Part shown: in pieces, positions 1 through 64,000 of the stretch | Numbering within the stretch: the first letter of the stretch is position 1 | Layout: the number at the start of each line of letters is the position of its first letter | Assembly: GCA_041674205.1 (NCBI GenBank) | Contig: JBAYWF010000002.1 | Span: forward strand, 46,940 to 110,939 | Length of the DNA stretch: 64,000 bases | Reading direction: 5' to 3' | Origin: Parcubacteria group bacterium | GTDB lineage: Bacteria; Patescibacteriota; Minisyncoccia; Moranbacterales; UBA2206 | Position numbers and translations under genes: made by a program | The notes under the pieces: generated by a model | What the model was told of the DNA's origin: nothing | The model's input: only the letters and a program-made list of their open reading frames with translations | Databases searched by the model: none

Positions 1-2
1 TT

Positions 3-344
3 ATGGGAAAAGTCGGCTATGATATGGTTTTCTTCGGGCAGTTTTCTCCCCGTCCTGGCACCACGGCCTGGGAAATGAAGGACAATGTTTCTAAGATAGA
101 AAAAGAAAGGCGCGAACGGTTCCTCAACGAAATCCTGAAAAAAACCGCGCTGGCAAACAGCAAAAAATTCCTTAATACTGATGCCGAGGTACTGATTGAA
201 AATGAGAAGGATGGGATATATTTTGGAAAGACCCGCACCGCTAAAAATGTGAAAGTAATTTCCAACAAGAAAAACTTGGTCGGGAAATTCGTAAAAGTAA
301 AAATAACCAGAGTCAACATATGGAATCTCGAGGGAAAATCATAG
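3..344 (+). CDS. miaB: MiaB-like tRNA methylthiotransferase, C-terminal fragment (TRAM domain); 5' truncated by window edge
   Basis: ORF translation ends ...GKFVKVKITRVNIWNLEG, TRAM-like; lies immediately upstream of miaA. Confidence 0.6.
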   Translation: MGKVGYDMVFFGQFSPRPGTTAWEMKDNVSKIEKERRERFLNEILKKTALANSKKFLNTDAEVLIENEKDGIYFGKTRTAKNVKVISNKKNLVGKFVKVKITRVNIWNLEGKS

Positions 345-1228
345 CCATCCTAGGACCTACTTCCGCCGGAAAATCAGCGGCGGCGATTCGGCTTGCCCAA
401 AAATTCGATGGCGAAATAGTATCCGTGGATTCACGGCAGATTTATCGCGGGATGGACATCGGAACCGGGAAAGTGACACAGGAAGAACAAGCCGGAATCA
501 AACATTGGATGCTGGATATAGCCAGTCCGAAAACCGATTTCAGCGCGGCGCGCTTCAAGAAAAAAGCGGACAAGATCATCAAGGATATTTTAAAGCGCGG
601 AAAACTGCCGATCCTTTGCGGCGGCACCGGCTTCTGGATCAAATCGATCGTGGACAATATCACCTATCCGGAAGTTAAGCCGGACTGGGAATTGCGCAAT
701 CAATTGGATGATTCAAGTCTGGAAGATCTGTTCGCGCAACTGCGGAAACTGGATCCTAAAAGAGCGCGTAGTATCGACGCCAAAAACAAAGTCCGCTTGA
801 TCCGCGCCATCGAAATCTGCAAAACCCTCGGCCAAGTGCCGGAAGAAAAATCCGATCCGCGATACCAGACTTTGCAAATCGGCTTGGCCGTGCCCAAAGA
901 AGAATTGCACGCTAAAATAAAAAAACGCCTCGACCGGAGATGGCGGGACGGAATGATAGAAGAGATTGAAAAACTTCACACCCATGGCCTTAGCTGGAAA
1001 AAGATCCAAAGTTTCGGCTTGGGCTATTTTTGGATTCCGGAGTATCTGCGAAAAAAAATTTCTTTGGAAGAATTATATAGCAAGGTCTATCTGTCCGAAA
1101 AGGATTACGCCAAGCGCCAGCTGACTTGGTTCAAAAAAGACCTTCGGATATTATGGTTGGAAAAATATGGTGACATCGAAAAGGAAGTTGCTATTTTTCT
1201 AAAAAACAAAGTTATTAAAACCGTCTGA
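320..1228 (+). CDS. miaA: tRNA dimethylallyltransferase (IPTase)
   Basis: P-loop ILGPTSAGKS, DSRQIYRGMDIGTGK motif typical of MiaA; overlaps miaB end by 25 nt. Confidence 0.9.
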   Translation: MESRGKIIAILGPTSAGKSAAAIRLAQKFDGEIVSVDSRQIYRGMDIGTGKVTQEEQAGIKHWMLDIASPKTDFSAARFKKKADKIIKDILKRGKLPILCGGTGFWIKSIVDNITYPEVKPDWELRNQLDDSSLEDLFAQLRKLDPKRARSIDAKNKVRLIRAIEICKTLGQVPEEKSDPRYQTLQIGLAVPKEELHAKIKKRLDRRWRDGMIEEIEKLHTHGLSWKKIQSFGLGYFWIPEYLRKKISLEELYSKVYLSEKDYAKRQLTWFKKDLRILWLEKYGDIEKEVAIFLKNKVIKTV

Positions 1229-1236
1229 CCTGTTTT

Positions 1237-1803
1237 CTAATCCCAAATCTCATCTTCTGTTTTCCCCGCTCCATCCGCGATATGTTTTCTCAATATTTCC
1301 ATCTGATCGATAAGTGAGTTGAAACTGATCTTGATTGTTGTGTCTTGCAGTTCTTTCGAGTTCAAAGCTTTTATCGATGCTAAGACATCCCTCCTTAATT
1401 CCGTAAAATCAGCGCCTAAATTTAAAAATTTCGCATAGTTCAACTGTTCATTCATTCTGACTTGGTCTTCCAACGCGACTACGCGCTGGAGAAAAATATT
1501 TATTTCATCAAGTGTCCTTTCTATCTTTTTCCTTTCTTCCGTCGCCCTGATTTCTTCTTCCACTTCCGGCTTTTTGAGAGGCATCAATTCAGCGGTTTTT
1601 TCAATTCCCTCAGAAATATATGACACTTCGATAGGATCATCAACATCTTTTTTAACGGCATCGCTATGGACAGGAATAGACCCGCTCTTCCGGATCCTTT
1701 TTAAAAGAGCCCCATTCAAATCGCCGATTTTATTGCCAGGCACAAAAGCATCATAATCTTCTCCTGACGATTCCCTAGGGCTATTGAATACGCCTTCCAT
1801 CAT
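1237..1803 (-). CDS. hypothetical coiled-coil protein
   Basis: 188 aa ORF, E/K-rich predicted coiled coil, no recognisable motif. Confidence 0.4.
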   Translation of the reverse strand: MMEGVFNSPRESSGEDYDAFVPGNKIGDLNGALLKRIRKSGSIPVHSDAVKKDVDDPIEVSYISEGIEKTAELMPLKKPEVEEEIRATEERKKIERTLDEINIFLQRVVALEDQVRMNEQLNYAKFLNLGADFTELRRDVLASIKALNSKELQDTTIKISFNSLIDQMEILRKHIADGAGKTEDEIWD

Positions 1804-1807
1804 ATTT

Positions 1808-3277
1808 TTATTTTATCTTGTTTTTTAACATTTCCATGACGATTCCCGGATTAGCCTTGCCTTTCGAGGCGGCCATCACCTGTCCCATCAGGAATTGGAG
1901 CGCGTTCTGTTTGCCAGCTTTGAAATCGTCCACCGATTTCTGGTTTTTGGCCAACACCCCATCGATTATGTTTTCAAGTTCGGAAGCGTCATCCATCTGC
2001 GCCAGATTTTTTTCCTCGATGATCTGCGACGGATCGCCGCCAGTCGCGTACATCTCTTCCAAAACGACCTGTCCGGCGCTGGAATTTATCTTGCCATCCG
2101 CCAAAAAGCCGACGAGTTCCGCATAATTTTCCGCCGTTATCTTCACGTCTTTGATAGTTTGGGAATTTTTCATCAGATGTTTCTGCAATTCACTGACCAT
2201 ATAATTCGCGGCTAATTTGACCAGCTTATTTTCTTCAGAACCGATTTCCCCGCTCTGCTTTTTCTCTTTCAATTCGGAAACCACATGCTCGAAATATTCC
2301 GCCAAATCCTTGTCGCCCGTAATCACGTTCACATTTTCCAAAGATAAATTATATTCATCTACAAATCTCCTGGATTTAGCGTCTGGCAATTCAGGCAGAT
2401 GCCGGCGCAAATCCGCTACGTATTCTTCCGTAAACTTCATCGGCGGAATGTCCGGTTCGGGGAAATAGCGGTAATCATGGGCGGACTCTTTTTTTCTCTG
2501 CGCTACCGTGACGCCGCGCGCCTCGTCCCAGCCCCGGGTTTCCTGTGATACCTTCTCGCCTTTTTCCAGAATTTCCGTCTGGCGCAAGATTTCATAATCG
2601 ACCGCGCGCTCAACCACCCGGAAAGAATTCAGGTTTTTAATTTCCGATTTGGTCCCGCTCAGCTTCTCCTCATCCTCCTTATGTAAAGAAATGTTGACCT
2701 CGCAACGCATATGGCCTTTCTCCATATCCGCTTCCGAAATTTCCAGATAACGGAAAATCTGCTGCAATTTCTGGCAGAACAGGCGTGCTTCCTTGCCATT
2801 CTCAATGTCCGGTTCCGTCACCAGTTCCATCAGAGGCACCCCAGCCCGATTGAAATCCACCAAAGAATATTCAACGCCTTTCGGATGCACCAGCTTTCCC
2901 GTGTCCTCTTCCATATGGATCCGGGTTATCCCGACGGACTTCCCGTCGATTTCAACGCGGCCCTGCTCGCACAGGGGCTGGTCATATTGCGAAATCTGGT
3001 AGCCCTTGGGGATGTCCGGATAGAAATAGTTCTTACGGTCGAATTTGGAATTTTCCGCGATCTGACAATTCAGTGCCAAGCCAGCCATTTGCACGAATCT
3101 GATCGCTTGTTCGTTGGCTACCGGCAAAGTCCCGGGTTGCGCCGTGCAAACCGGACAAATATTAACGTTCGGTTCCGTTTCCATACCTAAACCGTTCTTG
3201 CAGCCGCAAAACATCTTCGATTTCGTTTTCAGTTCGACATGGATTTCCATACCGATGACGGGAATATATTTTGTCAT
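1808..3277 (-). CDS. gatB: Asp/Glu-tRNA(Asn/Gln) amidotransferase subunit B
   Basis: N-term MTKYIPVIGMEIHVELKTKSKMFCGC, typical GatB. Confidence 0.9.
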   Translation of the reverse strand: MTKYIPVIGMEIHVELKTKSKMFCGCKNGLGMETEPNVNICPVCTAQPGTLPVANEQAIRFVQMAGLALNCQIAENSKFDRKNYFYPDIPKGYQISQYDQPLCEQGRVEIDGKSVGITRIHMEEDTGKLVHPKGVEYSLVDFNRAGVPLMELVTEPDIENGKEARLFCQKLQQIFRYLEISEADMEKGHMRCEVNISLHKEDEEKLSGTKSEIKNLNSFRVVERAVDYEILRQTEILEKGEKVSQETRGWDEARGVTVAQRKKESAHDYRYFPEPDIPPMKFTEEYVADLRRHLPELPDAKSRRFVDEYNLSLENVNVITGDKDLAEYFEHVVSELKEKKQSGEIGSEENKLVKLAANYMVSELQKHLMKNSQTIKDVKITAENYAELVGFLADGKINSSAGQVVLEEMYATGGDPSQIIEEKNLAQMDDASELENIIDGVLAKNQKSVDDFKAGKQNALQFLMGQVMAASKGKANPGIVMEMLKNKIK

Positions 3278-3340
3278 AAAATCTAGATTACTGGATTATA
3301 ATAAGCCTGTGTTTAAAAAAATAGTGTGTGATTTTTATTT

Positions 3341-3410
3341 TTATACTCAAATTTTCAATTCACAATTTTAAATTTTCAAACAATTTTTAATTTAAAATTT
3401 CAAAAAATCA
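3341..3410. repeat. AT-rich AATTTTAAATT / AATTTTCAA repeat tract (gatB-dut intergenic)
   Basis: caattttaaattttcaaacaatttttaatttaaaatttcaaaaaa. Confidence 0.5.
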
Positions 3411-3423
3411 GATGCTCAAATAT

Positions 3424-3846
3424 TTAAACTCCGGTGCTTCCGAAACCGCCGTTTCCTCTTTCCGTTTCGTCCAATCCGCCCACTTCGATAACTTCCGGAT
3501 TTTCCACTTTCTGGATAAGCATCTGTGCGATCTTATCCCCCTTGCCTATCTTATATGTTTCTTGCGATAAATTAACGAGGCCTATCTTAACTTCGCCGCG
3601 ATATCCGCTATCGATGACGCCACCCAATACTTTTATCCCGCTCTTGATGGCGATGCCGCTCTTGTCCCAAATCAAGCCGACATATCCGTCCGGAATTTGC
3701 ATCGCGATTCCGGTCCGGCAAGCCGACCTTTCCATTGGCCGCAACTCCAAATCTTCCAGAGAGAAAAAGTCCATACCCGCATCGCCCGCAATGGCATATT
3801 GGGGAATTTTCGCGTCGGTTTCCAATTTTTTTATCCGTATCTTCAT
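3424..3846 (-). CDS. dut: dUTP diphosphatase
   Basis: 140 aa, dUTPase motifs (AGMDF, GVIDSGYRGE). Confidence 0.9.
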   Translation of the reverse strand: MKIRIKKLETDAKIPQYAIAGDAGMDFFSLEDLELRPMERSACRTGIAMQIPDGYVGLIWDKSGIAIKSGIKVLGGVIDSGYRGEVKIGLVNLSQETYKIGKGDKIAQMLIQKVENPEVIEVGGLDETERGNGGFGSTGV

Positions 3847-4535
3847 TTTATAATTATTTCCAACTTATTCCAAATTATACTTCCGATTTCATCTATCGGC
3901 AGAAGTCCATCATTTTTAACACAATTTACCCGCACCCAATTATTATTTTTCTTAATCATTTTTATCGCGCTTTCTTTGGAATCTTGCAAATGTTGCAGAT
4001 TATTTTCCGCCACGTCTTTCCGGCCTCTCAAATATCTTTTTTTATAACTGCCTTTTTCGCCTGCCAGAAGTTTTTGCGTGATTTCCACCGGCACATCCAG
4101 GTAGATGATCGCATCCGGTTTGGGAATGGCAAAAATCTCAAACTCCATTTTTTCCAGCCATTTCAGAAATTCTTTTCTGTCTTTTTCATTTTTTATTTTC
4201 CCTCCCTGATGGATTTGATTGGAACTGACATAGCGGTCAGCGATGACGATATTCCCGTCTGCCAGCCATTTCCGAATGCTTTTACTGGATTCAAAGCGAT
4301 CAGCCGCATATAGCACCGAAGCGATGCGCGGATTGACTGCCAAAAAATCCCCATACTCTCCAGCCAAACATTCACCGATCAATTTTCCGAAAAAATTATC
4401 ATAATATCTTGGAAAATCAATCACTTTGACCTTGAATTTATTCTTTTTGAGTCTGGACGCCAATAGTTCGGTCTGGGTCGCTTTCCCGCTGCCATCCGTG
4501 CCATCAATAACGATAAATTTCCCTTTTTTCCCCAT
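3843..4535 (-). CDS. tmk: thymidylate (dTMP) kinase
   Basis: GKFIVIDGTDGSGKATQ P-loop, DRY motif; 4-nt overlap with dut. Confidence 0.85.
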   Translation of the reverse strand: MGKKGKFIVIDGTDGSGKATQTELLASRLKKNKFKVKVIDFPRYYDNFFGKLIGECLAGEYGDFLAVNPRIASVLYAADRFESSKSIRKWLADGNIVIADRYVSSNQIHQGGKIKNEKDRKEFLKWLEKMEFEIFAIPKPDAIIYLDVPVEITQKLLAGEKGSYKKRYLRGRKDVAENNLQHLQDSKESAIKMIKKNNNWVRVNCVKNDGLLPIDEIGSIIWNKLEIIIK

Positions 4536-4566
4536 ATCTTAGTTTTTTAAAAGCAGTTTGCCGCCG

Positions 4567-5040
4567 TTATCTCGTCAGCTCCAAAAATTTAAACTTGTAT
4601 TGGCCATTGTCAACCGCCTCCTCCTTTATGATATTTTTAAATTCAGAGTAATCCGGGAAAAAAGTATCGGCATCTTCCGGGGCATCTTCCACGACCGTCA
4701 AATAGAGCTTATCTACCATTGGCAAAGAAAGCTTGTAAATTATGCCGCCTCCGATGACAAAAACCTCCTCTTCGCTATTTTTATATTCTTGCAAAACTTC
4801 CTCCAAAGAATTCCTGACTTCCACGCGATCATCCCGGAAATCTTTGTCGAGTGTCACGACGATATTTTTCCTATTCGGCAACGGTTTGCCGATGGACGCG
4901 AAAGTCCGCTCGCCCATAATCACAGTGTGGCCGGAAGTCGTTCTTCTGAAATGCGCCATATCCTCCGGGATATCCCAAAGCAACCGGTTATTGCGCCCGA
5001 TGGCGTTATTTTTAGCGACTGCCACGATAAGTGAAATCAT
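4567..5040 (-). CDS. folA: dihydrofolate reductase
   Basis: MISLIVAVAKNNAIGRNNRLLWDIPEDMAHFRRTT, classic DHFR. Confidence 0.9.
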   Translation of the reverse strand: MISLIVAVAKNNAIGRNNRLLWDIPEDMAHFRRTTSGHTVIMGERTFASIGKPLPNRKNIVVTLDKDFRDDRVEVRNSLEEVLQEYKNSEEEVFVIGGGIIYKLSLPMVDKLYLTVVEDAPEDADTFFPDYSEFKNIIKEEAVDNGQYKFKFLELTR

Positions 5041-5132
5041 ATAGCTTATACCCTATGAAGCTGATTATCCCTTTTAACCATATTATCACATAAAAAGACC
5101 GCCGACAAGCGATATTTCCAGACCTACGTTTA

Positions 5133-5160
5133 TTGCAAAATGCCATAATTCAGGTATAAT
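5133..5160 (+). promoter_or_regulatory. sigma70-like promoter (-35 TTGCAA, 16 nt spacer, -10 TATAAT) upstream of nucleotidyltransferase gene
   Basis: TTGCAA at 5133-5138, TATAAT at 5155-5160, 43 nt before ATG at 5203. Confidence 0.5.
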
Positions 5161-5202
5161 TTAGGTATTGACGGATAAATTAACATAATTAAAGCAAGAT
5201 CT

Positions 5203-5787
5203 ATGGATATCGAAATATCAAGTCTCTTAGGTAGCGGAAAGCTTGTACCCACAAAAGATATAGGCAAAATTTCAACTTTTCTCAAAAAGAATAATTACAA
5301 AGTCGTATTGACGCAAGGGGTGTGGGATCTTATCCACGAAGGGCACGCCCAATATCTTCAAAAAGCCAAAGAATTCGGCGATGTGTTGATCGTAGCTGTC
5401 GATACCGATGAAGTCGTGAAACATCGCAAGGGTCCCAACCGCCCGATAGTTCCGGAAAAGGAACGGGTCAAAATGATTTCCCATTTGAAACATGTCGATT
5501 TGATCGTTATGAAAGAATCCAAAACGGATCATGGAAAGCTCATCAGGGATATAATGCCCGATATCTTCGTTATTTCAGAGTCGACACAATCCAATATAAA
5601 AGGCAAAAGTTTTCTCCAGGAAATCATAGAAGAACATACTCCGTACTGCAAAAAAATTGTCAACCTGGAGCCGCAATCCACGACCTCCACTACCGCGCGG
5701 ATCAGGCTGTTGACCATCCAAGGAGCTGAGGATCTTGCGAAAGAATTACAAAAATCGATAGAAAATTTCTTGTACAACAGAAAGTAG
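5203..5787 (+). CDS. cytidylyltransferase-family nucleotidyltransferase (TagD / RfaE domain II-like)
   Basis: GVWDLIHEGHAQYL (HxGH motif), LIVAVDTDE, ISHLKHVDLIV. Confidence 0.7.
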   Translation: MDIEISSLLGSGKLVPTKDIGKISTFLKKNNYKVVLTQGVWDLIHEGHAQYLQKAKEFGDVLIVAVDTDEVVKHRKGPNRPIVPEKERVKMISHLKHVDLIVMKESKTDHGKLIRDIMPDIFVISESTQSNIKGKSFLQEIIEEHTPYCKKIVNLEPQSTTSTTARIRLLTIQGAEDLAKELQKSIENFLYNRK

Positions 5788-5890
5788 AGGATATTGGAAT
5801 TTTATTATTACCGCTCAGGAATGGACCTGCCGGCTGGCGTTATCCTCCCGCCGGACTAGCCAAACAACGCTAAATTTTTACGCCACGAGA

Positions 5891-6736
5891 ATGTCCGGAA
5901 AAAAAATCTTAATCGCTCTAGCCCCCGTCATCCATATCAAATACCTGGAATTATTCAAAAAATATCCGGAGCATCTTTATATTTTAGATGACACGATCCT
6001 GAAAAAATGGGACAAATTTGAAAATTTGAAAAGGGACCTGCGATCCATCGACCAAAAGACCATCTGTGATTTCATCCGGAAATCAGGCCTTTTGCAAAAG
6101 GTCGACCTGTTGACATTGGAAAATTTGACGGCTTTGGAGGAAGAAAAAGCTTCCATCGTCATGCCGGACGAAGACGTGTCCCGCTGGTTCGCGGAAAAAT
6201 TTCTTCCCGACAGGAAAGTTGAATTTGAAAATGTCTTTTTGCGGTGGAACAAGCCGGTGTCAACCCAGGAATTGGAAGTTTCCGCTGACAGGATAATCAC
6301 ATTTGAAAAAGCCCACCAAGAACTTATGGACAAAGCCGACGCCCTGAAAGAAAAAAGCGCTAATTGGTGGAGACAGATCGGCGCCATAGTCACGGACGCG
6401 AAAGGCTCGGTGATACTTTCGGCATTCAATCGCCATGTCCCCACCCAGGAAAATATGGCTGTCTATGGAGACCTCCGGATGTGTTTTGACGCCGGTGAAA
6501 ACCATCACCTCTCCAATTCCATCCACGCGGAAGCCTCCCTGATTGGGAAAGCCGCCCGGGACGGGATCAGCCTGGACGGTACCGTTCTATACGTCACCAC
6601 CTTCCCCTGCCCGACTTGCGCCAAACTGGTGGCGGAAGCTGGCATTAAAAAAGTTTATTACCAAAACGGCTATTCACTTTCCGACGCTGAAGATATCCTC
6701 AAAAATGCCGGGGTGGAGATTATTTTAGTCAAATAA
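5891..6736 (+). CDS. dCMP/cytidine deaminase-family zinc enzyme with ~140 aa N-terminal extension of unknown function
   Basis: C-terminal HAEASLI...TFPCPTCAKL zinc-binding CDA signature; N-terminal half has no match I recognise. Confidence 0.7.
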   Translation: MSGKKILIALAPVIHIKYLELFKKYPEHLYILDDTILKKWDKFENLKRDLRSIDQKTICDFIRKSGLLQKVDLLTLENLTALEEEKASIVMPDEDVSRWFAEKFLPDRKVEFENVFLRWNKPVSTQELEVSADRIITFEKAHQELMDKADALKEKSANWWRQIGAIVTDAKGSVILSAFNRHVPTQENMAVYGDLRMCFDAGENHHLSNSIHAEASLIGKAARDGISLDGTVLYVTTFPCPTCAKLVAEAGIKKVYYQNGYSLSDAEDILKNAGVEIILVK

Positions 6737-6754
6737 AATAAAAACTAAGTTAAT

Positions 6755-6789
6755 GACAAAAAAACTATCCGGCGTAGCCGGATGTTTTT
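6755..6789. terminator. A-tract/hairpin/T-tract bidirectional terminator
   Basis: aaaaaaactATCCGGCgtaGCCGGATgttttt. Confidence 0.5.
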
Positions 6790-6890
6790 ATTATCAAGCC
6801 GGATTGACTTCAATTGGCCTTTTTGCTATTGTATTTAACTGAAACAAAAGGTTATTAGTTCCTATAAAACTGAAGGGGGAGGGTAAAGTA

Positions 6891-7394
6891 TTGAAAAAAA
6901 CTATCACTGAAATCGTAAAGGGGTTTTCTGGGAAATTACCGAAGTTTCCCGATGGGCGGATCGATTATTCGACATCAAGCAGCGCACCAGTCATAATCAT
7001 CTTCGTCAAGGTTGGCGAAGAATTCCTGCTTTTAAGACGGAGCAAGAAGGTATCCAACTATCAAGGCAAATGGAGTGCAAGCGCTGGCTTCCTGGATGAT
7101 GAAAGACCCGTCCAAGAAAAAGTTATGGATGAACTTATTGCTGAGTTAGGAGTTGCCGAGGAACGACTGCAAAGGCTTATCACGGAGATTAAGATCTGTG
7201 AGTATTATGAATTCAAGGATGAGAAAGCCGGCAAGACTTGGCTCAAAACTCCGGTACTGGTTGAGCTGAGAGAAAAACCAGAAATACGCCTTGACTGGGA
7301 GCATGACGATTACTGCTGGATTCGAATCGAGGAGCTATCCAAATACGACACGGTCGTCGATCTTAAACACACTCTCAAATGCGCTTTAAACTAA
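6891..7394 (+). CDS. Nudix hydrolase (TTG start, strong SD GGGGGAGGG)
   Basis: Nudix box GFLDDERPVQEKVMDELIAELGV. Confidence 0.7.
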   Translation: MKKTITEIVKGFSGKLPKFPDGRIDYSTSSSAPVIIIFVKVGEEFLLLRRSKKVSNYQGKWSASAGFLDDERPVQEKVMDELIAELGVAEERLQRLITEIKICEYYEFKDEKAGKTWLKTPVLVELREKPEIRLDWEHDDYCWIRIEELSKYDTVVDLKHTLKCALN

Positions 7395-7403
7395 AAGACA
7401 TTT

Positions 7404-7441
7404 GAAAAGGCGGACAAGCTACTACAGCTTGCCCGCCTTTT
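7404..7441. terminator. bidirectional rho-independent terminator between convergent Nudix and HIT genes
   Basis: aaaaGGCGGACAAGCTactacAGCTTGCCCGCCttttt. Confidence 0.7.
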
Positions 7442-7459
7442 TAACTCTCACCATTTTTC

Positions 7460-7900
7460 TTAACCGATTCTCGTAATAACCGGCTCTTCCCCGGCGGAAA
7501 CGACCAACTGGGCATGCAAATGCTGGACGGTCGCGCCTGTCAGGCCGGTGCTGTCCGAACGCATCAAAAAAGTGCTATGGGTTATTCCAAGGCTTTGTTT
7601 GATTTTTTTAACGATATTCCATAGATCCGAAATTTCCTCCTCCTTCATTTCCTCAGGTGTCAGGATATGGCGCTTGATTATAATGACCAGATGTTCTTTC
7701 GTATGCTCATACGGCCAAGCGTTCCTTGTTACCACCCAAAAATCAGTTTCTATCAAAACAGGATTCGAATGGTAAGCCGGTTTTTCTTTAGCGACGAAAT
7801 CATGGCAAAAAGGACACACTCCGTCAGAAATAATTTTTTTCATCACCGCGATCTGTTCCTCCTTGCGGGCATTTTCCAGATCCAATCCGCTTTTATTCAT
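7460..7900 (-). CDS. HIT-family nucleotide hydrolase/transferase
   Basis: histidine triad HLHAQLV near C-terminus. Confidence 0.7.
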   Translation of the reverse strand: MNKSGLDLENARKEEQIAVMKKIISDGVCPFCHDFVAKEKPAYHSNPVLIETDFWVVTRNAWPYEHTKEHLVIIIKRHILTPEEMKEEEISDLWNIVKKIKQSLGITHSTFLMRSDSTGLTGATVQHLHAQLVVSAGEEPVITRIG

Positions 7901-7924
7901 ATCTCTAAATTTGTAAATTATGGG

Positions 7925-8902
7925 CTATACCGGAGTTGGAATCTTAAACCAAGGCTTTGGTTCGTAGTCTTCAAGCACGAAATCCTCCTTGCGGAAATCC
8001 TGGAGCCTTGTCACTTTCCTATCCAGTCTAAGAGTCACGGTCGGGAAAGGCTTCGGTTCAATGGCTAAAATCTTATCCACTGATTCAGCTTGGACGTCAT
8101 AATAATGGGGATTGGATAGAAAATGAGTATATTTGGTAAACTTGTAACCCAGCAGATGCGCCACCATCAAACCAAGAGCTGACCATTCGATCAGGTTGAA
8201 TTGCAAGCCCACCGGGACATCGGCCGATCGCTGGGTGTGTGTCATTTCCAGTTCTTTCTGCTCATCAAAAAGCACGAAATGGATGAAATTGCCATGGCAG
8301 GGAGCGACGACGACTTTGCGCTTGAAACCCTGCTCTTCATCTCCCATCGATAGAGGCGGATTCCAGGTAGTCAGGACATGGGTCCTCAAAAATGGCGCTT
8401 TTTCCATCTGCCGCTGGACGGCGCTGACTTGATCGAATTCCCCTTTTGCGGATTGGAAACGTCCCAAGGATGCCCCATAGGATCCATCGCCCAAATCGCC
8501 TTCAGGTAACCCAAATATCGCACACTTTTCTTTTGTAACCCAATCCTTCCAAAAAACCTCCGGACAGCCATATTCCTTCAGGCCGCTCAGCGTACTTTGC
8601 CCATTTAAAAACGCCACCAATTCGCCTATTGATCCATAAAATGACTTGCTCAAATCACGCTCCGTCAAAACGGGAAAACCGTTGTTCATTTCAAATTGCA
8701 ACATAGCACCTGTTATTTCTTTTGAATTCTGATGCCCGGAATTAGCATTCTCACTAAGCCTGGCATGGATAGGCACTTTGTCTTTTCCTGTTGTTTTAAT
8801 TTTTTTAAGCAATTCTTGATATTGAAAATCAGGAACCCGCTCGCCAAATGGAAGATAATCGATGCCTCCTTCTATTTTATTTTTAACCTCTTTATTTGTC
8901 AT
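7925..8902 (-). CDS. thyA: thymidylate synthase ThyA family, divergent, N-extended
   Basis: TTWNP, catalytic VVAPCHGNF, RSAD, GLQFN (uracil-specifying Asn retained); aligns with E. coli ThyA over the core. Confidence 0.75.
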   Translation of the reverse strand: MTNKEVKNKIEGGIDYLPFGERVPDFQYQELLKKIKTTGKDKVPIHARLSENANSGHQNSKEITGAMLQFEMNNGFPVLTERDLSKSFYGSIGELVAFLNGQSTLSGLKEYGCPEVFWKDWVTKEKCAIFGLPEGDLGDGSYGASLGRFQSAKGEFDQVSAVQRQMEKAPFLRTHVLTTWNPPLSMGDEEQGFKRKVVVAPCHGNFIHFVLFDEQKELEMTHTQRSADVPVGLQFNLIEWSALGLMVAHLLGYKFTKYTHFLSNPHYYDVQAESVDKILAIEPKPFPTVTLRLDRKVTRLQDFRKEDFVLEDYEPKPWFKIPTPV

Positions 8903-8965
8903 ATTTTTATGCCCCTATCTTACTGTTTATGGTTATTCCATCATACTATTTTTAGCTCCATAGGT

Positions 8966-8988
8966 CAAAAAGTCCCGCCTCAGCGGGA
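8966..8988 (-). terminator. rho-independent terminator after P-loop kinase gene
   Basis: minus strand GTCCCGCtgagGCGGGACttttt. Confidence 0.55.
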
Positions 8989-8996
8989 CTCCCTAT

Positions 8997-9572
8997 TTAT
9001 CGCCTGATTTTTTCCATAATTTTATCCGTTTCTTCCAGCAGATATTCCAAAGTTTGCTCGTTTCTGACGGTGAAATCCGCTTTAGCGCCGATTTCCGGAA
9101 TGATCGCTTCCGTTTCGAATTTTTCCAATTCCTGGAATTTGGCGAAACTGCTGTTGTCATCCGATTTTTCCATCCGGTTCGTCGACCGCTCCCAGCGCAA
9201 TTTCTGGTCCGCGGTAACATAGATGATATAGCTCCGGGGAAATCCCTTTACGAAATCATAATTTTCCCAAAATCTTATTCCATTGAAGATAACTACCTTA
9301 TCGCTAACTGACATCCTTTTTATCAAAGCCTTAGCGAAAATATCTTGTCCGAATCTTTCACGGACAGCGTGCGAAAGCCACTGCAAATCCTCCCTGGATA
9401 TCGCGTCAACGAAGTTCCTCAAAGCGTCGAACAAAGGATCGGAAAACCGGATTTCCTTAGCGCCATATCGGTCTTTCAGATGTTTTGATACCGTGTCCTT
9501 GCCCGATCCTGGCTCTCCTGCCAAACCGATGATTATTTGTCCTGACTTATCCATCTTATAGGGTTTATCCAA
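8997..9572 (-). CDS. P-loop nucleoside/nucleotide kinase-like protein
   Basis: IIIGLAGEPGSGKDTVSKHL Walker A, ~190 aa. Confidence 0.6.
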   Translation of the reverse strand: MDKPYKMDKSGQIIIGLAGEPGSGKDTVSKHLKDRYGAKEIRFSDPLFDALRNFVDAISREDLQWLSHAVRERFGQDIFAKALIKRMSVSDKVVIFNGIRFWENYDFVKGFPRSYIIYVTADQKLRWERSTNRMEKSDDNSSFAKFQELEKFETEAIIPEIGAKADFTVRNEQTLEYLLEETDKIMEKIRR

Positions 9573-9655
9573 TTAGCCTCGCCAAATAATCCTATCAAAA
9601 ATCACCGGTTCGGTCAACATAAAAAATGCTTACGTCCCACAAAGGACTAAAGTCA

Positions 9656-11068
9656 TCATAAAAAATCGATCGGCATAGCATCCCCGCTGAATTCTTTTTT
9701 GTCCAACACCTTTTTATTTTCAACGTCCAAAAGCAAAAAAACCGACTTCCATTCCCGTTCTCCACCCGCTTGGCGATGCGAATTGCCAAAGATGGCCAGA
9801 TAGCGTCCGTCCAACCAGAAGATATCAGACCAATCATCATAACCTTTAGGCAAGGCACCCACTTCCATCCTTTCCTTGGTCGCTACATCGATAGCTAGAA
9901 GTTCAGCGGAATCTTTTACCGTTTCGTTTATGAAAAATACCAGCCTGCCGCCCGGTGAAAAAAACGGAAGTGATTTCATGTCTTCTTTGTCCAATGCGTA
10001 AAATCCGCCTCCATCGATATTCGAAACAGCCAGAACGCTGCTAGGCGCTTCCGTAAATTCATTTTTGAAAGTGAAAACGGCTTTTTTGCCATCCGCAGAA
10101 ATTGCCGCTTCCTGAAAACCGCCTTTCTGCCTTCCGATTTTCCCTCCCAAATCAAATGGAACATCTGATTTTTCCGCCGCTACGATAAAAATTCCTGATC
10201 GGCCTCCATCTCCAGGCTCCGGATCGATAATCAGATTAGCATTGGGCGCCCAGCGCGCTTCCATCCCAGCCAGCGCGCTGCTTTCTGATCCTCCAATCGG
10301 AGCGGGATCACCCGCTAATTTGGTATCGATAACATATAGCCGGTGGGATCCGGCGGAAACTTCCACGAAGCTCAAAAACCTGCTGTCAAAAGACCATTGG
10401 GGTTTCACCAAATCAAAAACATAAGTATTTTTTTTCAGGACCTGTTCCGAAGCGAATCCTGGATCAGCGACCAGCGCTTCTTTTTTTCCAACCAGCAATC
10501 TATTCTCCCTGCTTGCCAAATCATACGAATATAATCCGTCGATTGCCACATATGCCAGCTTTTTTTTATCAGGCGATAAAACGACACTTGCGACTGGCAC
10601 ATCTGTCCCGTCAGACAATCCATCCAAACTCCGGTCAAATTCCAAAACTACTTCCTGATAATCCTTTTTGATATCTTCCCGACTGACAATCACATGATTG
10701 CCTTGTCCGGAAACCACCAGAAGCGCCCCATGGTAGGCGTTACCTTCTTCGGCAAAGCCCTCCAAATCCCAAATATTGCCATCCGCAAACTGAGCCGCCG
10801 CTTGATTCTCTTGACCAGCCATCACTTTTATGCCGCCGACTTTCCCAAAGTCATTCCCTTGCCATTGATACACGCCTGCGGTCGCTATGGCAACCGAGAT
10901 GGCTAAAGCTGCCACGACGGCTAATTCCCTGCGAACCTTGCGCCGATTATAACGGAAACTCAGCCCTTGCCTGATCTCGATTCTCTTATGTTTGATCATA
11001 TCCCATTCGGCGACCACTTTCTCCTCGATTGCCTGGCCAAACGAATGCGCATCAAATTTTTTTTCCAT
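9656..11068 (-). CDS. membrane-anchored TolB-like beta-propeller (PD40/WD40-like) protein
   Basis: short cytoplasmic N-term, one TM (LAVVAALAISVAIATAGVYQW), repeated propeller-like segments. Confidence 0.5.
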   Translation of the reverse strand: MEKKFDAHSFGQAIEEKVVAEWDMIKHKRIEIRQGLSFRYNRRKVRRELAVVAALAISVAIATAGVYQWQGNDFGKVGGIKVMAGQENQAAAQFADGNIWDLEGFAEEGNAYHGALLVVSGQGNHVIVSREDIKKDYQEVVLEFDRSLDGLSDGTDVPVASVVLSPDKKKLAYVAIDGLYSYDLASRENRLLVGKKEALVADPGFASEQVLKKNTYVFDLVKPQWSFDSRFLSFVEVSAGSHRLYVIDTKLAGDPAPIGGSESSALAGMEARWAPNANLIIDPEPGDGGRSGIFIVAAEKSDVPFDLGGKIGRQKGGFQEAAISADGKKAVFTFKNEFTEAPSSVLAVSNIDGGGFYALDKEDMKSLPFFSPGGRLVFFINETVKDSAELLAIDVATKERMEVGALPKGYDDWSDIFWLDGRYLAIFGNSHRQAGGEREWKSVFLLLDVENKKVLDKKEFSGDAMPIDFL

Positions 11069-11178
11069 AATTTGTTTTTTTTAAGACAAATCGCACTAAT
11101 CAGAAACCTAGACAAAAAAATCGCACCGTCAAACCAGCACATCCACATAATACCATAAAAAACATTTACTTAAAACCT

Positions 11179-11206
11179 AAAAAAAGACGCACTTGGCGTC
11201 TTTTTT
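11179..11206. terminator. terminator hairpin downstream of rplA
   Basis: aaaaaaAGACGCacttgGCGTCTtttttt. Confidence 0.6.
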
Positions 11207-11231
11207 AGTCGATTACCTTAATTTGGAAATC

Positions 11232-11903
11232 CTACAGGCTGATTTTCATTCCCCGTCCCATCGTCGAGCAAACCGTCATATTAGCCATCAGTTTCCCCTT
11301 GAAAGCGGCCGGCTTCACTTTTTCTACCGCCTCGATGAAAGCTTTAATATTTTCAATAAGTTTCGCATCATCAAACGAAAGCTTGCCCACCGCCTGGTGG
11401 ATATTGGCTGAGTCATCATTCTTGAAGGCAGCCCGTCCTTTTTTCAATGCCTCCACAGCCTCTTTGATCTTAGTGGTCACCGTCTCAGTCTTCGGGTTAG
11501 GCATCAATCCTTTCGGCCCGAGCACTTTAGCCACCTTGGCCAATTTCGGCATCATCTCAGGAGTCGCAACCAAGACATCGAAGTCGATTTTTTTAGAGAA
11601 TCCTTCGATCATTTCTTCTCCACCGACGATATCCGCTCCAGCCGCCTTGGCCTCATCCACGCTGGTTGAAGTTATGACCGCCACGCGCTTGGCCTTGCCA
11701 GTCCCGTGAGGAAGCACGACAGTTCCACGCACCTGTTGGTCGCCCTTTTTAGTGTCCACATTGGTTTTGATATGCACTTCGACCGACTCATCGAATTTGG
11801 CGATTTTATTTTCCTTCATCAACTTCACCGCCTCTTCCAAAGAATAAACTTTGTCCTTGGAGATTTTTTCCGCAGCCGCCCTGTACTTTTTCCCGTGCTT
11901 CAT
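11232..11903 (-). CDS. rplA: 50S ribosomal protein L1 (start taken at MKHGKKY; ORF extends to 11954)
   Basis: MKHGKKYRAAAEK... canonical L1 N-terminus. Confidence 0.9.
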   Translation of the reverse strand: MKHGKKYRAAAEKISKDKVYSLEEAVKLMKENKIAKFDESVEVHIKTNVDTKKGDQQVRGTVVLPHGTGKAKRVAVITSTSVDEAKAAGADIVGGEEMIEGFSKKIDFDVLVATPEMMPKLAKVAKVLGPKGLMPNPKTETVTTKIKEAVEALKKGRAAFKNDDSANIHQAVGKLSFDDAKLIENIKAFIEAVEKVKPAAFKGKLMANMTVCSTMGRGMKISL

Positions 11904-11965
11904 ATAATTTGCGTGGTTCAAGCGATGCATATTATAACCTAACGCATCTCCCACAAAATTAAAAA
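11904..11965 (-). promoter_or_regulatory. candidate L1-binding autoregulatory leader between rplK and rplA
   Basis: mRNA sense ...UUUGUGGGAGAUGCGUUAGGUUAUAAUAUGCAUCGC...; resembles the rRNA L1-stalk mimic; not folded. Confidence 0.3.
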
Positions 11966-12391
11966 TTAATTCTCTATTTTCACGCCCATCGATCTCGCCG
12001 TTCCGGCGATGATTTTCATAGCCGCTTCCACATCATTCGCATTAAGATCCGGCAATTTCTTTTCCGCGATCTCCCGCAATTTCGCTTCGCTTATTTTGCC
12101 AACTTTGTCCTTTAAAGGATTTCCAGCACCTTTCTCGATGCCGGCAGCTTTCCGCAACAAGTCGGAAGCAGGAGGGGTTTTCAAAACGAAACTGAATGTC
12201 CGATCTTCAAAAACAGTGATTTCAGCCGGGATGATATCCCCCATCTGCGCCTTAGTCGCTTCATTGAATTTGGTGCAGAACTCCTGGATATTAAGGCCGT
12301 GCTGGCCCAACGCCGGACCGACTGGAGGCGCCGGATTAGCCTTTCCAGCTCCGATTTGCAATTTGATAACGGTTTTAATTTTCTTTGCCAT
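11966..12391 (-). CDS. rplK: 50S ribosomal protein L11
   Basis: [29 protein letters not shown]. Confidence 0.95.
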
Positions 12392-12477
12392 GTGATTAGT
12401 TCTTAGTTTTTAATGATATCGCGCATTTGGAATCCCGTACTAAGAAGCCTGTACGAAACCCGACACGCGCTCGTAAA

Positions 12478-13023
12478 TTATAGTTTGCGTATCTGCAGGA
12501 AATCCAATTCGACCGGGGTTTCCCTTCCGAAAATCGAAACCAGCACCTTGACCCTGCCTTTGGCTTCGTCCACCTCGTCCACCTTCGCGTCGAAGTCTTT
12601 AAACGGACCGTCCACGACCTTGATGGAATCGCCGACTTTGACATCAATTTTATATTTCGGTTCAGCCACGCCCATCCGCTTTTTCAACATTTCGATTTCC
12701 GCCGGATCAACCGGAGTCGGCGTCGTACCCAGTCCGATGAAACCGGTCACGTTCGGAGTATTGCGGACGACATACCAGGACGCGTCCGTCACGATCATAT
12801 CCACCAGGACATATCCGGGATAAATTTTCTCTTCTACGACCGTCCTTTTGCCAGCCTTGATCTTTATTTTCTTTTCAATCGGGACCATCGCGTCGAAAAT
12901 CAGATCCTGCATATCCATCGATTCGATCCTCTGTTTCAAGTTTCGAGCGACATTATCCTCATAACCGCTGTAGGTATGGATAACATACCAGGCCCGCCCG
13001 TGATGTTGGGTTTGTTTCGCCAT
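12478..13023 (-). CDS. nusG: transcription antitermination factor NusG
   Basis: WYVIHTYSGYE N-terminus, KOW C-terminus. Confidence 0.9.
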   Translation of the reverse strand: MAKQTQHHGRAWYVIHTYSGYEDNVARNLKQRIESMDMQDLIFDAMVPIEKKIKIKAGKRTVVEEKIYPGYVLVDMIVTDASWYVVRNTPNVTGFIGLGTTPTPVDPAEIEMLKKRMGVAEPKYKIDVKVGDSIKVVDGPFKDFDAKVDEVDEAKGRVKVLVSIFGRETPVELDFLQIRKL

Positions 13024-13024
13024 A

Positions 13025-13210
13025 TTATTTTATGATAAATGTTTTTAATAAGTAACTGAATACGTAATCCAAACTTCCTAGAAAAACCGCCCCGGCGATG
13101 CTGATGCCGATAACTAAAATCGTATAATTTATAGTCTGCCGCTTATTCGGCCAGTTGACCTTCATAAGTTCCGCCCGTGCTTCCCGTAAAAATGTGGTTA
13201 TTTTATTCAT
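13025..13210 (-). CDS. secE: preprotein translocase subunit SecE
   Basis: 61 aa, single TM, FLREARAELMKVNWP. Confidence 0.85.
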   Translation of the reverse strand: MNKITTFLREARAELMKVNWPNKRQTINYTILVIGISIAGAVFLGSLDYVFSYLLKTFIIK

Positions 13211-13343
13211 TTTTTTCCTTTATTTAAGCCTTTTTTTCAAAAAGCGTTTTTAAGCTTTTTTAAAAAGCCCTCTGAGGCTTTTCTATGGATTAATATTACA
13301 TCGTTCCGAACCGATTGTCAACTGCGAAAAACCGCAAGGACTA

Positions 13344-13371
13344 TGGACAAATTTTTTCTTTACTATATAAT
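13344..13371 (+). promoter_or_regulatory. sigma70-like promoter for tRNA-Ala/tRNA-Ile pair
   Basis: TGGACA(16 nt)TATAAT, ~40 nt upstream of tRNA 5' end. Confidence 0.45.
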
Positions 13372-13411
13372 GGATTCTAGTTACCCATAAGACGGATAGA
13401 TTGAAAAATAT

Positions 13412-13485
13412 GGGCCCTTAGCTCAGTTGGCTAGAGCGCCTCGTTTGCACCGAGGAGGCCGGGAGTTCGAATCCCCCAGGGTCCA
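13412..13485 (+). tRNA. tRNA-Ala (anticodon UGC)
   Basis: cloverleaf read by eye; G3:U70 in acceptor stem; anticodon loop tTTGCAc; CCA not encoded. Confidence 0.85.
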
Positions 13486-13551
13486 CAGCATAAATTTTTA
13501 ATTTTAAAATTTTTAATTATAGAGTCGCTTTCGCGACGAATTTTTATTTAC

Positions 13552-13625
13552 GGGCTTATAGCTCAGTTGGTTAGAGCGCGTCACTGATAATGACGAGGTC
13601 TCAAGTTCGAATCTTGATAAGCCCA
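13552..13625 (+). tRNA. tRNA-Ile (anticodon GAU)
   Basis: cloverleaf read by eye; anticodon loop cTGATAa. Confidence 0.85.
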
Positions 13626-13631
13626 CATCGA

Positions 13632-13668
13632 CAAAAAAACAATCCATCATAATGGATTGTTTTTTTTG
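13632..13668. terminator. strong bidirectional rho-independent terminator after tRNA pair
   Basis: aaaaaAACAATCCATcataATGGATTGTTttttttt. Confidence 0.8.
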
Positions 13669-13673
13669 TTGGG

Positions 13674-14051
13674 CTATTTTTTCCGGAAAACCAGGAACAG
13701 GCAGCCTAAAACAAAGGTGATCAATGCCAGCACATGCATCCCTAAAACATTCCTATCTTGCGCGATATCAGCCAAAATCAATCCGATACCGGCGATAACA
13801 AAAAGCATCCCGCCGATCCTGGCATTCCGCCAGGCCGCATAAGCCATCAGGAGATACGCGCTGCCCGGCATCAGGGATGGTAAAAAATGGCTCCACTGGA
13901 AATTTTCCGAAAAAACCTCACCAACAAAAAGAAAAAGTGACATGACCAAGACGACTGAAATAAATCTGGGAATCCGGACCAGCTGGAATCCTTCTTTGCC
14001 GGACGCTTTTTTAACAGTTTTTTTAGAATGCTTTTTTCCGTTTTTTTTCAT
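13674..14051 (-). CDS. small integral membrane protein, unknown function
   Basis: 125 aa, 3-4 predicted TM helices, Lys-rich N-terminus. Confidence 0.45.
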   Translation of the reverse strand: MKKNGKKHSKKTVKKASGKEGFQLVRIPRFISVVLVMSLFLFVGEVFSENFQWSHFLPSLMPGSAYLLMAYAAWRNARIGGMLFVIAGIGLILADIAQDRNVLGMHVLALITFVLGCLFLVFRKK

Positions 14052-14077
14052 AAAATGAAGTTAGCTGCGTTTCCGAT

Positions 14078-16597
14078 CTATTTTGATTTTAAAATAGCTT
14101 TTTTGAACGCGTCACCTTTCTCTTCGAAATTCTTCCAAACGCTATAACTCGGTGAAGCGGTCGAAAGCAAACATATTCCGCCAGGCCTGCTATTGGCAAA
14201 AGCGAATTCTACCGCTTCATCCATTTCTCCGGTATGTAAAATATGGTATTTCTTCTTGGACTTTTTACGCAAAGCCGCCGCGATTTTTTTCCCGCTATCA
14301 GGAAAAAAGGCGATATTTCTGACTTTCGATTTATCGATAGCGACGGCTAGCTTCAAAAAGTCATAACCCCGATCCAATCCACCCAAAAATATCGTATCCA
14401 CATCTTCCAATGAATCGATGGCCGCCATAGTCGACTCAGGCGTAGTCGAAATCGCATCGTCATAAAATCTGATTCCCTGAAATTCACCGACCAGCTCCAA
14501 GCGATGCGGCAAAGATCGGAATCCCTCAATGCCTTGTTTTATGGTATTTTTAGAAATTCCCAGCACATCAGCCACGGCGATTGCCGCTTTGATATTTTCT
14601 ACATTATGCTTGCCTAGCAAGGGGACCTTTATATCTCCTAGGCCTATCCCATTGAATGGAACTTTTTTTACATTCAAGCCGGCGAGTCTTTTTTCCAACT
14701 CACGATCTTTTTGATTAAATACGCAAACATCGGTCTGATTCTGAAATTTCACAATATTGCTCTTGGCCGCATAATATTTTTCCACACCACCATGGTAATT
14801 CATATGTTCAGGAAAAAGATTAAGCATCACCGCGATATTCGGCGAATACCGGATATCATCCAATTGATAGCTGGAGAGTTCGATGACGAAAATTTCTTCC
14901 GGATCGATCGGTTGCAATATGGCTTCCAGCATCGGACTGCCGATATTTCCCAATAGCCTGGCTTTTTTCCCCGCGGCCTGCAAAATAGAAAAAATGAGTG
15001 AAGCCGTAGTGCTCTTGCCTTTGCTGCCCGTGACTCCAATGGTCAGATTCGCCACTTGGGAAAAAAACAAGTTAGTCGCGGTCGTGTATGGCCGAGTGAT
15101 CAATTCCTTAGGCAAGCCCGGAGTTTTTATAACCAAATCAAATCCATCCTGTTTTTCCAAATAATCCGATCCGTCCTTTTCGTCCGCGATGGCAATTTTT
15201 ATTTTTGGAAAATATTTTCTTATATATTTCCCAGTCACCATCCCTTCCTTGCCATAACCTAAAATCAGTGCATTTTTAATACCCGATAACTTGAATTTAT
15301 CAGGCAATGCTGGCGCCGGGTTTGTCTCAAAGACCTTTTTAATAAGCTTGTCTGGATTTTTTATCCTATTGACGACATTTTGCATAATAAAGCTGTCTGT
15401 GAATTTGTCCTTAGCCGAAAACAAAGCCGCACGCGACTCATCAAAAGTACCGACACAATCGAAGGGTTTCATTTTTCCATAACCCAACACGTCCAAAAAT
15501 AAAGGCAATAGTTTTTCATCCGCATACATATCCTTATGGAAAATTTCCATCATTTCCCGCTTGCTCAAAAAAGCTGATAAGAGAATCCACATAAAAACGC
15601 ATTTAGGACATTCGCCGCACCACAATCCGTTCGGCCGATCCTTATGTATGCGGAAGCTGCGGTTGCAACTCGTAAATAAGGGGAAATATTTTTTATACCT
15701 TACGAACATCTCCACGATGCGGATCTCATAGAACGGGCGCAAAAGGGAGAAATATGTGACATCCGGACAGATATTTTTTCTAGTATATTCCTGGAAAAGT
15801 TTTTCAAATTCAGCCGACTTGCTCCATTGATGGTTGATTTCTTCACCTTTATAGGTGATGTTGCCGAAATTACTGCTATATTCGTTAGCTACGACCACCC
15901 GGGCATAATCATAAACGATCGCCGCGAAATAACCCAGAAAAGCGAAGACGGCCGAAATCGGGATATGTCCGTTATAGGCACCGGGAAAATCATCAAATAT
16001 CTTATCGTCCACACGCCTATTAATCACCAATGATCCGATTTTCAATTCCTCGGCTATCCGAACGGAAATCGGGGATTTTTTTTGCGTTTCAATCAAAAGA
16101 GCCGTGATATCCTCCCGCTGCTCCTTCAAAAGTTCCGCCGCCACGATCGAATCCTTGCCGCCGCCGATACCTACCAGTGAACGGTTTTTCCGGACCAGTT
16201 TGCGCGCGATCGGTTTCTTTTTCGCGTCATACGGGAATCTGACCAAATTATGCGGATCAATTCCGTTGCGATAAAAAAATTCACCCAAACCTTTCCGATA
16301 AACCGTATTCCAAAATTCCGCCTGATCCTTGGAAAGGACGGAGGAAATTTTTATTTTTTTCGGACAATATAATTTATAATAACTTATTCCCAATATGATA
16401 TGGATGCTGGATAATAAGTTTTTCAAAATTTCCGGATGGATGCCGGACACTGAAAATTTATCCGAAAAAGATATCGTCTCTGAAAAACGCAACGGCTCCC
16501 GATCGGCAAAAATTATCTCATAGTCAAAAACAGCCCTGGTTTTATCCGGCTCCAACTTATACGAAATAAAATTAAAGACTTTCGGATTAGGTTTCAT
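14078..16597 (-). CDS. fusion protein: N-terminal PP-loop ATP-pyrophosphatase domain (QueC-like, C-terminal CxxCxxC) + complete MurD-like Mur ligase
   Basis: SGGxDS-type PP-loop LVGIGGGKDS, CGECPKC; C-terminal half has MurD Rossmann N-domain and Mur ligase P-loop GVTGSKGKSTT. Confidence 0.7.
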   Translation of the reverse strand: MKPNPKVFNFISYKLEPDKTRAVFDYEIIFADREPLRFSETISFSDKFSVSGIHPEILKNLLSSIHIILGISYYKLYCPKKIKISSVLSKDQAEFWNTVYRKGLGEFFYRNGIDPHNLVRFPYDAKKKPIARKLVRKNRSLVGIGGGKDSIVAAELLKEQREDITALLIETQKKSPISVRIAEELKIGSLVINRRVDDKIFDDFPGAYNGHIPISAVFAFLGYFAAIVYDYARVVVANEYSSNFGNITYKGEEINHQWSKSAEFEKLFQEYTRKNICPDVTYFSLLRPFYEIRIVEMFVRYKKYFPLFTSCNRSFRIHKDRPNGLWCGECPKCVFMWILLSAFLSKREMMEIFHKDMYADEKLLPLFLDVLGYGKMKPFDCVGTFDESRAALFSAKDKFTDSFIMQNVVNRIKNPDKLIKKVFETNPAPALPDKFKLSGIKNALILGYGKEGMVTGKYIRKYFPKIKIAIADEKDGSDYLEKQDGFDLVIKTPGLPKELITRPYTTATNLFFSQVANLTIGVTGSKGKSTTASLIFSILQAAGKKARLLGNIGSPMLEAILQPIDPEEIFVIELSSYQLDDIRYSPNIAVMLNLFPEHMNYHGGVEKYYAAKSNIVKFQNQTDVCVFNQKDRELEKRLAGLNVKKVPFNGIGLGDIKVPLLGKHNVENIKAAIAVADVLGISKNTIKQGIEGFRSLPHRLELVGEFQGIRFYDDAISTTPESTMAAIDSLEDVDTIFLGGLDRGYDFLKLAVAIDKSKVRNIAFFPDSGKKIAAALRKKSKKKYHILHTGEMDEAVEFAFANSRPGGICLLSTASPSYSVWKNFEEKGDAFKKAILKSK

Positions 16598-16608
16598 TCT
16601 GATTTATC

Positions 16609-18180
16609 TCAGCGTCTAATTACCTCACCGAACCGGCCACCCGCATAAACTCCGTCTTGCAGCGCGATCTGTCCATTGACTAAAACCAGATCGATGCCTT
16701 TGTTATACCGATAGGGATTTTCCTGGGTGGCGAAATCGCAGATTTCATCGCGATTGATGATTACGATATCCGCGAAATATTTTTCTTTTAACATCCCTCT
16801 TTTTTTGATGCCGAATTTCCGCGCCGGCAATGAAGTCATTTTCGCGATCGCCTCTTCCCATCGCAAAAGCCTTTTACCCAAGACATATTTAGCCAAGACC
16901 CGCGGAAAAGTCCCAAAGCTTCGCGGATGCACCACCTCGCCCGTCTGTCCATGATTGTCACGATAGCCGGAACCGTTAGTCGAGATGACCGCGGCCGGAT
17001 GGACGATCGCTTTTTCGATGTTTTCTTCGCTCAAAACATCCATCGAAATGATGACTTGCCCGTCTGAAGCGATCAAAATATCCACTATGGCATCTTCTAT
17101 CGATTTTTCTTGGGAAACGGCTATTTCCGCGATTTTCCGCCTGGCCAGCGTCTTATTCAAGGGGGAACTGGCTATTTCTATCTTGGAATAATCGATTGCT
17201 GACGCTTTCATTTCCGCCACAACCTTAGCACGGTTTGCCGGATCTTTCAAGCGGTTGAGCATCATTTTCTTACCCCCATCAGTCGCCCAAGACGGCAATA
17301 GCGTATACAGGACCGAACCGGTATTCGTGTATGGATAAACATCAAAAGTCACGTCCAATCCGGTTTCGCGCGCCCGGGAAATCATATTCAAGGCATCCTC
17401 CATCATAGGCCAGTTTTCTTCTCCCATAACTTTGAGATGGGATATGTGCAATTTGACTTTCGTCAGACGGGCAATTTCGATCGATTCTTCAACCGAATCC
17501 AAAAATCCGGCATTTTCATCGCGCATATGAGTCACATACACCCCGCCGCGCTCTTCGATTTTCTCCGCCAAACTGATGATTTCATCCTTAGTCGTGCTTC
17601 TCGCATGGGTATAGACCAACCCGGACGACATTCCCAAGGCGCCTTCCTTCATCGCGTCTGATAATTTTCCCGCCAAAAAATCCACTTCTCTGAAATTGAG
17701 ATTCCGCATCTCATCCCCTAGGATGCTTCGGCGCAAAGTCGCCTGTCCGACCAGCGTGGCAAAATTCACGGACAATTTTTTCCTCCCGATGACATCCAGA
17801 AATTCCCGCATACCCAGCCAATCCAAACTAGTATTATTGACGCTTAGCCATTTCTGCACGGACACGATCGCTTTCGCTCCCAAAAGCGGCGCCAAAGATG
17901 ATCCGCAATTGCCGCCCACGATAGTCGTGATACCCTGATGCACCAAGCTTTCCAGATCCGGATTGGAAAATATCTGCCAATAAGTATCGCTATGGTTATT
18001 CACATCCACAAAACCGGGACACACCAATCGGTCAGCCGCGTCGATTTCGATTTCGCCTTTTTCATTCTGCAAATCCCCGATTTTGGCTATCTTGTCATCC
18101 TTTATGCCGATATCCGCGCGATACATCGGCTCTCCTCCACCATCGATCAGCGTCCCGTTTTTTATTATGATGTCGAACAT
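16609..18180 (-). CDS. D-aminoacylase / N-acyl-D-amino-acid deacylase-family amidohydrolase
   Basis: MFDIIIKNGTLIDGGG...VCPGFVDVNNHSD metal-dependent amidohydrolase N-terminus typical of D-aminoacylases. Confidence 0.7.
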   Translation of the reverse strand: MFDIIIKNGTLIDGGGEPMYRADIGIKDDKIAKIGDLQNEKGEIEIDAADRLVCPGFVDVNNHSDTYWQIFSNPDLESLVHQGITTIVGGNCGSSLAPLLGAKAIVSVQKWLSVNNTSLDWLGMREFLDVIGRKKLSVNFATLVGQATLRRSILGDEMRNLNFREVDFLAGKLSDAMKEGALGMSSGLVYTHARSTTKDEIISLAEKIEERGGVYVTHMRDENAGFLDSVEESIEIARLTKVKLHISHLKVMGEENWPMMEDALNMISRARETGLDVTFDVYPYTNTGSVLYTLLPSWATDGGKKMMLNRLKDPANRAKVVAEMKASAIDYSKIEIASSPLNKTLARRKIAEIAVSQEKSIEDAIVDILIASDGQVIISMDVLSEENIEKAIVHPAAVISTNGSGYRDNHGQTGEVVHPRSFGTFPRVLAKYVLGKRLLRWEEAIAKMTSLPARKFGIKKRGMLKEKYFADIVIINRDEICDFATQENPYRYNKGIDLVLVNGQIALQDGVYAGGRFGEVIRR

Positions 18181-18289
18181 AGCGATTAATTTTAAATTTT
18201 AAGTTTTAAATTTAAAATAAAATTCAAATGTATAAATTTTTAAAATTCAATAAATTTATAATTGATTTTAAATTTATGATTTAAAATTA
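18181..18289. repeat. AT-rich AATTTTAAATT-family repeat tract (amidohydrolase-gap intergenic)
   Basis: taattttaaattttaagttttaaatttaaaataaaattcaaatg... Confidence 0.5.
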
Positions 18290-19294
18290 TTATAACTTAT
18301 TACCGACAAGTTCCGCCATCTCCACTAACCGGTTCGAATATCCCCATTCATTGTCATACCAACCGACCACTTTGATCAGATTGCCGTTCGCCATAGTCAA
18401 AGGCAGGTCCACGATTGCGGAATTCGGATTACCTTTGAAATCCATAGAAACCAGTTGTCCGTCTTCAGTCGCCAGGATATCCTTCAATCCGCCCTGCGCC
18501 GCCATCCTGAACGCGTTGTTGATCTGTTCGACGTCGGCTTCCTGCTTGACGGTGCAGATGAAATCCACAATGGAAACGACCGGCGTCGGCACGCGCAATG
18601 AGATGCCGTCCAATTTACCCTCCAGATGTTCCATCACCAATCCGACCGTTTTGGCCGCGCCGGTCGTAGTCGGGATGATATTCAAAGCGGCCGCCCTGGC
18701 CCGGCGCAAATCGCGATGAGGCAAGTCCTGCAAGCGCTGGTCATTCGTGTACGAATGGGTGGTCGTCATAAAACCTTTTTCCACGCCGAAATTTTCGTCC
18801 AAAACTTTGATCATCGGCGCCAAACAATTGGTCGTACAGGAACCGTTTGAAATTATATTGTCTTTTTCCGGATCATATTCATGCTCGTTGATGCCGAGAA
18901 TATATACCGGAATATCCCCTTTGGGAGGCGCCGACAGAACGACTTTGCGCGCTCCCGCTAACAGATGTTTTTGCGCCTTTTCACGGTCTTCGAAAATTCC
19001 CGTACACTCCAAAACCACATCCACGCCCAAATCATGCCACGGCAACTTTTCCGGCGCCGGCTCGCTTAGATATTTTATCCGCTTGCCATCCACGATCAAG
19101 AACGACCCCTGCGCGTCGACTTCCACCGTGCGGTGATATTTGCCATAACTCGAATCATATTGCAAGAGATGCGCCGCCGTCTTGAGATCGGTCAAATCAT
19201 TGATAGCCACGATTTCCAAGTCTTCTTTTTCAAAAGCGATTTTGAATGATGGCCGTCCGATACGCCCGAAGCCATTGATTGCGATTTTTGTCAT
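18290..19294 (-). CDS. gap: glyceraldehyde-3-phosphate dehydrogenase
   Basis: MTKIAINGFGRIGR, catalytic SCTTNC. Confidence 0.95.
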   Translation of the reverse strand: MTKIAINGFGRIGRPSFKIAFEKEDLEIVAINDLTDLKTAAHLLQYDSSYGKYHRTVEVDAQGSFLIVDGKRIKYLSEPAPEKLPWHDLGVDVVLECTGIFEDREKAQKHLLAGARKVVLSAPPKGDIPVYILGINEHEYDPEKDNIISNGSCTTNCLAPMIKVLDENFGVEKGFMTTTHSYTNDQRLQDLPHRDLRRARAAALNIIPTTTGAAKTVGLVMEHLEGKLDGISLRVPTPVVSIVDFICTVKQEADVEQINNAFRMAAQGGLKDILATEDGQLVSMDFKGNPNSAIVDLPLTMANGNLIKVVGWYDNEWGYSNRLVEMAELVGNKL

Positions 19295-19315
19295 AGTGTG
19301 GAATTTATAAATTTA

Positions 19316-19603
19316 TTAAACCTCGATATTCGTAATCTTCCAATTATCCCCCGCCGCTTTTTCGATTTCAAACCGCGTATTTTTCAGGATCGTATCTTTG
19401 GCGATACTTTCAATTCCGAACCGCACGTTTTCCAGATTCAACTCATCGAAATGCTCGTCGTGCGCGTGATCATGATGATGGTCGTGCGGCATGCTGGCGC
19501 CGCCGATTTCCAAGGAAACCGATTTGATATTCCCGATATTTTTTTCTCGGCTGATTCGCAAAACGGCATCGACGATTTCCTTGGCTAATAAAAAATCATG
19601 CAT
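19316..19603 (-). CDS. HypA-like Ni-metallochaperone with His-rich segment, lacking the Zn-finger CxxC pairs
   Basis: MHDFLLAKEIVD (MHE-type N-terminus), HDHHHDHAHDEH; no Cys. Confidence 0.5.
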   Translation of the reverse strand: MHDFLLAKEIVDAVLRISREKNIGNIKSVSLEIGGASMPHDHHHDHAHDEHFDELNLENVRFGIESIAKDTILKNTRFEIEKAAGDNWKITNIEV

Positions 19604-19668
19604 AGGATTCCATAAAACGCAAACTGCGGAACTTAAGTGTCACGCATTTGCGTCGTGCGTTATGCGAT

Positions 19669-20043
19669 TTACGATTTCCACAATCCGTGGACATTGCAAT
19701 AAGCTCTCACTTCGATATGTTCAGCCTCCAGACAAAACTCCGCTTCCGGTTCCATACCCGGCTCCAAATGTTTCCGATAAACTCGATGCTCGGTTATGAC
19801 TTCGATCCATTCGATATAGTGTTCGCTCTCCATCGGATGCAGCACGCTGCCCACCCGCACGATCACGCCTTCACTCACCTTCTCCACGACCGGCCGGTGT
19901 TTTTCATATCTCTCTTCTTCGCTCTGTTCGGCTTGCAAAACCATCGGCTGGCCGCAACACACCAATTCACCCACTCCGTTATGCAAAACTTCGGTGATAT
20001 TGCCACAGATATCGCATTTATAGACTTGTCTTAATTCAGTCAT
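19669..20043 (-). CDS. dfx: desulfoferrodoxin (2Fe superoxide reductase)
   Basis: N-terminal desulforedoxin CDICGN...CCG; C-terminal SOR His/Cys ligands. Confidence 0.85.
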   Translation of the reverse strand: MTELRQVYKCDICGNITEVLHNGVGELVCCGQPMVLQAEQSEEERYEKHRPVVEKVSEGVIVRVGSVLHPMESEHYIEWIEVITEHRVYRKHLEPGMEPEAEFCLEAEHIEVRAYCNVHGLWKS

Positions 20044-20061
20044 ATTTTTATATTTAAAAAA

Positions 20062-21321
20062 TTAATGTACCGCGCAGGAAATGCACGGATCATAGGCCCG
20101 GATGAAGCCGCGTAACTTCTTTTGCTTGTCTTGATCCTTGAGATCGATTATCTCCTTGATGTAGTCCGCCACGTCATCTTCCAAATTAGCCAGGAACTGG
20201 GCGGTCGGAGTGATGATATTCACGTTTTTCACATAGCCTTTGCTGTCCACATCGACATGATAATAGAGCGTCCCGCGCGGAGCTTCGACCGCCGCCACGC
20301 CGACTCCCTCTTTGATTTCATATGGCCGGGTGACGACCCTCTCCAAGTCGGAGTTCAAAAGCTCTTTGATCAGCTTAGTCGATTCTTCGACGCAATGGAT
20401 GAGTTCAACCATCTGGCACAAGATATTATGGAATGGATTATAGTCCGGAAAAGTGAAATTCAAGCTTTCCAAATATTTGCCCGCTTGCGGATTGAGCTTA
20501 CTGCGGTTGATATTGATCCGGGCGATCGCTCCGACCATATAGCTTATCCCGTTATGCTCGACTTTTTTGATCACCTCGTTCTGCTTCTGCAATTCCTGGA
20601 AATCCTGTTCGAATTTTTCCACTGGGATATGCAGGCCGTACGAGGAAACTATGTCTCCGTCATAAACCGCATATCTCCCTTTCCCGCTCAAACATACATA
20701 CTCGGTTTCCCGTTGGAAATCGGGAATTTTTATTTTTTTGAAAAAATCACCCAGCGCGACAGCGTCTTGCAATGCCCGCTCGCTGTCCGCGACGATCTTC
20801 CGCAAAGCTTCCGCCTCCGGGGCTTTTTTGAAACCGCCCACCTCGTTGGTCAGCGGATGGATAACCCGTCCGCCGATGACCCGTACGATATCCATACCGA
20901 ACTCCCGCAGACGCACCGCGATTTTCGTTTCTTCGGGATAAGCGCTGACCAGCTGGATATCATTATCCATATCCAAAAAATCCGCCAATGACAGGAAAAA
21001 AAGATGGAGGGCATGCGAATGGATGATTTGCGCCAATTCCATCACCGTGCGCAGTTTTTTGGTTTCCGGCGTGACCTGGATGCCCATCGCGTTCTCCAAA
21101 GCCTTGATTGAAGTCAAGTTGTGCACCACCGGACAAATTCCACAAATGCGTTGGGCGATTATGGGCATATCCGTATAGTAGCGTCCGATCAGGACGCCCT
21201 CAATCAGACGGATGCCTTCCTGCACCTCCAGTTTGGCGCTTTTGACATCCCCATCCAACACACTGGCCATAAAACCGGCATGTCCTTCCATTTTAGCGAT
21301 ATGGTTTATTTTTATATCCAT
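20062..21321 (-). CDS. [NiFe]-hydrogenase large subunit (compact cytoplasmic group 3-like)
   Basis: N-terminal RICGICPVVH and C-terminal DPCISCAVH (ORF stops directly after His, no cleavable extension). Confidence 0.9.
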   Translation of the reverse strand: MDIKINHIAKMEGHAGFMASVLDGDVKSAKLEVQEGIRLIEGVLIGRYYTDMPIIAQRICGICPVVHNLTSIKALENAMGIQVTPETKKLRTVMELAQIIHSHALHLFFLSLADFLDMDNDIQLVSAYPEETKIAVRLREFGMDIVRVIGGRVIHPLTNEVGGFKKAPEAEALRKIVADSERALQDAVALGDFFKKIKIPDFQRETEYVCLSGKGRYAVYDGDIVSSYGLHIPVEKFEQDFQELQKQNEVIKKVEHNGISYMVGAIARININRSKLNPQAGKYLESLNFTFPDYNPFHNILCQMVELIHCVEESTKLIKELLNSDLERVVTRPYEIKEGVGVAAVEAPRGTLYYHVDVDSKGYVKNVNIITPTAQFLANLEDDVADYIKEIIDLKDQDKQKKLRGFIRAYDPCISCAVH

Positions 21322-21325
21322 AATT

Positions 21326-22534
21326 TTATATTTTTATGTTTTTTTCCCTCGCCTCTATATCATCCCGCAAGCCGAAAATCTCAGCGATGTTTTCAAATTC
21401 ATGGTCGGTCACCATATTTTTCAAAGCCGCGCGCATCGCTTTCACATTTCCAGTCGGACGGAGTCCGCGGCATCCCTGGCAAGTCATCCGGGAGGTCGGA
21501 CAGACCGCGCCGCACCCGCCCTGGATCATCGGTCCGAAGCACGGCTTCTTGTCGAGCAACAGACAACGGTTGCCAGCCGCTTTGCATTCGACGCAAACCG
21601 GCTGGTCGGGAATGACCGGAATCCGGCCGGCTAGCAATTCCGGGATATAGCGCAGAAACTCATCGCCGGAAATCGGACAGCCTGGGAAAACAAAATCGAC
21701 TTTTACGAAATTATCGATTTCCCTGATTTCCGGATTACTGATGCCTTGGATATATTTGTAGACATGTTTGATCGTATTGGCGCCTTCCTGGTAATTTTTA
21801 ATTTCCGGTATTCCGCCCATAGCCGCGCAATTGCCCAATGCTACCAATAACTTGCTTCTTTTACGCAAAGCTTTCAAAGTTTTTACATTTTCTTCCGTCA
21901 CCGGATTGCCTTCCACCAAGACCAAATCCAAATCGCCTCCGCCATCCTCTTCATCCTCGATCAGGCGGAAATCCACCATTTCTATTTTTCCCACAAAATC
22001 CAAAAATTTCTCGCCCAAATCCAGCAAAGCGAATTGGCACCCCTCGCAAGAAGTCAAGCTGGCGATAGCCACTTTCGGTTTTTTCAATTTGGCCTCCGGT
22101 TTGCTTGGCGCCGCTTTTGCCACTTTTGCGATTTTAACGGTTTTCTTAACCGCGCTTTTGTTTTTTTCATTCACGACAGCCACAGACGCATCAACTTTCT
22201 TTTTGGCTACCCGCTTGACTGTCGGCTTTCTCTTATCAGCCTTTGCCTTGCTCTTATTCGCAGGTTTGTTTGGCAATATCTTTTTTGCATCCTTTGTTTT
22301 TTTATCAGCTACTGTTTTTTTCTTGACCGTCAACTTAGCTGGCATTTTTTTCTTCACAACCCTCGCGCCTTTCTTGGCCACAGCCGATTTATTTTTCGCT
22401 ATCCCTACGGGCAGCTTTTTCACTTTCGATTTCTTGGCGTTTTTTTTAGCCGCAACTTTGCCTCTTAACCGAGAGGTCACACTGGATAACCTGCCTAAAA
22501 ATTTAGCGATTTTTGATTTTTTATTTACTGCCAT
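21326..22534 (-). CDS. [NiFe]-hydrogenase small subunit with ~150 aa Lys/Ala-rich N-terminal extension
   Basis: SCEGCQF proximal-cluster motif and C-terminal Cys clusters; N-terminal KKxAK repeats. Confidence 0.85.
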   Translation of the reverse strand: MAVNKKSKIAKFLGRLSSVTSRLRGKVAAKKNAKKSKVKKLPVGIAKNKSAVAKKGARVVKKKMPAKLTVKKKTVADKKTKDAKKILPNKPANKSKAKADKRKPTVKRVAKKKVDASVAVVNEKNKSAVKKTVKIAKVAKAAPSKPEAKLKKPKVAIASLTSCEGCQFALLDLGEKFLDFVGKIEMVDFRLIEDEEDGGGDLDLVLVEGNPVTEENVKTLKALRKRSKLLVALGNCAAMGGIPEIKNYQEGANTIKHVYKYIQGISNPEIREIDNFVKVDFVFPGCPISGDEFLRYIPELLAGRIPVIPDQPVCVECKAAGNRCLLLDKKPCFGPMIQGGCGAVCPTSRMTCQGCRGLRPTGNVKAMRAALKNMVTDHEFENIAEIFGLRDDIEAREKNIKI

Positions 22535-22612
22535 ATTATTTTTATTTTATGATTTATTTTACCACATTCCAGCTAAATTTAAAAATCGCCGATAACTTGC
22601 TATACTGGGCTT

Positions 22613-23776
22613 ATGCGGATATTCGAATATGAAAATAAGGACACTCGACAAATCTTGGCTCTCGGTCCCGAATCGAACGGCAATTTTTCGTTTTTCTATC
22701 AGAACAAGCTTTATTTTTCCGAAGATTTCGGCGATCTATTGATTGATAAAAATTTCCATAATTACAAAACGGGCCTTTCTAAGTTCCTCAGCGCAAACAA
22801 CTTCCGTCCGGACATCATCCTCACCGACTCGCATCCGCTCTACAAAACTACCACCCTAGGCCGAAACCTGGCTAAAAAATATCCCGCCAGACTTATCCAG
22901 ATCCAGCACCACCTCGCCCACATTTTTTCCGCGATCGGCGATAAAACATTACTGACTAGAAACTATCAGCTAGAAAAGGCTTTAGGCATAACTTTGGACG
23001 GTACCGGCTATGGATCGGATGATAAAATTTGGGGAGGGGAAATTTTTAGAATTTCAAAATCCAAATTTCAAATTTTAAATCAAATCCCACAACTAAAATT
23101 ACAAATCGAAAGGATCGGACACCTGGAAAACCAAGTGATGATCGGGGGTGATTTGGCTATCAAGGAGCCTGCACGTATGTTGATCGGCATCTTATCAAAA
23201 TTCCTACCCAAGGAAAGCATCTATCCGCATATAAGAAAATATTATTCCGCCCAGGAATTTGAAGTTTTATACAACCAATCGCAACAGAAATTCAACTGCA
23301 TCGAAACATCCAGCACCGGAAGGATTTTGGACGCGGTTTCCGTGCTGCTCGGTTTTTGCGGCAATCAAAGAAATTACAAACATGAGCCGATCGAGTTATT
23401 GGAAAAAAATTCAGCAAAACCCTATTTGGATTTAAAACCCGAAATTAGCAAAGATTCCGACGGAAACCATATCCTCAGCACCACTTATTTATTTAATTAC
23501 ATACTTAAATACTTACATAAAAACAAAGATATATCTGACGGGGATAGGAACCGCTTGGCTGCCACCGCCCAACTCTACATCGCCCAAGGACTATACCGAA
23601 TAATTTCGGATGCAGATTTCGAAATCAGGGACTTCTATCTAGCCGGCGGCATCGCCAACAATAAAATAATTTCCGGATATCTGGACTCCAAGGGCGCCTA
23701 CGCCAGCCGGACGATTCCCCGCGGCGACGCCGGGCTTTCGTTCGGGCAGATCGTTTTCTATTTATCCGGCCACTAA
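22613..23776 (+). CDS. HypF-like carbamoyltransferase, C-terminal Kae1/YgjD-like domain only
   Basis: QHHLAHIF (HypF HHxAH), LDGTGYGSD, LAGGIANN; no acylphosphatase, Zn-finger or YrdC domains. Confidence 0.6.
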   Translation: MRIFEYENKDTRQILALGPESNGNFSFFYQNKLYFSEDFGDLLIDKNFHNYKTGLSKFLSANNFRPDIILTDSHPLYKTTTLGRNLAKKYPARLIQIQHHLAHIFSAIGDKTLLTRNYQLEKALGITLDGTGYGSDDKIWGGEIFRISKSKFQILNQIPQLKLQIERIGHLENQVMIGGDLAIKEPARMLIGILSKFLPKESIYPHIRKYYSAQEFEVLYNQSQQKFNCIETSSTGRILDAVSVLLGFCGNQRNYKHEPIELLEKNSAKPYLDLKPEISKDSDGNHILSTTYLFNYILKYLHKNKDISDGDRNRLAATAQLYIAQGLYRIISDADFEIRDFYLAGGIANNKIISGYLDSKGAYASRTIPRGDAGLSFGQIVFYLSGH

Positions 23777-23860
23777 AAAAAGGCGGGAGGCTGGTTATTT
23801 TTTTTACAACAACCGCCTGCCCGCCCTTTGCGACGACGCGCCTCCGATCAAAGTGCGCCG

Positions 23861-24376
23861 TCAGCGTACCCAAAGATAAGGCCTTATTGACAAAGTAGCC
23901 TCCCCCTCCAAATACACTTCGGGCTTCTCACATTTATACTCTTCAAATACTTCACAGGTTAATTCCTGTGTTTCTTCATTAAGAGTCTGTGAGAAATTCT
24001 GCTCACAATCCTGGGTAGCGACCAGCATACTGATCGACTTATCTTCCCCAATCAAGACATCCGTCCTATTCACCAGCCCCTCAGGACCCTTGATGACTAA
24101 ATTGGCGCTGCCGAAGTTGTTCTTCGTCAATTCCCTCACCTTTTGCCGGTAAAAGAATTTGATCTGTTTGTATTTTGCTTCCTTCCCGGCGCAATCCCAG
24201 GTTTTTTCTTCGACAACCTGGACGATTGACTTGCTATCCAGGCTATCAGGAATCACGAAAGAATATTCTTCCATAACTCCTCCAAAAAAAGACACTACGA
24301 TAACCCAACAAAAAACAACCATCACTATCGTAATTATGACGGATGTCACCACCATCGCCGCTGTCACTTTTCCCAT
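23861..24376 (-). CDS. membrane-anchored hypothetical protein
   Basis: N-terminal TM helix, Cys-containing ectodomain, no known motif. Confidence 0.4.
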   Translation of the reverse strand: MGKVTAAMVVTSVIITIVMVVFCWVIVVSFFGGVMEEYSFVIPDSLDSKSIVQVVEEKTWDCAGKEAKYKQIKFFYRQKVRELTKNNFGSANLVIKGPEGLVNRTDVLIGEDKSISMLVATQDCEQNFSQTLNEETQELTCEVFEEYKCEKPEVYLEGEATLSIRPYLWVR

Positions 24377-24525
24377 AGCACCATCTCCGTAAAATTATTC
24401 TGTTCGAACCGGCGGGACGCCCACAGGTTCTTTTTTTACATACTGTCTTCGCGGAACAACCGCAAAAACGCCTTATTCGATTTTTAAAATGCCAAGTTCC
24501 AATATGGCACATATCCGGCAGATTG

Positions 24526-25506
24526 TCAACAAATGCGAGGAATCAATTTTCCCCGCGGAACATCGATTTTTTTGATGCCGCCGAGCGAAGTTTTGAGATA
24601 GACGCCTTTTCCACGCGCGACCGAACCGATGATTTTGGCGTTTTTGTCGTATTTCTGCAAGATTTTGACGGTTTTTTGGGCTTCTTTAGCGGAAACCGTC
24701 GCCACAAAACGGCCTTCGGAAGGGAAAGAAAATTTATCGATACCCAGGAGTTCGGACAAGGCCACCGTTTCTTTGGCGAAAGGAAGCTTGCCTTCTTCTA
24801 AAACTATTTTCACTTTGGATTTTTCGGCGATTTCATTAAGCACGGCCGCCACCCCGCCCCGGGTCGGATCTTTGCATGAAGTCAGATATTTGGCCACACT
24901 TTGGATTTCCAGGGTCAAGGGCCGGCAATCGCTTTTGATTTTGGTCTTGTAATTGAAACGGCTGGCCAAAAGCGCCACCGCGTGCTCGCCCAGATTGCCG
25001 GAAGCGATGACCGCGTCCCCCGCTTGCGCCCCGCCGTTTCCGATTATCTTTTTGGCCAACCCCACTCCGGAAGTGGTGATTTCCAATTTGTCGATCTTGC
25101 CCCTTTCCGTGACCTTGGTGTCCCCCGTCACGATCGGCACGCCGGTTTCCCGGGAGACCTTGCCGATCGACCGCATAATTTTTTGCAGATCTTCTTCCGG
25201 AAAACCTTCTTCGATCACCAGGCTCAAGCCGACGCCGATCGGACGCGCGCCCATCACCGACAAATCATTGATGGTGCCGCATAGCGCGATTTTGCCGATA
25301 TCGCCGCCCGGGAAAAAAAGCGGATCCACGATGAAAGCGTCCGTCGTAAAAACCAATCGTTCCTTGCCGATCCGGAACGAAGCTCCGTCATCCTGCGTGT
25401 TTTTCCACTGGCGGCTTGCTACGAAATTCCGACGGATTTGCGCGATCAGCCGATTGGATTTTTCTCCGCCTGCTCCAGCCTCCAATTCGATCATTTCTTT
25501 TTCCAT
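24526..25506 (-). CDS. hypE: hydrogenase maturation factor HypE
   Basis: AIR-synthase-like fold motifs and C-terminal PRIC. Confidence 0.9.
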   Translation of the reverse strand: MEKEMIELEAGAGGEKSNRLIAQIRRNFVASRQWKNTQDDGASFRIGKERLVFTTDAFIVDPLFFPGGDIGKIALCGTINDLSVMGARPIGVGLSLVIEEGFPEEDLQKIMRSIGKVSRETGVPIVTGDTKVTERGKIDKLEITTSGVGLAKKIIGNGGAQAGDAVIASGNLGEHAVALLASRFNYKTKIKSDCRPLTLEIQSVAKYLTSCKDPTRGGVAAVLNEIAEKSKVKIVLEEGKLPFAKETVALSELLGIDKFSFPSEGRFVATVSAKEAQKTVKILQKYDKNAKIIGSVARGKGVYLKTSLGGIKKIDVPRGKLIPRIC

Positions 25507-25874
25507 CGGTTAAATTTTAAGATTAAAATTGCGGCCAAAACGATGCCGATCAGATCAATTGCCACATCCCTTGGCGTACCCGTCCGGCCGAAAACGAAAG
25601 TCTGATGCCATTCGTCCGACGCCGCATATAATAAAGACAAGACCAGCGAAAACCATAAAGCTCTCTTCAGAGTGAAATTTTGTGAAAAAGCGCGGAAAAA
25701 CAAAAAAGCCAAGATGGAATATTCGATCACGTGGAAAGTTTTCCTTTCGATGAAATAAAACAAACTGAAAGGCCGGACATCGTGCCCTTCCATCGCCGAA
25801 AGCCCAAAAATGATCGCCATCCAAAACAAAACAGCCAGCCACGCGGATATTTTTTTAGTTACAAACTTTTCCAT
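25491..25874 (-). CDS. VanZ-like family membrane protein
   Basis: 4 TM helices, SDEWHQ...GR...DV motif. Confidence 0.55.
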   Translation of the reverse strand: MEKFVTKKISAWLAVLFWMAIIFGLSAMEGHDVRPFSLFYFIERKTFHVIEYSILAFLFFRAFSQNFTLKRALWFSLVLSLLYAASDEWHQTFVFGRTGTPRDVAIDLIGIVLAAILILKFNRWKKK

Positions 25875-25888
25875 AGTGGTATTCTAAC

Positions 25889-25930
25889 AAAAAAAAGGCG
25901 TCCTGGCGAGAAAAATTCCCGCCAGGACGC
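25889..25930 (-). terminator. rho-independent terminator after PhoH-like gene
   Basis: minus strand GCGTCCTGGCGggaatttttctCGCCAGGACGCctttttttt. Confidence 0.7.
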
Positions 25931-25950
25931 GCACAAATGAACATTAAAAT

Positions 25951-27252
25951 TTAGAGAAGGCGTGTCGCTTTCTCCGCCAATCTCGAACGGTTTGCCCGCT
26001 TAAGCTTCAGATAACAGAATGCTTCGTCATCTTTGAAGCGGTCAATCAAATAGGCTAAACCACTTGAATTGGAATCGAGATATGGCGTGTCTATCTGTTC
26101 CAAATCGCCGCAAAACACGATTTTAGTGCCCTCGCCACAACGGGTAATAATCGTCTTCATCTCCCAAGGGCGCAAGTTCTGGGCTTCATCGATTATGATG
26201 AATGTGCGCTGAAGACTTCGTCCCCTGATATGGGCCACAGACTCAAGCTCAAGGATGCCCTGGGAAATAAGACTTTCCTTGGAAAAAAGGTTTTCTTTCT
26301 TGCTTTGCGCATTTTTCCTGCTAAACCCTTCCTCGATCCGTTGGTTGGAATTTTTGATAATTGCGTCCAGATTATCAAAGATCGGATTCATCCATTCGGA
26401 CAATTTTGCTTCCTTGTCTCCTGGGAAATATCCGATATCCGGACCTGATGCAATAGCCGGCCGTGCCACGACCACTTTGTCGTATAGTCTCCCACTCTTA
26501 AGCGCCTGATTCAGTCCGGACAATAGAGCTACAAAAGTCTTGCCTGTCCCGGCAACCCCTGACAAAGCTATCATTTCTATATCAGGACAGGACAGCGCGT
26601 CCAAGGCGCACTCCTGCTCCTCATCTCTTGGAGAAATCCCCCAAATATGCCTGCCTCTCCGTATGGACTTGCATGATTCCTTTTCCCAATGACGGAAAAT
26701 CTCCCCGCCTTTGACCCGGTACCGGACGGACAAGATACCATTCGGCTTCTCTTCATTTCCATCGAAGACTGAGCCGTACTTTTTGAAAAGCTCGGATTGA
26801 TCTTTGGTATAGTCATCCGTATTAAGCCCAAGACCAGACGCTTTGAGTCGGACATTAGTGTCCTTGGAGATGACAAACACTGTCTTTCCTTCCTCTGACA
26901 ATCCATACGCGAAAGACAAAATCCGGTTATCCGGCGTATCCCTTTTGAATTTGAGCGGATACTTACTATCCAATGATACGACAAGCATTCCGCCATTAGG
27001 CAGTTTTACTCCCTCCCTAATATCCCCTCCATTCAAAAATTCTGCTAGGCCGTTACTGGCCTTGCGGGCCGAAACGGCTACTGAGCCGTCAATATCATTA
27101 CTTCTTTTTTTGAGAGAATCCAGTTCCTCCAGGACTTCCTCGTAAATAACCACCGTATTGTCCCCGAATTCCCTGAACGCGTCCGGGTCATGGATTAGGA
27201 CGTTAGTGTCCAAAACGAAATACTTCGTTTTCTTTTTCTTTCTGGCTGCCAT
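25951..27252 (-). CDS. PhoH-like ATPase with N-terminal PIN domain (YlaK type); ORF extends to 27354
   Basis: PIN KYFVLDTNVLIHD; Walker A ALSGVAGTGKT. Confidence 0.8.
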   Translation of the reverse strand: MAARKKKKTKYFVLDTNVLIHDPDAFREFGDNTVVIYEEVLEELDSLKKRSNDIDGSVAVSARKASNGLAEFLNGGDIREGVKLPNGGMLVVSLDSKYPLKFKRDTPDNRILSFAYGLSEEGKTVFVISKDTNVRLKASGLGLNTDDYTKDQSELFKKYGSVFDGNEEKPNGILSVRYRVKGGEIFRHWEKESCKSIRRGRHIWGISPRDEEQECALDALSCPDIEMIALSGVAGTGKTFVALLSGLNQALKSGRLYDKVVVARPAIASGPDIGYFPGDKEAKLSEWMNPIFDNLDAIIKNSNQRIEEGFSRKNAQSKKENLFSKESLISQGILELESVAHIRGRSLQRTFIIIDEAQNLRPWEMKTIITRCGEGTKIVFCGDLEQIDTPYLDSNSSGLAYLIDRFKDDEAFCYLKLKRANRSRLAEKATRLL

Positions 27253-27357
27253 AAGCACCCCACTCGTTGAATTGATAAAAGAACAGCTTTCTGAGTGAAG
27301 CATAAAACAAGCCGGTTGCTTTTGCAAGCCACGAAAAACCCTAAAAAATGACAATTA

Positions 27358-28389
27358 CTAAGAAAACCTGTGCGCCACGTTGCAACTCCCCTCCACCGAA
27401 ACCATACAGGCGCCTTGCGGCTTGTCCGGCGTACAAACCCGACCAAAAAGCGGGCATTCTTTCGGTTCGATCAATCCTTGCAAGACCAGTCCACACCTGC
27501 AAGCGCTCGGTTTGGGCTTTGTTTCTTTTTTGATTTTTCCAATCAAATCCTTATGCACGGATTCCGCATCCTGTTTTTGATATTTTTTCCGGATCTTCAA
27601 ACCGGAATTCTTTATTTCGCCCAATCCCCGCCAACGCGCATCTGAAACTTCAAAAACCTCATCGATCAGCTTCCTGGCCTTGGGGTTGCCATCTTTTTTG
27701 ACCAAGCGCGGATAGGCATTTTCCACTTCTTTCCTGCCTTCCAGGATTTGCGCCAAAAGCCTATCGATCGCCCGCAAGACATCCTTTCCGGAAAAACCGG
27801 CTACGACCTGGGGAATTTCAAACTGTCCATAAACCCGCGTACCGATAATCGCACTGACGTGTCCCGGATCAATGAAACCGTCCACCTTGATTTTCTTATT
27901 CGCCAAAAGCGCTTCCATCGCCGGCGGAAAAATTTTATGGGCGCAATAAACAGTTATCCCGTTTTGGACTGCCCAGGCACTTGGCGGCGTCGTCGTTTCA
28001 AATCCCAGGCCGAAAAACACGATGTCGGGATATTTGTTTTTCAATTCCAAGACTTCCGCGACATCATAGACCGCGAAAACTTCGGCGCCCTTCTGCCGCG
28101 CCTGTTCCAAACTCATCAGGTTCCCAGGAACATTCAGGACATCTCCATATGCCGCCACCGGGATTCCCGCCAACGCCAAACCGGCCATCACGTCGATGTC
28201 CGTCTGGTCTGTCACACACACCGGACAGCCCGGGCCAGAAACCAGCTTCACATTTTTTGGCATCAAACTTTTGATCCCATTTTGCGCTATCGTCTGCGAA
28301 TGCGTCCCGCACAATTCCATCAAACGGACTTCCCGGCCGATTTCCGCCGCCAATTTATGGATATTCTTTACGATTTTATCGATTTCCAT
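27358..28389 (-). CDS. hypD: hydrogenase maturation factor HypD
   Basis: CGTH, GPGCPVCV signature motifs. Confidence 0.9.
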   Translation of the reverse strand: MEIDKIVKNIHKLAAEIGREVRLMELCGTHSQTIAQNGIKSLMPKNVKLVSGPGCPVCVTDQTDIDVMAGLALAGIPVAAYGDVLNVPGNLMSLEQARQKGAEVFAVYDVAEVLELKNKYPDIVFFGLGFETTTPPSAWAVQNGITVYCAHKIFPPAMEALLANKKIKVDGFIDPGHVSAIIGTRVYGQFEIPQVVAGFSGKDVLRAIDRLLAQILEGRKEVENAYPRLVKKDGNPKARKLIDEVFEVSDARWRGLGEIKNSGLKIRKKYQKQDAESVHKDLIGKIKKETKPKPSACRCGLVLQGLIEPKECPLFGRVCTPDKPQGACMVSVEGSCNVAHRFS

Positions 28390-28399
28390 AACCAGATTT

Positions 28400-28606
28400 T
28401 TATTTTTTACCTAAATACCCTTGGATATCTCTTACTAATTCCGTATCCATTTTCTCGATCGCAAAGCCGGCATGCACCATCACGAAATCTCCGATTTTCA
28501 CGTCAACCAAGGCGACATTCACGGTCTTCCCGATGCCATTGAAATCAATTTCAGCCACATCACCTTTGATTTTTAGAATTTTACCAGGGATAGCTAAACA
28601 CATATG
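28400..28606 (-). CDS. hypC: hydrogenase maturation factor HypC (start at MCLAIP; ORF extends to 28660)
   Basis: MCLAIPGKILKI canonical HypC N-terminus. Confidence 0.85.
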   Translation of the reverse strand, partial: HMCLAIPGKILKIKGDVAEIDFNGIGKTVNVALVDVKIGDFVMVHAGFAIEKMDTELVRDIQGYLGKK

Positions 28607-28722
28607 ATTAATAATTTGAAATTTTAAATTATAAATTTTAAATGAATTTTCAATTACCAAATTAACAAATTTTTTTAAAATTTAATCATTAGGATTTCAT
28701 TTTAAATTTGAAATTTAGACTT
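28607..28722. repeat. AT-rich AATTTTAAATT / GAAATTT repeat tract (hypC-hydA intergenic)
   Basis: gaaattttaaattataaattttaaatgaattttcaa...aaatttgaaatttag. Confidence 0.5.
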
Positions 28723-30126
28723 TTACTTCCTAGATTGCCCTCCCCCGTTGACGCAGCCGCCCGGACAAACCATACATTCGATGAGGCCTGTTTTAATCCG
28801 GCCTTTGTCCAGATCGCGCAAGATGTTTTTTATTTGCGGCACGCCATCAGCCACGATATATTCCCTGCCAGTCATTTTGGCGATCATTTCCGCCGCCCCG
28901 CCCGCCCGCTTCATATCCTTGGCGCTTTCATTTTTCACGGCAAAATCCTTGCCGAAACCAACGCTTTTTATTTCCGCCAATTTAATATTTTTTTGCCTGA
29001 TCAACCGGCCCAATTCCCTGACAGTCAAAATATGATCAAGCTTTCCGCTTCTATCTTTTTTCTTCGCCACGCACGGGGAAATGGAAATAACCACGATATC
29101 TTGCGGATTTATTTTGTGCAGTTTCGCATAATCGCCTTTAATAGCCTCCGCCATCAATTCGTCCGGATTGGCGACATCCAAAACGCTGCCTTTGAACTGC
29201 GGATAATATTTATCCACTAATAAATTGAAAGATGGGCAATGGCTGAGCATCAGATTGCCCTTGCCGCTTGTTTTGATAGCCTGCGCCATTTTTTCCAGCG
29301 CCAATCCCATCCCGAACCCCAAATCAAAAACTTTTTCAAATCCCAGCGCTTCAAGCGCCCCGACCAATTTTCCTTCCGAATTTATCTCAGACTGCTCCAA
29401 AGCGATCGATTCCAAAACGGCCGGGTCAACCAAAGCGACAGCCATTTTTTTCAAATCATCCAATTCCGCTTGGATTCCGACTAGGTCATTTTTGTCAGTC
29501 AAAGCGCCAGTCGGACAATCTTTCACGCATTGCCCGCAAAAAATACAATCCAAAGGTTTTCCATACGCAGTGCCGACCACGGCATCTCCCGCCCGATGAT
29601 TGAAGGCCAGCTCCTTGGTCGGGCAGATATTGATGCATCTCCGGCATTCTACGCATAACTCAGTCGTCCTGGAAACGCAGGGATTGCCCTCGTCCACCAC
29701 TACTCGTGAGCGGTTGTCTTTCAACAAATCGAGATTTTCCCTGTCGGTCAATTCTTCTTTTCTGGGAATAAAATGGAAGTTTTCGATTTTCTGTTCCGTC
29801 GCCAGATTCTGCAATTCGCAGCGCTGGTTTTTCTTGCAAGCCGCGCATTTGCCCGCATGGTCCGCCCACAGCAATTCCAAATTGATCCGCCGGGCTTGGG
29901 AAATTTTTTCACTTTCCGTCACGATTTCCATCCCTTCGTAAACTTTCGTATTGCAAGAAGTGATGAGGCGTCCGCCGCATTCCACCACGCAGATCCGGCA
30001 CACGCCTTCGTGCGAATTTTTCGTACCGCATAATGTCGGGATCTTTATCCCGTTGCGCAAACAAACCTGGAAAATAGTCTCTCCCGGCTTTATTTCAAAA
30101 TCCTGACCGTTGATTTTTATTTTCAT
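28723..30126 (-). CDS. hydA: [FeFe]-hydrogenase catalytic subunit HydA (2Fe-2S + His-ligated 4Fe-4S + 2x4Fe-4S + compact H-domain), with Cys-to-His in L1 motif
   Basis: L1 LSHCP (canonical TSCCP), L2 SPCVAKKKD, L3 ECMVCPGGCVNGGGQ; N-terminal ferredoxin-like Cys clusters. Confidence 0.85.
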   Translation of the reverse strand: MKIKINGQDFEIKPGETIFQVCLRNGIKIPTLCGTKNSHEGVCRICVVECGGRLITSCNTKVYEGMEIVTESEKISQARRINLELLWADHAGKCAACKKNQRCELQNLATEQKIENFHFIPRKEELTDRENLDLLKDNRSRVVVDEGNPCVSRTTELCVECRRCINICPTKELAFNHRAGDAVVGTAYGKPLDCIFCGQCVKDCPTGALTDKNDLVGIQAELDDLKKMAVALVDPAVLESIALEQSEINSEGKLVGALEALGFEKVFDLGFGMGLALEKMAQAIKTSGKGNLMLSHCPSFNLLVDKYYPQFKGSVLDVANPDELMAEAIKGDYAKLHKINPQDIVVISISPCVAKKKDRSGKLDHILTVRELGRLIRQKNIKLAEIKSVGFGKDFAVKNESAKDMKRAGGAAEMIAKMTGREYIVADGVPQIKNILRDLDKGRIKTGLIECMVCPGGCVNGGGQSRK

Positions 30127-30170
30127 ACCCTGTTGCTTATAAAATAATTTTAATCCGGATGGAACCGGGA

Positions 30171-31415
30171 TTATTTGGAAATCTTATAGATTTCATCGCG
30201 GAAATTTTCCAGAGCGTCCGAAAAAGCCGTCGCGGCGAATTTACCCAACGGACAGAAGGTCGTATTATTGAGCGTCCACAAGATATCCTGGATGGCCGCC
30301 ACGTCCCGTTCGGACACTTCCCCGTCTTGCAGGCGCTTAGCGATTTCCCATAAACGAAAGGTTCCTTCGCGGCATGGCACGCATTTGCCGCAGGATTCCC
30401 GGCGGAAAAAACCCGTCCAGGACAGCAGCAATTCATGGATATTGGCTGTCTTGTCCACTACCAGCACCGCTCCGGATCCCAACGGGATTTTCGCTTCACA
30501 ATCATATTCCAATTTCAATTTCAAATCTTTTTCCAGCGCCAACCGTCCAGATGACCCGCCCACCTGCGCGAACCGGAACTCCTTGCCCAACTGGATACCG
30601 CCGGCATATTTCCCGATCAAATCACCTAATTTTATGCCTAGTGGCGCTTCAAAAACATCCGGATTTTTCACCGCTCCATTCACGATGAACAATTTGGTGC
30701 CGGGAGATTTCCGGGAACCGATTTTCGCATACGCCTTTCCGCCATTTTCGATTATCCACGGGATATTGGCTATGGTTTCCGCGTTATTGATCGCCGTCGG
30801 TTTACCAAACAACCCGCATTGCGTCGGATAGGGCGGCCGCGCTTTCGGCTCGCCGCGATTGCCCTCGATGGAATTCAAAAGCGCCGTTTCTTCCCCGCAG
30901 ATATATGCCCCGGCACCCGCGAAAATTTCCATTTCCAAACCATATTTTGAACCTAGGATGCTTTCGCCGATGAAATTTTTTTCCCGCGCTTGTTCCACCG
31001 CCCGCTCTAAAATTCCGATTTCTTTTCCATAGTTGCCATTGACGTATATGAAAGCCTTCCGCGCGCCCACGATCAATGATCCAATGATGATCCCCTCCAA
31101 AAGCATATGCGGATCATTATCAACGATCGACCGATCCTTGTAGGTTCCAGGCTCCGACTCATCCAGATTGCAAATGAAATATTTTTCCTGGTTTTTTTCC
31201 AAAGCCACGCATCCAAGCTTCCGTCCAGTCGGAAAACCGGCGCCGCCCCGCCCGCACAATCCGGAAACATTGATTTCCTCCAAAGCCGATTGCGGCGTCA
31301 TCTCCCGTATGAATTTCGACAAAGCGGCATATCCGCCCGTAGCGGCATAATCTTCTATCCTGCCCGGATTTATCTTCCCCCAATTTTTGGTTATTATTTT
31401 TATTTCCTTCTTCAT
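30171..31415 (-). CDS. NuoF-like NAD(P)H-binding flavoprotein subunit (HydB/HndC type); ORF extends to 31511
   Basis: GLCGRGGAGFPTGRK, CGKCVPCREG. Confidence 0.85.
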   Translation of the reverse strand: MKKEIKIITKNWGKINPGRIEDYAATGGYAALSKFIREMTPQSALEEINVSGLCGRGGAGFPTGRKLGCVALEKNQEKYFICNLDESEPGTYKDRSIVDNDPHMLLEGIIIGSLIVGARKAFIYVNGNYGKEIGILERAVEQAREKNFIGESILGSKYGLEMEIFAGAGAYICGEETALLNSIEGNRGEPKARPPYPTQCGLFGKPTAINNAETIANIPWIIENGGKAYAKIGSRKSPGTKLFIVNGAVKNPDVFEAPLGIKLGDLIGKYAGGIQLGKEFRFAQVGGSSGRLALEKDLKLKLEYDCEAKIPLGSGAVLVVDKTANIHELLLSWTGFFRRESCGKCVPCREGTFRLWEIAKRLQDGEVSERDVAAIQDILWTLNNTTFCPLGKFAATAFSDALENFRDEIYKISK

Positions 31416-31755
31416 CCTTACATTATATCGCAACAACCATATTTTGCATATCAAATCCCATATTTTTTTCCCACTGCTTATTGAGAAAACCGCCCTTAGT
31501 CTCCGCGCCACGATTGATCAATTCGTCTTTTACTCATATTTTCCAACCATCATTCTTGCCTTGATTGAGCTCCAAACAATAGTAACCTTTACAAAAAACA
31601 ATTTTTAGTGTATAATAGATAATTGTGCCTGATTATTATCCGACCAACACCAGATTTTGTTCGATAATTGACTTTTGAATCAAAAACGCTATCATTTATA
31701 AAGAACGGTTTTGCACATTCCAACACATTCAAACAAAACATTTCAGGGGGTCAGG

Positions 31756-32301
31756 ATGAAAAAAGAAATTTCTACGGACGGGATTATCGAAGCGTTGGGC
31801 AATATAATCGCAAGCGGCGATGCCAGCGCCGCGAAAGAAATCCTAAAGGAACTGAAAAAATCCCATTCCGAAACAATTCAGGGAGTGCTGGAATTAATGG
31901 CACAAAAGGCTTTGAGGATGGGGATGTTTTTCCATCCTGGTTCCAAAGTGACCGTGTTAGATCCCGCCCACCACCCAAGCTATTCGACATTTATGTGTCC
32001 TAAGCTCGAGAGTCTGCCTTCAGACATGGAAAGGATAACGTTTCGGTGGGCTTTCACGGAGATAGAAAACGGCAGCCATTATCTGCCGGACGATACCCTT
32101 GTATCATATGGCCATTCCGACTACATCATCACGTTGATAGATGTGCTTACTGAATGTGATACTGATACGCTTAGAAAAATAACTGAAATGGCCAGACGGA
32201 TGTCCACGAAGACGGTAGTCATCGCTATGGCTATCATAAACCGCGGCTACACCGCCGAAAGTCTGGGAGTGGATGAATTTTATTCTCTCCTTGATTTATG
32301 A
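31756..32301 (+). CDS. hypothetical protein (opposite strand, between hydB and hydC)
   Basis: ORF from MKKEISTDG; no motif recognised. Confidence 0.4.
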   Translation: MKKEISTDGIIEALGNIIASGDASAAKEILKELKKSHSETIQGVLELMAQKALRMGMFFHPGSKVTVLDPAHHPSYSTFMCPKLESLPSDMERITFRWAFTEIENGSHYLPDDTLVSYGHSDYIITLIDVLTECDTDTLRKITEMARRMSTKTVVIAMAIINRGYTAESLGVDEFYSLLDL

Positions 32302-32544
32302 ACCATCCGAAAAACGGAAAAAGAGGTTGCCGATCCCGGCAGCCTCTCATTTTTTTTAAACAGACGGGGCCTTGGCACGGATCCGAAAATAACTTATACT
32401 GGGACAAGGCCTTCAGAATGGAGAGGTGAAAAATTGGGACCCACCTGGATTTTCAGGGAAAAAATTATTTTTTCCGTTAAATTTTTCAAGGGACCCACGC
32501 GCCTAGGAGCCCGACGGGCTCCCGCTCCTGCATTGAGGGCCCAA

Positions 32545-32578
32545 CAAAAAAACCGAGGTTACGCCTCGGTTTTTTTTG
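32545..32578. terminator. bidirectional rho-independent terminator
   Basis: aaaaaaAACCGAGGttacgCCTCGGTTtttttt between convergent genes. Confidence 0.8.
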
Positions 32579-32583
32579 TTACG

Positions 32584-33024
32584 TCAGATATAATTCCGCA
32601 GGATGTCATCCACACTGCTGGGCGTCACTCTGGTAAAAACATTGCCATTCACGACCATCACCGGCCCCTGGCCGCATTGTCCAAGACAACTGATGATCTC
32701 GAGCTTAACGTTGGGATTGAAATCATCACCGGCTTTGATATGCAACTGGCTTTCGATTTCAGATATAACTTTAAAACTGCTCTTTACCGCGCAATTGGCT
32801 CCGGAACAGACCTGGATAACCAAGCCAGGCTGTTTTTTGGTTTTGACCAGATCATAGAAACTGGCGACTTCATAAACCTTGGAAAGCGGCACGGAAAAAT
32901 AATCCGCCGCTTTACGCGCCTCCTCCTCACCGACATAGCCGAAACCGGCGTCGATTTTTTTCAGCGCCGGCAACAGGTTTTTTTGTTCCGGATCGAATTC
33001 CAAAAGGATTTTTTCAACTGCCAT
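32584..33024 (-). CDS. NuoE-like thioredoxin-fold [2Fe-2S] subunit (HydC/HndA type)
   Basis: CSGANC...CLGQCGQGPVMVVN. Confidence 0.85.
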   Translation of the reverse strand: MAVEKILLEFDPEQKNLLPALKKIDAGFGYVGEEEARKAADYFSVPLSKVYEVASFYDLVKTKKQPGLVIQVCSGANCAVKSSFKVISEIESQLHIKAGDDFNPNVKLEIISCLGQCGQGPVMVVNGNVFTRVTPSSVDDILRNYI

Positions 33025-33042
33025 ACCATTTAAAAATAAGTC

Positions 33043-33906
33043 CTATACTTTTCCGGCACTGCCGAACAAGCGCATTTTATGTTTGACGCTTTCTTTGACG
33101 GATTTACGCGCGTCGCCCAGAATCGTACGCACATCGAACCCCGGATCCTTGTCGCTCTTGAAAGTCGTACTCAAACTGTTTACAAAAGACATCCTGGTAT
33201 CCGTATCGACATTGAAGCAATTCACTCCCAATTTAATCGCCTGTTCAGCTTTGCCATCTTCCCAATCGGACGCGCCATGCAAAACGATCGGGATATCGAT
33301 CAAACTTCTGATTTTTTTCAACCTATCGAAATCAGGCACCTCCCTTTCCACAAAAAAACCATGCGCGTTGCCGATGGCTACGGCCAACGTATCTATGCCG
33401 GTCTTTTCCACGAAATCCTTGGCTTGCTCCGGATCGGTCATATATTTATCCCAATCCACCGCTCCCATCTTATGCTCGCTTAAATATGGGACATTACCCA
33501 ATTCTCCTTGCACAGCCACGCCTCTTTCGTGGCAGAAATCAACCACTTTTTTGGTTACCGCCACATTATCAGAATATTCCTTCCTGGATCCGTCATACAT
33601 AACCGACGGCCAACCGATTTCCACCGCCCGCTGCACGATTTCGAAACTGCCGCCATGGTCCAGATGGATACCTACCGGGATTTCCGGCGCGTAGAATTCC
33701 ACGTCATTCTTAATAATATTGAAAATCATGCGTCCGCCCGCATATTCCATAGTCTTTTCCGTGACTTGGATTATGACTGGGGACTTCAATTCTTTCGCAG
33801 CTTCAACGATCGCACGGGTCGTTTCCAAATTAATCGTATTGAACGCTCCAACGGCATAGCCGCCCTCTTTGGCTTTCGCTAAAATTTCTTTGATATCGAC
33901 GATCAT
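33043..33906 (-). CDS. fba: fructose-bisphosphate aldolase class II
   Basis: GGYAVGAFN, HLDHG motifs. Confidence 0.9.
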   Translation of the reverse strand: MIVDIKEILAKAKEGGYAVGAFNTINLETTRAIVEAAKELKSPVIIQVTEKTMEYAGGRMIFNIIKNDVEFYAPEIPVGIHLDHGGSFEIVQRAVEIGWPSVMYDGSRKEYSDNVAVTKKVVDFCHERGVAVQGELGNVPYLSEHKMGAVDWDKYMTDPEQAKDFVEKTGIDTLAVAIGNAHGFFVEREVPDFDRLKKIRSLIDIPIVLHGASDWEDGKAEQAIKLGVNCFNVDTDTRMSFVNSLSTTFKSDKDPGFDVRTILGDARKSVKESVKHKMRLFGSAGKV

Positions 33907-33972
33907 ACGCTTTGAATTTTAAATTCTAACCTTGAAACTTATAGTTTAGAATTTACTATTGATTTAAAAAAA
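33907..33972. repeat. AT-rich repeat tract (fba-tpiA intergenic)
   Basis: ctttgaattttaaattctaaccttgaaacttatagtttagaattt. Confidence 0.45.
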
Positions 33973-34749
33973 TTATGTTTTAAGATTGCCATCTATTATT
34001 CCTACTATTTTTATGAGACTGCTCGGAGCCAAACTTTCCTTGCCCACCAAGGCGCCATCCATCCCGGAATCGACGCAAATAGCTTCCGTATTATCCGGAG
34101 CGACCGAACCGCCATAGATGATTTTCACTTTTTCCGTAATTTTAGGCCCATATTTCGCTACTAGGAATTTCTTTATAACCAATCTGGCGCCCATCACTTC
34201 ATTCGTAGTCGGCAAATGATCGGGGTTATTGGAACTGATCGCCCAGACCGGCTCATAGCAGATTATGACATTTTCAATTTTCCACTTACTGACCCCGTCC
34301 AAACAATTCTGCAATTGTTCCACGACGATATCCGTCCCTTCTTTTTTTTGATCGGCATCCTCTCCGACACACAAAATCGGTTTGATCCCGTTTTTCAGGG
34401 AGGAAATAACTTTAAGATTCACATCTTGATCGTTTTCCCGGATATATTTTCTCCTTTCGCTATGGCCCAAAATCACATACTCGCAATCGAAATTCCTGAG
34501 CATCACCGGGGATATCTCGCCGGTAAAGGAACCCTTATCCTCAAAAAACATATTCTGCGCCCCCCGCTTCACCTTTTTATTTTTCCATTTTTTAAAACCC
34601 TCCAAATGCACGAACGGGGCACATAAGACGATTTCAGTATCGGAAAATTTCTTGCCCGATAACAGCACGCTCAGCCGTTTCAAATACGCCTCCCTTTCGC
34701 TGATGGAAAGAAGGTTCATCTTGAGATTGGCGGCAACTATGTTTTTCAT
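33973..34749 (-). CDS. tpiA: triosephosphate isomerase
   Basis: AANLKMN, ILGHSERR. Confidence 0.9.
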   Translation of the reverse strand: MKNIVAANLKMNLLSISEREAYLKRLSVLLSGKKFSDTEIVLCAPFVHLEGFKKWKNKKVKRGAQNMFFEDKGSFTGEISPVMLRNFDCEYVILGHSERRKYIRENDQDVNLKVISSLKNGIKPILCVGEDADQKKEGTDIVVEQLQNCLDGVSKWKIENVIICYEPVWAISSNNPDHLPTTNEVMGARLVIKKFLVAKYGPKITEKVKIIYGGSVAPDNTEAICVDSGMDGALVGKESLAPSSLIKIVGIIDGNLKT

Positions 34750-34771
34750 ATTTTTTAATTTTAACTCAAAT

Positions 34772-35434
34772 TTATTCTCCGGCCTGTCCGACAGCTAATC
34801 CATCCGGGATCCGCGATTGGGAACGCCTAATACCCATATGCCTGCGCACGAACCAAACCAATCCGGCCAAAATCAAAGCTCCGATCACCATATCGAATTT
34901 ATGGAAATATACCCCTAGCGTGTTCCAGTTATCACCCAGCTCCTTGCCGATATAGGCTAGCAAGTAACAAAATGGGAAAGATCCCAGAAACGTATAGGCC
35001 ACGAACTTAGGAAAATCCATCCGGGCGATTCCCGCCGGCAAGGAAATGAAAGTCCGGACCACCGGGAGCATCCGCGAAAAAAAGACCGCGGTATTGCCGT
35101 ATTTTTTGAAAAAATTATCGGCAATATCCAAGTCGTGATGGGTCACCAGGATATATTTGCCATATTTCTCCGCCGCCGGCCGGCCGCCATAATAACCCAC
35201 CCAATAAGCCACGACGCTGCCCAGCACGCATCCGACCGCACCAGCCAAAGAAACGCTCCATAAGGAAAATCTTCCGGCTGAAACCAGGTAGCCCGAAAAC
35301 GGCATTATGATTTCGGATGGCAGCGGGATGCAAGCCGACTCGATCGCCATCATCAATGCCACCCCCGCATAGCCCAATGAATCTATGCCCCAAATTATAA
35401 ACTGCGCCAAAACGGAAATTATCCCTGCGATCAT
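34772..35434 (-). CDS. DedA/SNARE-associated family membrane protein
   Basis: multi-TM, DedA-type motif region. Confidence 0.7.
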   Translation of the reverse strand: MIAGIISVLAQFIIWGIDSLGYAGVALMMAIESACIPLPSEIIMPFSGYLVSAGRFSLWSVSLAGAVGCVLGSVVAYWVGYYGGRPAAEKYGKYILVTHHDLDIADNFFKKYGNTAVFFSRMLPVVRTFISLPAGIARMDFPKFVAYTFLGSFPFCYLLAYIGKELGDNWNTLGVYFHKFDMVIGALILAGLVWFVRRHMGIRRSQSRIPDGLAVGQAGE

Positions 35435-35460
35435 AATATTTTTCTAATTTTAATCCTTTT

Positions 35461-36507
35461 CTAGATTTTTCTCAAATATTCAGCTGCCACTTCCGGCTGG
35501 ATAGTGGAAATCTCGATGCCGGTGGAAAGCTCGAAGCCGGCCCAATTGCTCGTGTGCGGCAAAATTTCGATATGCCAATGGAAATGGGGATAATCCTTGC
35601 CATCGCACGGCGCCGTGTGGATATAAAAATTATAAGCCGGATCTTCCAAAGCTTTATAGATCTTATTGATGGCCGTTTGCAAGGCTTCGGCCGCTCCCAA
35701 TTTATCATCGTCCGATGTCCGTTCAAAATACGGCTTATGTTTTTTCGGCACCACCCAAACCTCAAAAGCCGCCCGCGACGAAAAAGGACAAAAAGCCACA
35801 AAATCATCATTTTCAAATATGACTCTTTTTTTATTTTCAATTTCCCATTCGACCATCGAACAGTACACGCATTTCTTATTCGCCTTATGATAACTTTCCG
35901 CGCCGTCCAATTCAGACTGGACATATGGAGAAATCACCGGAATCGCCATAAGCTGGGAATGCGGATGGGCGAGCGAAGCGCCGGCTTCTTTGCCATGGTT
36001 ATGGAAAATTTCTATATAATTCACGCTTTTCTTATTCATCAGATCGATATAGCGCTCCTGATAAGCATCGATGATTTCAGCCACCTCCAAAACATTCAGC
36101 TGGGCGATTTGTTTATGATGGTCGCGCGTTATGATCAACTCATGATATCCCGTCCCGTCCATGGAGAAATATGGGCCTTCTTCATAGTGTTTCGGCACCC
36201 GTCCCCGCGTAAACGCCGGGTACTTATTCGGGAAAACCCGCAAGCTCCATTCTCCATTGGCCCGCTCATACAACAGGACGTCTTTCTCCTGTCCGGTTTC
36301 TTCCGGGTAGCAAAAAAAACACGGCTTGCCGGAATCTTCCTCGATTGCCGCCCGCCGGTTGGAAGCGAATTCTTCCGGACGCCTGGCGCGACCGGTCGCG
36401 ATCACCACCCAATCGCCCGTCACCAAATCCTGCCGCAATTCGGTAGATTGCATCTTCCCTTTTTTAGAAAGGTCTTTTTTCAACTGACTATCGTTTTTAT
36501 TTTCCAC
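35461..36507 (-). CDS. galT: galactose-1-phosphate uridylyltransferase (HIT superfamily; start possibly 36453)
   Basis: CFFCYPEE zinc site, AHPHSQL active site. Confidence 0.8.
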   Translation of the reverse strand: MENKNDSQLKKDLSKKGKMQSTELRQDLVTGDWVVIATGRARRPEEFASNRRAAIEEDSGKPCFFCYPEETGQEKDVLLYERANGEWSLRVFPNKYPAFTRGRVPKHYEEGPYFSMDGTGYHELIITRDHHKQIAQLNVLEVAEIIDAYQERYIDLMNKKSVNYIEIFHNHGKEAGASLAHPHSQLMAIPVISPYVQSELDGAESYHKANKKCVYCSMVEWEIENKKRVIFENDDFVAFCPFSSRAAFEVWVVPKKHKPYFERTSDDDKLGAAEALQTAINKIYKALEDPAYNFYIHTAPCDGKDYPHFHWHIEILPHTSNWAGFELSTGIEISTIQPEVAAEYLRKI

Positions 36508-36552
36508 TTTTTTATTTTAACACCGGCCGGAAACCGGCCTTTGCACCGGAGA

Positions 36553-37317
36553 TTATTTCTTGTATTTATACTGGCCGGTTATCATCCGCCATTTCACTTG
36601 CAACAATTCTTTGAGAGTCGAAACATATCCGCCCATACCGGAAGCACCTACCAGCGTCTGTCCGGCATCCAGCCAAATCACTGGGATCTCGATAATTTCA
36701 TAACCCATTTTTTTAGCCAGCATCAACATTTCAAAATCTCCACCCCAGCGGTCGACTTGCATTTGCGGAACGATATCGGACACGGCCCGCGCAGACATAA
36801 CCTTGAAGCCGCATTGGGTGTCCTCCAGTCCGCGCAAACCAAGCATGAATTGGATCAACAGATTTCCAGCGTCGCCCATCAGCTCTTTCCATTTGGGCTG
36901 GTGCTTTTTGATATTCGATTCCTTCAAATCGCGCGAACCGATCAACACATCACCACCCTTTTCCATCCGGTCGAGAAAATTTTCCAGATTGGTTATGGAA
37001 GTCGCCCCATCGGCATCCGTCAATAAGCGGTATTCCCCTTTGGCCGCCATAAATCCCTCCCGCACGGAAAAAAACTTGCCCCGATTTTCCTGCCTGTCTA
37101 TCACTTCCAACTTCGCCACCAGATGCGCCAAACCCCTCACGAATTCAGCCGTATTGTCTTTCGAACCGTCATTGACCACCACCACTTCATAGGAAATATC
37201 CTTTCCTCCCAGGTACTCGCCTATTTCACGCAAATTATTTTTCAATTCCTCCCCTTTTCTACCGCCCTCGTTATATGCCGGTATTATGACAGACAGATAT
37301 GGATTAGTGTCTTGCAT
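36553..37317 (-). CDS. family 2 glycosyltransferase (Dpm1-like)
   Basis: SVIIPAYNEG, DAD motif. Confidence 0.8.
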   Translation of the reverse strand: MQDTNPYLSVIIPAYNEGGRKGEELKNNLREIGEYLGGKDISYEVVVVNDGSKDNTAEFVRGLAHLVAKLEVIDRQENRGKFFSVREGFMAAKGEYRLLTDADGATSITNLENFLDRMEKGGDVLIGSRDLKESNIKKHQPKWKELMGDAGNLLIQFMLGLRGLEDTQCGFKVMSARAVSDIVPQMQVDRWGGDFEMLMLAKKMGYEIIEIPVIWLDAGQTLVGASGMGGYVSTLKELLQVKWRMITGQYKYKK

Positions 37318-37386
37318 TTTTTTATTCTTCGCTACTAGTTAATAAAAGTCACATCAATTATAACACACCGCGTTAAAAACCCAAAT

Positions 37387-37815
37387 TTAAATTCCACCTT
37401 TCCGATCCAGCCAGCTCTGCAGGATTACGCGGGCAGCCTCCTGGTTATCCGCCAGCTTGATCTTCCGCATTCCTTTTTCCTTAAGATTGCTTTCGGCCAT
37501 CTTCGTAGAAAACATCTCTTCCTGGTAAGAAACCGCCAATTTGAATTCTTTTTTTAATTTTTCCCCGATGTCCGCCGCTTCAAAAGACTGCCTATTACCG
37601 CCAGCCTGGCCTAATTTGCCGATGATTATACGATCGATATCCTCTATTTCTATTATTTTCCCCAGCGTGTCCAAAAAGTGCCTGTCATTATCGACAGTGC
37701 CATAAGCGAAAGCGATGCGGATTTCCGAATCAGCTATCGCCAAACCGATTTTCGCTTTTCCATAATCCAGTCCTAAAAAATGTTCCAATCCAGCCGTATT
37801 CTCCATAATTATCAA
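37387..37815 (-). CDS. ruvX: RuvX/YqgF Holliday-junction resolvase-like nuclease
   Basis: LGLDYGKAKIGLAIAD. Confidence 0.8.
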   Translation of the reverse strand: MIIMENTAGLEHFLGLDYGKAKIGLAIADSEIRIAFAYGTVDNDRHFLDTLGKIIEIEDIDRIIIGKLGQAGGNRQSFEAADIGEKLKKEFKLAVSYQEEMFSTKMAESNLKEKGMRKIKLADNQEAARVILQSWLDRKGGI

Positions 37816-38576
37816 ATTCTGGTTAAAATTTCCGCTTCATTCTTAGACACCAAGACCGTATCTTCGAAGTGGGCGCTTAATTTGCCGTCAGCCGTCACAT
37901 AAGTCCACCGGTCTTTTCTTAATTCAATTTTGTGCGTACCCGCATTAATCATCGGCTCCAGCGCCAATGTCATACCTTCTTCCAAAATGATATCCTTCCC
38001 GCCGGACCTGTAATTAGGAATGTGCGGATCCTCATGCAGGAACCTGCCGACTCCATGGCCGACCAAATCGCGCACGACCGAAAACCCTTGGCCTTCGACA
38101 TATTTCTGCACTGCCGCGGAATAATCCCCAAGGCTCGCTCCGGCCTTTATCTTCGCTATACCGGCATCCAGGCACTCGCGCGTCACATCCAGTATCCTTT
38201 GGGCTTCCACGGAAATCTTCCCTACCGCGAAAGTCCGCGCCATATCGGTGACCATTCCCCGATAGCGCATCCCGATATCGATTTTGAATATGTCGCCCGT
38301 TTGCAATATCCGATCCGGCCTAGGAATACCATGGACGATCTCATCATTGATTGAAGCGCAGATGGCAGCGGGAAACGGATTACCCGATTCCTTGCCATAG
38401 CCTTTGAAAACCGGGATCCCGCCCGCCTCCAAAATAAGTTTCTCCGCCAACTGGTCGATTGCAAAAGTGTTTTTTCCCGGCGCAACGCTGTCCCCCAATG
38501 CCCGCATAACGCCTGCCAGGATTTTTCCGCCTGCCCGCATAGCCTCTATTTCTTCTGGTTTTTTGATAATTATCAT
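37812..38576 (-). CDS. map: methionine aminopeptidase type I
   Basis: 254 aa, metal ligands DIGMRY, HGVGR, EPM. Confidence 0.9.
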   Translation of the reverse strand: MIIIKKPEEIEAMRAGGKILAGVMRALGDSVAPGKNTFAIDQLAEKLILEAGGIPVFKGYGKESGNPFPAAICASINDEIVHGIPRPDRILQTGDIFKIDIGMRYRGMVTDMARTFAVGKISVEAQRILDVTRECLDAGIAKIKAGASLGDYSAAVQKYVEGQGFSVVRDLVGHGVGRFLHEDPHIPNYRSGGKDIILEEGMTLALEPMINAGTHKIELRKDRWTYVTADGKLSAHFEDTVLVSKNEAEILTRI

Positions 38577-38644
38577 AATATTTATCTTGATCCGATTTGG
38601 AAATTTACGGACATTCCGCGCATATCCGTCCGTAGTTGGAAAAA

Positions 38645-39295
38645 TTATTGGATTCCGACATTTTTAGCGATATCGCTCGCGACTTTTTCGATATCCCGCC
38701 CGCCGTCGATCCTGACTAAGACACCCTCTTCTTTATAAGCATTTATCACCGGCATGGTTTCTTCATTGAAGACTTGCAACCGCTTTTTGATCCCTTCGAC
38801 GGTATCGTCGACCCTATGCATGATTTCACCGCCGCAATCCGAACATCTGTCGGTTTCCTTCCGGATATCTTTCCCCATAATGAAAACTTTCTTGCAACCC
38901 TTGCATATCCTCCGGAAAGAAATCCTGCGGATAGATTCTTCACCTGGGATATCCACAAAAAAAACTTTATCGATCTTTCTGCCGAATTCCTTCAATGTTT
39001 CAGAAAAATATCCGGCTTGCTCGGAATTCCTCGGTACGCCGTCAAAGACGATGCCCTGTTCCCGCGGCATATCCGAAAGCCGCAAATGTACGATTTCCTT
39101 CAAGATACGGCTAGGTACGAGTTCTTTCCTGACATTGATGATTTCATGGATCTCCTTCCCGAGATCGCCATCCATCCTGGCTACCTGGCGCAATAATTTT
39201 CCCGTATCAAAATGATCCAAGCCGTATCTTTCGGCCAATATCCCGGCCTGAGTCCCCTTGCCACTACCCGCTTGTCCCAAGATGATGATATTCAA
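38645..39295 (-). CDS. adk: adenylate kinase (Zn-lid type)
   Basis: IILGQAGSGKGTQ, lid CKGCKK...CSDCGG. Confidence 0.9.
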   Translation of the reverse strand: MNIIILGQAGSGKGTQAGILAERYGLDHFDTGKLLRQVARMDGDLGKEIHEIINVRKELVPSRILKEIVHLRLSDMPREQGIVFDGVPRNSEQAGYFSETLKEFGRKIDKVFFVDIPGEESIRRISFRRICKGCKKVFIMGKDIRKETDRCSDCGGEIMHRVDDTVEGIKKRLQVFNEETMPVINAYKEEGVLVRIDGGRDIEKVASDIAKNVGIQ

Positions 39296-39389
39296 AAAAA
39301 TTATAATCTTCTAACGCCTTAAGATTCGGAAATCGAAACCTCAAGATCACTTACAAGATTAAAAATAAAAAATTAAATCCACGGGAGTT

Positions 39390-40685
39390 TTAGAATCCTT
39401 CGTAATCACGCATTACCAGCTGGCTCTCGATTTGCTTGACCGTTTCAATCACGACCGCCACCACGATCAACAATCCCGTTCCACCGATAGATACGGAACT
39501 CATACTGGTAAATCCCTGGACGATAAACGGCAGGATCGCGATCATTCCCAAAAATAAAGCACCGGATAGCGTTATACGATTGATGATCCCATACAAATAT
39601 TCAGCCGTGGTCTTGCCTGGCCTTATGCCGGGGATATAACCGCCCTGTTTCTGCAGGCTCTCGGAAATCTTATGCGGATCAAAAACCACGGCCGTATAAA
39701 AATAAGTGAAGGCGACCACCAGGATGAAATACATCGATCCATAGAAGACTTGGTTTTGGAAGACATTCCCGATACTCCTGGCTGCGCCCGCTATGGTCGG
39801 ATTGGAAGCCGAGGCCAGGAAATTCGCGATCATTCCCGGAAAAAGCATAATTGACATCGCGAAGATGATCGGAATCACTCCCGCCTGGTTGACCCGCAAC
39901 GGCAGATGGGTGGACGATCCTCCGAACATCTTGTTGCCACGGATCCTTTTCGCATAGGAAACCGGGATATTCCTTTGCCCCTCAGTCATAATGACCACGC
40001 CCGCGATAGCGGCGATAACCACCGCTCCTAATATAAGATAAGTGAAAAGTTGGGACGAATCGAAAGTCGCGGATATTTTAGACAGGCTGGATGGCAAGCC
40101 GGCTACGATTCCGGCAAAGATGATGAGTGAAACCCCGTTGCCGATTTTTTTCTCCGTAATCAGTTCTCCCAACCACATCAGGAAAATCGTTCCCGCCACC
40201 GCTACGGTGATGATGGAAAACATATCGAAACTGCTGAGCTGGCCCAGGATATTCTGCGAACGCAAAAGCGATATCATACCGAAAGTCTGCAAGGCCGCCA
40301 AAGGGACGGTCGCCCAGCGCGTCCACTGGTTGAATTTCTGCCGGCCGGCTTCACCCTCTTCCTTGTATATCTGCTCCAATCTCGGAACGATCATAGTCAA
40401 AAGCTGCATAATGATCGAACCGGTGATATACGGTCCGACGCCCAGCATAACGATCGATATGCTGGATAAGCCTCCGCCGGAAAACAGATTCAAGAGACCG
40501 AAAAACTGGTTATCACTGAAAAAATTCTTTAACTGTTCCTGATTCACACCCGGAACCGGAATGGATGCGATCAAGCGGAAAATAATGAAAATTCCCAGGA
40601 TGAATAGGATCTTATTGCGCAATTCCTTGACCTTGAAAATTTGAGATATTTTTTCTAGCATATTTTTTACCGCCCGAAAAGGCAT
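39390..40685 (-). CDS. secY: preprotein translocase SecY
   Basis: 431 aa, 10 TM, SecY signatures. Confidence 0.95.
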   Translation of the reverse strand: MPFRAVKNMLEKISQIFKVKELRNKILFILGIFIIFRLIASIPVPGVNQEQLKNFFSDNQFFGLLNLFSGGGLSSISIVMLGVGPYITGSIIMQLLTMIVPRLEQIYKEEGEAGRQKFNQWTRWATVPLAALQTFGMISLLRSQNILGQLSSFDMFSIITVAVAGTIFLMWLGELITEKKIGNGVSLIIFAGIVAGLPSSLSKISATFDSSQLFTYLILGAVVIAAIAGVVIMTEGQRNIPVSYAKRIRGNKMFGGSSTHLPLRVNQAGVIPIIFAMSIMLFPGMIANFLASASNPTIAGAARSIGNVFQNQVFYGSMYFILVVAFTYFYTAVVFDPHKISESLQKQGGYIPGIRPGKTTAEYLYGIINRITLSGALFLGMIAILPFIVQGFTSMSSVSIGGTGLLIVVAVVIETVKQIESQLVMRDYEGF

Positions 40686-40751
40686 TTCTTATTATTTTAA
40701 AAATAAAAGGGGGACTTTCGCCACCCTTTCATTATACATCATCATTCGATA

Positions 40752-41201
40752 TTATTCCACTTTGCCGCCAGCCGCCTCAATCGATTTTTTGGCTTGCGCA
40801 CTAAGCAGGATTCCCTTTGCGATTGTCAATTTAGCCTTGATTTCAGTGTTTCCCAAAATCTTCACCCGCGAAACGGATTGGATCTTGCGGATAAGTCCCG
40901 CCTTGACCAAATCAGCCAAAGCCACCGTATCCCCCGTCTTGAATTTATTTTCCAAATCAACCAAATCGACGGTGACCGGCTTATCAGCGATAGTGGTGAA
41001 TCCCCGCTTTTTCTTCATATGGTCGATCAAGGTCGATCGTCCTCCTTCAAAAAGGGGATTTATCTTACAACCGCTGCGCGCCTTCTGGCCCTTATTGCCC
41101 TTTCCGGAATAAGTCCCCTTTTTACCGCCGCGTCCGATAGTCCGCCGCTTCTTTCTGGCAGTTTTAAGTTTTAACGTATTTATCTGCATATATTTTAGCA
41201 A
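40752..41201 (-). CDS. rplO: 50S ribosomal protein L15
   Basis: family match. Confidence 0.9.
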   Translation of the reverse strand: MLKYMQINTLKLKTARKKRRTIGRGGKKGTYSGKGNKGQKARSGCKINPLFEGGRSTLIDHMKKKRGFTTIADKPVTVDLVDLENKFKTGDTVALADLVKAGLIRKIQSVSRVKILGNTEIKAKLTIAKGILLSAQAKKSIEAAGGKVE

Positions 41202-41249
41202 GCCGTAACTAGTGACTCGCGACTAGTATCCGGGATTTATGTTTACTGA

Positions 41250-41756
41250 TTACTGGGTTGCCGCGGCCACTCTTTCTTTTCTGGTTCTGGCTTGGCTCAA
41301 AGTCGCTAGCGCCTCGACAGCCGCCCTAGCTACGCTCAATTTATTCGCCGTCCCTAATGATTTGGAAACGATATCCTTGATTCCGGAAAATTCCACCACC
41401 ACGCGTACCGCCCCGCCCGCAATGATTCCCCGTCCTTCGACTGCCGGCTTCAGGATTATCTTCGCGCTGCGCGATTTATAATTGATATCATGCGCGATCG
41501 TGTTCTTCGTCATCTTGACGGTAACCAGATTCTTTTTAGCGTCATCGAAAGCCTTGCGAATAGCATCGGAAACATCAGATCCCTTTCCCACGCCCACTCC
41601 CACTTTGCCCTTCCTGTTGCCGATTACCAAAGTCGCCCGGAACCGGAACCGCCTTCCGCCCTTGACTACGCGGGTTACGCGCGCAAGGTCAAGCAGTTTC
41701 TGATCGAACTCAGGCTTTTCTTTTTTCCCTTTGAAATTTTTATTGTCCCTTGCCAT
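41250..41756 (-). CDS. rpsE: 30S ribosomal protein S5
   Basis: family match. Confidence 0.95.
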   Translation of the reverse strand: MARDNKNFKGKKEKPEFDQKLLDLARVTRVVKGGRRFRFRATLVIGNRKGKVGVGVGKGSDVSDAIRKAFDDAKKNLVTVKMTKNTIAHDINYKSRSAKIILKPAVEGRGIIAGGAVRVVVEFSGIKDIVSKSLGTANKLSVARAAVEALATLSQARTRKERVAAATQ

Positions 41757-41822
41757 AATGTTATGAATCCCTTATTAATCCTAAATTTATCCGCTAATTA
41801 TCTTTAGTATTTTTAAATTTTA

Positions 41823-42170
41823 TTAGAATTTAAGCCCGGCTGCACGCGCACCTTCCGCCAAAGCTTTTATTTTTCCATGATATTTATAACCTGATCTGTC
41901 AAAAACGACTTTTTCAATCTTTTTATCCAAACATTTTTCCGCTATCAACTTACCCAATCCATTCGCGCCATCGACGCTGTTTTTTCCTTTAGCATCAAGC
42001 AGGCTCGCGGCAACAAGAGTCTTGCCGGCAGAATCATCGATCACCTGTGCACTGACATTCCGCAAGCTCCTAAAGACAGCCAGTCTTGGCATTTCAGAAG
42101 TGCCTGAAAGCTTAGCCCGTATCCTGCGCTTCCGATGTAATCTTATTTGATTTCTGCTTAATTTTTTCAT
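41823..42170 (-). CDS. rplR: 50S ribosomal protein L18
   Basis: family match. Confidence 0.9.
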   Translation of the reverse strand: MKKLSRNQIRLHRKRRIRAKLSGTSEMPRLAVFRSLRNVSAQVIDDSAGKTLVAASLLDAKGKNSVDGANGLGKLIAEKCLDKKIEKVVFDRSGYKYHGKIKALAEGARAAGLKF

Positions 42171-42216
42171 ATATCTTATAAATATGTCTATTTAACCTTG
42201 TTGATCTGTTTAAGTC

Positions 42217-42759
42217 TTATTTGGACGCGGCTTTCTTTCCAGCCTTCCTTCTTACGTGTTCACCGACGTAGCGGAACCCTTTCCCCTTATACGGCTCGAC
42301 CGGTTTCAATCTCCGGATTTCAGCTGCGAATTGGCCGACTGCTTGCTTATCGATGCCGGATATGGCTAAAAAACCCTCTTCGATCTTAGCTTCCAAGCCC
42401 TCCGGTACATCCACGTTTACAGGATGGGAAAAACCCAGAGCCATATTTATTTTCCGACCTGCCACCGCCATACGGTAGCCGACACCCTGCAACTCCAATT
42501 TCTTCACATAAACTTCCTTCACCCCATCGATCATATTGCTGATAAGCGCACGGGTCAATCCCCAGATAGCCGGAGCCTTCTTCGTTTTTCCGATATTCTT
42601 GACCGAAATTTCTTTCTCAGTCATCTCTAAAGCGACCTCACGATTGAGTACCAACTCAAGGGAACCCTTAGGCCCCTTAACCTCGAGTTTATTACCCTGA
42701 TTGAGGGTCACGGCGACTCCTTCCGGGATAGTTATGATTTTTTTACCTATTCTACTCAT
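42217..42759 (-). CDS. rplF: 50S ribosomal protein L6
   Basis: family match. Confidence 0.95.
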   Translation of the reverse strand: MSRIGKKIITIPEGVAVTLNQGNKLEVKGPKGSLELVLNREVALEMTEKEISVKNIGKTKKAPAIWGLTRALISNMIDGVKEVYVKKLELQGVGYRMAVAGRKINMALGFSHPVNVDVPEGLEAKIEEGFLAISGIDKQAVGQFAAEIRRLKPVEPYKGKGFRYVGEHVRRKAGKKAASK

Positions 42760-42806
42760 ATGTTTAAATGCGCCTTATCGGCTTTATGCGTCCTATATTT
42801 TATTAA

Positions 42807-43211
42807 TTACCAGACTTCACAAACAACCTCTCCGCCCAAGCCCTGTTTTCTCGCTTCAAAGCCAGTCATAACGCCCTTCGGAGTGGAAATAATGGAAATA
42901 CCGAAATTATTCTTAACCGACCTGATGTCTTTGCTTTTGACATAAATCCGCTGGCCTTCCTTGCTTACCCGCTTGATTTCCTTGATAGCAGGCAACTTCT
43001 TAGTATTGGAAACCCGATGGTATTTCAATTCGATTTTCATATTTTCAATCATATCAGCCTTTTCCTTCGCAACCGCCGCCACAAAACCTTCCTTCTCAAG
43101 GATCTTCGCGATAGCCAATTTCAACTTGGATGCGCCGACAACGACATCCTGATGCCCCGCTTGTTGGGCATTCCTTATTCTGGTCAACATTTCCGCTATA
43201 GGATCTAACAT
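42807..43211 (-). CDS. rpsH: 30S ribosomal protein S8
   Basis: family match. Confidence 0.95.
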   Translation of the reverse strand: MLDPIAEMLTRIRNAQQAGHQDVVVGASKLKLAIAKILEKEGFVAAVAKEKADMIENMKIELKYHRVSNTKKLPAIKEIKRVSKEGQRIYVKSKDIRSVKNNFGISIISTPKGVMTGFEARKQGLGGEVVCEVW

Positions 43212-43284
43212 AATTTTTCGCTTAGTTATTGGTTCACTGCCAATATTTTTTATTTATTGGCTGATAACGATTAACATTTATAAT

Positions 43285-43470
43285 TTACCAACTCGACTTC
43301 TTTACGCCTGGAATCTGGCCCGTGCTCGCTAGCTCCCTGAAACAAATCCTGCAGATATCAAACGCCCGCATATATCCATGTTTCCTCCCGCATCTCCAAC
43401 ACCGCTTCACCTCCCGAGTTGAAAATTTCGGTGTTTTTCGAGCTCTAGCTTCAACAGATTTTTTCGCCAT
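43285..43470 (-). CDS. rpsZ: 30S ribosomal protein S14 type Z (zinc)
   Basis: 61 aa, CWRCGRK...CRICFRE. Confidence 0.95.
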
Positions 43471-43514
43471 ATCATTTTAAAACTTAATTCTAATTTTCCC
43501 CTATTATATTATTT

Positions 43515-44060
43515 TTAGTCTTTTTTAAATGGGAATCCCATCAATCTGAACAATTCCAGTCCTTCTTTCCGATTCTTGGCAGTCGTAGTGATATTAATCT
43601 GGAACCCGACGATATTTTTTACGTTTTCTGCCATAATTTCAGGGAATATCGTGTGTTCTTTGATGCCTAGATTGAAATTTCCACCAGCATCGACTGTCGA
43701 TTCCTTAATTCCTTGGAAGTCCCGCACGCGAGGTATGGCCGATCTGACCAATTTTTCAATGAAATCCCACTTTCTTTTCCCCCGCAAGGTGACTTTGATT
43801 CCGACTTCTTGCCCTTCGCGCACTTTGAATCCCGCGATTGACTTCTTAGCCTGGGTCATAACCGGCTTTTGCCCCGTAATCGCCACTATGGTCTTCTTCA
43901 CATCATCAACCAATCCTGAGTCTTTGATAAATTTGCCGATTCCGACATTGATCACGACTTTTTCAATCCTTGGCACCTGCAAGACGCTCTTAAAACCGAA
44001 AAGTTTCTTCATTTCAACCGCAACTTCTTTATTATATTTACTTTTGATTGATTCGTACAT
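43515..44060 (-). CDS. rplE: 50S ribosomal protein L5 (start at MYESIKSKY; ORF extends to 44174)
   Basis: family match; upstream ORF extension overlaps rplX. Confidence 0.9.
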   Translation of the reverse strand: MYESIKSKYNKEVAVEMKKLFGFKSVLQVPRIEKVVINVGIGKFIKDSGLVDDVKKTIVAITGQKPVMTQAKKSIAGFKVREGQEVGIKVTLRGKRKWDFIEKLVRSAIPRVRDFQGIKESTVDAGGNFNLGIKEHTIFPEIMAENVKNIVGFQINITTTAKNRKEGLELFRLMGFPFKKD

Positions 44061-44067
44061 ATTTTTC

Positions 44068-44373
44068 TTATAATTCCGCTTTACATTGTTTACAAATCCT
44101 AAATTTATTCTTTTCCGTAACGCTATATCCGACTCGGGTAGGTTTTCCGCATTTAGGACAAACCAGCATGACATTGGAAATATCGGCCTTGCCGGGAATT
44201 TCTATCCGCTGTCCGCGTTCGCCTTCCTTCCTGGGTTTGACATGTTTTTTCACTATATTCACGCCTTCCACCACGATCTTGTTTTCAGCGGAAATAACCC
44301 GCAAGACCTTGCCGGTTTTCCCCCGGTCTTTGCCTGCCAATATCTTAACTTGATCATTTTTCTTAATTTTCAT
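44068..44373 (-). CDS. rplX: 50S ribosomal protein L24
   Basis: KOW motif. Confidence 0.9.
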   Translation of the reverse strand: MKIKKNDQVKILAGKDRGKTGKVLRVISAENKIVVEGVNIVKKHVKPRKEGERGQRIEIPGKADISNVMLVCPKCGKPTRVGYSVTEKNKFRICKQCKAEL

Positions 44374-44407
44374 AAATATGTCTTATGCCCTATTATTCCT
44401 AAAAAAA

Positions 44408-44773
44408 TTACAATACTTCAGGGGCCAATGAAATTATCTTACTGTATCCTTTTTCCCTGATCTCTCTGGCAATCGGACCGAAAATACGGGTTCCTTTAGG
44501 TTCCTTCCCATCCAAAATCACAGCCGCATTCTCATCAAACCTGATATAGGTACCGTCCTTCCGCCTGATCGCTTTGACTTGGCGGACGATAACAGCCTTC
44601 ACTTTTTCTCCTTTCTTTACCAATCCTCGCGGTTCCGCTGACTTGACTGAAGCGACGACTATGTCGCCGATTTGCGCATATCTCTTCTTCGAACCGCCAA
44701 GAACCTTGAAGCATTTCATAATTTTTGCTCCGGAATTATCAGCTGATTTCAATATTGTCTCTGCTTGTATCAT
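44408..44773 (-). CDS. rplN: 50S ribosomal protein L14
   Basis: [17 protein letters not shown]. Confidence 0.95.
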
Positions 44774-44857
44774 ATTTTTTCTTAAAACCTGGAACCTATA
44801 ATCCGAAACCGTTTATGCAAATTTATTTTGCGGGTTGCGGATTGCGGGTTGCGGGAT

Positions 44858-45106
44858 CTATACTACTTTATAACGCTTATCCTTACTCATCGGCTTGCAT
44901 GGGATTATCTCGACGACATCGCCTGTCTTATATCTGCCATCTTCATCATGCGCCTTATACCGTTTGGTCGATTTATATTTTTTGTGGTATTTCGGATGGG
45001 TTTTAAAGCTATCCACAGCCACAACGACCGTCTTTGCCATCTTATCGCTGACGACTACGCCCTTTTTCTTGATAATTATCTTGCCTTGCTCTAAATTCTT
45101 TTCCAT
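44858..45106 (-). CDS. rpsQ: 30S ribosomal protein S17
   Basis: family match. Confidence 0.9.
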
Positions 45107-45117
45107 TTTTTTAAAAA

Positions 45118-45303
45118 CTACTTAGTTTCCTTAAGGATAGTTAAAATCTTCGCTATATCCCGCTTATAATTCCTCATTTCCCGGATATTCTTAACTTGTT
45201 TCGCAGCAATATCAAAACGCAGCTTCCTCACAGCCTCCCGTTTTTCACTTAGGAACTTTTTCAATTCCTCCATGCTTTTTTCCCGTATCTCCTTTATTTT
45301 CAT
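45118..45303 (-). CDS. rpmC: 50S ribosomal protein L29
   Basis: family match. Confidence 0.85.
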
Positions 45304-45329
45304 AATATTGCAAACTTACTTTTTCTTAT

Positions 45330-45746
45330 TTATTCCTGATCTTTAGCGATAAATTTCGACTTGACGCACAGTTTGTATGCCGCCAACTCCATGGCCTTCC
45401 TGGCGATATCATCTTTCACGCCATCCATTTCAAACATAATGCGGCCCGGCCTCACAACCGCCACGAAATGATCAACCGTTCCTTTTCCTTTACCCATAGG
45501 AACCTCAGAGCCTTTCTTGGTAATTGATTTGTCCGGGAAAATCCTGATCCAGATCTTTCCGCCCCGTTGTACGTATCTTGTCATAGCTCTCCGGGCCGAT
45601 TCGATTTGGCGGGCGGAAACAAGCCCCGTCTCCAAAGCTTTCAATCCGAAACTTCCGAAACTGACTGAATTTCCCCGGTTTGAATTGCCGCGGATCCTTC
45701 CGCCTCTCTGGACTTTCCTATGCTTTACTTTTTTTGGCATTAACAT
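45330..45746 (-). CDS. rplP: 50S ribosomal protein L16
   Basis: [11 protein letters not shown]. Confidence 0.95.
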
Positions 45747-45776
45747 ATGCGTGTTCTATTCTATGATCTATGTTTA

Positions 45777-46436
45777 TTATTTCTTTTCCTCGTTATTGAA
45801 TACTTCACCCTTATACAACCAGACCTTCACTCCCAATGTCCCGTAGGTCGTATAGGCGGTCGCTCTGGCGAAATCAATGTTAGCGCGCAAGGTATGCAAT
45901 GGCAACGTGCCTTTGCTTGACCATTCCCTCCGGGCCATCTCAGCTCCTCCCAACCGGCCGGACATCTCGATTTTCACTCCCTTGATTGCGGTATTTTTCG
46001 TAACCTGGTCAAGCATCGATTTCATCGCCCGCCTGAAAGCGATCCGTTTCTCCAATTGTTCGGCGATATTCTGCGCGATAAGCAAGGCGTTTTCTTCGAA
46101 ATTCTTAATTTCCTGGATCTCGATTTTCAGAGTAGTCTTCTTATGTTTGAAAAAATTGGTTTTTACATAATTCTGGATATCCTCGACTCCGCTTCCCCCT
46201 CGACCGATCAAAACACCTGGGCGGGCGGTCTTGATAATAACCCGGATCATCGCGGCCGATCTTTCGATTTCCACTTCGGCGATCGCGGCGGCCTTCCACT
46301 TTTTCATAATCGCGGACCGCAACTCGATATCTTGTCGAAGATTATCTTTATATTCTTTTTTTCCCCCGAACCATTTGGACTTCCACGTATTCGTGATGCC
46401 TATTCGGAGCCCGACCGGGTTTACTTTGTGTCCCAT
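45777..46436 (-). CDS. rpsC: 30S ribosomal protein S3
   Basis: MGHKVNPVGLRIG. Confidence 0.95.
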   Translation of the reverse strand: MGHKVNPVGLRIGITNTWKSKWFGGKKEYKDNLRQDIELRSAIMKKWKAAAIAEVEIERSAAMIRVIIKTARPGVLIGRGGSGVEDIQNYVKTNFFKHKKTTLKIEIQEIKNFEENALLIAQNIAEQLEKRIAFRRAMKSMLDQVTKNTAIKGVKIEMSGRLGGAEMARREWSSKGTLPLHTLRANIDFARATAYTTYGTLGVKVWLYKGEVFNNEEKK

Positions 46437-46484
46437 AAATTCAATAATTTAAAATTTGAAATTTGAAATTTAAAACTTCCAACT
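46437..46484. repeat. AT-rich GAAATTT tandem repeat inside S10 operon (rpsC-rplV gap)
   Basis: aatttaaaatttgaaatttgaaatttaaaac. Confidence 0.5.
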
Positions 46485-47057
46485 TTACATTCCGGATTTT
46501 CTTCTGAAAATCTTGTTCGCCCATCCGGCGTTCGGCGCTTCAGCGGACTTCTTTATTTTGCCGCCTTCTTTCACCTTCAGTTCCTTGCCCACACCTTCGG
46601 CCTTGGCGACTTCTTCGGATTCTTTCTTGCTGGCAAGCATTTCCTTTTCCGCTTTTTTCTTAGCATCCAATCGCGTCTTTTTTTCTTTTTCCAATTGTTC
46701 CTTGGTTTTCCTATTCTTGCCTTCAACCCGTTCTTCCACGACTATTTCCATCTGGGTCGATCTTTTCCTGATCGGTGTCGCCCGTCCATACGCTTTCGGC
46801 ATCCAACGCTTCAAAGTGATGCCTTCTTTAACGACCACATCCGAAACATACATATTATCCCTATCGATACCGAAATTATTTTCCCCGTTGGCGATAGCGC
46901 TTTCCAACAATTTGATGATGAACGGACTGGTCTTTTTGACTGTCGCATCCAATTGATCCAAAGCGTCCTTCACATCCATCCCGATAATAAGATCGGCCAC
47001 CAATTTGACTTTGCGGTTCGGCATCCTTAAATTGTTTAATTTTGCTGATACTTTCAT
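46485..47057 (-). CDS. rplV: 50S ribosomal protein L22 with K/E-rich C-terminal extension
   Basis: L22 core plus ~70 aa charged tail. Confidence 0.9.
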   Translation of the reverse strand: MKVSAKLNNLRMPNRKVKLVADLIIGMDVKDALDQLDATVKKTSPFIIKLLESAIANGENNFGIDRDNMYVSDVVVKEGITLKRWMPKAYGRATPIRKRSTQMEIVVEERVEGKNRKTKEQLEKEKKTRLDAKKKAEKEMLASKKESEEVAKAEGVGKELKVKEGGKIKKSAEAPNAGWANKIFRRKSGM

Positions 47058-47098
47058 AAATATGTCTTATATGCGTCTTATCGATCTATTTTTAAGTC

Positions 47099-47443
47099 TT
47101 ATTTTTTCTTGGCATCGCCACCGGCCTTGACAGCCTTAGCCGCATCAAGCTCTTTCTGTTTGGCGGCCTGTTCGATTTCTTTCTGCATCTTTCCTCCGTG
47201 TTTGGAGAAAGTCCTGGTCGGCGAGAACTCACCGAACTTGTGGCCGACCATCTCCTCTGTCACGAAAACCGGAATGTGCTTCCTGCCGTTATGGACACCG
47301 AAAGTCAATCCGATCATTTCAGGGGAAATAGCGCTGTAGCGGGCCCAGATATTCATCGTTGATTTATCCCCAGCCGGCCTGTTTTGGATTTTCTTGATTA
47401 TCCGGCTATCTACGAATATTCCTTTTTTTAGACTTCTTGTCAT
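47099..47443 (-). CDS. rpsS: 30S ribosomal protein S19 with short K/A-rich C-terminal tail
   Basis: family match. Confidence 0.95.
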
Positions 47444-47480
47444 TATTTTATAAATCTCTAATTAACCTTCGATTTGCTTC

Positions 47481-48314
47481 TTATTTCCGCTTCTGTCTTC
47501 GCTTGATTATGAACTTATTGCTATAAAGCTTCTTCTTGCGGGTTTTCTTTCCGAGCGCCGGCTTGCCCCAAGGGGTTTTCGGATGCTTCAGTCCGATTCC
47601 CTGACGGCCTTCGCCTCCTCCATGCGGATGGTCGACCGGATTCATAACCGTACCGCGGACGGACGGCCTCACTCCCATATGCCGCTTGCGTCCCGCCTTG
47701 CCGATATTTACTGCGTTATGTTCAAAATTGCTCACTTGTCCAACTGTAGCATAACATTCGCTGTTGACCAACCTGATTTCACCGGATGGCATTTTCACCT
47801 GCGCGGTCTTTTCTTCGACCGCCGTCAGGATCGCGCTTGATCCGGCGCCTCTTACGATTTGGCCGCCCTTACCAGGAAATAATTCCAAATTACAAATAGT
47901 CGTACCGGTCGGGATATTTTTAACTTGTGTCCGATTGCCTAATTTGATCGGCGCGGTCGGGGAAGTTAAAATTTCCATACCTGTCTTCATTCCCTCGGAA
48001 GCCAAAATATAACGTTTCTCTCCATCTTTGTAGTGGACCAAGGCGATGAAAGACGATCTGTTCGGATCCCGCTCGATAGCCGCGATTTTTCCAGGCACCT
48101 CCAACTTATCCTGTTTGAAATCGATGATCCGATATCTTCTTTTGGCTCCCCCACCTTGATGGCGGACGGAAATCTTGCCGTGTGACCGGCCAGCCTTGCT
48201 TTTTATCGGGGACAACAGCGATTTTTCAGGTTTTTTTCCGGAAACATCGGCCGATTTGACAATCGACATATTCCTTCGTCCGGCGTTATTCTTTTTGTAT
48301 ACTTTGATTGCCAT
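47481..48314 (-). CDS. rplB: 50S ribosomal protein L2
   Basis: family match. Confidence 0.95.
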
Positions 48315-48369
48315 AATATTCGCTTCGCTAAATTTTAAATCTGAAATTCAAAATTTTTAATTATTTTTA
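48315..48369. repeat. AT-rich repeat inside S10 operon (rplB-rplW gap)
   Basis: ctaaattttaaatctgaaattcaaaatttttaattattttt. Confidence 0.5.
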
Positions 48370-48714
48370 CTATACGCCCTTGAATAATTCGATCGAATCG
48401 CCCGCTTTCAATGTCACGATCGCTTTCTTACTGCCTGCCTTGAATCCCGGAGTCCGGCCGTAGCTTACGGCTCGTCGTCGGTTATTCAGGGTATTCACGG
48501 AAATAACTTTCACTTTATATAATTCCTCGATAGCTGACTTGATCTGAATCTTTGTCGCGTCCACCGCCACCTTGAACGAATACTTATTAAGTTCGATAGC
48601 GATAGTGGCCGCCTCGGTGATGATCGGTTCGATTAAAACCCGGTACGCGATGCTGCTTGCGCCCGCCTTGTCGATCTTATTGGCCTTATTGGCTTTTTTA
48701 CTTGTCTGTTTCAT
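48370..48714 (-). CDS. rplW: 50S ribosomal protein L23
   Basis: family match. Confidence 0.9.
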   Translation of the reverse strand: MKQTSKKANKANKIDKAGASSIAYRVLIEPIITEAATIAIELNKYSFKVAVDATKIQIKSAIEELYKVKVISVNTLNNRRRAVSYGRTPGFKAGSKKAIVTLKAGDSIELFKGV

Positions 48715-48753
48715 TTCGTTTAATCTCTGTGATAAAATAAATTGCGCGGTTTA

Positions 48754-49389
48754 TTATGCCTTAGCTTGGTATTTGTCTTCCAAATATTTGATCGAATCCT
48801 GGCTCAAAACCAGGTTCTTATTATTCAACATATCCAAAACGTTCAATTTTTCAACTAAGATATTATTGACTTTTTCAATGTTCCGGCTATATGCGCGCAA
48901 GCCTCTTTCTCCCGCGGAAAATCCGATCAGCATCCGTCCCTTGATTTCCAAATTTTTCAAAATCCGCGCCATCTCCTTGGTCTTATTCTCCTTCAGCGAC
49001 AGCTTATCCAAAACGACCATCTCGCCGTCCCGCAACTTCGCGCTCAATACGGTCGCGATAGCCTTGGTATTCATCTTTTTGTTGATTTTTTTCTTGAAAT
49101 TCCGTTCATTGGTCGGTCCGAAGGCCACCCCTCCACCTCTCCAAGTCGGAGTCCGGCTGGAACCTACCCGGGCGCGTCCGGTGCCTTTCTGTTTCCACGG
49201 TTTGATACCTGATCCGGATCGCTCACCCCTGGTCTTAGTATGGGCCAGCACTTGCCTTTGGTTGGCTCCCAACGAAACGAACACTTGGTGAACCAAATCA
49301 TCATTCGCCGGCAATCCGAAAACCGCGTCAGATATCTCAATCTCCTTCACTTCTTTACCTTCAACGTTATATAGTTTGACCTTAGCCAT
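48754..49389 (-). CDS. rplD: 50S ribosomal protein L4
   Basis: family match. Confidence 0.95.
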   Translation of the reverse strand: MAKVKLYNVEGKEVKEIEISDAVFGLPANDDLVHQVFVSLGANQRQVLAHTKTRGERSGSGIKPWKQKGTGRARVGSSRTPTWRGGGVAFGPTNERNFKKKINKKMNTKAIATVLSAKLRDGEMVVLDKLSLKENKTKEMARILKNLEIKGRMLIGFSAGERGLRAYSRNIEKVNNILVEKLNVLDMLNNKNLVLSQDSIKYLEDKYQAKA

Positions 49390-49394
49390 TGTTT

Positions 49395-49958
49395 TTATTT
49401 AACGGAATAAATTTCAATTACAGCGCCTGAAACTCCTGGAACGGCACCTTGCAATGCCATCATATGCTTCTCCTTATCTATCAAAACGATTTTGACATTC
49501 TTGCTTGTTACACGCTTGCCACCCATCCGACCAGCCATCCGTTTACCTTTGATGACATGTTCCGGATAACCCGCACCGATTGAACCCGGCGCACGCAAAT
49601 CGTGTTTGTGCCCGTGTGAAGCGGCTGATCCTTTGAATCCATGCCGTTTAACCACGCCCTGGAAACCCTTAGCCTTTCCAAGTCCGCTTATATTGACCTT
49701 GTCGCCGATTTCAAACGAGTCGACGCCGATTTCATCCCCGACTTTCACTTCAGCGGAAGCGCCTTTGAATTCCTTTTTATAAACTTTATTCTTGGTTTTC
49801 GCCATTTCAACTTGTACCGCCACATATCCGTCCGTCTCTTCGTTGCGGATTATCGAAACTTTGGAAGCGCACTCCACCAAAGTCACGTTCAAAGCCTCAT
49901 TAGCTTCATTGAAGATCGTAGTCATTCCAAGTTTTTTGCCTAATATGAATTTTGCCAT
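49395..49958 (-). CDS. rplC: 50S ribosomal protein L3
   Basis: family match. Confidence 0.95.
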   Translation of the reverse strand: MAKFILGKKLGMTTIFNEANEALNVTLVECASKVSIIRNEETDGYVAVQVEMAKTKNKVYKKEFKGASAEVKVGDEIGVDSFEIGDKVNISGLGKAKGFQGVVKRHGFKGSAASHGHKHDLRAPGSIGAGYPEHVIKGKRMAGRMGGKRVTSKNVKIVLIDKEKHMMALQGAVPGVSGAVIEIYSVK

Positions 49959-50099
49959 GGTCTTTTTTTACAAATAAAAAATCAGGTATCCACAAGCCAG
50001 TTATCTCAGTCATGGGGCTTAGTACCCGATTTAACTTTCTGGTTGAGTATCTCCCGCCTAAACGGGGACTTTAACTAGTATTTTATATATTTTTCCAAA
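49959..50099 (-). promoter_or_regulatory. 141-nt spacer between rpsJ and rplC with hairpin potential (candidate attenuator, internal promoter or processing site)
   Basis: gap is unusually long for the rpsJ-rplC junction; contains CCCCGTTTAGGCGGG stem and TATCCACA box. Confidence 0.3.
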
Positions 50100-50426
50100 T
50101 TACATCTTTATCTCGATATCCACTCCAGCCGGCAAATCCAGATTAGTCAGGCTGTCGATCGTTTTAGGGGTCGGACTCCAGATATCGATAATCCGCTTAT
50201 GCATCCGCATCTCATATTGATCCCTTGCATCCTTGTTGACAAAAGTGGATTTATTGACGGTGAATTTTCTGATTTCAGTTGGCAATGGAACCGGACCGGT
50301 GATCGTCGCGCCTGATCTCTCTGCCGTTTCAACGATTTGTCTGGCTGATCGATCGATAATCTTATGGTCGTAGGCTTTGATCTTTATCCTGATCCTAGAT
50401 TTTGCGTCTTCTTCCTTTTTAATCAT
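50100..50426 (-). CDS. rpsJ: 30S ribosomal protein S10
   Basis: [15 protein letters not shown]; SD AAGGAGG upstream. Confidence 0.95.
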
Positions 50427-50523
50427 TTTTTTTAATGAAAACCTCCTTAGTTATGTGTTTATAAATTCTACTCTATAAGACCGCTTATGTCAAATATTTC
50501 CATAAGCGGTCCGAAGAATCGAC

Positions 50524-51717
50524 TTATTTTATAATCTTAGTAACGACTCCGGCGCCGACCGTCCGGCCACCTTCGCGGATCGCGAACCTCATTCCGTCCT
50601 CCATCGCTACAGGAGCACCTAATTTGACGTTGAAGTTGATAGTATCTCCCGGCATAACCATCTCAGTTCCCTCCGGCAGGATCACTTCACCAGTCACATC
50701 AGTTGTCCGGACATAGAATTGCGGCTTATAGCCCTTGAAGAATGGAGTATGTCTTCCACCTTCTTCCTTAGTCAAGATATAGACTTCACCTTCAAATTCA
50801 GTGTGCGGAGTAATCGAGCCTGGTTTAGCCAAAACTTGCCCACGTTCGACATCCTCTTTCTTTATTCCACGAAGCAAAAGTCCGGCATTATCTCCAGCCC
50901 GTCCCTCCGTAAGAGATTTGTTGAACATTTCAATTCCAGTCACTACGGTCTTAGCGGTCGGTCGGATTCCGACGATTTCAATTTCCTCATTGATTTTGAT
51001 CGTACCCCTTTCAATCCTTCCAGTCACTACGGTTCCTCGACCCTCGATTGAGAAGATATCTTCGATTGGCAGCAAGAATGGCTTGTCAGTTTCACGCACT
51101 GGATCTGGAACTTTTTCATCAACTGCCGCAATCAAATCCCAAATCGGTTTAGCCGCTTCGTCGTCAGCTGATTTCGATTCAAGGGCTTTCAGAGCTGAAC
51201 CGCGGATAACTTTGGCGTTATCACCATCAAACTCGTATTTTGTCAATAGTTCACGCACTTCCGCTTCGACCAATTCGATCAATTCCTCATCATCCACCAT
51301 ATCAACCTTGTTCAAGAAAACCACGATTTCCGGCACACCCACCTGCTTAGCCAAAAGGATGTGTTCGCGGGTCTGCGGCATCGGACCGTCGGTCGCAGCC
51401 ACTACCAGGATAGCACCGTCCATCTGGGCAGCACCGGTAATCATATTTTTGATATAGTCAGCATGTCCCGGACAGTCAACGTGCGCGTAATGTCTTTTTT
51501 CAGATTCGTATTCACAGTGGGCGGTCGCGATGGTGATACCCCGCTCTTTTTCTTCCGGAGCCTTGTCGATTTCATCGATTCCCTTTTCCTTGGCTTGCCC
51601 TCTAAAAGACAAGACATGCAGGATAGCTGCGGTCAGGGTCGTTTTGCCATGATCAACATGTCCGATCGTACCGACATTGACGTGAGGTTTGGTTCTTTCG
51701 AATTGTCCTACTGCCAT
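50524..51717 (-). CDS. tuf: elongation factor Tu
   Basis: [22 protein letters not shown]. Confidence 0.98.
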
Positions 51718-52020
51718 ATTTTTAGTTTATGTTCGTCTTATTTCACGAATTAAATCCGGAATAAAAACCCGGATTCGCAAATAATTACGAATTAATTTAT
51801 TATTTTATTTAACAAAATATATTTTATATCATCTCTCGATTTTTGGCAAGTTTTGCGGATTTCCACCTGTGGATAACTCAGCTGTTTTATCCCGGGACGC
51901 CCGCAAACGCACATTTCTCCAACCACTTGCATCGTTATCAAATATTATCAAGTAATTTGCACCTTGTCAAGCTTTTTTGGAATATTTTTCCATCCGATCC
52001 TCCGCCTTGCGACAATCAAG

Positions 52021-52422
52021 TCAGGACTTCATCCCGGAAAAATCCGCGGTTCCGAATTTTGCCAGCGGATCATCCTCCAGAACGCCCTCGGCGGATCCAT
52101 CTGCCGATTCCTGAACCGCCACGACCGCGGATATTCCATCCTCTTCAGCCATCCGCCTGCCTAGCTCGAAGCTAGCGATTACCTCGCAAGCTTTGGCCGT
52201 ATCCAGCCCGAAGGTTTTTTCCAACTCCGCGGCATCCGCTCCAGCCAAGGAAAATTTCGGATATTCACGCAAGATGTTTTTCGCCAATTCGACTACATCC
52301 ATGCCTTTCGTCCCCGTACGCAAAATAATCGCCAACAATTCGGACTTCGTCAACTTATCCGCGCCGTAATGCAACATTTTTTCTTTCGGCCATTCTATTT
52401 TCGCGCTTCCTTTTGTTTCCAT
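52021..52422 (-). CDS. RadC-like N-terminal (UPF0758, HhH) domain protein lacking the JAB/MPN domain
   Basis: LTKSELLAIILRTGTKGMDVVELAKNIL...LGRR typical RadC N-domain; only 133 aa. Confidence 0.6.
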   Translation of the reverse strand: METKGSAKIEWPKEKMLHYGADKLTKSELLAIILRTGTKGMDVVELAKNILREYPKFSLAGADAAELEKTFGLDTAKACEVIASFELGRRMAEEDGISAVVAVQESADGSAEGVLEDDPLAKFGTADFSGMKS

Positions 52423-52431
52423 ATTTCTATT

Positions 52432-54060
52432 CTAACACACTTTTTCCATTTTCAGTTTCTGTCTTTTGGCGATCACCAGCCTGATCTGTTCATAACTGAT
52501 CAGCTCCGGTAATTGCGCCTTGATGGCGCTCAAAAAATGCGCGCTGCCCGCCGCCGGCAAAGCTTGTAGGATTTGCCGTTCTTCCTCAGGAGTGACGAAT
52601 TTTCCAATTGCAAGTTCCCCACCAGCCAAATACCATAACACCAGATGATTGAAAATCGTGCTGACGCCCAGGCTGCGGATCTTGGCGATCTGCTCCGGCG
52701 CGTAGTCTTGTTTATAAAAATCGACGGTGACCAAGACGGTGTCGCTCAAATCGTCCTTGCCGCGCATAACGCGCGCCGCGCCGCGGGATGTTTTTCGGAT
52801 TTCCGTATTTTTCCAATTCAGGCACACATCGCAACCTTTGCAATTTTGCTGGTGCGATTCCAAATCCGGATCCTGGAAATATTCCAAGATTATCCGGCGC
52901 CGGCAGGACTTGGCCGTAGCATAGTTCAGGATGCCCTCCAGGCGGTTATATTTGATATCCAACACCCGGTTGGTTTCCTGCCAATCCTTGCCCTGCGCGA
53001 GCATATTCTGTTTGTCCAAACGGATGAAATATTTGTGGGTGGTCACATCCCGCTTGCTATGCAAAAGCACGCAATAGGAAAGCTCGCCGTCGCGTCCGGC
53101 GCGTCCGGCTTCCTGATAGTAGCCTTCCAGGCTCCCCGGCATCCCGGCGTGGATGACGAAGCGGATGTCGGCTTTGTCCACCCCCATCCCGAAAGCCACA
53201 GTGGCCACGATCACCTTGAAGCGGTTTTCCATAAAATCATTCTGGATTTTCTCGCGTTCTCCGGCTTTCATACCGGCATGATAGGCGCGCGCCGTGATGT
53301 CCTGGCTTTTCAGATATTTCGCGATGGCTTCCGTGTCTTTTCTGGAAATCGCATAGACGATGCCGGAACCCGCGCCTTTCAAAGATTTCACTATGCGCAA
53401 AACTTCCTCCAATCTTTGCGTCGGCTTCAAATCGCACTGCGCGAAGAAACGGATATTGGGCCGATCGAATCCGCGGATAAAAACTTTCGGGCTCCGCAGA
53501 TCCAAGCGCGCGATGATATCATCTTTGACTTCCGGCGTGGCCGTCGCCGTGAAAGCCGCCACGACCGGCCGTTTTTTTAAAGACTTGATATATTGGCCGA
53601 TGGCCAGATAGTCCGGCCGGAAATCATGCCCCCACTGAGAAACGCAATGCGCTTCGTCCACCGCGAACAAGGAAATTTCCAAATCGGAAAATATATTACG
53701 GAACTCCCCGCTTGCGAACCTTTCCGGGGCGATATACAAAATCTTGGTTTTCCCCGCCCGCAAATCCGCCAGGCGCCGCTGCGTTTCTTCCGGCGTAAGC
53801 GAACTGTTGATAAAAGTGGCCGGAATGCCCCGCGCCATCAGGCTGTCCACCTGGTCTTTCATAAGCGCGATGAGCGGTGAGATGACGATAGTGGTTTTCT
53901 CACCCAAAATGGCCGGCAATTGGTAGCACAAAGACTTGCCGCCTCCGGTCGGCATCAATGCCACCACATCCGTGCCTTGCAAAATGCTTTCGATGATTTC
54001 TTTCTGTCCCGCGCGGAACCGCGGAAAGTTGAAATATTTTTCCAGGTTTTTTTCCAACAC
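52432..54060 (-). CDS. recQ: ATP-dependent DNA helicase RecQ
   Basis: DEAH box VDEAHCVSQWGHDFRPDY, Zn-binding Cys cluster. Confidence 0.9.
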   Translation of the reverse strand: MLEKNLEKYFNFPRFRAGQKEIIESILQGTDVVALMPTGGGKSLCYQLPAILGEKTTIVISPLIALMKDQVDSLMARGIPATFINSSLTPEETQRRLADLRAGKTKILYIAPERFASGEFRNIFSDLEISLFAVDEAHCVSQWGHDFRPDYLAIGQYIKSLKKRPVVAAFTATATPEVKDDIIARLDLRSPKVFIRGFDRPNIRFFAQCDLKPTQRLEEVLRIVKSLKGAGSGIVYAISRKDTEAIAKYLKSQDITARAYHAGMKAGEREKIQNDFMENRFKVIVATVAFGMGVDKADIRFVIHAGMPGSLEGYYQEAGRAGRDGELSYCVLLHSKRDVTTHKYFIRLDKQNMLAQGKDWQETNRVLDIKYNRLEGILNYATAKSCRRRIILEYFQDPDLESHQQNCKGCDVCLNWKNTEIRKTSRGAARVMRGKDDLSDTVLVTVDFYKQDYAPEQIAKIRSLGVSTIFNHLVLWYLAGGELAIGKFVTPEEERQILQALPAAGSAHFLSAIKAQLPELISYEQIRLVIAKRQKLKMEKVC

Positions 54061-54240
54061 CTGTTTTGTATTTAGGACTTACGCGTTTGCCGCTTTATCC
54101 GGAGTGTTCCTAAAGCTAAGCTTTTGATAGGCTTCCAAGAAACAAACGTGTATGTCCTAATATTATTATTTTTTACCCGTAGCCTTATCTTACCACAAGC
54201 GGACTGTTTGCATCATGCAAACAGTCCGCATCCATTCCGA

Positions 54241-54492
54241 TTACTGCAAATATTGTTTCACTTCTTCCAAGGCGCCAGTAAAAGCCGGGAAATGGTCTTT
54301 AAAAATCAAAAGGCGGTTCACGACTTTTTCACCGGTCGGTTTTTTATAGGACTCGGCGACAGTCAGATAATTACTGCCGTTGCTCGCCTTCTTCACATCG
54401 AAGAAATAGGTTTTGCCTCCCGCCTTCACCATCTGCGCGAAGACTTTGTCCTGGACCGGCGCGCCTTGCGGCGCATTTTGTGATTGTTGCAT
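54241..54492 (-). CDS. PUR-alpha-like (DUF3276-type) nucleic-acid-binding protein
   Basis: GGKTYFFDVKKASNGSNYLTVAES. Confidence 0.5.
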   Translation of the reverse strand: MQQSQNAPQGAPVQDKVFAQMVKAGGKTYFFDVKKASNGSNYLTVAESYKKPTGEKVVNRLLIFKDHFPAFTGALEEVKQYLQ

Positions 54493-54647
54493 TTTTGTTT
54501 TCCGTACCCGCGCCTCAAGCGCGGGATATTAAATTATTAGTCGGAAGGCTGCAGCGCTTCCTGATGATATTTTATCACTGCCGTTATCACTGTCAAGTTT
54601 TCGGCTGTGGATAACTTATTGCAGCGGTCCGACCCCTCCAAAAAACT

Positions 54648-55157
54648 TCACTTCAACGCTTCAGCCAGCTTGTCCAGAGACTGGTTCCAGCCCATATCCA
54701 TATCCTTCAAATCCTGTTCGTCGAAACGGCTCGTGTCCGGATAGCGCAAAGTGAATTTAGTCTTATTACCCATCTCTTCAAGCATAGTTTCCACTGTTGT
54801 CTCATATGGCACATCACTGCCCATGCCATAATAGGCCGGTGTCACCGGATTGCCTTTCTCATCGGAAAAATAGTCCGTCACCACGATTTTCTCCGGTGCT
54901 TTGACCTCACGGAAAATACCGGCGCTCCAAAAATCATGCGCTTCACCGCCTGGCACGACCACTCCGTGCATACAGTAGAGATATTTCCCGCCTTCGCGCA
55001 GATCAATCTCGATGTGCGGGGCCGTGAAATCTTTCGGACCCCACCATTTTTTCACCATCTCAGGAGTCGTCCAAGCCTCCCAAACTTTTGCGCGCGGAGC
55101 GTCAAAAACGCGTGTGAATTCCAAACCTTTTTCATTTTTTCGCATCGTATTATCCAT
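54648..55157 (-). CDS. SRPBCC / AHSA1-like domain protein
   Basis: VFDAPRAKVWEAWTTPEMVKKWWGP. Confidence 0.65.
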   Translation of the reverse strand: MDNTMRKNEKGLEFTRVFDAPRAKVWEAWTTPEMVKKWWGPKDFTAPHIEIDLREGGKYLYCMHGVVVPGGEAHDFWSAGIFREVKAPEKIVVTDYFSDEKGNPVTPAYYGMGSDVPYETTVETMLEEMGNKTKFTLRYPDTSRFDEQDLKDMDMGWNQSLDKLAEALK

Positions 55158-55217
55158 ATGTTTTCACCTCCTTTCCATATGACTAATACAGCCACTATGA
55201 GCCCGGGCTTTCAAATA

Positions 55218-55571
55218 CTATCGGATGGCAAAGCCAGCCACGAATACCGCCAGCCACACCAGGCCGCTCACTATCGTATAAGCCGGCGGCACCCGTTTTC
55301 CCGATCCTTCACGATAGTTGATCGAGGACCAGACGGCTTTCCCGCCCATGAGCGCCAGCGCGACCAAGCCAGCAACCGAATGGAAATCCAAGGCGAAACC
55401 CGCGGTCATAAGTGACATAAGCGCCGTCCCGGTCAGGTCAAAAACGAATCCCCACCAAAAAAGGGCCAGGGTCGCGGACGAGACCGCTTTCCGCGAAAAT
55501 TCCTGGAAGACGCTTGTGGCATAAAGGACCAAGGCGAGGACGACTGCGATGATGGCGGCTGGAAGCAACAT
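55218..55571 (-). CDS. small multi-TM membrane protein
   Basis: 117 aa, 4 predicted TM. Confidence 0.45.
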   Translation of the reverse strand: MLLPAAIIAVVLALVLYATSVFQEFSRKAVSSATLALFWWGFVFDLTGTALMSLMTAGFALDFHSVAGLVALALMGGKAVWSSINYREGSGKRVPPAYTIVSGLVWLAVFVAGFAIR

Positions 55572-55609
55572 ATTATTTTTTTCTTAAATTATTAATTATT
55601 TCCCGATTT

Positions 55610-56623
55610 TCAATTCTTGGCCAGCAAGTTGGTGATGAGCGCGATCATGGTTTCTTTTTCTTTCGGATGGCTTTCCGCCACGAGCAAGGCCAGCGCCGTC
55701 AAAGCGTTGTCATTGATTTTCTTTTCTCCATTGGCGCCGTAGAGATAATTATTGCGGTCCAAAAAATAGATAAACAGGAAAGCTCCCATACGTTTGTTGC
55801 CATCGGAAAACGGATGATCCTTGATTACTAGGTACAGCAAGTGCGCCGCCTTGCTTTCCAAATCAGCATACAATTCCTTGCCGTCGAAAGTTTGGTATAG
55901 GTTTTTGATGACCGATTCGAACGCGCCACCCCTTTCATTGCCGAAAATATCACCCGCTTCTTTCTTAGCCAGCAATTCCCTTTTGACTTCCGTCACGATT
56001 TTTTGGCAATCTTCATACCGCAAAACGAATTTGGCCTTGCCTGCGCGCGCCTTCTTCAAACTGCTCTTATCATATTGCTCCAAGAGGGTCAAAGTCTTGG
56101 CGTAGTCCGCCAACAGATCCATAATTTCAACCTCTTGCCCTTTCAACGTTTTCGCGTGGACTTTTTCCCGCAAGAAGGAAATGGTTTTTTGCAGTTTTTC
56201 AAAATTTTCCTTTTCCTGCAAAAGCCTTTTCTGATTGATGGTGTAGCCTTTTAACAAATGCTCCCGCAATACATTGGTCGCCCAGATGCGGAATTGGGTG
56301 GCGCGAGTCGAATTGACCCGATAACCGATAGAAATAACAGCATCTAGATTATAAAATTGGATTTTATAGACTTTACCATCAGAGGCAGTATGTTCCAAAA
56401 TGGAACTAACTGAACTCTTCTTCAGCTCGCCGGATTTAAAGACATTTTGCAAATGTTTTGTAATTGCAGGTCTCTGCGTACCAAAAAGCATTGCAATTTG
56501 ATCCTGCGTAAGCCAAACTGTTTCTTTCTCGAATTTAATCTCCAATTCAACCTCCCCTGCCTTGGATTTGTAAATTATGACTTCACCTTCTTGTGGAACC
56601 TTTTTTAAGTTTTGTTTTACCAT
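55610..56623 (-). CDS. RhuM-like N-terminal domain fused to Fic (AMPylase-type) domain
   Basis: C-terminal HPFSDGNKRMG matches Fic motif HPFx[DE]GNGR; N-terminal KIQFYNLDAVISIGYRVNS RhuM-like. Confidence 0.7.
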   Translation of the reverse strand: MVKQNLKKVPQEGEVIIYKSKAGEVELEIKFEKETVWLTQDQIAMLFGTQRPAITKHLQNVFKSGELKKSSVSSILEHTASDGKVYKIQFYNLDAVISIGYRVNSTRATQFRIWATNVLREHLLKGYTINQKRLLQEKENFEKLQKTISFLREKVHAKTLKGQEVEIMDLLADYAKTLTLLEQYDKSSLKKARAGKAKFVLRYEDCQKIVTEVKRELLAKKEAGDIFGNERGGAFESVIKNLYQTFDGKELYADLESKAAHLLYLVIKDHPFSDGNKRMGAFLFIYFLDRNNYLYGANGEKKINDNALTALALLVAESHPKEKETMIALITNLLAKN

Positions 56624-56715
56624 ATTTTTTAACTTATTTGATTATAGTGATATAGTATCATTATAATCGAATCCGTCAACCCTTCACGACCTTGTTTATT
56701 GCAACTATCAAAAAA

Positions 56716-56747
56716 CGCATGGACATTCTCACATTCTCGAGAATGTG
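56716..56747. promoter_or_regulatory. 32-bp near-perfect palindrome upstream of Fic gene (GAATGT half-sites, centred on CTCGAG)
   Basis: ACATTCTCACATTCTCGAGAATGTGAGAATAT. Confidence 0.6.
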
Positions 56748-56756
56748 AGAATATGT

Positions 56757-57380
56757 TCATTGCCCATCATCATCCAGGAAATTCCCGAGCTCAGAAATGT
56801 TCAAAAAATCTATGCCGGCGGCCTGGGCCGCGCCGCTGTCGGCCCGGCTATCGCCGATAAGCAGGTATCGCGATTTCGGAAAGCTCCCGTCAAAAATCAA
56901 GGAAAAACCGTCCGCCCGCGGTTTGATATACCGGACATCGTTGCGCGTAACGATCTTTGCGAAAAATTTCGCCCAACCCAGCTCCTCCAAAATCAGCTGG
57001 ATCGTCCGCCGGTCATTGGATGTCCATAAATATAATTCGGCATACTTCCGGGATAATTCGAGCAGGGGCGCCGCGAGCGGCGACAAGTCGTAGCCGTAAA
57101 AAAAATCTTTTTCAATCCCGAAATTCATTTCATTCATCCTCTCGCTGGCCGCATCGCCACCTTTTTCGATGCAAAGATTTATCTTCTCGGAATAATTCAA
57201 ATCAGGGCTCTCGCTGAAATCCAACCCGAACTCGGAAAAAATGCCATCCAGCTCCTCGCACCAAGGCTTCCAATCGACCAACAACGTGCAGAGCGTCTTG
57301 TCGAAATCGAAAATAATATGCTTGATGTCTTTTTCTTGGATGTAGTTTTCGAACTGTTCTTTTTTCATGTTTTTTTGCAA
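56757..57380 (-). CDS. HAD-superfamily hydrolase
   Basis: IIFDFDKTL (DxDxT motif). Confidence 0.7.
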   Translation of the reverse strand: MQKNMKKEQFENYIQEKDIKHIIFDFDKTLCTLLVDWKPWCEELDGIFSEFGLDFSESPDLNYSEKINLCIEKGGDAASERMNEMNFGIEKDFFYGYDLSPLAAPLLELSRKYAELYLWTSNDRRTIQLILEELGWAKFFAKIVTRNDVRYIKPRADGFSLIFDGSFPKSRYLLIGDSRADSGAAQAAGIDFLNISELGNFLDDDGQ

Positions 57381-57397
57381 ATAATCAAACCCAAAAT

Positions 57398-57440
57398 GGG
57401 AAATTTAATACGTATAAAGGTAAGTGTTAAAATCATTCAC
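57398..57440. promoter_or_regulatory. motif B copy (immediately upstream of HAD gene)
   Basis: GGGAAATTTAATACGTATAAAGGTAAGTGTTAAAATCATTCAC. Confidence 0.55.
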
Positions 57441-57656
57441 TGATCTCGATTTAAGTATAGCACCTTAAAATATATGGCCAAATAAAAATACTACTGATGA
57501 AAACCACTGCCGGTGTCAGCCTGCCGCATACGCGAAACATCAAAGGGGAAATAAAAAAAGGCCGCTTCCTGGTTAGGGGCGACCTTCGTGAAAAATTATT
57601 CGAGTTTATTTATATATGCTTGTTTGTACGTGGCATTCTTTTTCTTCGGGAGATGA

Positions 57657-58283
57657 TTAGGTGGCAGGCTGCATACCTTTAAGCTTATTTATCCCTCTGC
57701 GTTCAGCCTCGATTATTTGAATGAAAATAGGATAATAACCTTTCTTATCATCGATCGGGTCGCCATAAATATTATACGCCATATTCCCCCGCCTTTTTGT
57801 TTCCCACAAGAAACCATCGAAACTCTCTTTGCCAGCATTGCAAAGAAACATTTCCCCGGACTTAAGTTCCGGATGCCGGTCATTTGAAAAGGGTTTTTCA
57901 TGGATGATATTGATTTCTCCGCCTTTTTCATATGCCCTTAAATCCTGACTTAATCCGATTGGTTCCGATTTGTAATCCTTGGGACCATTCTTGAAAAAAG
58001 CCATCCCGACGCAACCCACCAAAGTCAATGAATTCGTCCGGGCAAAAGCGAGAAAATCTTCAAAAACTTCTCTCCATGTATTACTGAAAGGCGAAACACC
58101 TTCATTAACAGAGATGGCCATGTATCTTGTCATACTATGGACTTCATTTTTAATCCGGAAAATTGCATGATCAGGAGATGATGGTGGAGATTCCACCAGA
58201 GCATGCGGGAAAAAACTAAAGCTGGAAAGTTGCAAAACTGGCGTTTCTCGCTCTCCTTTGGTTGGCTCTCTAAGGATGGCCAT
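57657..58283 (-). CDS. hypothetical protein (start possibly internal at MTRYMAIS)
   Basis: ORF only; no motif recognised. Confidence 0.35.
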   Translation of the reverse strand: MAILREPTKGERETPVLQLSSFSFFPHALVESPPSSPDHAIFRIKNEVHSMTRYMAISVNEGVSPFSNTWREVFEDFLAFARTNSLTLVGCVGMAFFKNGPKDYKSEPIGLSQDLRAYEKGGEINIIHEKPFSNDRHPELKSGEMFLCNAGKESFDGFLWETKRRGNMAYNIYGDPIDDKKGYYPIFIQIIEAERRGINKLKGMQPAT

Positions 58284-58489
58284 GGCTTTTCCTCCACTGT
58301 TGATTTTTTATCTATGAATCACATTGTAATTGTTTGTAAAAGTAATATGGCATCCTACTAATAAAACGCGATTTTGTCAATAAAAAAATGCCTTCACAAC
58401 GTGCCTATTATCCCGCCGTGAAGGAAAAATTTATTTCCGAAGGTCCAACCTTCGAAGCCAATGACACGTAGCCGACTCCTCAATTAAAA

Positions 58490-58726
58490 TCATTCTATCC
58501 TCCGCCAATGCCGGTGTTCGACATAGACGATCCGCCACCAGGTTTGGCCCAGAAAATATCCGCCGATGAGGCCGGCAAGGAAAAACGCAGCACTGGCATA
58601 TCCCGGCAAGCCGTCCACCGCCCCGCTATTCAAATAGCGGATATCCAGCAAGCCGAACGCAATCACCGCCAACAGTACTCCCAAAAACATCGTGAGGATG
58701 ATATAGATTGTTTTTTTGATTTGCAT
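58490..58726 (-). CDS. small 2-TM membrane protein
   Basis: 78 aa, two hydrophobic helices. Confidence 0.4.
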   Translation of the reverse strand: MQIKKTIYIILTMFLGVLLAVIAFGLLDIRYLNSGAVDGLPGYASAAFFLAGLIGGYFLGQTWWRIVYVEHRHWRRIE

Positions 58727-58740
58727 TTGGTTTTGATTTG

Positions 58741-58786
58741 AAAAAATTTAATACGTATTAAGGTAAGTATTTAATCATGTATATCC
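58741..58786. promoter_or_regulatory. motif B copy (upstream of small membrane protein gene); contains perfect 14-bp palindrome TTAATACGTATTAA
   Basis: AAAAAATTTAATACGTATTAAGGTAAGTATTTAATCATG. Confidence 0.55.
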
Positions 58787-59364
58787 ACAACAACGAACTC
58801 CGTTTCTTTCACCGCATACACCGGCAATTTTTCCGCGTAGCCTTCCAGCATTTCCAATTTATCCCTTCCACTCGTTGCCGCATATTCCCCGGTCGACAAA
58901 TAGTGCGCGATCATTTTCGCATGCAAAAAATCCAGGCCTGCTAGGATTTTATCATGATCTTGGTCATAATAGTATTTCATAAACACCAAAGCGCCGGCTG
59001 AAGAACCTGCCACGACCTTGCTCTCGAATAATCTTTGAAGATCAGGAACTTTTTCCAACTGGGTCTGCAGCATCGGCGTCGATCCTCCGCGGATATAGAC
59101 GACATCGCACCATTCCACCTGTTTGGCGAATTCCCCCGGATCGGCGCTGGCGATTTGGAATCCGATTTCGCGGCCATCCGCGCGTGCCTCAAATTTATTT
59201 TCATGCTCCCCTGCCAATCCAGCCCACCGTTCCTTTTCCACGGCGAAATACGTCAACAAAATCTTGGCCGGTCCGGAAACCGAGCCCAGGATTTCTTTAT
59301 AGTATTTATCGTTGCTTTCACAAGGCACGCCCGCCATGCCGCCGTGGAGGAAATATTTGGTCAT
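58771..59364 (-). CDS. peptidase S51 / class I glutamine-amidotransferase-like protein
   Basis: YIRGGSTPML...VVAGSSAGALVF nucleophile elbow. Confidence 0.55.
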   Translation of the reverse strand: MTKYFLHGGMAGVPCESNDKYYKEILGSVSGPAKILLTYFAVEKERWAGLAGEHENKFEARADGREIGFQIASADPGEFAKQVEWCDVVYIRGGSTPMLQTQLEKVPDLQRLFESKVVAGSSAGALVFMKYYYDQDHDKILAGLDFLHAKMIAHYLSTGEYAATSGRDKLEMLEGYAEKLPVYAVKETEFVVVDIHD

Positions 59365-59376
59365 AGGTTTTGGTTG

Positions 59377-59406
59377 GAATATTTAATATACGTTAATACA
59401 ATCACC
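59377..59406. promoter_or_regulatory. motif B-related half copy (upstream of S51 gene, next to motif A)
   Basis: GAATATTTAATATACGTTAATACAATCACC. Confidence 0.4.
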
Positions 59407-59421
59407 TTGAATTATTTTGTT

Positions 59422-59446
59422 GGCTTTCTGCAGAATGTGGGAATGT
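59422..59446. promoter_or_regulatory. motif A copy 1 (upstream of S51 peptidase gene)
   Basis: GGCTTTCTGCAGAATGTGGGAATGT. Confidence 0.6.
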
Positions 59447-59458
59447 TGTTTTTTATAT

Positions 59459-60037
59459 CTATTCCCTTCCGATCTTGTCCAACAATCCATCAAAGGGGAA
59501 ATTTTCAGTATAGATAATCGGGTTTTCAGCTTTAGTCGGACGTTCGAAATTAATAGCATCTTCTGTCAGCCAGCCTGAGGGAACATCATGCCTGTCGCGA
59601 GTTATTTTGTTGCGCGCCTTCCTTTCCTTCAACACCTCAACGGGAATATCCAGATATACTAAAGAAAAATCGACACCCATATCTTTCGCTACGGCACGCA
59701 GATCTTCACGCTGGCGGAAAAGCAAGCAGTTGTCGTCAAAAACCACCGAATTGCCGATGAGCAATTGGTTCTTGGCTCCCTGCACGGCAATCGGCCAGAG
59801 ATTGTTCCACAGCGAATCATCATCGTCGTCCGGCGTGCTTTCAAGGGCTAATATTTTTTCAATGGCAAAATAGATGCGATCGCGCCCGACTATTTCCGCC
59901 CCAAAAGACTCGGACAATTTCTTGGAAAGTGTCGTCTTTCCGGAAAAAGCTTCCCCGCAAAGAATAATGAGACGCTGTTTTTCCTTTTTCATATCATTTT
60001 TAATGTTAATTGATTGTGGATTATCCCGCACTGACAT
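59459..60037 (-). CDS. P-loop kinase (AAA_33 / zeta-toxin-like fold)
   Basis: LIILCGEAFSGKTTLSKKL Walker A. Confidence 0.55.
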   Translation of the reverse strand: MSVRDNPQSINIKNDMKKEKQRLIILCGEAFSGKTTLSKKLSESFGAEIVGRDRIYFAIEKILALESTPDDDDDSLWNNLWPIAVQGAKNQLLIGNSVVFDDNCLLFRQREDLRAVAKDMGVDFSLVYLDIPVEVLKERKARNKITRDRHDVPSGWLTEDAINFERPTKAENPIIYTENFPFDGLLDKIGRE

Positions 60038-60067
60038 TCTGTCTTTCTGCAGAATGTGAGAATGTCG
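60031..60067. promoter_or_regulatory. motif A copy 2 (upstream of P-loop kinase gene)
   Basis: CTGACATTCTGTCTTTCTGCAGAATGTGAGAATGTCG. Confidence 0.6.
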
Positions 60068-60072
60068 TTTTA

Positions 60073-60372
60073 CTAGAATGTTCTTATGAATTTCAGGAAG
60101 AGCTTGCCATAGGGCGAAAGTGAATGCCGGATTCCCCTACCTTGGCGGGTCTTATTGATTAGTCCGGATTGCACCAGTTTTTTAGTATGTTCGGAAATGG
60201 TTTTGATATTGCCTCGCATGATCGCGCAGATGCTATCCAGCGTGATTCCGTCATGTTCAGCCACTATAAACAAAATCTCTATCCTTCGGTGGTTAGCTAC
60301 GCCTTTCAAGTGCCGTTCCATCTGCCGGGGAGTTTTTTGCTTCTTTTCAATTTTTCTCTTTTTGGCTAACAT
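60073..60372 (-). CDS. ArsR/SmtB-family winged-helix transcriptional regulator
   Basis: HRRIEILFIVAEHDGITLDSICAIMRGNIKTISEHTKKLVQSGLI HTH. Confidence 0.7.
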   Translation of the reverse strand: MLAKKRKIEKKQKTPRQMERHLKGVANHRRIEILFIVAEHDGITLDSICAIMRGNIKTISEHTKKLVQSGLINKTRQGRGIRHSLSPYGKLFLKFIRTF

Positions 60373-60445
60373 AATTTAATTTTATAACCGCCAACACACT
60401 ATCATATTTCAATAATATCACAATCCTACCATCCCACAACATCCT

Positions 60446-60472
60446 GGCTTTCTGCAGAATGTCGGAATGTCG
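60446..60472. promoter_or_regulatory. motif A copy 3 (upstream of ArsR gene itself)
   Basis: GGCTTTCTGCAGAATGTCGGAATGTCG. Confidence 0.6.
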
Positions 60473-60627
60473 CGGTGGCATATGTGTGATATGTGCGGGC
60501 TATTTCAGATTGAAGGCTTGGTGCGGGATGGATTGCTCGAGAGCGGCAAGGTCGGATTGGGTGGATTTTTGGCGAGCCTGCAAGCGGGCGATTTTTTCGC
60601 GATTTACATCCAGCCGCATGATGATCC

Positions 60628-61095
60628 CTAATTCAAAATCCAAATCGAATAATTAAGATAGCCGGCGAAGCTGACCCAAAGAATATATGGCGCCAGAAGC
60701 CAGGCGGCTGTCTTGGAAATTTTGGCGAAGGCGATGATTGTGGCAAGGATGGCCAGCCAAAGAAAAGTCATCTCTAAAAGCGCGCCGCCTGGGGAATGGA
60801 GGCCGAAAAAGACAATCGACCAAAGCGCGTTCAAAACCATCTGGATCCCGAAAGTCCAAAAAGCCAAGCGTTTGTTTTTTCCGCCTTCGTCCGTCCAGAC
60901 AAGATAGAGCGCGTAGCCCATCAAAAGAAACAGCGCCGTCCAGACCGGACCGAATACCCACGCCGGCGGATTGAGAGCGGGCTTCACCAGCACCGGATAC
61001 CAATTTTTCACCGAACCGATCGTAAAAAAACTCCCCAATCCTCCCGCCAATTGCGGGATAAGAAGTGAAATGATGAGTTTGTATATTTTTTTCAT
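60628..61095 (-). CDS. tspO: TspO/MBR (translocator protein) family membrane protein
   Basis: 5 TM, Trp-rich, WYPVLVKPALNPPAWVFGPVWT. Confidence 0.75.
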   Translation of the reverse strand: MKKIYKLIISLLIPQLAGGLGSFFTIGSVKNWYPVLVKPALNPPAWVFGPVWTALFLLMGYALYLVWTDEGGKNKRLAFWTFGIQMVLNALWSIVFFGLHSPGGALLEMTFLWLAILATIIAFAKISKTAAWLLAPYILWVSFAGYLNYSIWILN

Positions 61096-61206
61096 ATATT
61101 TATTTTATTTTTTAATTGAGCAATAAAGGTACCCGACCCATTTTAATCATGGTTTTGTGACATGATTGGATGCGCTAATGCTTATTTTTTGCTTTTATTA
61201 TATCAT

Positions 61207-61244
61207 GCTGACATTCTGGCTTTCTGCAGAATGTGGGAATATCG
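61207..61244. promoter_or_regulatory. motif A copy 4 (upstream of tspO)
   Basis: GCTGACATTCTGGCTTTCTGCAGAATGTGGGAATATCG. Confidence 0.6.
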
Positions 61245-61288
61245 TTGTTGCTGTTTTTTTAAAAATAAACCTTCAGGACTAGCTTGAA

Positions 61289-61768
61289 TTATTTTACAAA
61301 ATTTTTGATTGCACTAATAAACTTTCCCGGTTCTGCCTCAATAGCCTTTTTCAATTCATCCCTGGAAAACCATCTGATCGCTTCCACCTCTTTCGGTTCA
61401 ATTTTAAATTCATTCAATCCTCTATCTAAAACTATTTTGTACCATTGGCAGAAATAATTATAGGTTCGGCTAACCCTGACCTTTTGAGCCTTCTCAAATT
61501 CAATTCCGCTCAAACCGATTTCCTCCTCTGCTTCTTTCACGATGTTGCTGTCATATGTTTCTCCCTCATCATTTGTTCCGGAAACGGCCGAACCCCATTT
61601 GCCAGGACTATGGCTCTTATTGAAAGATCTTTGAGCCAAAAGAACCTCGCCCTTGCTATTCTCAATCCACAAAGCACTGACGCGATAGATGTCATCGCGA
61701 ATCACTGAATCTCTTTCCTTGCTTCCGATAATTTCATCCTGCTCATTAACTATGATTATTTTTGCCAT
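61289..61768 (-). CDS. Nudix hydrolase
   Basis: Nudix box GTNDEGETYDSNIVKEAEEEIGL. Confidence 0.7.
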   Translation of the reverse strand: MAKIIIVNEQDEIIGSKERDSVIRDDIYRVSALWIENSKGEVLLAQRSFNKSHSPGKWGSAVSGTNDEGETYDSNIVKEAEEEIGLSGIEFEKAQKVRVSRTYNYFCQWYKIVLDRGLNEFKIEPKEVEAIRWFSRDELKKAIEAEPGKFISAIKNFVK

Positions 61769-61778
61769 AAAAAAAATT

Positions 61779-61828
61779 AAATTACTGAATTCCCTCCATA
61801 GGCGAGTAAAAAATTCATGAATTGTAGT
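61779..61828. promoter_or_regulatory. motif C copy split by ~20-nt insertion (upstream of Nudix gene)
   Basis: AAATTACTGAATT-ccctccataggcgagtaaaaa-ATTCATGAATT. Confidence 0.45.
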
Positions 61829-61878
61829 CGAGGACCGTCCTTTTTAAGCATGAATTTTTTCCCGTATCGGGCTTGGTT

Positions 61879-61916
61879 AAAAATTTAATACTTATCAAGG
61901 TAAGTATTAAATTACG
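61879..61916. promoter_or_regulatory. motif B copy (between NERD and Nudix genes)
   Basis: AAAAATTTAATACTTATCAAGGTAAGTATTAAATTACG. Confidence 0.5.
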
Positions 61917-61919
61917 TAA

Positions 61920-62714
61920 TTATATAACTGTCATTTTTTTATTTTCTTCACCTGATCTGATATACCGAGAAATTTGAAAAGATATTTCATTAACATCATC
62001 CCCACTAAATATTTCCTTTTCATTCGCTAGATATTTCGGTAAAGCTTTTGGCTCTAAAACCCACACGTCATTATTTTTCTTACTTGCCTTAATGAACCAT
62101 CCTGGATACACAACCACCGCCTTAACTGAAACATCTCTGCCTGTTATTTTGAGAATAAGTTTTTGAAGCCAATCCCGTTGCGCCTTTGCTTGGATAATTG
62201 GTTTTTCTGATATAGTCCCTCCGTTCATTCGAATACCTTTACTATCGTAATCAATAATTGCCTGTCCCTTCCCAGGCTTGCTCCATGTTTTAGTTTCAAT
62301 CGTAAACGCTCCAGCTGGCCCGATGATAATGTGATCTAAGTTAAATCCATCGCCAATCAGATCATGAAAAACAAAATATCCCTTGGTTCTCAGCGATTCT
62401 AAAAATTGACCAACTTCTCTTTCACCATCCCTGCCCAATTTTCTATTACTTATTTCCTTTTTTGCATACATATATTTTGCAATAGCATATCCAGTGACAA
62501 CGATTGCAACGAACGTCCATACTTCTGGCAAGGGTGGCTTGTCGTATGTTTTTTCATACCATTGAAGGAGCGCTACGACAATGGTAAATATAGCCAACAA
62601 AGCTGGGGAAATAATGCTATCATAAGCAATATCTCGAATTTCTTCGGTTAGTGATTGACCTGGATAACGCAAGGGCTGAGCTTTTAGTGGCGACTTCTTT
62701 TTTATATTGGCCAT
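61920..62714 (-). CDS. NERD (nuclease-related) domain protein with N-terminal TM helices
   Basis: GRDGEREVGQFL...YFVFHDL...DHIIIGPAGAFTIETK. Confidence 0.6.
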   Translation of the reverse strand: MANIKKKSPLKAQPLRYPGQSLTEEIRDIAYDSIISPALLAIFTIVVALLQWYEKTYDKPPLPEVWTFVAIVVTGYAIAKYMYAKKEISNRKLGRDGEREVGQFLESLRTKGYFVFHDLIGDGFNLDHIIIGPAGAFTIETKTWSKPGKGQAIIDYDSKGIRMNGGTISEKPIIQAKAQRDWLQKLILKITGRDVSVKAVVVYPGWFIKASKKNNDVWVLEPKALPKYLANEKEIFSGDDVNEISFQISRYIRSGEENKKMTVI

Positions 62715-62724
62715 TTTTTTATTT

Positions 62725-62754
62725 TAATTACTGAATTAATTCATGAATTATGGT
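62725..62754. promoter_or_regulatory. motif C copy (immediately upstream of NERD gene)
   Basis: TTAATTACTGAATTAATTCATGAATTATGG; overlapping palindromes TGAATTAATTCA and ATTCATGAAT. Confidence 0.55.
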
Positions 62755-62816
62755 CGGAAATGATTAATTAATGATTGCTCATTATTTTGCCTTAAAAGGT
62801 GCCTGACCCCATATAT

Positions 62817-63455
62817 CTATTTCAATTTGATGTAAATTTCAGGATCACCCTTGATCAGATTTTTGATTTCTTCTATCCTATTTTGCAAGAAATAATCGAA
62901 CTCTTCCGGAATGACGTTCGGAAAATCATAATCATGTGAAACGACCAGGACAGTTTCAGCATCCTCTTTCAGTTTTCTCACTAAGGGCTTCAAATAGCTG
63001 AACGTGTCTATTATGACATCTCTCGCCTCATCGATATCATAGCCATCAGTCTCGCTGAATCTTTTTGCGATTTCAGCCAAGTTTTCATCATTGATCAATG
63101 CATACATCTGAATAAAAGAATCCTTAGTTGGTATATATTCATCAATTTGCTCCAATTTGAAATAGCCGACCAATGTACCTAATTGACTCATATATTGCTC
63201 ATCTCCCATAGCTGAATTTATCAAGGCTGATACCGAACCCATTTTTAAATAAATATTTTCCAGCCCAGCTAAAAAATCATCACCCCCATATCGGTAGGCG
63301 TCTTTTAATTCTGAAAAATGCTCAAAAAATTTATTTTCTTCCGATTCACCAGCCTTCTCCACGGAATCGGCTTTCTTCACAAAATCTAAAAACTCAGCCA
63401 AAGTTTTTTCAGCTTCATCCTTGTTGAACGCAAAAATTTCTGTTATAACACTCAT
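62817..63455 (-). CDS. acidic hypothetical protein
   Basis: 212 aa, D/E-rich, no motif recognised. Confidence 0.4.
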   Translation of the reverse strand: MSVITEIFAFNKDEAEKTLAEFLDFVKKADSVEKAGESEENKFFEHFSELKDAYRYGGDDFLAGLENIYLKMGSVSALINSAMGDEQYMSQLGTLVGYFKLEQIDEYIPTKDSFIQMYALINDENLAEIAKRFSETDGYDIDEARDVIIDTFSYLKPLVRKLKEDAETVLVVSHDYDFPNVIPEEFDYFLQNRIEEIKNLIKGDPEIYIKLK

Positions 63456-63462
63456 TTTTTTA

Positions 63463-63505
63463 GGTAAGTAATTAATTACTGAATTAATTCATGAATTAAA
63501 ATTAT
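63463..63505. promoter_or_regulatory. motif B tail + motif C copy (upstream of acidic 212-aa gene)
   Basis: AGGTAAGTAATTAATTACTGAATTAATTCATGAATTAAAATTA. Confidence 0.55.
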
Positions 63506-63592
63506 TTCTGAAACACAAACAAATGTTCATGCATAATTAGGAGGAAATTACTTTCCTTGGAGCGATTCACCCAAAAGCCTGTGGCTTTGCAA

Positions 63593-63796
63593 TTAAAATC
63601 CTTCTGGCTCATCAATTTTTCCTTTGCAATTTATACAAAAGAATTCTTGTGATTCAACACTTTCATCTCCATGAAAATCATTCCACTGCCTCGTTTCTAG
63701 ATCGAAAGAATAATAACGAGTTTCTTTTTGAACAATGCCAATAACTTCGTTAGTATTCCTGCAATGCTTACATGTATATTTTTTTAATTTTTCCAT
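63593..63796 (-). CDS. small zinc-ribbon protein
   Basis: CKHC...CINC paired CxxC. Confidence 0.45.
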   Translation of the reverse strand: MEKLKKYTCKHCRNTNEVIGIVQKETRYYSFDLETRQWNDFHGDESVESQEFFCINCKGKIDEPEGF

Positions 63797-63797
63797 A

Positions 63798-63983
63798 TCA
63801 TTTTTCTTTTTTATCTTTCAGGTTAAAATGATAAGTTTTTTCATCTTTCAATTCAACTCCAATAACTTCATCAAACTCCATATCTTTGAGCCAAGCACTT
63901 TCTTCTTTGAAATTATCAAATGCTTCCTCCGCAACATTGCCTTTCCCCCATCCTAAAACTTGGCAATTTTCAACATCTGACAT
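63798..63983 (-). CDS. small hypothetical protein
   Basis: 61 aa ORF adjacent to Zn-ribbon ORF. Confidence 0.3.
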   Translation of the reverse strand: MSDVENCQVLGWGKGNVAEEAFDNFKEESAWLKDMEFDEVIGVELKDEKTYHFNLKDKKEK

Positions 63984-64000
63984 GTCACTTTCTGAATCAG

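Follow-up and report, generated by a model that had tools for sequence, protein, structure and literature searches.

A MurL–MurD2 fusion protein in Patescibacteria: a known D-glutamate pathway in a new architecture and a new host group

The MurD2/MurL pathway was reportedly described in Xanthomonas oryzae (XOO_1320/XOO_1319) by Feng et al. in 2017. In this pathway, which has been reviewed (PMC8788868, PMC5808125), MurL turns the terminal Glu from L to D in one direction only, in a reaction that depends on ATP→AMP conversion (PMC8788868). The specificity of the ligases can be altered by mutation, as an E197D/R358K double mutant of X. oryzae MurD2 becomes specific for D-Glu and a K319T mutant of Escherichia coli MurD accepts L-Glu (PMC8788868). 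According to the reviews, which say nothing of fusions, MurD2/MurL is confined to relatively few genera (PMC8788868, PMC5808125), and the pathway has been proposed as a narrow-spectrum drug target (PMC8788868).

Unlike the known hosts, which are Xanthomonadales, a few Alphaproteobacteria and rare actinomycetes, the organism studied here is a Patescibacteria (Parcubacteria/Moranbacteria-like) MAG. The 64 kb window, which is the whole stretch of DNA analysed, contains a single uninterrupted 839 aa ORF in which a PP-loop domain bearing a Cys4 motif is fused to a complete MurD-type ligase (Table 1), as the original prediction had stated. Both Xanthomonas protein families are represented, in the order found in Xanthomonas, where murL is upstream of murD2 and the two genes overlap in X. 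sacchari. However, here they form one polypeptide, which shares no more than 30–37% of residues with its Xanthomonas counterparts. The record of the identical protein P0001 lists the Pfam domains MurL_N (PF26299), MurL_epimerase_C (PF26298), Mur_ligase_M and Mur_ligase_C. Database searches returned 1671 homologous proteins at E≤1e-10, the best 120 of which are all full length (811–875 aa) and 54–100% identical, and the ORF is thus far beyond chance. An AF2 model of the full-length fusion had a pLDDT of 89 and a pTM of 0.82.

Table 1. Features of the murL-murD2 locus (window coordinates)
Feature	Position	Strand	Basis
Whole fused gene murL-murD2 (839 aa + stop)	14078..16597	-	ORF; NCBIfam MurL and murD matches
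MurL N-terminal subdomain, approximately residues 1–135 (three-stranded sheet and helices)	16193..16597	-	Pfam MurL_N
MurL PP-loop ATP-pyrophosphatase core, QueC-like, approximately residues 136–345	15563..16192	-	
PP-loop motif GIGGGKDS, residues 143–150	16148..16171	-	Motif position; invariance
Cys4 motif C311-x15-C327-G-E-C330-P-K-C333, presumed Zn site	15599..15667	-	Invariant Cys
MurL C-terminal helical region and ordered junction to ligase, residues 346–436	15290..15562	-	Invariant columns; helices
MurD2-type Mur ligase, three domains, residues 437–839	14078..15289	-	TIGR01087; 3lk7; catalytic residues
Ligase ATP-binding P-loop GVTGSKGKSTT, residues 521–531	15005..15037	-	Aligns with E. 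coli GSNGK115ST
E597 (E. coli D182, X. oryzae MurD2 E197), stereospecificity determinant	14807..14809	-	Alignment; PMC8788868
I716 (E. coli K319), motif D-A/S-I-S-T-T-P	14450..14452	-	Alignment; PMC8788868
R743 (E. coli K348, X. oryzae MurD2 R358), stereospecificity determinant	14369..14371	-	Alignment; PMC8788868
P816-S817-Y818 (E. coli A414-S415-L416, X. oryzae MurD2 P433-S-F435)	14144..14152	-	Alignment
D-aminoacylase-family amidohydrolase, active site altered (H67N, D366N, Alcaligenes numbering)	16609..18180	-	Homology

The original prediction had likened the logic of this protein to MurD2/MurL, and this was confirmed at the level of family by NF041275, the Pfam MurL domains and the MurD2 stereospecificity residues. 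An HMM search identified the N-terminal part as MurL, with NF041275 matching residues 6–397 (E 8e-100, model positions 8–397 of 447). The score of 334 bits does not reach the equivalog cut-off of 700 bits of this model, which is named for and was trained on Xanthomonadales, and an unfused Patescibacteria MurL (locus L080) likewise falls below it, at 371 bits. The annotated MurL of X. sacchari is 37.5% identical to the MurL half (BLASTP, E 3e-76). When the proteins from 80 related loci were aligned, 55 positions were found to be near-invariant, i.e. conserved in at least 95% of sequences and identical in Xanthomonas MurL. These include the PP-loop, in which G146-G147-K148-D149-S150 are invariant in the 80 loci and Xanthomonas MurL, and all four Cys of the Cys4 motif (C...CxxCxxC), which is predicted to bind metal. 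In the N-terminal subdomain, which consists of strands at 5–16, 21–30 and 36–44 and a helical stretch at 55–110 (pLDDT >90 in the model), Y73, K75, Y100 and E106 are invariant and also present in Xanthomonas MurL. The C-terminal region contains an invariant K377-P-F-x-C381-V-G383...E387, and its helices (346–423) and the junction are also modelled with pLDDT >90.

The original prediction had called the N-terminal domain QueC-like, and this held for the fold, the PP-loop and the Cys motif. The core has an adenine-nucleotide alpha-hydrolase type fold that is closest to QueC, and its loop is a version of SGGxDS in which Gly invariantly replaces the first Ser (GGGKDS). E. coli QueC shares CGxCxxC (C-x8-CGHCAAC) at an equivalent distance from the PP-loop. 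The likeness did not extend to profiles, as an hhalign comparison of E. coli QueC with an alignment of 56 sequences (A1) gave no significant similarity beyond the 17 columns of the PP-loop (SGGQDS in E. coli; probability 2%). The only Pfam match to the core was a sub-threshold one to the tRNA_Me_trans HUP domain (residues 141–174), and no MurL structure was found in the copy of the PDB searched. QueC and the QueC-like Cap9 are PP-loop ATP pyrophosphatases whose Cys4 site is a zinc site. Compared with them, MurL is extended at the N-terminus by a subdomain of approximately 135 aa and at the C-terminus by approximately 90 aa of helical structure. Its substrate would also differ, being a nucleotide-sugar peptide, and the adenylate would be resolved by epimerisation and hydrolysis rather than by ammonia attack.

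The ligase half exceeded the cut-off of TIGR01087 (murD; 267 bits against 212 bits), and matched the PDB MurD 3lk7 (E 1e-50). In a tblastn search, residues 7–432 of E. coli MurD aligned to window positions 15277–14099. The three domains and the ATP, Mg and UDP-MurNAc-L-Ala contacts of E. coli MurD (1UAG/5A5F) are retained, with K115, N138, E157, H183, K198, N268, N271, R302, D317 and T321 (E. coli numbering) all conserved, and the Rossmann-like N-domain is compact at residues 442–506 in the full-length model. Overall, the ligase domain scores about as well against E. coli MurD (135 bits) as against MurD2 of X. sacchari (147 bits), so the MurD2 assignment depends on signature residues and linkage. 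At positions 182, 348, 414 and 416, the fusion has E, R, P and Y where Xanthomonas MurD2 has E, R, P and F and E. coli MurD has D, K, A and L, and both the fusion and MurD2 have Ile in place of the E. coli Lys319. Position 182 is Glu in 76 and Asp in 4 of the 80 loci, and in more divergent fused representatives the two are mixed, with about half having Asp. Arg was found at position 348 in all 78 loci that align there, two further loci being gapped. The equivalent of Lys319 is never Lys in the fused proteins, and is also Ile in X. sacchari MurD2. As the ligase half carries E597, R743, P816, Y818 and Ile for Lys319, we conclude that the protein is a MurL–MurD2 fusion.

The same single fused ORF was found in 52–53 of the 80 loci, which represent related species. 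The remaining 27–28 have separate, adjacent and often overlapping genes in the order murL→murD2, as in Xanthomonas. The fused forms fell into one clade of a Xanthomonas-rooted neighbour-joining tree, which is without support values, and an independent fusion in the reverse order was seen in P0256. Fused and split forms often occupy the murD slot of the division and cell-wall cluster (mraY–X–ftsW–murG), which is also the slot of E. coli MurD between mraY and ftsW in the dcw cluster. Directly downstream are ftsW (23 loci) or murG (21 loci), and mraY is upstream in 12 loci. Examples are mraY-fusion-ftsW in L027 and mraY-murL-murD2-ftsW-murG-ftsA-ftsZ in L080, and no second MurD is present in these clusters. 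The window copy sits outside any cell-wall gene cluster. Using tblastn, neither MurI nor a second MurD was found in the 64 kb window, and no MurI was found in the 80 flanking loci. At least 116 Patescibacteria species in GTDB appear to have the MurD2/MurL pathway, and the MurL family comprises approximately 2,500 clusters at 50% identity. Nearly all copies of the fusion are publicly named simply as MurD, D-glutamate ligase.

Could the ligase instead be a canonical MurD that adds D-Glu, with the PP-loop domain performing some other adenylation-dependent modification, such as amidating the alpha-carboxylate of Glu, as MurT/GatD does, or attaching another nucleophile? PP-loop enzymes such as QueC, NAD synthetase, asparagine synthetase and TtuA commonly adenylate a carboxylate or carbonyl that then reacts with an amine or sulfur, and the sub-cut-off MurL score and the Asp at position 182 in some members, as in E. 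coli MurD, would also fit. However, the near-invariant positions shared with Xanthomonas MurL, the MurD2-like residues of the ligase at 348, 414 and 416 together with its loss of Lys319, and a murL→murD2 pairing and order that match the characterised system make this very unlikely. Amidation, which the original prediction had offered as an alternative to epimerisation, was not borne out, as the domain is MurL and the genes flanking the 80 loci include no recurrent glutaminase or amidotransferase. The two separate genes in roughly a third of the loci might also suggest that the single ORF is a frameshift or assembly artefact that has merged murL and murD2. This possibility is negligible and was rejected, as the identical 839 aa protein is present on independent ENA, Logan and NCBI assemblies and the frame is continuous in the fused species loci and in at least 120 protein clusters (811–875 aa). 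The membership of the fused forms in one clade and the confidently modelled junction (residues 424–441, pLDDT >90) also argue against an artefact.

The original prediction had also noted an adjacent D-aminoacylase-family amidohydrolase and had taken it to be the next gene, but in the direction of transcription it lies 5′ of the fusion. This 523 aa protein is homologous over its full length to the Alcaligenes D-aminoacylase (1M7J; phmmer, E 2.5e-73) and to the N-acyl-D-Glu deacylase Bb3285 of Bordetella (3GIP; E 2.5e-66). The gap of 11 nt contains no terminator-like site, and the two genes are probably co-transcribed. This arrangement, the solved N-acyl-D-glutamate deacylase among the closest relatives, and the recurrence of the adjacency in 10 of the 80 loci (median gap 16 nt) could indicate a module dedicated to D-Glu salvage or editing, made up of the amidohydrolase, murL-murD2 and DUF7670, in which the hydrolase supplies or removes D-Glu-containing peptides for the fusion enzyme. 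However, the amidohydrolase is missing from 70 of the 80 loci, including all of the split pairs, and none of the 80 has DUF7670 beside the fusion. Of the active-site set (HxH, Cys96, His220, His250 and Asp366), Cys96, His220 and His250 are kept, but the first His of HxH (His67) and the catalytic strand-8 Asp (Asp366) have both become Asn. Eight of the 10 fusion-adjacent orthologues carry both of these substitutions, and the L040 protein has additionally lost Cys96 and His220. The activity of the amidohydrolase is therefore doubtful or changed. As an L-Glu-specific MurD2 would also not use any D-Glu released, a salvage or editing module is unlikely. Given its presence in just 10 loci and the loss of two canonical active-site residues, the amidohydrolase is not a core part of the system but a lineage-specific neighbour.

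The reading we prefer is that this gene encodes a bifunctional enzyme that places D-Glu at position 2 of the peptidoglycan stem peptide without free D-Glu, and we consider this highly probable. By analogy with the characterised Xanthomonas and actinomycete enzymes, the C-terminal MurD2-type ligase would extend UDP-MurNAc-L-Ala with L-Glu via an acyl-phosphate, converting ATP to ADP + Pi. The MurL domain would then split ATP into AMP + PPi to adenylate the newly added terminal L-Glu at its alpha-carboxylate, which would acidify the alpha-proton. ATP→AMP-dependent L→D epimerisation is predicted for this domain, which has the ATP-pyrophosphatase fold and an intact PP-loop, and the invariant C381, H211, H256 and K260 are candidates for the epimerisation base. 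The fusion would hold the two activities at 1:1, and the L-Glu intermediate, which would be useless to MurE, is probably channeled directly to the epimerase. In contrast to MurD with the glutamate racemase MurI, this ligase shares one polypeptide with an epimerase and free D-Glu would be unneeded.

The pathway is thus a known one, but both its fused architecture and its very large host group are new. As it is present across the ultra-small Patescibacteria, fused or as adjacent genes, the MurL/MurD2 route is much commoner than the literature says, and its occurrence in at least 116 species and in the murD slot of related loci alters the picture of its spread. Public annotation conceals the fusion. 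The fusion provides a natural single-protein reagent for MurL studies, and the QueC-like PP-loop and Cys4 assignments supply concrete residues for testing the proposed adenylation mechanism. More tentatively, and with the balance slightly against it, MurL/MurD2 may be the sole normal D-Glu route of large parts of the Patescibacteria (fused in Parcubacteria-type and split in Microgenomates-type members), with glutamate racemase and free D-Glu absent. The fusion would then have arisen once from an ancestral pair in the dcw cluster and would channel the L-Glu intermediate, and Xanthomonadales and other hosts may have gained the pair by transfer. Making D-Glu only on the precursor would suit metabolically minimal organisms that obtain their L-amino acids from a host, at the price of a second ATP.

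The PP-loop, cysteine and Mur ligase motifs behind the original prediction of a fused gene were all located in a single uninterrupted ORF (see the table). An identical protein, named in databases as a MurD ligase of 'Parcubacteria group bacterium', is recorded in independent NCBI, ENA, JGI and Logan assemblies, and the best 120 database relatives, each 811–875 aa, align with it over their full length at 54–100% identity. When one genome per GTDB species was scanned, 116 stretches encoding a relative were found and 80 loci were kept. A single ORF spans both halves in 52 or 53 of these 80 loci; L032 was mis-scored, as its tblastn match overran the terminal stop. As the independent assemblies, the full-length relatives and the fused loci rule out a frameshift or assembly artefact, we conclude that the fusion is real and is one gene. 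In a full-length structural model (pLDDT 89, pTM 0.82), the junction between the halves is ordered (>90).

Features of the window and of the fusion protein
Feature	Position	Strand	Source or remark
Fusion ORF, uninterrupted, 839 aa	14078–16597	minus	ORF listing
Amidohydrolase ORF, 523 aa	16609–18180	minus, same as fusion	ORF listing
DUF7670 small membrane protein, 125 aa	13674–14051	minus	26 nt downstream of fusion
Desulfoferrodoxin	19669–20043		
NiFe-hydrogenase large subunit	20062–21321		
NiFe-hydrogenase small subunit (Oxidored_q6)	21326–22534	minus	upstream of large subunit and desulfoferrodoxin
HypF C-terminal ORF, 387 aa	22613–23776	plus	HypF_C, HypF_C_2
GIGGGKDS	fusion residues 143–150		motif search
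CGECPKC	fusion residues 327–333		motif search
GVTGSKGKSTT	fusion residues 521–531		motif search
Near-invariant MurL positions	G146-G-K-D-S150		alignment
Near-invariant MurL position	H211		alignment
Near-invariant MurL positions	N255-H-Q-W-S-K260		alignment
Near-invariant MurL positions	C311, C327, C330, C333		alignment
Near-invariant MurL positions	K377-P-F-x-C381-V-G383		alignment
Near-invariant MurL position	E387		alignment

In a local Pfam search, whose families did not include MurL, the middle and C-terminal domains of the Mur ligase were the only ones detected. MurL_N and MurL_epimerase_C are on file as precomputed Pfam hits of this exact protein, and the NCBIfam MurL model matches the fusion with an E value of 8e-100 over model positions 8–397 of 447, its score of 334 bits falling short of the equivalog cut-off (700 bits) of this model, which was built for Xanthomonadales. 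A murL-murD pair annotated on a replicon of Xanthomonas sacchari served as the reference, and the MurL domain in the window is 37.5% identical to X. sacchari MurL (E 3e-76). When this Xanthomonas protein was aligned with the window and with the 80 loci from Patescibacteria, 55 positions proved to be kept in at least 95% of sequences and identical in Xanthomonas MurL, among them those in the table. By sequence, the N-terminal half of the fusion is MurL.

This domain had been described as QueC-like, and the fold and motifs bear that out. The CGxCxxC motif is shared with E. coli QueC, where its spacing from the PP-loop is comparable, and fold comparison returned structural relatives, including ArtA, LarE, TtuA, argininosuccinate synthetase and NAD synthetases, that are all PP-loop ATP pyrophosphatases; Foldseek returned the same families. 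However, hhalign aligned only the 17-residue PP-loop with QueC, at a non-significant level, so it is fold and motifs, not detectable sequence homology, that support the relationship. A PDB sequence search found no chain matching the MurL half. MurL has been described as having no known conserved domains, and adenylation of its substrate has been proposed (PMC8788868, PMC5808125). As the characterised enzyme forms AMP, the PP-loop fold agrees with this proposal.

Overall similarity did not discriminate between the possible identities of the ligase half, which scored 147 bits against X. sacchari MurD2 and 135 bits against E. coli MurD. It passed the murD model (267 bits; cut-off 212 bits), but the NCBIfam murD model accepts MurD and MurD2 alike. 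The top PDB match is MurD 3lk7 (E 1e-50), and all catalytic residues of E. coli MurD are kept in the alignment. In X. oryzae MurD2, Glu197, Arg358, Pro433 and Phe435 replace Asp182, Lys348, Ala414 and Leu416 of E. coli MurD; an E197D/R358K double mutation switched MurD2 to D-Glu, and K319T led E. coli MurD to accept L-Glu (PMC8788868). The corresponding residues in the window are E597, R743, P816 and Y818, with I716 in place of E. coli Lys319, a position for which the review gives no X. oryzae value and at which X. sacchari MurD2 has Ile339. At these columns, X. sacchari MurD2 carries Glu, Arg, Pro, Phe and Ile, spaced as published. Unlike overall similarity, the stereospecificity positions separate MurD2 from MurD, and by these residues we class the ligase in the window as MurD2-type. 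The central reading of the original prediction, a MurD2/MurL-like logic, therefore stands, with a MurL N-terminal half and a ligase that carries the MurD2-type signature.

In E. coli numbering, position 182 is Glu in 76 of the 80 related loci and Asp in four, and position 348 is Arg in all 78 aligned loci (gap in 2 of 80). Position 414 is Pro in 77/77 (gap in 3 of 80), position 416 is Tyr in 75/77, and none of the 78 loci aligned at position 319 has lysine (Ile 75, Asn 2, Leu 1). Among divergent fused representatives, the Arg, the Pro and the aromatic residue are kept in nearly all, position 182 is a mixture of Glu and Asp (often Asp), and Lys319 is never found; across MurL-fused ligases its equivalent is replaced by Ile, Leu, Phe or Asn. 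As Lys319 is always lost while the Glu197 position varies, its loss may be the more general marker, and a better predictor of L-Glu specificity than Glu197.

Recurrent neighbours were identified by clustering all flanking ORFs at the 80 loci. ftsW is directly downstream in 23 (9 fused, 14 split), murG is a neighbour in 21 and mraY is directly upstream in 12. Gene orders include mraY - fusion - ftsW in L027, fusion - ftsW - murG in L015 and, in the split locus L080, murF ... femX-like - mraY - murL - murD2 - ftsW - murG - ? - ftsA - ftsZ. No other MurD-like gene was found in division/cell-wall (dcw) clusters holding the pair or the fusion. Given the ftsW, murG and mraY neighbours, the pair or fusion holds the classical murD position in the dcw cluster. 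In L080, a PseC/LegC-like sugar aminotransferase and a FemX-like peptidyltransferase lie between murF and mraY (3202–6481), which hints that the stem peptide there is branched or modified. The neighbours in the window are the amidohydrolase, GAPDH, a NiFe hydrogenase cluster and secE-nusG-rplK-rplA, and the gene has been relocated in the window's own lineage. Searches with tblastn found no other dcw gene, second MurD or MurI in the 64-kb window, nor did they find MurI in any of the 80 loci.

The adjoining gene, predicted to be of the D-aminoacylase family, does belong to the D-aminoacylase/N-acyl-D-glutamate deacylase family. Its stop is separated from the start of the fusion by 11 nt with no terminator-like site, and it thus probably shares an operon with the fusion, as its upstream member. 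An amidohydrolase adjoins the gene in just 10 of the 80 loci, all fused and most Moranbacteria-like, with a median gap of 16 nt. Compared with the Alcaligenes D-aminoacylase, His67, the first His of HxH, is Asn in the window ('VDVNNHSD'), as is the strand-8 catalytic Asp366 ('ISTNGSG'), while Cys96, His220 and His250 are kept. The Asn/Asn pair is present in eight of the ten orthologues (L002, L003, L004, L009, L014, L034, L040 and L056; 48–60% identity), of which L040 additionally lacks Cys96 and His220. The L049 orthologue retains His and Asp, and that of L047 retains Asp. D366A variants of the Alcaligenes enzyme, which are represented in the PDB (1rjq, 1rjr, 1rk5), are said to be strongly impaired. 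Standard deacylase activity is therefore doubtful, and the protein may be a pseudo-enzyme or have a changed chemistry. Because of its altered active site and limited occurrence, we rejected it as a core partner and regard it as a lineage-specific companion outside the system. The DUF7670 gene was also left out, as it is beside the fusion in 0/80 loci.

Two further observations concern the nearby hydrogenase region. The small subunit has an N-terminal extension of approximately 170 aa that is extremely Lys/Ala-rich and histone H1-like. The 387-aa ORF, divergent from the hydrogenase genes, has only HypF C-terminal domains and lacks the acylphosphatase and zinc-finger parts of the N-terminus.

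The record titles of the 80 loci include Moran-, Uhr-, Buchanan-, Staskawicz-, Nealson-, Nomura- and Roizmanbacteria, together with Paceibacterota, Peregrini-, Peribacteria and generic Patescibacteria. Some are titled 'uncultured Gammaproteobacteria', 'Saccharibacteria' or 'Bdellovibrionales'; these are titles only, and our host claim is confined to Patescibacteria. Adjacent, often overlapping murL and murD2 genes, in that order, were found in 27–28 of the 80 loci, including all that are titled Roizmanbacteria. The concatenated domains were placed in a simple neighbour-joining tree with a Xanthomonas root and no support values. In this tree the split pairs are basal and all fused forms fall into one clade, which fits one fusion event.

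Across 1.84 billion cluster representatives, searched exhaustively with HMMER, 2,564 clusters of the MurL family were found at E<=1e-3, of which 1,182 reached E<=1e-30. The 150 best include 22 proteins of 780 aa or more and 121 stand-alone proteins of 380–520 aa. One of the long proteins, P0256 (878 aa; L088, 8001–10637 in a 1.19-Mb contig), has the reverse order, in which the MurD-type ligase comes first and MurL follows. At E. coli positions 182/319/348/414/416 the ligase reads D/F/R/P/F, and the gene is outside any dcw cluster. In P0256 these two enzymes have thus been fused a second time, independently, which reinforces their functional coupling.

Other family members differ in form or setting. 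In P0266 (699 aa; cluster-mate P0271, 700 aa), MurL homology (NF041275, E 1.5e-83) begins at residue 243, after an N-terminal extension of approximately 240 aa, and a simple motif search found neither the GGGKDS loop nor KPFxCVG. A lone MurL-like gene is present in Pseudonocardia alni plasmid pPaSha1 (L086, 4968–6368), with further matches (H3, H4) on two other Pseudonocardia plasmids. These proteins, annotated as 'hypothetical proteins' on mobilizable actinomycete plasmids, are 27–30% identical to the MurL half in the window. As no Mur ligase adjoins the gene in L086, the MurL fold may act on another substrate there. The X. sacchari R1 'plasmid unnamed' (L085; NZ_CP010410, 508 kb), deposited as a non-mobilizable plasmid, carries a lysC/lysA-like gene together with the murL-murD2 pair, which is presumably essential; the record is probably a chromid, or else chromosomal sequence that was wrongly assigned. 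There, PGAP labels MurD2 as plain 'murD ... D-glutamate ligase'.

Both kinds of ATP site, a P-loop for ADP formation and a PP-loop for AMP formation, are intact in the fusion, which also has the L-Glu signature in the ligase half and the conserved Cys4 site in the MurL half. By analogy with the enzymes characterised from Xanthomonas, Micromonospora and Salinispora, the MurD2 half would ligate L-Glu. More speculatively, the intermediate could be passed directly between the two halves, and the invariant C381, H211, H256 and K260 are candidates for the epimerisation base.

The MurD2/MurL pathway has been known since 2017. Its distribution has been described as a few genera, and fusions are not mentioned in either review (PMC8788868, PMC5808125). 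Literature searches, which left most subscription-journal papers outside their scope, returned no paper joining MurL with Patescibacteria or CPR and nothing relevant on glutamate racemase in CPR. With Pfam and NCBIfam families in existence and a few of these proteins named 'MurL epimerase' by JGI, databases already hold part of the finding. While the pathway itself is known, the fused architecture and the very large host group are new.

Follow-up and report, generated by a model that had tools for sequence, protein, structure and literature searches.

Bacteria of the candidate phyla radiation (CPR), abundant in groundwater, are presumed to be fermentative, their disposal of reductant being inferred almost entirely from hydrogenase genes. 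The [NiFe] hydrogenases closest in alpha and delta sequence to the enzyme described here are those of group 3b, exemplified by P. furiosus SHI and T. kodakarensis Hyh (PDB 9e1j, 9nez, 5yxy). They share with it a cytoplasmic nature, an alpha subunit of ~420 residues and a three-cluster delta subunit, but also possess a beta subunit (Fer4_22), a gamma subunit (FAD/NAD plus 2Fe-2S) and a maturation protease, all lacking in the present locus. The CPR lineage hyd1 (Jaffe et al. 2020, BMC Biol, PMC7304191) is characterized, in the passages of that paper bearing on it, by a large subunit that groups with CPR sequences and a small subunit of ~250 residues, compared to ~164 in hyd2. A two-subunit 3b core, catalytic without beta and gamma, has been engineered from P. 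furiosus SHI (Hopkins et al. 2011, PMC3200332); that alpha-delta dimer is man-made, whereas the one considered here is natural and conserved in a lineage. In NiFe-HydABCSL of Acetomicrobium mobile (PDB 7t2r) and in Hox (group 3d), the NiFe large and small subunits are linked genetically to NuoE-, NuoF- and NuoG/HydA-like subunits. Archaeal hybrid [FeFe]/[NiFe] hydrogenases (group F/G with 3f/3g; Greening et al. 2024, Cell, PMC11216029) are defined by a HyhS-HydA fusion, with a separate HydD.

The DNA analysed here (the window) is a 64,000-nucleotide stretch of a Moranbacteria contig. Its hydrogenase large subunit (alpha, HyhL) is encoded on the minus strand at 20,062-21,321 and is 419 residues long (Pfam NiFeSe_Hases, E 3e-34). 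The motifs RICGICPVVH and DPCISCAVH match the RxCGxC and DPCxxCxxH signatures of [NiFe] large subunits and provide all four Ni-Fe cysteines (RICGIC, DPCISC). The gene terminates with GCG GTA CAT TAA, the stop codon following immediately His419 of DPCISCAVH, and both DNA and Pfam confirm the coordinates and motifs given by the first-pass annotation. More than 100 database clusters are at least 74% identical to alpha, nearly all of 419 residues apart from shorter N-terminal calls, and the hydrogenase ORFs are thus real genes and not chance occurrences. Across 33 species, alpha is 66-95% identical over its full length, with all metal ligands intact.

Among solved structures, the best match of alpha is P. 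furiosus SHI alpha (3.5e-66), followed by Mvh (3.5e-52), 7t2r (5.7e-48), the F420-reducing hydrogenase alpha chain (2.2e-41) and Hox (7.6e-38). The top NCBIfam matches are sulfhyd_HydA, ShyA and ShyD, all of them below the equivalog cut-offs (247 versus 880 bits). These PDB and NCBIfam matches, together with that of the small subunit to SHI delta (6e-35), indicate a group-3b-like enzyme, in line with the group-3-like size noted in the first-pass annotation. A neighbour-joining tree and the source names of the sequences place the enzyme in a Patescibacteria-specific, group-3b-related clade. This clade corresponds to hyd1 by the description in the paper rather than by its own alignment, on the grounds of a large subunit grouping with Patescibacteria sequences and a small subunit with a core of ~250 residues.

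The small subunit gene (minus strand, 21,326-22,534; 402 residues, Pfam Oxidored_q6 at residues 163-297) lies 4 nt upstream of the alpha gene. Its product comprises a delta (HyhS) core of ~250 residues (21,326-22,078) and a Lys/Ala-rich, low-complexity N-terminal tail of 152 residues (22,079-22,534; 32% K, 16% A), the length of which varies from 5 to 152 residues among relatives. The core harbors 12 cysteines patterned as three [4Fe-4S] clusters, all kept, as in P. furiosus SHI delta, to which it aligns over ~207 residues in the solved-structure search. The 7t2r_E and 5xf9_C chains, 179-189 residues long, score below SHI delta. The window enzyme therefore does not combine a short HoxY/HydS-type small subunit with a 3d-type large subunit; it differs from NiFe-HydABCSL and Hox, in which the large subunit is 3d-like with ~475 residues and the small subunit is short, with ~180. 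The small subunit of these enzymes carries one cluster.

The absence of a C-terminal extension beyond the terminal His, and of any encoded protease, had been pointed out from the first reading and is borne out. Canonical 3b representatives possess 4-24 residues past this His, removed by an endopeptidase; in the longer of the deposited SHI and Hyh alpha chains 4 residues follow the His, and in the window alpha none. A Pfam scan of 60 window ORFs, located outside the ribosomal-protein stretch at ~41-52 kb, returned no HycI-type protease. A local truncation or assembly artefact was considered and rejected: the 120 closest clusters are nearly all of 419 residues, shorter N-terminal calls aside, and ~35 more distant cluster representatives also end at the His. 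The same holds for three sister CPR loci (L040-L042, 45-48% identity), which nevertheless retain beta and gamma. The missing extension is thus a trait of the whole CPR clade, unrelated to the two-gene layout, and does not belong to a minimal architecture as first proposed. It had also raised the idea of a sensory or regulatory hydrogenase, which was rejected since the best matches are 3b enzymes, no PAS/kinase partner is present here, and the trait extends to clade members with beta and gamma. Extension-less [NiFe] hydrogenases have been documented in groups 2b, 2d, 4c, 4e and 4g (Hartmann et al. 2020, PMC7294309). These also combine an alpha ending at the His with standard Hyp machinery devoid of endopeptidase, but they are sensory or membrane-associated enzymes of groups 2 and 4, group 3 being absent from the list in that paper. 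In eleven relatives, a Peptidase_M10 gene lies between the small and large subunit genes. It is unlikely to encode a new maturation protease: the N-terminal hydrophobic stretch of the protein resembles a signal anchor, alpha offers no extension to cleave, and the gene is absent from the window.

The maturation genes are themselves reduced. As noted initially, a HypA-like gene lies downstream of alpha (19,316-19,603, minus strand); the 95-residue product keeps the MHD N-terminus and a His-rich loop, PHDHHHDHAHDEH, and contains zero Cys, hence no zinc domain. HypF (22,613-23,776, plus strand) is truncated to its Kae1-like carbamoyltransferase domain, covering profile positions 387-739 of 741. 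HypE (24,526-25,506) and HypD (27,358-28,389), both on the minus strand, are identified by profile matches, and HypC (28,400-28,603, minus strand) has its real start at MCLAIPGK. No HypB was found by Pfam in the 60 ORFs scanned, again outside ~41-52 kb. Since alpha is made already in its "processed" form, maturation would involve no proteolytic step and would proceed with a stripped-down set: Zn-less HypA, HypC, HypD, HypE and Kae1-only HypF. HypA and HypF are shortened in the same way throughout the clade. A whole group-3 clade combining them with an extension-less alpha would suggest that [NiFe] maturation is here minimal by nature, a property of use for heterologous production.

The beta and gamma subunits that accompany 3b enzymes are not encoded alongside. 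Pfam detected no Fer4_22 or NAD_binding_1/DHODB beta/gamma gene among the 60 window ORFs outside the ribosomal stretch at ~41-52 kb, and CPR beta and gamma sequences used as tblastn queries gave no match anywhere in the window or in any of the Moranbacteria loci. Neither gene occurs within 10 kb of the hydrogenase genes in 33 Moranbacteria species, in agreement with the initial observation that only large and small subunit genes are present. Typical hyd1 loci carry beta and gamma upstream, as in L040-L042; two of these sister loci display the order beta-gamma-HypC-EamA-DUF6390-delta-alpha-HypA, and in the third hypC follows hypA. On this gene-content evidence, the loss of beta and gamma is specific to Moranbacteria. 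The two-gene, 3b-like layout had been singled out as unusual; it is confirmed here, but such CPR cases have been known since Jaffe et al. (PMC7304191), who, in the passages concerned, mention hyd1 members with beta/gamma "not detected at all".

Loss of partner subunits, truncation of HypF and HypA, and the selfish or unrelated genes that, in relatives, have inserted between those of the two subunits could also be the marks of a decaying, non-functional remnant in a reduced genome. This is highly improbable given the full-length conservation of alpha with its metal ligands in 33 species, the retention of all 12 delta cluster cysteines, and the clade-wide conservation of the truncated HypA and HypF.

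A second redox module lies upstream on the same strand. It consists of a NuoE/HydC-like thioredoxin-like [2Fe-2S] subunit (32,584-33,024, identified by domain scan), a NuoF/HydB-like FMN- and NAD(H)-binding subunit (30,171-31,511), and a 467-residue [FeFe]-hydrogenase-like HydA (28,723-30,126) that had escaped the first-pass annotation. The NuoF-like subunit amounts to the minimal core, the FeS domains found at both ends of bifurcating HydB being absent. The N-terminal part of the HydA-like protein is NuoG/HoxU-like, with one [2Fe-2S] and three [4Fe-4S] sites; it is followed by a shortened H-domain, in which SHCPSF replaces TSCCP, then come SPCVAKK and ECMVCPGGCVNGGGQ with the stop codon, and the small-subunit-like C-terminal part is absent. 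It departs from the [FeFe] group A3 (HydABC) pattern: L1 (TSCCPxW) reads LSHCPSF, keeping the ligand Cys and replacing the relay Cys by His, and L2 (MPCxxKxxE) reads SPCVAKK, while L3 (ExMxCxxGCxxGGGQ) is intact.

The position of the proton-relay Cys is occupied by H, F, Y, N or S in all 88 full-length forms, and mean pairwise identity reaches 69% in the N-terminal FeS part versus 44% in the H-domain, the former exceeding the latter in every pair. By these sequence comparisons, the H-domain is outside normal hydrogenase constraint. In a subclade of ~25 protein clusters (342-352 residues), the H-cluster ligands are gone, all the N-terminal FeS cysteines are kept and the NuoE and NuoF genes are intact; the trio thus retains a function independent of the H-cluster. 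All four H-cluster cysteines are kept in the full-length proteins, and these may therefore still be independent [FeFe] hydrogenases.

The window has the NuoE-NuoF-HydA-like genes directly upstream of hypC, as do 11 of 33 species loci, three further loci (L043, L044, L045) and one JGI contig; seen from the other side, hypC directly follows the HydA-like gene in 15 of 16 contexts. This position, held by the trio in most of the informative relatives, is the one that beta and gamma take in sister CPR. The passages of PMC7304191 retrieved by term search hold no description of such a trio in this slot. Clustering with the small and large subunit genes is observed in the window and at least 15 related contexts. 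NuoEF is consequently no separate pair, as it had seemed, but part of a HydABC-like trio syntenic with hyp and NiFe genes in most relatives. Candidate partner subunits do occur in a conserved cluster at the level of synteny, a circumstance that had been named as counting against the minimal two-gene reading. In the window itself, the trio and alpha-delta are 6 kb apart, separated by HypF on the opposite strand, PhoH, VanZ and a strong terminator-like site (25,898-25,930), and thus do not form one operon.

These observations lead us to propose, with a probability of roughly 0.45, that the locus encodes an NADH-linked fermentative hydrogenase, in which the alpha-delta core would exchange electrons with NAD(H) via the NuoE/NuoF/HydA-like trio. 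NuoEF had been suggested among possible electron partners and is the best-supported candidate, still as a proposal. Glycolytic NADH would reduce FMN on the NuoF-like subunit; electrons would then pass along the [2Fe-2S]/[4Fe-4S] chain of the HydA-like protein, serving as a HoxU/NuoG-like conduit, to delta with its three [4Fe-4S] clusters, and would end at the Ni-Fe site with the release of H2. The reaction is presumed reversible; the direction, the NADH dependence and the binding of the trio to alpha-delta all belong to the proposal. Bifurcating HydB has additional FeS domains that are missing from the NuoF-like subunit, which makes a plain NADH-dependent enzyme that does not bifurcate more likely. 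Judged by sequence, delta belongs to the 3b type with three clusters, whose docking site in P. furiosus is beta, and not to the short one-cluster HoxY/HydS type of known NuoEFG-linked enzymes, a counterpoint to partnership with the trio.

Precedents for NiFe large and small subunits with NuoEFG-like modules, namely A. mobile NiFe-HydABCSL, Hox and the archaeal hybrids, support the NADH-linked reading by analogy. Of the five window proteins, four have a matching chain in 7t2r, namely alpha, delta, the HydA-like and the NuoF-like protein. The 7t2r-type HydB, however, has extra FeS domains where the window NuoF-like subunit is minimal, and the match between the 7t2r-type HydA and the HydA-like protein is confined to the N-terminal FeS part, the window protein keeping in addition a degenerate H-domain. 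The archaeal hybrids (PMC11216029) display the same domain inventory: HydC, HydB, a four-cluster NuoG-like conduit, an H-domain, a three-cluster HyhS and HyhL. In contrast to them, the window has its conduit fused to the H-domain and HyhS separate, hyp genes interrupt the cluster, the host is bacterial and the relay Cys is replaced. Instead of a HyhS-HydA fusion contiguous with HyhL, HydB, HydC and HydD, separate genes lie 6 kb apart. It is conceivable, if doubtful, that the locus is a bacterial counterpart of these hybrids, in which a 3b alpha-delta and an [FeFe]-type H-domain share a NuoE/NuoF/NuoG-like NADH module, with an H-domain decay series; its successive stages would be loss of the relay Cys, erosion of L3, and deletion of the H-domain. 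Such enzymes would be living intermediates between FeFe-HydABC and NiFe-HydABCSL types. Should the trio dock to alpha-delta, the decay series would form a natural record of [FeFe]/[NiFe] module exchange on a common NADH-dehydrogenase scaffold.

The trio is absent from the conserved slot in four species (L012, L014, L015, L033), where FBA is followed directly by hypC or the small subunit gene. Their NiFe genes are intact, and alpha-delta can therefore persist without an adjacent trio; L015 and L033 are also devoid of Dfx (see below). This bears on the main alternative, which we consider possible though rather unlikely: a stand-alone alpha-delta heterodimer, its exposed distal [4Fe-4S] cluster fed directly by ferredoxin or pyruvate:ferredoxin oxidoreductase (POR) for fermentative H2 production, the trio being a separate, decaying [FeFe]-type hydrogenase in a shared island. 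The engineered SHI alpha-delta is highly active, POR-fed and no longer uses NADPH (PMC3200332), POR genes lie between delta and alpha in the sister locus L042, and the hyd1 members without detectable beta/gamma cited above would fit as well. Against it, no POR or ferredoxin gene was seen among the window ORFs scanned. It also gives no account of the retention of intact NuoE/NuoF with an H-domain-less HydA beside hypC across a whole subclade, nor of the place of the trio in the former beta/gamma slot.

If the NADH-linked reading holds, Moranbacteria have truly lost beta and gamma, incomplete bins not being the cause of their absence, and another NADH module fills the vacated slot. The predicted cofactor would then shift from NADPH/polysulfide to NADH, and metabolic models built from these genes would change with it.

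The desulfoferrodoxin gene (Dfx, a 2Fe superoxide reductase) reported between alpha and hypA is likewise confirmed, at 19,669-20,043 on the minus strand, starting 18 nt past the alpha stop. Known electron donors of Dfx are rubredoxins. Of the 33 related species, 25 have the gene at this position within the hydrogenase unit, and both metal centres are intact by sequence. An H2-driven defence against oxidative stress may be imagined, whereby alpha-delta would oxidise H2 and pass electrons to Dfx for superoxide reduction, protecting an O2-sensitive fermenter; a natural [FeFe] hydrogenase-rubrerythrin fusion coupling H2 to H2O2 reduction, described in the part of PMC11926857 concerned, offers a parallel. 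This is improbable: Dfx is missing in eight of 33 species, in basal Moranbacteria lineages and in sister CPR clusters, which makes it an add-on rather than a core partner, and rubredoxin was not seen here. A role of Dfx could accommodate either the NADH-linked trio or the stand-alone dimer.

Two other groups of neighbouring proteins were discarded as redox partners. Those of 224-239 residues between hypC and the small subunit gene in three loci (L003, L039, L043) have few Cys and no Pfam match and are absent from the window, and a 140-residue Cys-containing ORF is present in one genome only (L038). Finally, genes for GAPDH, FBA and TIM flank the cluster, and such glycolytic flanks, found in all relatives, speak for the NADH-linked reading.

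The hydrogenase consists of two minus-strand genes separated by a 4-nt gap, encoding a small subunit (delta, 21326-22534, 402 aa), assigned by Pfam at residues 163-297 to the NiFe small-subunit/Nuo 20-kDa family, and a large subunit (alpha, 20062-21321, 419 aa). The latter carries RICGICPVVH near its N-terminus and ends with DPCISCAVH; its gene finishes with GCG GTA CAT TAA, leaving zero residues after the histidine. A complete desulfoferrodoxin gene (dfx, 19669-20043) lies 18 nt beyond the large subunit, followed by the gene of a 95-aa HypA-like protein (19316-19603, minus strand) and then by GAPDH. Upstream of the small subunit are found, in sequence, HypF (22613-23776, plus strand), HypE, VanZ, a PIN-PhoH protein, HypD, HypC, a 467-aa [FeFe]-hydrogenase-like ("HydA-like") protein (28723-30126, minus strand), and the NuoF-like (30171-31511) and NuoE-like (32584-33024) proteins. 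Neither a beta/gamma diaphorase subunit nor a HycI-type protease or HypB came up in Pfam scans of 60 window ORFs, and tblastn with genuine Candidate Phyla Radiation (CPR) beta and gamma proteins gave no match across the whole window. The first-pass annotation had described a two-gene NiFe hydrogenase ending at DPCxxCxxH, with desulfoferrodoxin and HypA-like genes downstream and with neither diaphorase subunits nor a maturation endopeptidase encoded here; this finding is real and the description accurate. The small subunit starts with a Lys/Ala-rich, histone H1-like tail of 152 aa (22079-22534, minus strand; 32% K, 16% A), probably disordered, the length of which varies from 5 to 152 aa across 33 related species.

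Solved structures point to a group-3b-like enzyme. The large subunit best matches the alpha chain of the P. furiosus 3b hydrogenase SHI (3.5e-66), then T. kodakarensis Hyh (5.8e-64), and below these Mvh, A. mobile NiFe-HydL, an F420-reducing hydrogenase alpha chain, and Hox. SHI delta is the best match of the small subunit, with an alignment across the Cys-rich part in which the medial and distal clusters sit. The best NCBIfam models are sulfhyd_HydA, ShyA, and ShyD, with scores far under the equivalog cut-offs. The 120 closest large-subunit relatives, all at least 74% identical, mostly bear the names Candidatus Moranbacteria or Moraniibacteriota. Jaffe et al. 2020 (PMC7304191) distinguish two CPR-specific 3b-related clades: hyd1, with small subunits of ~250 aa and beta/gamma usually nearby, and hyd2, with small subunits of ~164 aa and without beta/gamma. 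In some hyd1 genomes, according to the same authors, beta/gamma were "not detected at all", incompleteness or lineage-specific loss being offered as possible reasons. Small-subunit length and CPR neighbours fit an assignment to hyd1, and the window enzyme represents a lineage-specific variant within this already described clade rather than a novel type of hydrogenase.

The missing C-terminal extension was surveyed in 150 diverse large-subunit relatives from a search of 1.8 billion cluster representatives. Canonical 3b-like relatives with an intact C-terminal motif carry 4-24 residues past the histidine, often FLxVxx, and a few relatives have tails of ~200 residues; in ~35 representatives, among them every one of the closest (35-47% identity), the histidine is the last residue. 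On a neighbour-joining tree, these are almost monophyletic and form two subclades, the first holding the Moranbacteria enzymes and the second including small-large subunit fusion proteins. A profile search with the first subclade retrieved proteins named Komeilibacteria, Pacebacteria, Parcubacteria, and Patescibacteria. On each of three long contigs of sister-lineage origin, beta (Fer4_22) and gamma (NAD_binding_1 and DHODB_Fe-S_bind) are encoded together with delta, HypA, and an alpha that ends at its histidine; the genes run beta, gamma, HypC, EamA, DUF6390, delta, alpha, HypA in two of them, and in the third hypC comes after hypA. Four-subunit enzymes of the clade are therefore also devoid of the extension, the absence of which is a property of the clade and does not mark the two-gene layout. 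Groups 2b, 2d, 4c, 4e, and 4g make up a published catalogue of NiFe hydrogenases naturally devoid of the extension, in which group 3 enzymes are not named (PMC7294309). In group 3, the trait has therefore received too little recognition, although it is mechanistically not new, and its clade-wide occurrence in a group-3 lineage is a new element.

Three types of fusion were encountered among distant database relatives. P0140, P0144, P0190, and P0263 join a short small subunit and an extension-less large subunit in one polypeptide. In P0193, P0236, and P0252, the large subunit continues into a C-terminal tail of ~180-200 aa that may be a fused protease; that of P0193, the one tail scanned, has no Pfam match. 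P0139 harbors an FmdE-like domain after the large-subunit extension.

Scanning one genome per species yielded 33 Moraniibacteriota loci (L-numbers below denote these and other related loci), in which tblastn mapping reveals a conserved order, with variably present members in parentheses: TIM, FBA, (NuoE, NuoF, HydA-like), HypC, HypD, HypE, HypF on the opposite strand, small subunit, large subunit, (Dfx), HypA, GAPDH, and amidohydrolase. A tblastn search for beta and gamma gave no match in the 10 kb around the large-subunit gene in any of the 33. The loss of beta/gamma in Moranbacteria is real and lineage-specific, and its confirmation as genuine is a second new element. Pseudogene-like decay of the hydrogenase is extremely improbable in view of its full-length conservation in 33 species.

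A gene for a ~315-aa Peptidase_M10 (matrixin) protein, with a hydrophobic N-terminal stretch resembling a signal anchor, lies between the small- and large-subunit genes in 11 related species (L001:8940-9893, L009, L016, L017, L020, L021, L027, L031, L034, L036, and L043), not in the window. The same spot is occupied in other relatives by a PDDEXK_3 gene and in L014 by a short ORF, GIY-YIG-like by eye. EamA transporter and DUF6390 genes are located just 5' of the small-subunit gene in sister CPR clusters (L040:8394-9140, L042:3654-4376) and in one basal Moranbacteria species (L015:8042-8740); L003, L039, and L043 have divergent proteins of 224-239 aa in this slot.

The NuoEF-like pair reported nearby is present, but it is not just a pair, the adjacent HydA-like gene having been overlooked. 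The HydA-like protein best matches the HydA chains of HydABC hydrogenases from T. kivui, A. woodii, and T. maritima (E 1.5e-70 to 7.5e-58), and its best NCBIfam model, under the cut-off, is the NADH-dependent group A6 [FeFe] hydrogenase. The NuoE/NuoF/HydA-like trio lies inside the fetched locus in 11 of the 33 species. In L029, it occupies the same FBA|hypC junction (L045), pushed more than 10 kb upstream by an inserted two-component system; in the L026 assembly, trio and hyp genes are on a second contig (L044); and a truncated HydA-like protein, recorded on a contig as long as that of the L020 locus, indicates that the L020 species probably has it as well. In 13 species, too little upstream sequence is available for a judgement, and two more have neither trio nor FBA in 10 kb upstream. 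The most compact form, in two metagenomic contigs, runs on one strand: NuoE, NuoF, HydA-like, HypC, a ~230-aa protein, small subunit, Peptidase_M10, large subunit, Dfx, and HypA. Furthermore, hypC, a NiFe-specific chaperone gene, is immediately 3' of the HydA-like gene in 15 of 16 contexts. The NuoEF genes are part of a trio linked to the NiFe cluster, and this conserved link, to a HydABC-like trio with a decaying H-domain, is also new.

All 88 full-length HydA-like family members, and the window protein, keep the four H-cluster cysteines. The TSCCP proton-relay position, however, is never Cys among them (His 44, Phe 21, Tyr 15, Asn 7, Ser 1), and is His in the window protein. In addition, Ser replaces the Met of MPC, the small-subunit-like C-terminal segment is missing, and in some members motif L3 no longer has its GGGQ end. 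The N-terminal FeS part averages 69% pairwise identity and the H-domain 44%, N exceeding H in every pair, whereas three canonical relatives among the same matches display no such difference. Judging from these sequences, the H-domain is degenerating. About 25 protein clusters of 342-352 aa are without any H-cluster ligands and retain every N-terminal FeS cysteine; on the alpha tree, these truncated proteins fall in a single subclade with intact NuoE and NuoF genes, a pattern better explained by a stable derived state than by random decay. The NuoF-like protein consists of a minimal core, aligning to residues ~106-555 of bifurcating HydB/NiFe-HydB chains without their N- and C-terminal FeS domains. 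Losey et al. 2020 reportedly associate minimal HydB without extra FeS domains with non-bifurcating, NADH-dependent enzymes.

Our main reading, to which we give a probability of about 45%, is that the trio links the alpha-delta core to NAD(H) after beta/gamma loss. Gene content, motifs, phylogenetic pattern, and synteny are its observed part; the physical complex and the cofactor are what we infer. The Moranbacteria ancestor would have lost the NADPH-linked beta/gamma module, the trio would connect the core with NAD(H), with the N-terminal FeS chain of the HydA-like protein as a conduit, as in HoxU or NiFe-HydA, and glycolytic NADH would be reoxidised with H2 release, in line with the location of the cluster between FBA/TIM and GAPDH. 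The reading gains plausibility from three known systems: A. mobile NiFe-HydABCSL, whose chains match four of five window proteins, Hox, and the archaeal hybrid hydrogenases with HydB, HydC, a NuoG-like conduit, an H-domain, a three-cluster HyhS, and HyhL (PMC11216029). With its link to a trio with a decaying H-domain, this may even be a bacterial hybrid or transitional hydrogenase. The trio is absent at its slot in four species (L012, L014, L015, and L033), FBA being directly followed by hypC or the small-subunit region, which amounts to about two losses on the alpha tree. Together with the engineered P. furiosus alpha-delta dimer, which is active, ignores NADPH, and takes electrons straight from pyruvate:ferredoxin oxidoreductase (POR) (PMC3200332), and with POR genes between the small- and large-subunit genes of a sister CPR locus (L042:7439-9957), this makes a dimer that naturally stands alone and draws on ferredoxin or POR a serious alternative, albeit a somewhat unlikely one. 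A P-type ATPase gene is located at the same place in L042. The position of dfx between alpha and hypA in 25 of the 33 species suggests, at low probability, an additional or alternative function in clearing superoxide with H2 via desulfoferrodoxin; dfx is absent from basal Moranbacteria lineages and sister CPR and is therefore an add-on.

The hyp genes resemble a minimal set that has been conserved. HypA-like proteins of the CPR clade (84-95 aa; L003, L005, L007-L009, L040, L042, and others) retain the N-terminal MHD/MHE, and Cys is absent in nearly all relatives, so that the zinc domain is gone. In the window protein, the central loop is expanded to the His-rich PHDHHHDHAHDEH, which might compensate for the absent HypB. 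The HypF match covers profile positions 387-739 of 741, that is, the Kae1-like domain only, without the acylphosphatase, zinc-finger, and YrdC-like parts; this Kae1-only form is also found in the relatives examined. R. eutropha HypF1 is reportedly a functional precedent for truncated HypF.

The trio/HypCD unit is split from the HypE side by a strong terminator-like hairpin (25898-25930, minus strand; 15-bp stem with 10 GC pairs, T run), located between PIN-PhoH and VanZ/HypE. Between nuoE and nuoF, a 196-aa ORF (31711-32301, plus strand; 70% identity in L005) is inserted on the opposite strand, flanked by an 11/12 promoter-like site (31588-31616) and a terminator-like hairpin (32322-32347). 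An 839-aa Mur ligase homologue (14078-16597, minus strand), whose L001 and L002 relatives are annotated with MurL_N and MurL epimerase domains, adjoins a D-aminoacylase-like amidohydrolase (16609-18180). The window also encodes a RhuM/Fic-domain protein (55610-56623, minus strand), and L039:19170-20559 harbors a bAvd and reverse-transcriptase pair resembling a diversity-generating retroelement.

Follow-up and report, generated by a model that had tools for sequence, protein, structure and literature searches.

A strongly basic N-terminal tail on a group 3b-like [NiFe]-hydrogenase small subunit of the Moranbacteria, possibly a charge-selected tether

The window analysed here, a stretch of 64,000 nucleotides from the genome of an ultra-small bacterium of the Candidatus Moranbacteria (Patescibacteria), carries on its minus strand adjacent genes for the small (delta) and large (alpha) subunits of a [NiFe]-hydrogenase. 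The window's open-reading-frame list places the small-subunit gene at 21326..22534, with an ATG start and 402 codons. Two data sets, the assemblies ERZ27247358 and SRR6484325, contain exactly this gene, so that the same 402-aa protein has been recovered twice by independent assembly. The original prediction described this frame correctly: the first ~155 residues are rich in Lys and Ala and are followed by a normal small-subunit core. The features of the locus are as follows, with their evidence in parentheses.

21326..22534, minus strand: tailed group 3b-like [NiFe]-hydrogenase small (delta) subunit, complete coding sequence of 402 aa plus stop (open-reading-frame list; Pfam Oxidored_q6; same protein on two independent assemblies)
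22070..22534, minus strand: polycationic N-terminal tail, aa 1-155 (composition; stop-free frame; frame-preserving indels relative to an orthologue; lack of a DNA tandem repeat and of a family match)
22424..22528, minus strand: predicted N-terminal helix, aa 3-37 (AlphaFold2; conservation in the relatives P0001 and L010; hydrophobic moment)
22076..22423, minus strand: predicted disordered polylysine-rich linker, aa 38-153, with KKPK at its end (pLDDT; KKPK/KKPR junction in homologues)
21326..22069, minus strand: small-subunit core, aa 156-402, with 12 conserved Cys (match to PDB 9e15_A; NCBIfam ShyD/HydD; invariant Cys; pLDDT)
22556..22583, minus strand: promoter-like site, TTTAAA, 16 nt spacer, TG-TAAAAT (consensus scan)
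22085..22097, minus strand: internal GGAGG-N5-TTG at codon 150, a candidate alternative start by the domain boundary, judged unlikely to be in use
20062..21321, minus strand: [NiFe]-hydrogenase large (alpha) subunit, 419 aa (Pfam NiFeSe_Hases; PDB 9e1j_B; NCBIfam HydA/ShyA)

The core matches the NuoB-type small-subunit domain of Pfam (PF01058, Oxidored_q6) at aa 163-297, with 81 bits against a cut-off of 27. Its closest characterized relatives are the delta subunits of sulfhydrogenases, which rank ahead of other group 3 and group 1 small subunits in both the PDB and NCBIfam. Residues 152-358 align with the delta subunit of Pyrococcus furiosus sulfhydrogenase I (9e15_A) from chain residue 12 (E 5.9e-35); the PDB ranking is SHI delta (6e-35), MvhG/VhuG (6e-27), HoxY-type (1e-18), and FrhG (1e-13), and the NCBIfam order is ShyD, HydD, VhuG, and FrhG. 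The equivalog level is missed (146 and 141 bits against the HydD/ShyD cut-offs of 460 and 500); its sequence scores mark the protein as a divergent 3b-like subunit that does not count as an equivalog of the archaeal enzymes. The large subunit gives a corresponding result, with a match to the sulfhydrogenase I alpha chain (9e1j_B, E 3.5e-66) and HydA/ShyA as the best NCBIfam models. Twelve core cysteines (C163, C166, C236, C286, C314, C317, C324, C332, C341, C345, C352, and C355) are invariant or near-invariant among 59 sequences and would suffice for three [4Fe-4S] clusters, to which they can be provisionally assigned. The core has a net charge of -6 and includes an acidic loop, EDEEDGGGD. The homologues are named Candidatus Moranbacteria or Moraniibacteriota, and a scan of genomes gave 238 hits.

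The large-subunit gene starts 4 nt past the small-subunit stop. On the other side, 78 bp separate the small-subunit gene from a divergent hypF-like gene, and this intergenic region holds the promoter-like site, ~21 nt upstream of the first ATG (ATG1); the consensus scan found no minus-strand promoter-like site inside the tail-coding region. Only the alpha-delta pair is adjacent, in place of a four-gene 3b operon that also encodes a beta FeS subunit and a gamma FAD/NAD(P) diaphorase: no beta or gamma (HydB/HydG-type) gene is found in the operon or among the scanned open reading frames of the 64-kb window, and none of these frames encodes a Fer4_22 or NAD_binding_1/DHODB_Fe-S_bind protein. An Rfam scan of the region returned one chance sub-threshold match (21 against 60 bits). 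An open reading frame on the opposite strand (21831-22595, plus) was rejected: its Phe/Leu-rich translation mirrors the Lys codons, and it overlaps the conserved core.

The tail contains 32.3% Lys, 15.5% Ala, and 12.9% Val and has a net charge of +50. Relative to the expectation from its own base composition, Glu is depleted (1.3% observed, 7.8% expected), Lys is enriched (32% against 13%), and Ala, Val, and Pro are 2-3 fold in excess, so A-richness alone is insufficient to account for the composition. Its 465 nt are free of in-frame stops, which occurred in 0/20,000 composition-preserving shuffles, and the other two frames contain 13 and 14 stops. An origin of the tail by tandem repetition was rejected, since TRF gave just two trivial arrays of 19-20 nt. 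A proteome-wide trait was likewise rejected: among ~60 window genes no other non-ribosomal protein has a comparable basic tract, and only a mild, roughly 2-fold enrichment of Lys at residues 2-11 is general. Searched alone, the tail matches no Pfam family and no PDB chain at E ≤ 10, and no protein among 5.8 billion at E ≤ 0.001. The resemblance to histone H1 and Hc1 that had been proposed for it is one of composition only (Lys/Ala-rich, strongly basic, low-complexity), as is that to Hc2; no homology to these proteins is detectable.

The tail is genuine coding sequence and, on the evidence of its frame, leader, and orthologues, is almost certainly translated from ATG1; the original prediction of a real tail on a bona fide small subunit is supported. 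In-frame ATG codons are indeed confined to codons 1 and 64, but the prediction overlooked in-frame GTG or TTG codons at 118, 121, 138, 150, and 155, and GGAGG lies 5 nt before TTG150. The leader of ATG1 is A/T-rich and lacks a Shine-Dalgarno (SD) motif, as is usual for this genome. Use of TTG150 or GTG155 as the main start was rejected on several grounds: SD-like motifs precede only 4/58 sampled window genes, ATG is the start of 56/58, and the window contains 41 chance cases of GGAGG ahead of a start codon. In addition, start-type codons are missing past codon 75 in the orthologue P0001, whose tail must therefore be translated over 49 residues or more. P0001 and L010 share the ATG1 leader and the N-terminus MAxNKKSKIxxFLxxLSxV with the present gene, and this N-terminal pattern is common to the three closest relatives.

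AlphaFold2 predicts a short N-terminal helix (aa 3-37, pLDDT ~68-84) followed by ~115 residues that are probably disordered; pLDDT, which is only a proxy for disorder when low, is 39-56 across aa 40-140 and above 90 in the core. The helix carries a hydrophobic stripe (I9, F12, L13, L16, V19, and L22) and is weakly amphipathic. The tail contains neither an RR dipeptide nor a hydrophobic stretch in aa 1-155, and a twin-arginine (Tat) motif S/T-R-R-x-F-L-K with h-region and cleavage site is not found.

Tails of related small subunits from 80 Moranbacteria species form a continuum of lengths from 6 to 127 aa, with a median of 23; the 155-aa tail described here is the longest seen. The tail is net positive in 76/80 species, and 23/28 of the tails of 30 aa or more carry at least +0.18 charge per residue; non-basic exceptions, mixed-charge or acidic, are L086 (93 aa) and L044 (30 aa). 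Nearly all homologues share a KKPK or KKPR junction between tail and core. Relatives with a core identity of ~90% or more have tails of 9-17 aa (L011 and L012), 48 aa (P0002), and 123-127 aa (P0001 and L010), beside the 155 aa found here; the enzyme must therefore be able to do without a long tail, and whatever function the tail has must be tunable or marginal. Such variability had been named beforehand as a sign of an annotation artefact. That expectation fails: the tail is highly variable (9 to 155 aa at a core identity of at least ~90%) and is nevertheless genuine coding sequence, because every indel in an independent DNA alignment to P0001 (21, 6, 69, and 18 nt) is a multiple of 3 and because leader and N-terminus show conservation.

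Comparison with P0001 separates what is kept from what is not. Identical, synonymous, and non-synonymous codons number 152, 83, and 9 in the core (96% amino-acid identity) and 29, 34, and 61 in the tail (48% identity). At aligned K/R positions, 36/47 stay basic and 1 turns acidic. Selection keeps the positive charge of the tail, and not its sequence or length. A change of Lys (AAA) to Glu (GAA) requires one transition, yet an acidic change is seen at 1 of 47 K/R positions. K-rich tails of 74-75 aa are also found on two distant delta subunits, P0163 and P0211 (33-38% identity); in the P0163 lineage the tail is (AKPK)n.

The explanation preferred here, though only tentatively, is that the tail is a low-complexity expansion that grew in place, is selected for charge rather than for sequence, and tethers the enzyme electrostatically to polyanions. 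A short Lys-rich N-terminus (M-x-x-N-K-K ... K-K-P-K), present clade-wide and in line with the genome-wide enrichment of Lys after the start codon in an SD-less genome, would have been lengthened by repeated low-complexity expansion into the long tail. Growth in place is favoured by the length continuum of 6-127 aa with the same KKPK junction, by the lack of a tandem repeat, and by the post-start Lys enrichment. Fusion of an upstream histone-like gene was rejected in view of the same continuum and of short-tailed relatives, in which little sequence separates the gene from the divergent hypF-like gene and an additional open reading frame is lacking.

The tail would extend from the small subunit's N-terminus, on the exposed surface of a cytoplasmic enzyme, where some +50 charges on ~115 flexible residues could form a non-specific tether that recognizes no specific sequence. 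The alpha-delta enzyme would then be held on cellular polyanions and its position restricted in a very small cell, with whatever benefit such binding may bring. Tethering to nucleic acid or another polyanion is, from the sequence, a reasonable hypothesis; the choice of partner is conjecture, nucleic acid (nucleoid or ribosomal RNA) being the most abundant candidate and polyphosphate or anionic lipid the alternatives. Several points run counter to a tether. It is not obvious why a hydrogenase would need contact with nucleic acid; acidic residues may be avoided through some other selection, for instance against folding back on the core loop EDEEDGGGD; the long tail is dispensable at ~90% core identity; and the tails of L086 and L044 are mixed-charge or acidic.

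The strongest competing explanation is on the whole unlikely although a serious contender: the tail may be a near-neutral low-complexity expansion, translated 'junk' that lengthens and shortens by slippage or indels at a permissive, exposed N-terminus and has no function of its own. Its charge would then persist only through harm done by acidic or hydrophobic variants, or through a mutational preference for A-rich codons near the start. The swing in length from 9-17 to 155 aa at ~90% or greater core identity, the low identity of the tail beside that of the core, a median length of just 23 aa, the enrichment of Lys behind start codons across the genome, and the non-basic L086 and L044 tails all fit this view. 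It accounts less well for the retention of charge at aligned basic positions when a single transition would turn Lys acidic, for the excess of Ala, Val, and Pro over base composition, for the lack of a DNA-level repeat on which slippage could act, for the conservation of a 20-residue N-terminal segment among long-tail relatives, for independent K-rich tails in two distant 3b lineages, and for the fact that no other enzyme encoded in the window has such a tail.

A wider form of the tether explanation is somewhat more doubtful. Polycationic, disordered tails may be a localization or tethering device acquired independently in at least three group 3b lineages (the Moranbacteria clade, P0163, and P0211), fixing the enzyme to the nucleoid, ribosomes, another polyanionic surface, or the membrane, with a length that is tuned fast in the ultra-small cells of the CPR (candidate phyla radiation) to site H2 metabolism.

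It is improbable that the tail serves to capture redox partners, a flexible polycation recruiting acidic proteins (ferredoxin, PFOR, a NuoF-like/FeFe-hydrogenase-like pair, or desulfoferrodoxin) to an alpha-delta enzyme without a beta/gamma diaphorase of its own. The absence of beta and gamma genes from the operon and the 64-kb window speaks for such a role, as do acidic gene products nearby, namely desulfoferrodoxin (encoded just downstream, net charge -11) and the large subunit (-9). In P. furiosus the alpha-delta subcomplex reportedly takes electrons directly from PFOR, an observation attributed to Hopkins and colleagues in 2011. Evidence against partner capture comes from P0163 and P0211, whose tails occur in canonical, complete beta-gamma-delta-alpha operons, and from relatives with 6-aa tails that share the alpha-delta-only locus. 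Tail length is at most weakly related to the presence of a desulfoferrodoxin gene (medians of 29 and 18 aa, with many loci truncated) and unrelated to that of an M10 peptidase gene (24 and 23 aa).

Slightly less probable again is a peripheral membrane anchor, in which the N-terminal helix and the polybasic stretch would bind anionic phospholipids and hold the enzyme at the inner membrane face. The predicted helix, with its hydrophobic stripe, a moment of up to 0.51, and a polybasic chain behind it, speaks for an anchor, as does the stronger conservation of the helix segment than of any other part of the tail among the three long-tail relatives. The moment is 0.51 here and 0.35 in relatives, however, which together with the mean hydrophobicity falls under the usual 'surface-seeking' threshold; the segment is missing from most other tails, including the long ones of P0080, L080, and P0121, and the locus has no membrane subunit. 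That the tail is absent from the mature protein, as an annotation artefact if translation starts at TTG150 or GTG155 or as a transient leader if it is cleaved off like a propeptide, is very improbable: GTG155 lies at the domain boundary, many relatives' proteins begin there (M-K-P-K...), and in 29/80 relatives the two subunit genes are separated by one for an M10 metalloprotease, but no M10 gene occurs in the window, the start-site evidence given above opposes an internal start behind GGAGG, and 465 nt that are stop-free and conserve frame and charge would not be kept if untranslated.

Overall, the interpretation originally offered is partly supported. Few metalloprotein subunits have been studied as closely as the small subunits of hydrogenases, and a predicted disordered tail of ~155 residues and +50 charge on a cytoplasmic group 3b enzyme is undescribed in the literature searched. 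If the tail, whose charge is conserved across a whole CPR clade, does fasten the enzyme to membrane, polyphosphate, or nucleic acid, then even 'soluble' fermentative hydrogenases would be spatially organized, and the tail would offer a way into the physiology of the Moranbacteria, which are uncultured, and their alpha-delta-only enzyme; independent acquisition of such tethers would reveal a previously unrecognized layer of spatial organization for a soluble hydrogenase. If the tail is near-neutral, it would be a clean natural case of fast growth and shrinkage of a low-complexity tail under a pure charge constraint. In practical terms, automatic annotation and structure modelling should not cut the tail off as an artefact.

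The nearest known systems are the delta subunits of sulfhydrogenases I and II from P. furiosus and Thermococcus (HydD and ShyD; PDB 9e15, 9nez, and 9e1j), which have the same Cys pattern. The solved group 3b delta chains start 3-12 residues ahead of the first strand and have no tail, in agreement with the original view that such a tail is not described for hydrogenase small subunits; a search of the literature likewise found no report of a lysine-rich tail with a NiFe hydrogenase small subunit or in the CPR. In contrast to the sulfhydrogenases, the present locus lacks beta and gamma genes and its large subunit lacks a C-terminal extension. Periplasmic (group 1/2) small subunits carry a Tat signal at the N-terminus, the position occupied by the tail here, and Tat export signals are the only long N-terminal extensions known on hydrogenase small subunits. 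The tail shares with them a long N-terminal extension with a positive region, but it has no twin-arginine motif, hydrophobic h-region, or AxA cleavage site and so is not an export signal. Group 3b [NiFe]-hydrogenases from Moranbacteria and Berkelbacteria, of the same phylum-level lineage and enzyme class, have been described by gene arrangement and AlphaFold models of the four-subunit complex, and the passages of that study on these enzymes say nothing of a small subunit with a Lys-rich N-terminal tail (PMC10811913).

Beyond hydrogenases, the closest parallels are bacterial proteins with basic, low-complexity regions. Chlamydial Hc1 and Hc2 and the PAKKA tail of PhaM are H1-like and rich in Lys, Ala, and Pro, and the tail of H1 itself is richer in Ala and Pro and poorer in Val than the tail described here. 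The present tail also differs from AlgP, Hc1/Hc2, and PhaM in having less Ala and Pro and more Val, and it has no detectable homology to any family. AlgP is a bacterial histone-H1-like protein rich in Lys, Ala, and Pro (PMC9239181). These proteins are mostly stand-alone or adaptors with periodic repeats (KPAA, PAKKA), whereas the present tail is aperiodic at the DNA level; they resemble it in being Lys/Ala-rich, basic, and low-complexity, and they tether or space structures such as polyphosphate or PHB granules through polyanion binding, a mechanism of the type suggested for the present tail. In actinobacterial topoisomerase I, the parts of the study that treat the extension describe a lysine-repeat C-terminal domain that acts by charge in DNA binding and processivity (PMC7398561). 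That extension is C-terminal and belongs to an enzyme whose substrate is DNA, whereas hydrogenase has no nucleic-acid substrate, and homology between the two was not detected; as described in the same parts of that study, it is nevertheless like the present tail a long, low-complexity, lysine-rich terminus of a length that varies from lineage to lineage (PMC7398561).

The small subunit of the [NiFe] hydrogenase is a group-3b-like delta subunit bearing a translated, fast-evolving, charge-conserved polycationic N-terminal extension. The gene and its Lys-rich tail are present exactly where the original prediction placed them, at 21326..22534 on the minus strand (402 aa, ATG start in the ORF list of the window); the protein has one Pfam domain, Oxidored_q6 (NuoB/hydrogenase small-subunit fold), at aa 163-297. 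Judged by sequence, this is a divergent group-3b-like delta subunit, because the nearest PDB chain to the core is the delta subunit of Pyrococcus/Thermococcus sulfhydrogenase I (9e15_A, E 5.9e-35), the large subunit matches the alpha subunit of that enzyme in a PDB search (E 3.5e-66), the top NCBIfam ranks are ShyD/HydD for the small and HydA/ShyA for the large subunit with scores far under the equivalog cut-offs, and 12 cysteines are invariant or nearly so in an alignment of 59 small subunits. Close homologues all belong to Candidatus Moranbacteria/Moraniibacteriota and other Patescibacteria. Alignment to the solved archaeal delta chains begins at residue 3-12, and therefore the archaeal enzymes have no tail. 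Group 3b hydrogenases of Moranbacteria are already described, and the passages of that paper retrieved by a term search make no mention of a small-subunit tail (PMC10811913). The enzyme is of a known kind, and the tail, judging from the searchable literature and the solved structures, is an undescribed variant feature, in keeping with the earlier claim that no such tail had been described for hydrogenase small subunits.

Along the minus strand the locus runs NuoF-like, FeFe-hydrogenase-like, hypC, hypD, PIN-PhoH, VanZ, hypE, an unknown 171-aa protein, the C-terminal half of hypF (divergent), small subunit, large subunit, desulfoferrodoxin, hypA-like and GAPDH:
30171-31511, minus strand: NuoF-like flavoprotein gene, which with the [FeFe]-like gene (28723-31511) is directly upstream of the hypC-hypD pair
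28723-30126, minus strand: [FeFe]-hydrogenase-like gene; top NCBIfam match group A6, far under cut-off
25951-27354, minus strand: PIN-PhoH fusion gene, between hypD and hypE
25491-25874, minus strand: VanZ-like gene, between hypD and hypE
22613-23776, plus strand: hypF-like gene, 387 aa; Kae1-like C-terminal half (Pfam HypF_C and HypF_C_2)
20062..21321, minus strand: [NiFe] large subunit, 4 nt downstream of the small-subunit gene (ORF list and Pfam)
19669-20043, minus strand: desulfoferrodoxin (superoxide reductase) gene, same strand as the large-subunit gene and 18 bp after it
19316-19603, minus strand: HypA-like protein, 95 aa; Pfam 27.9 bits, just under the HypA cut-off of 28.9

Elsewhere in the window, at 14078-16597 on the minus strand, lies the gene of an 839-aa Mur-ligase-family protein that ends in a short Lys-rich stretch and whose N-terminal ~520 residues match nothing in Pfam.

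The window ORFs scanned include no beta/gamma diaphorase gene; the NuoF-like and [FeFe]-like pair could represent either the diaphorase partner that the alpha-delta [NiFe] enzyme lacks or a second hydrogenase. The desulfoferrodoxin gene lies within the fetched flank of 33 of 80 relatives, an adjacency suggesting that H2 oxidation may be connected with the detoxification of oxygen radicals. The large subunit terminates precisely at the His of its C-terminal DPCISCAVH motif and lacks an extension removable by a maturation endopeptidase; the hydrogenase locus showed no gene for a HycI-type protease. The hypF-like protein has no Pfam match to acylphosphatase, zinc-finger or YrdC domains, a truncated form shared with relatives (402-406 aa there), and the HypA-like protein has a His-rich stretch (PHDHHHDHAHDEH) and zero cysteines, hence is without the usual zinc site. 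In the related loci L007 and L008, hypE follows hypD directly or closely. In 29 of 80 related genomes (for example L007 7238-8182, L008 7011-7889, and L009 1046-1984) a matrixin-type metalloprotease (Peptidase_M10) gene and a small ORF separate the two [NiFe]-hydrogenase subunit genes; the M10 gene is absent from the window, and its presence bears no relation to tail length.

The 465-nt tail has zero in-frame stops, the other two frames having 13 and 14, and composition-preserving shuffles gave no stop-free tail in 20,000. Two independent assemblies, ENA ERZ27247358 and Logan SRR6484325, each have a contig that encodes the same 402-aa protein. The closest orthologue (P0001) and the protein of a second genome (L010) have cores 96% identical to that of the window and tails of 123 and 127 aa, respectively; both tails start MAENKKSKISNFLSKLSAV, the window counterpart being MAVNKKSKIAKFLGRLSSV, and the A/T-rich leader ahead of them is practically the same as the window's. 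Indels between the window and P0001 tails (21, 6, 69, and 18 nt in an independent DNA alignment) are all multiples of three. The stop-free frame, these indels and the shared N-terminus and leader support the original prediction that the tail is translated and unusual; the tail is real and not an annotation artefact.

In-frame ATG codons occur at codons 1 and 64 only, as first reported, with further GTG/TTG start-type codons at 118, 121, 138, 150, and 155; TTG150 has GGAGG upstream at 5-nt spacing, and GTG155 lies at the domain boundary. Initiation at TTG150 or GTG155 is unlikely, because this genome has A/T-rich leaders and hardly any Shine-Dalgarno motifs (of 58 window genes only 4 are preceded by such a motif, and 56 begin at an ATG with a leader resembling that of ATG1), the window contains 41 cases of GGAGG with a start codon behind it, P0001 lacks any start-type codon past codon 75 and therefore must make at least 49 tail residues, and the tail holds no minus-strand promoter-like site, the sole one being about 21 nt upstream of ATG1.

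The tail (aa 1-155) contains 32.3% Lys, 15.5% Ala, 12.9% Val, 6.5% Ser, and 5.2% Pro, with only 2 Glu and 4 Asp, for a net charge of +50; the other 247 residues carry -6. Relative to the base composition of the tail, Lys is 2.5-fold and Ala and Val 3-fold over-represented and Glu is 6-fold under-represented, so A-richness alone does not account for the composition; the single-transition change K(AAA) to E(GAA) is evidently selected against. The tail is 48% identical to that of P0001 (core, 96%), with 29 identical, 34 synonymous, and 61 non-synonymous aligned codons, versus 152, 83, and 9 in the core; of 47 aligned basic positions, 36 remain basic, 10 turn neutral, and 1 turns acidic, and in this comparison tail charge is conserved despite divergent sequence. 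AlphaFold2, run with the 59-sequence alignment, predicts a helix at aa 3-37 (pLDDT about 68-84), block-mean pLDDT of 39-56 across aa 40-140, read as disorder, and a confident core (mostly >90); the extension is thus probably disordered. Clear conservation among the three long-tail relatives is limited to the first ~20 tail residues, which are weakly amphipathic (hydrophobic moment up to 0.51 here and 0.35 in relatives).

Searches with the tail alone returned no Pfam family or PDB chain at E<=10 and no match at E<=0.001 in a 5.8-billion-protein collection; the proposed histone H1/Hc1 likeness is therefore one of composition, not of family membership, and that part of the original interpretation falls. 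The tail has no DNA-level tandem repeat, and no Rfam family accounts for the region; an opposite-strand ORF there is a Phe/Leu-rich shadow. The tail is not an export signal, since it lacks both an RR motif and a hydrophobic region.

Within the window the extension is confined to the small subunit, no other non-ribosomal protein having a comparable basic tract; Lys at residues 2-11 is about 2-fold enriched in the window's genes (18% versus 9.5%; 58 gene starts sampled). Across Moranbacteria it is clade-wide with highly variable length. Among the best 120 homologues (core identity about 70-91%), the pre-core segment is 4 aa (MKPK) at its shortest and 123 aa at its longest, is nearly always Lys-rich, often opens M-E-N-K-K and ends in a conserved KKPK/KKPR junction. 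In 80 species-representative genomes among 238 hits, median tail length is 23 aa (range 6-127) and 76 tails are net-positive; of the 28 tails that reach 30 aa, 23 have a charge per residue of +0.18 or more, the exceptions being three probable over-extended ORF calls and the mixed-charge L044 and L086 (the latter, from a Moranbacteria relative, has 93 aa with 23% K+R and 24% D+E). The window tail exceeds in length all others seen. Where cores are about 90% identical or more, lengths are 9-17 aa (L011/L012), 48 (P0002), 123-127 (P0001/L010), and 155 (window); variability in close relatives had been expected to mark an artefact, yet this is real coding sequence. Outside the clade, in an exhaustive search of 1.84 billion cluster representatives, the first strand of most 3b-like small subunits is preceded by no more than about 15 residues, and K-rich tails recur in two unrelated 3b lineages: P0163 (38% identity; L091 1717-2697) has a 75-aa tail with a near-perfect (AKPK)n array and P0211 (33% identity; L090 5001-5945) a 74-aa tail, each in a canonical beta-gamma-delta-alpha operon.

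The tail may have grown in place out of the short Lys-rich N-terminus that members of the clade share, since lengths form a continuum with a fixed KKPK junction and there is no separate upstream gene. The N-terminus would be a permissive site for extension; periplasmic hydrogenases carry Tat signals at the same small-subunit end.

Near-neutral expansion under charge constraint is a somewhat unlikely account of the tail, given that standing by its very plastic length and short median. Capture of acidic redox partners, which would suit a window locus missing the beta/gamma subunits, is rather improbable, as tailed relatives have full beta-gamma-delta-alpha operons and tail-less ones share the same locus. 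There is a slim chance that the predicted helix and the polybasic stretch form a membrane anchor, and it is very improbable that the tail is non-translated or removed.

The favoured, though tentative, reading is that the tail acts as an electrostatic tether to polyanions: about 115 flexible residues with about +50 charges would bind them non-specifically, nucleic acid being the most abundant polyanion in a tiny cell and polyphosphate and anionic lipid the alternatives. Hypervariable length tempers the weight of the finding. The PAKKA tail of PhaM offers one analogue. Others are the tail of lysine repeats on actinobacterial topoisomerase I (PMC7398561) and the H1-like AlgP, which spaces polyphosphate granules (PMC9239181).
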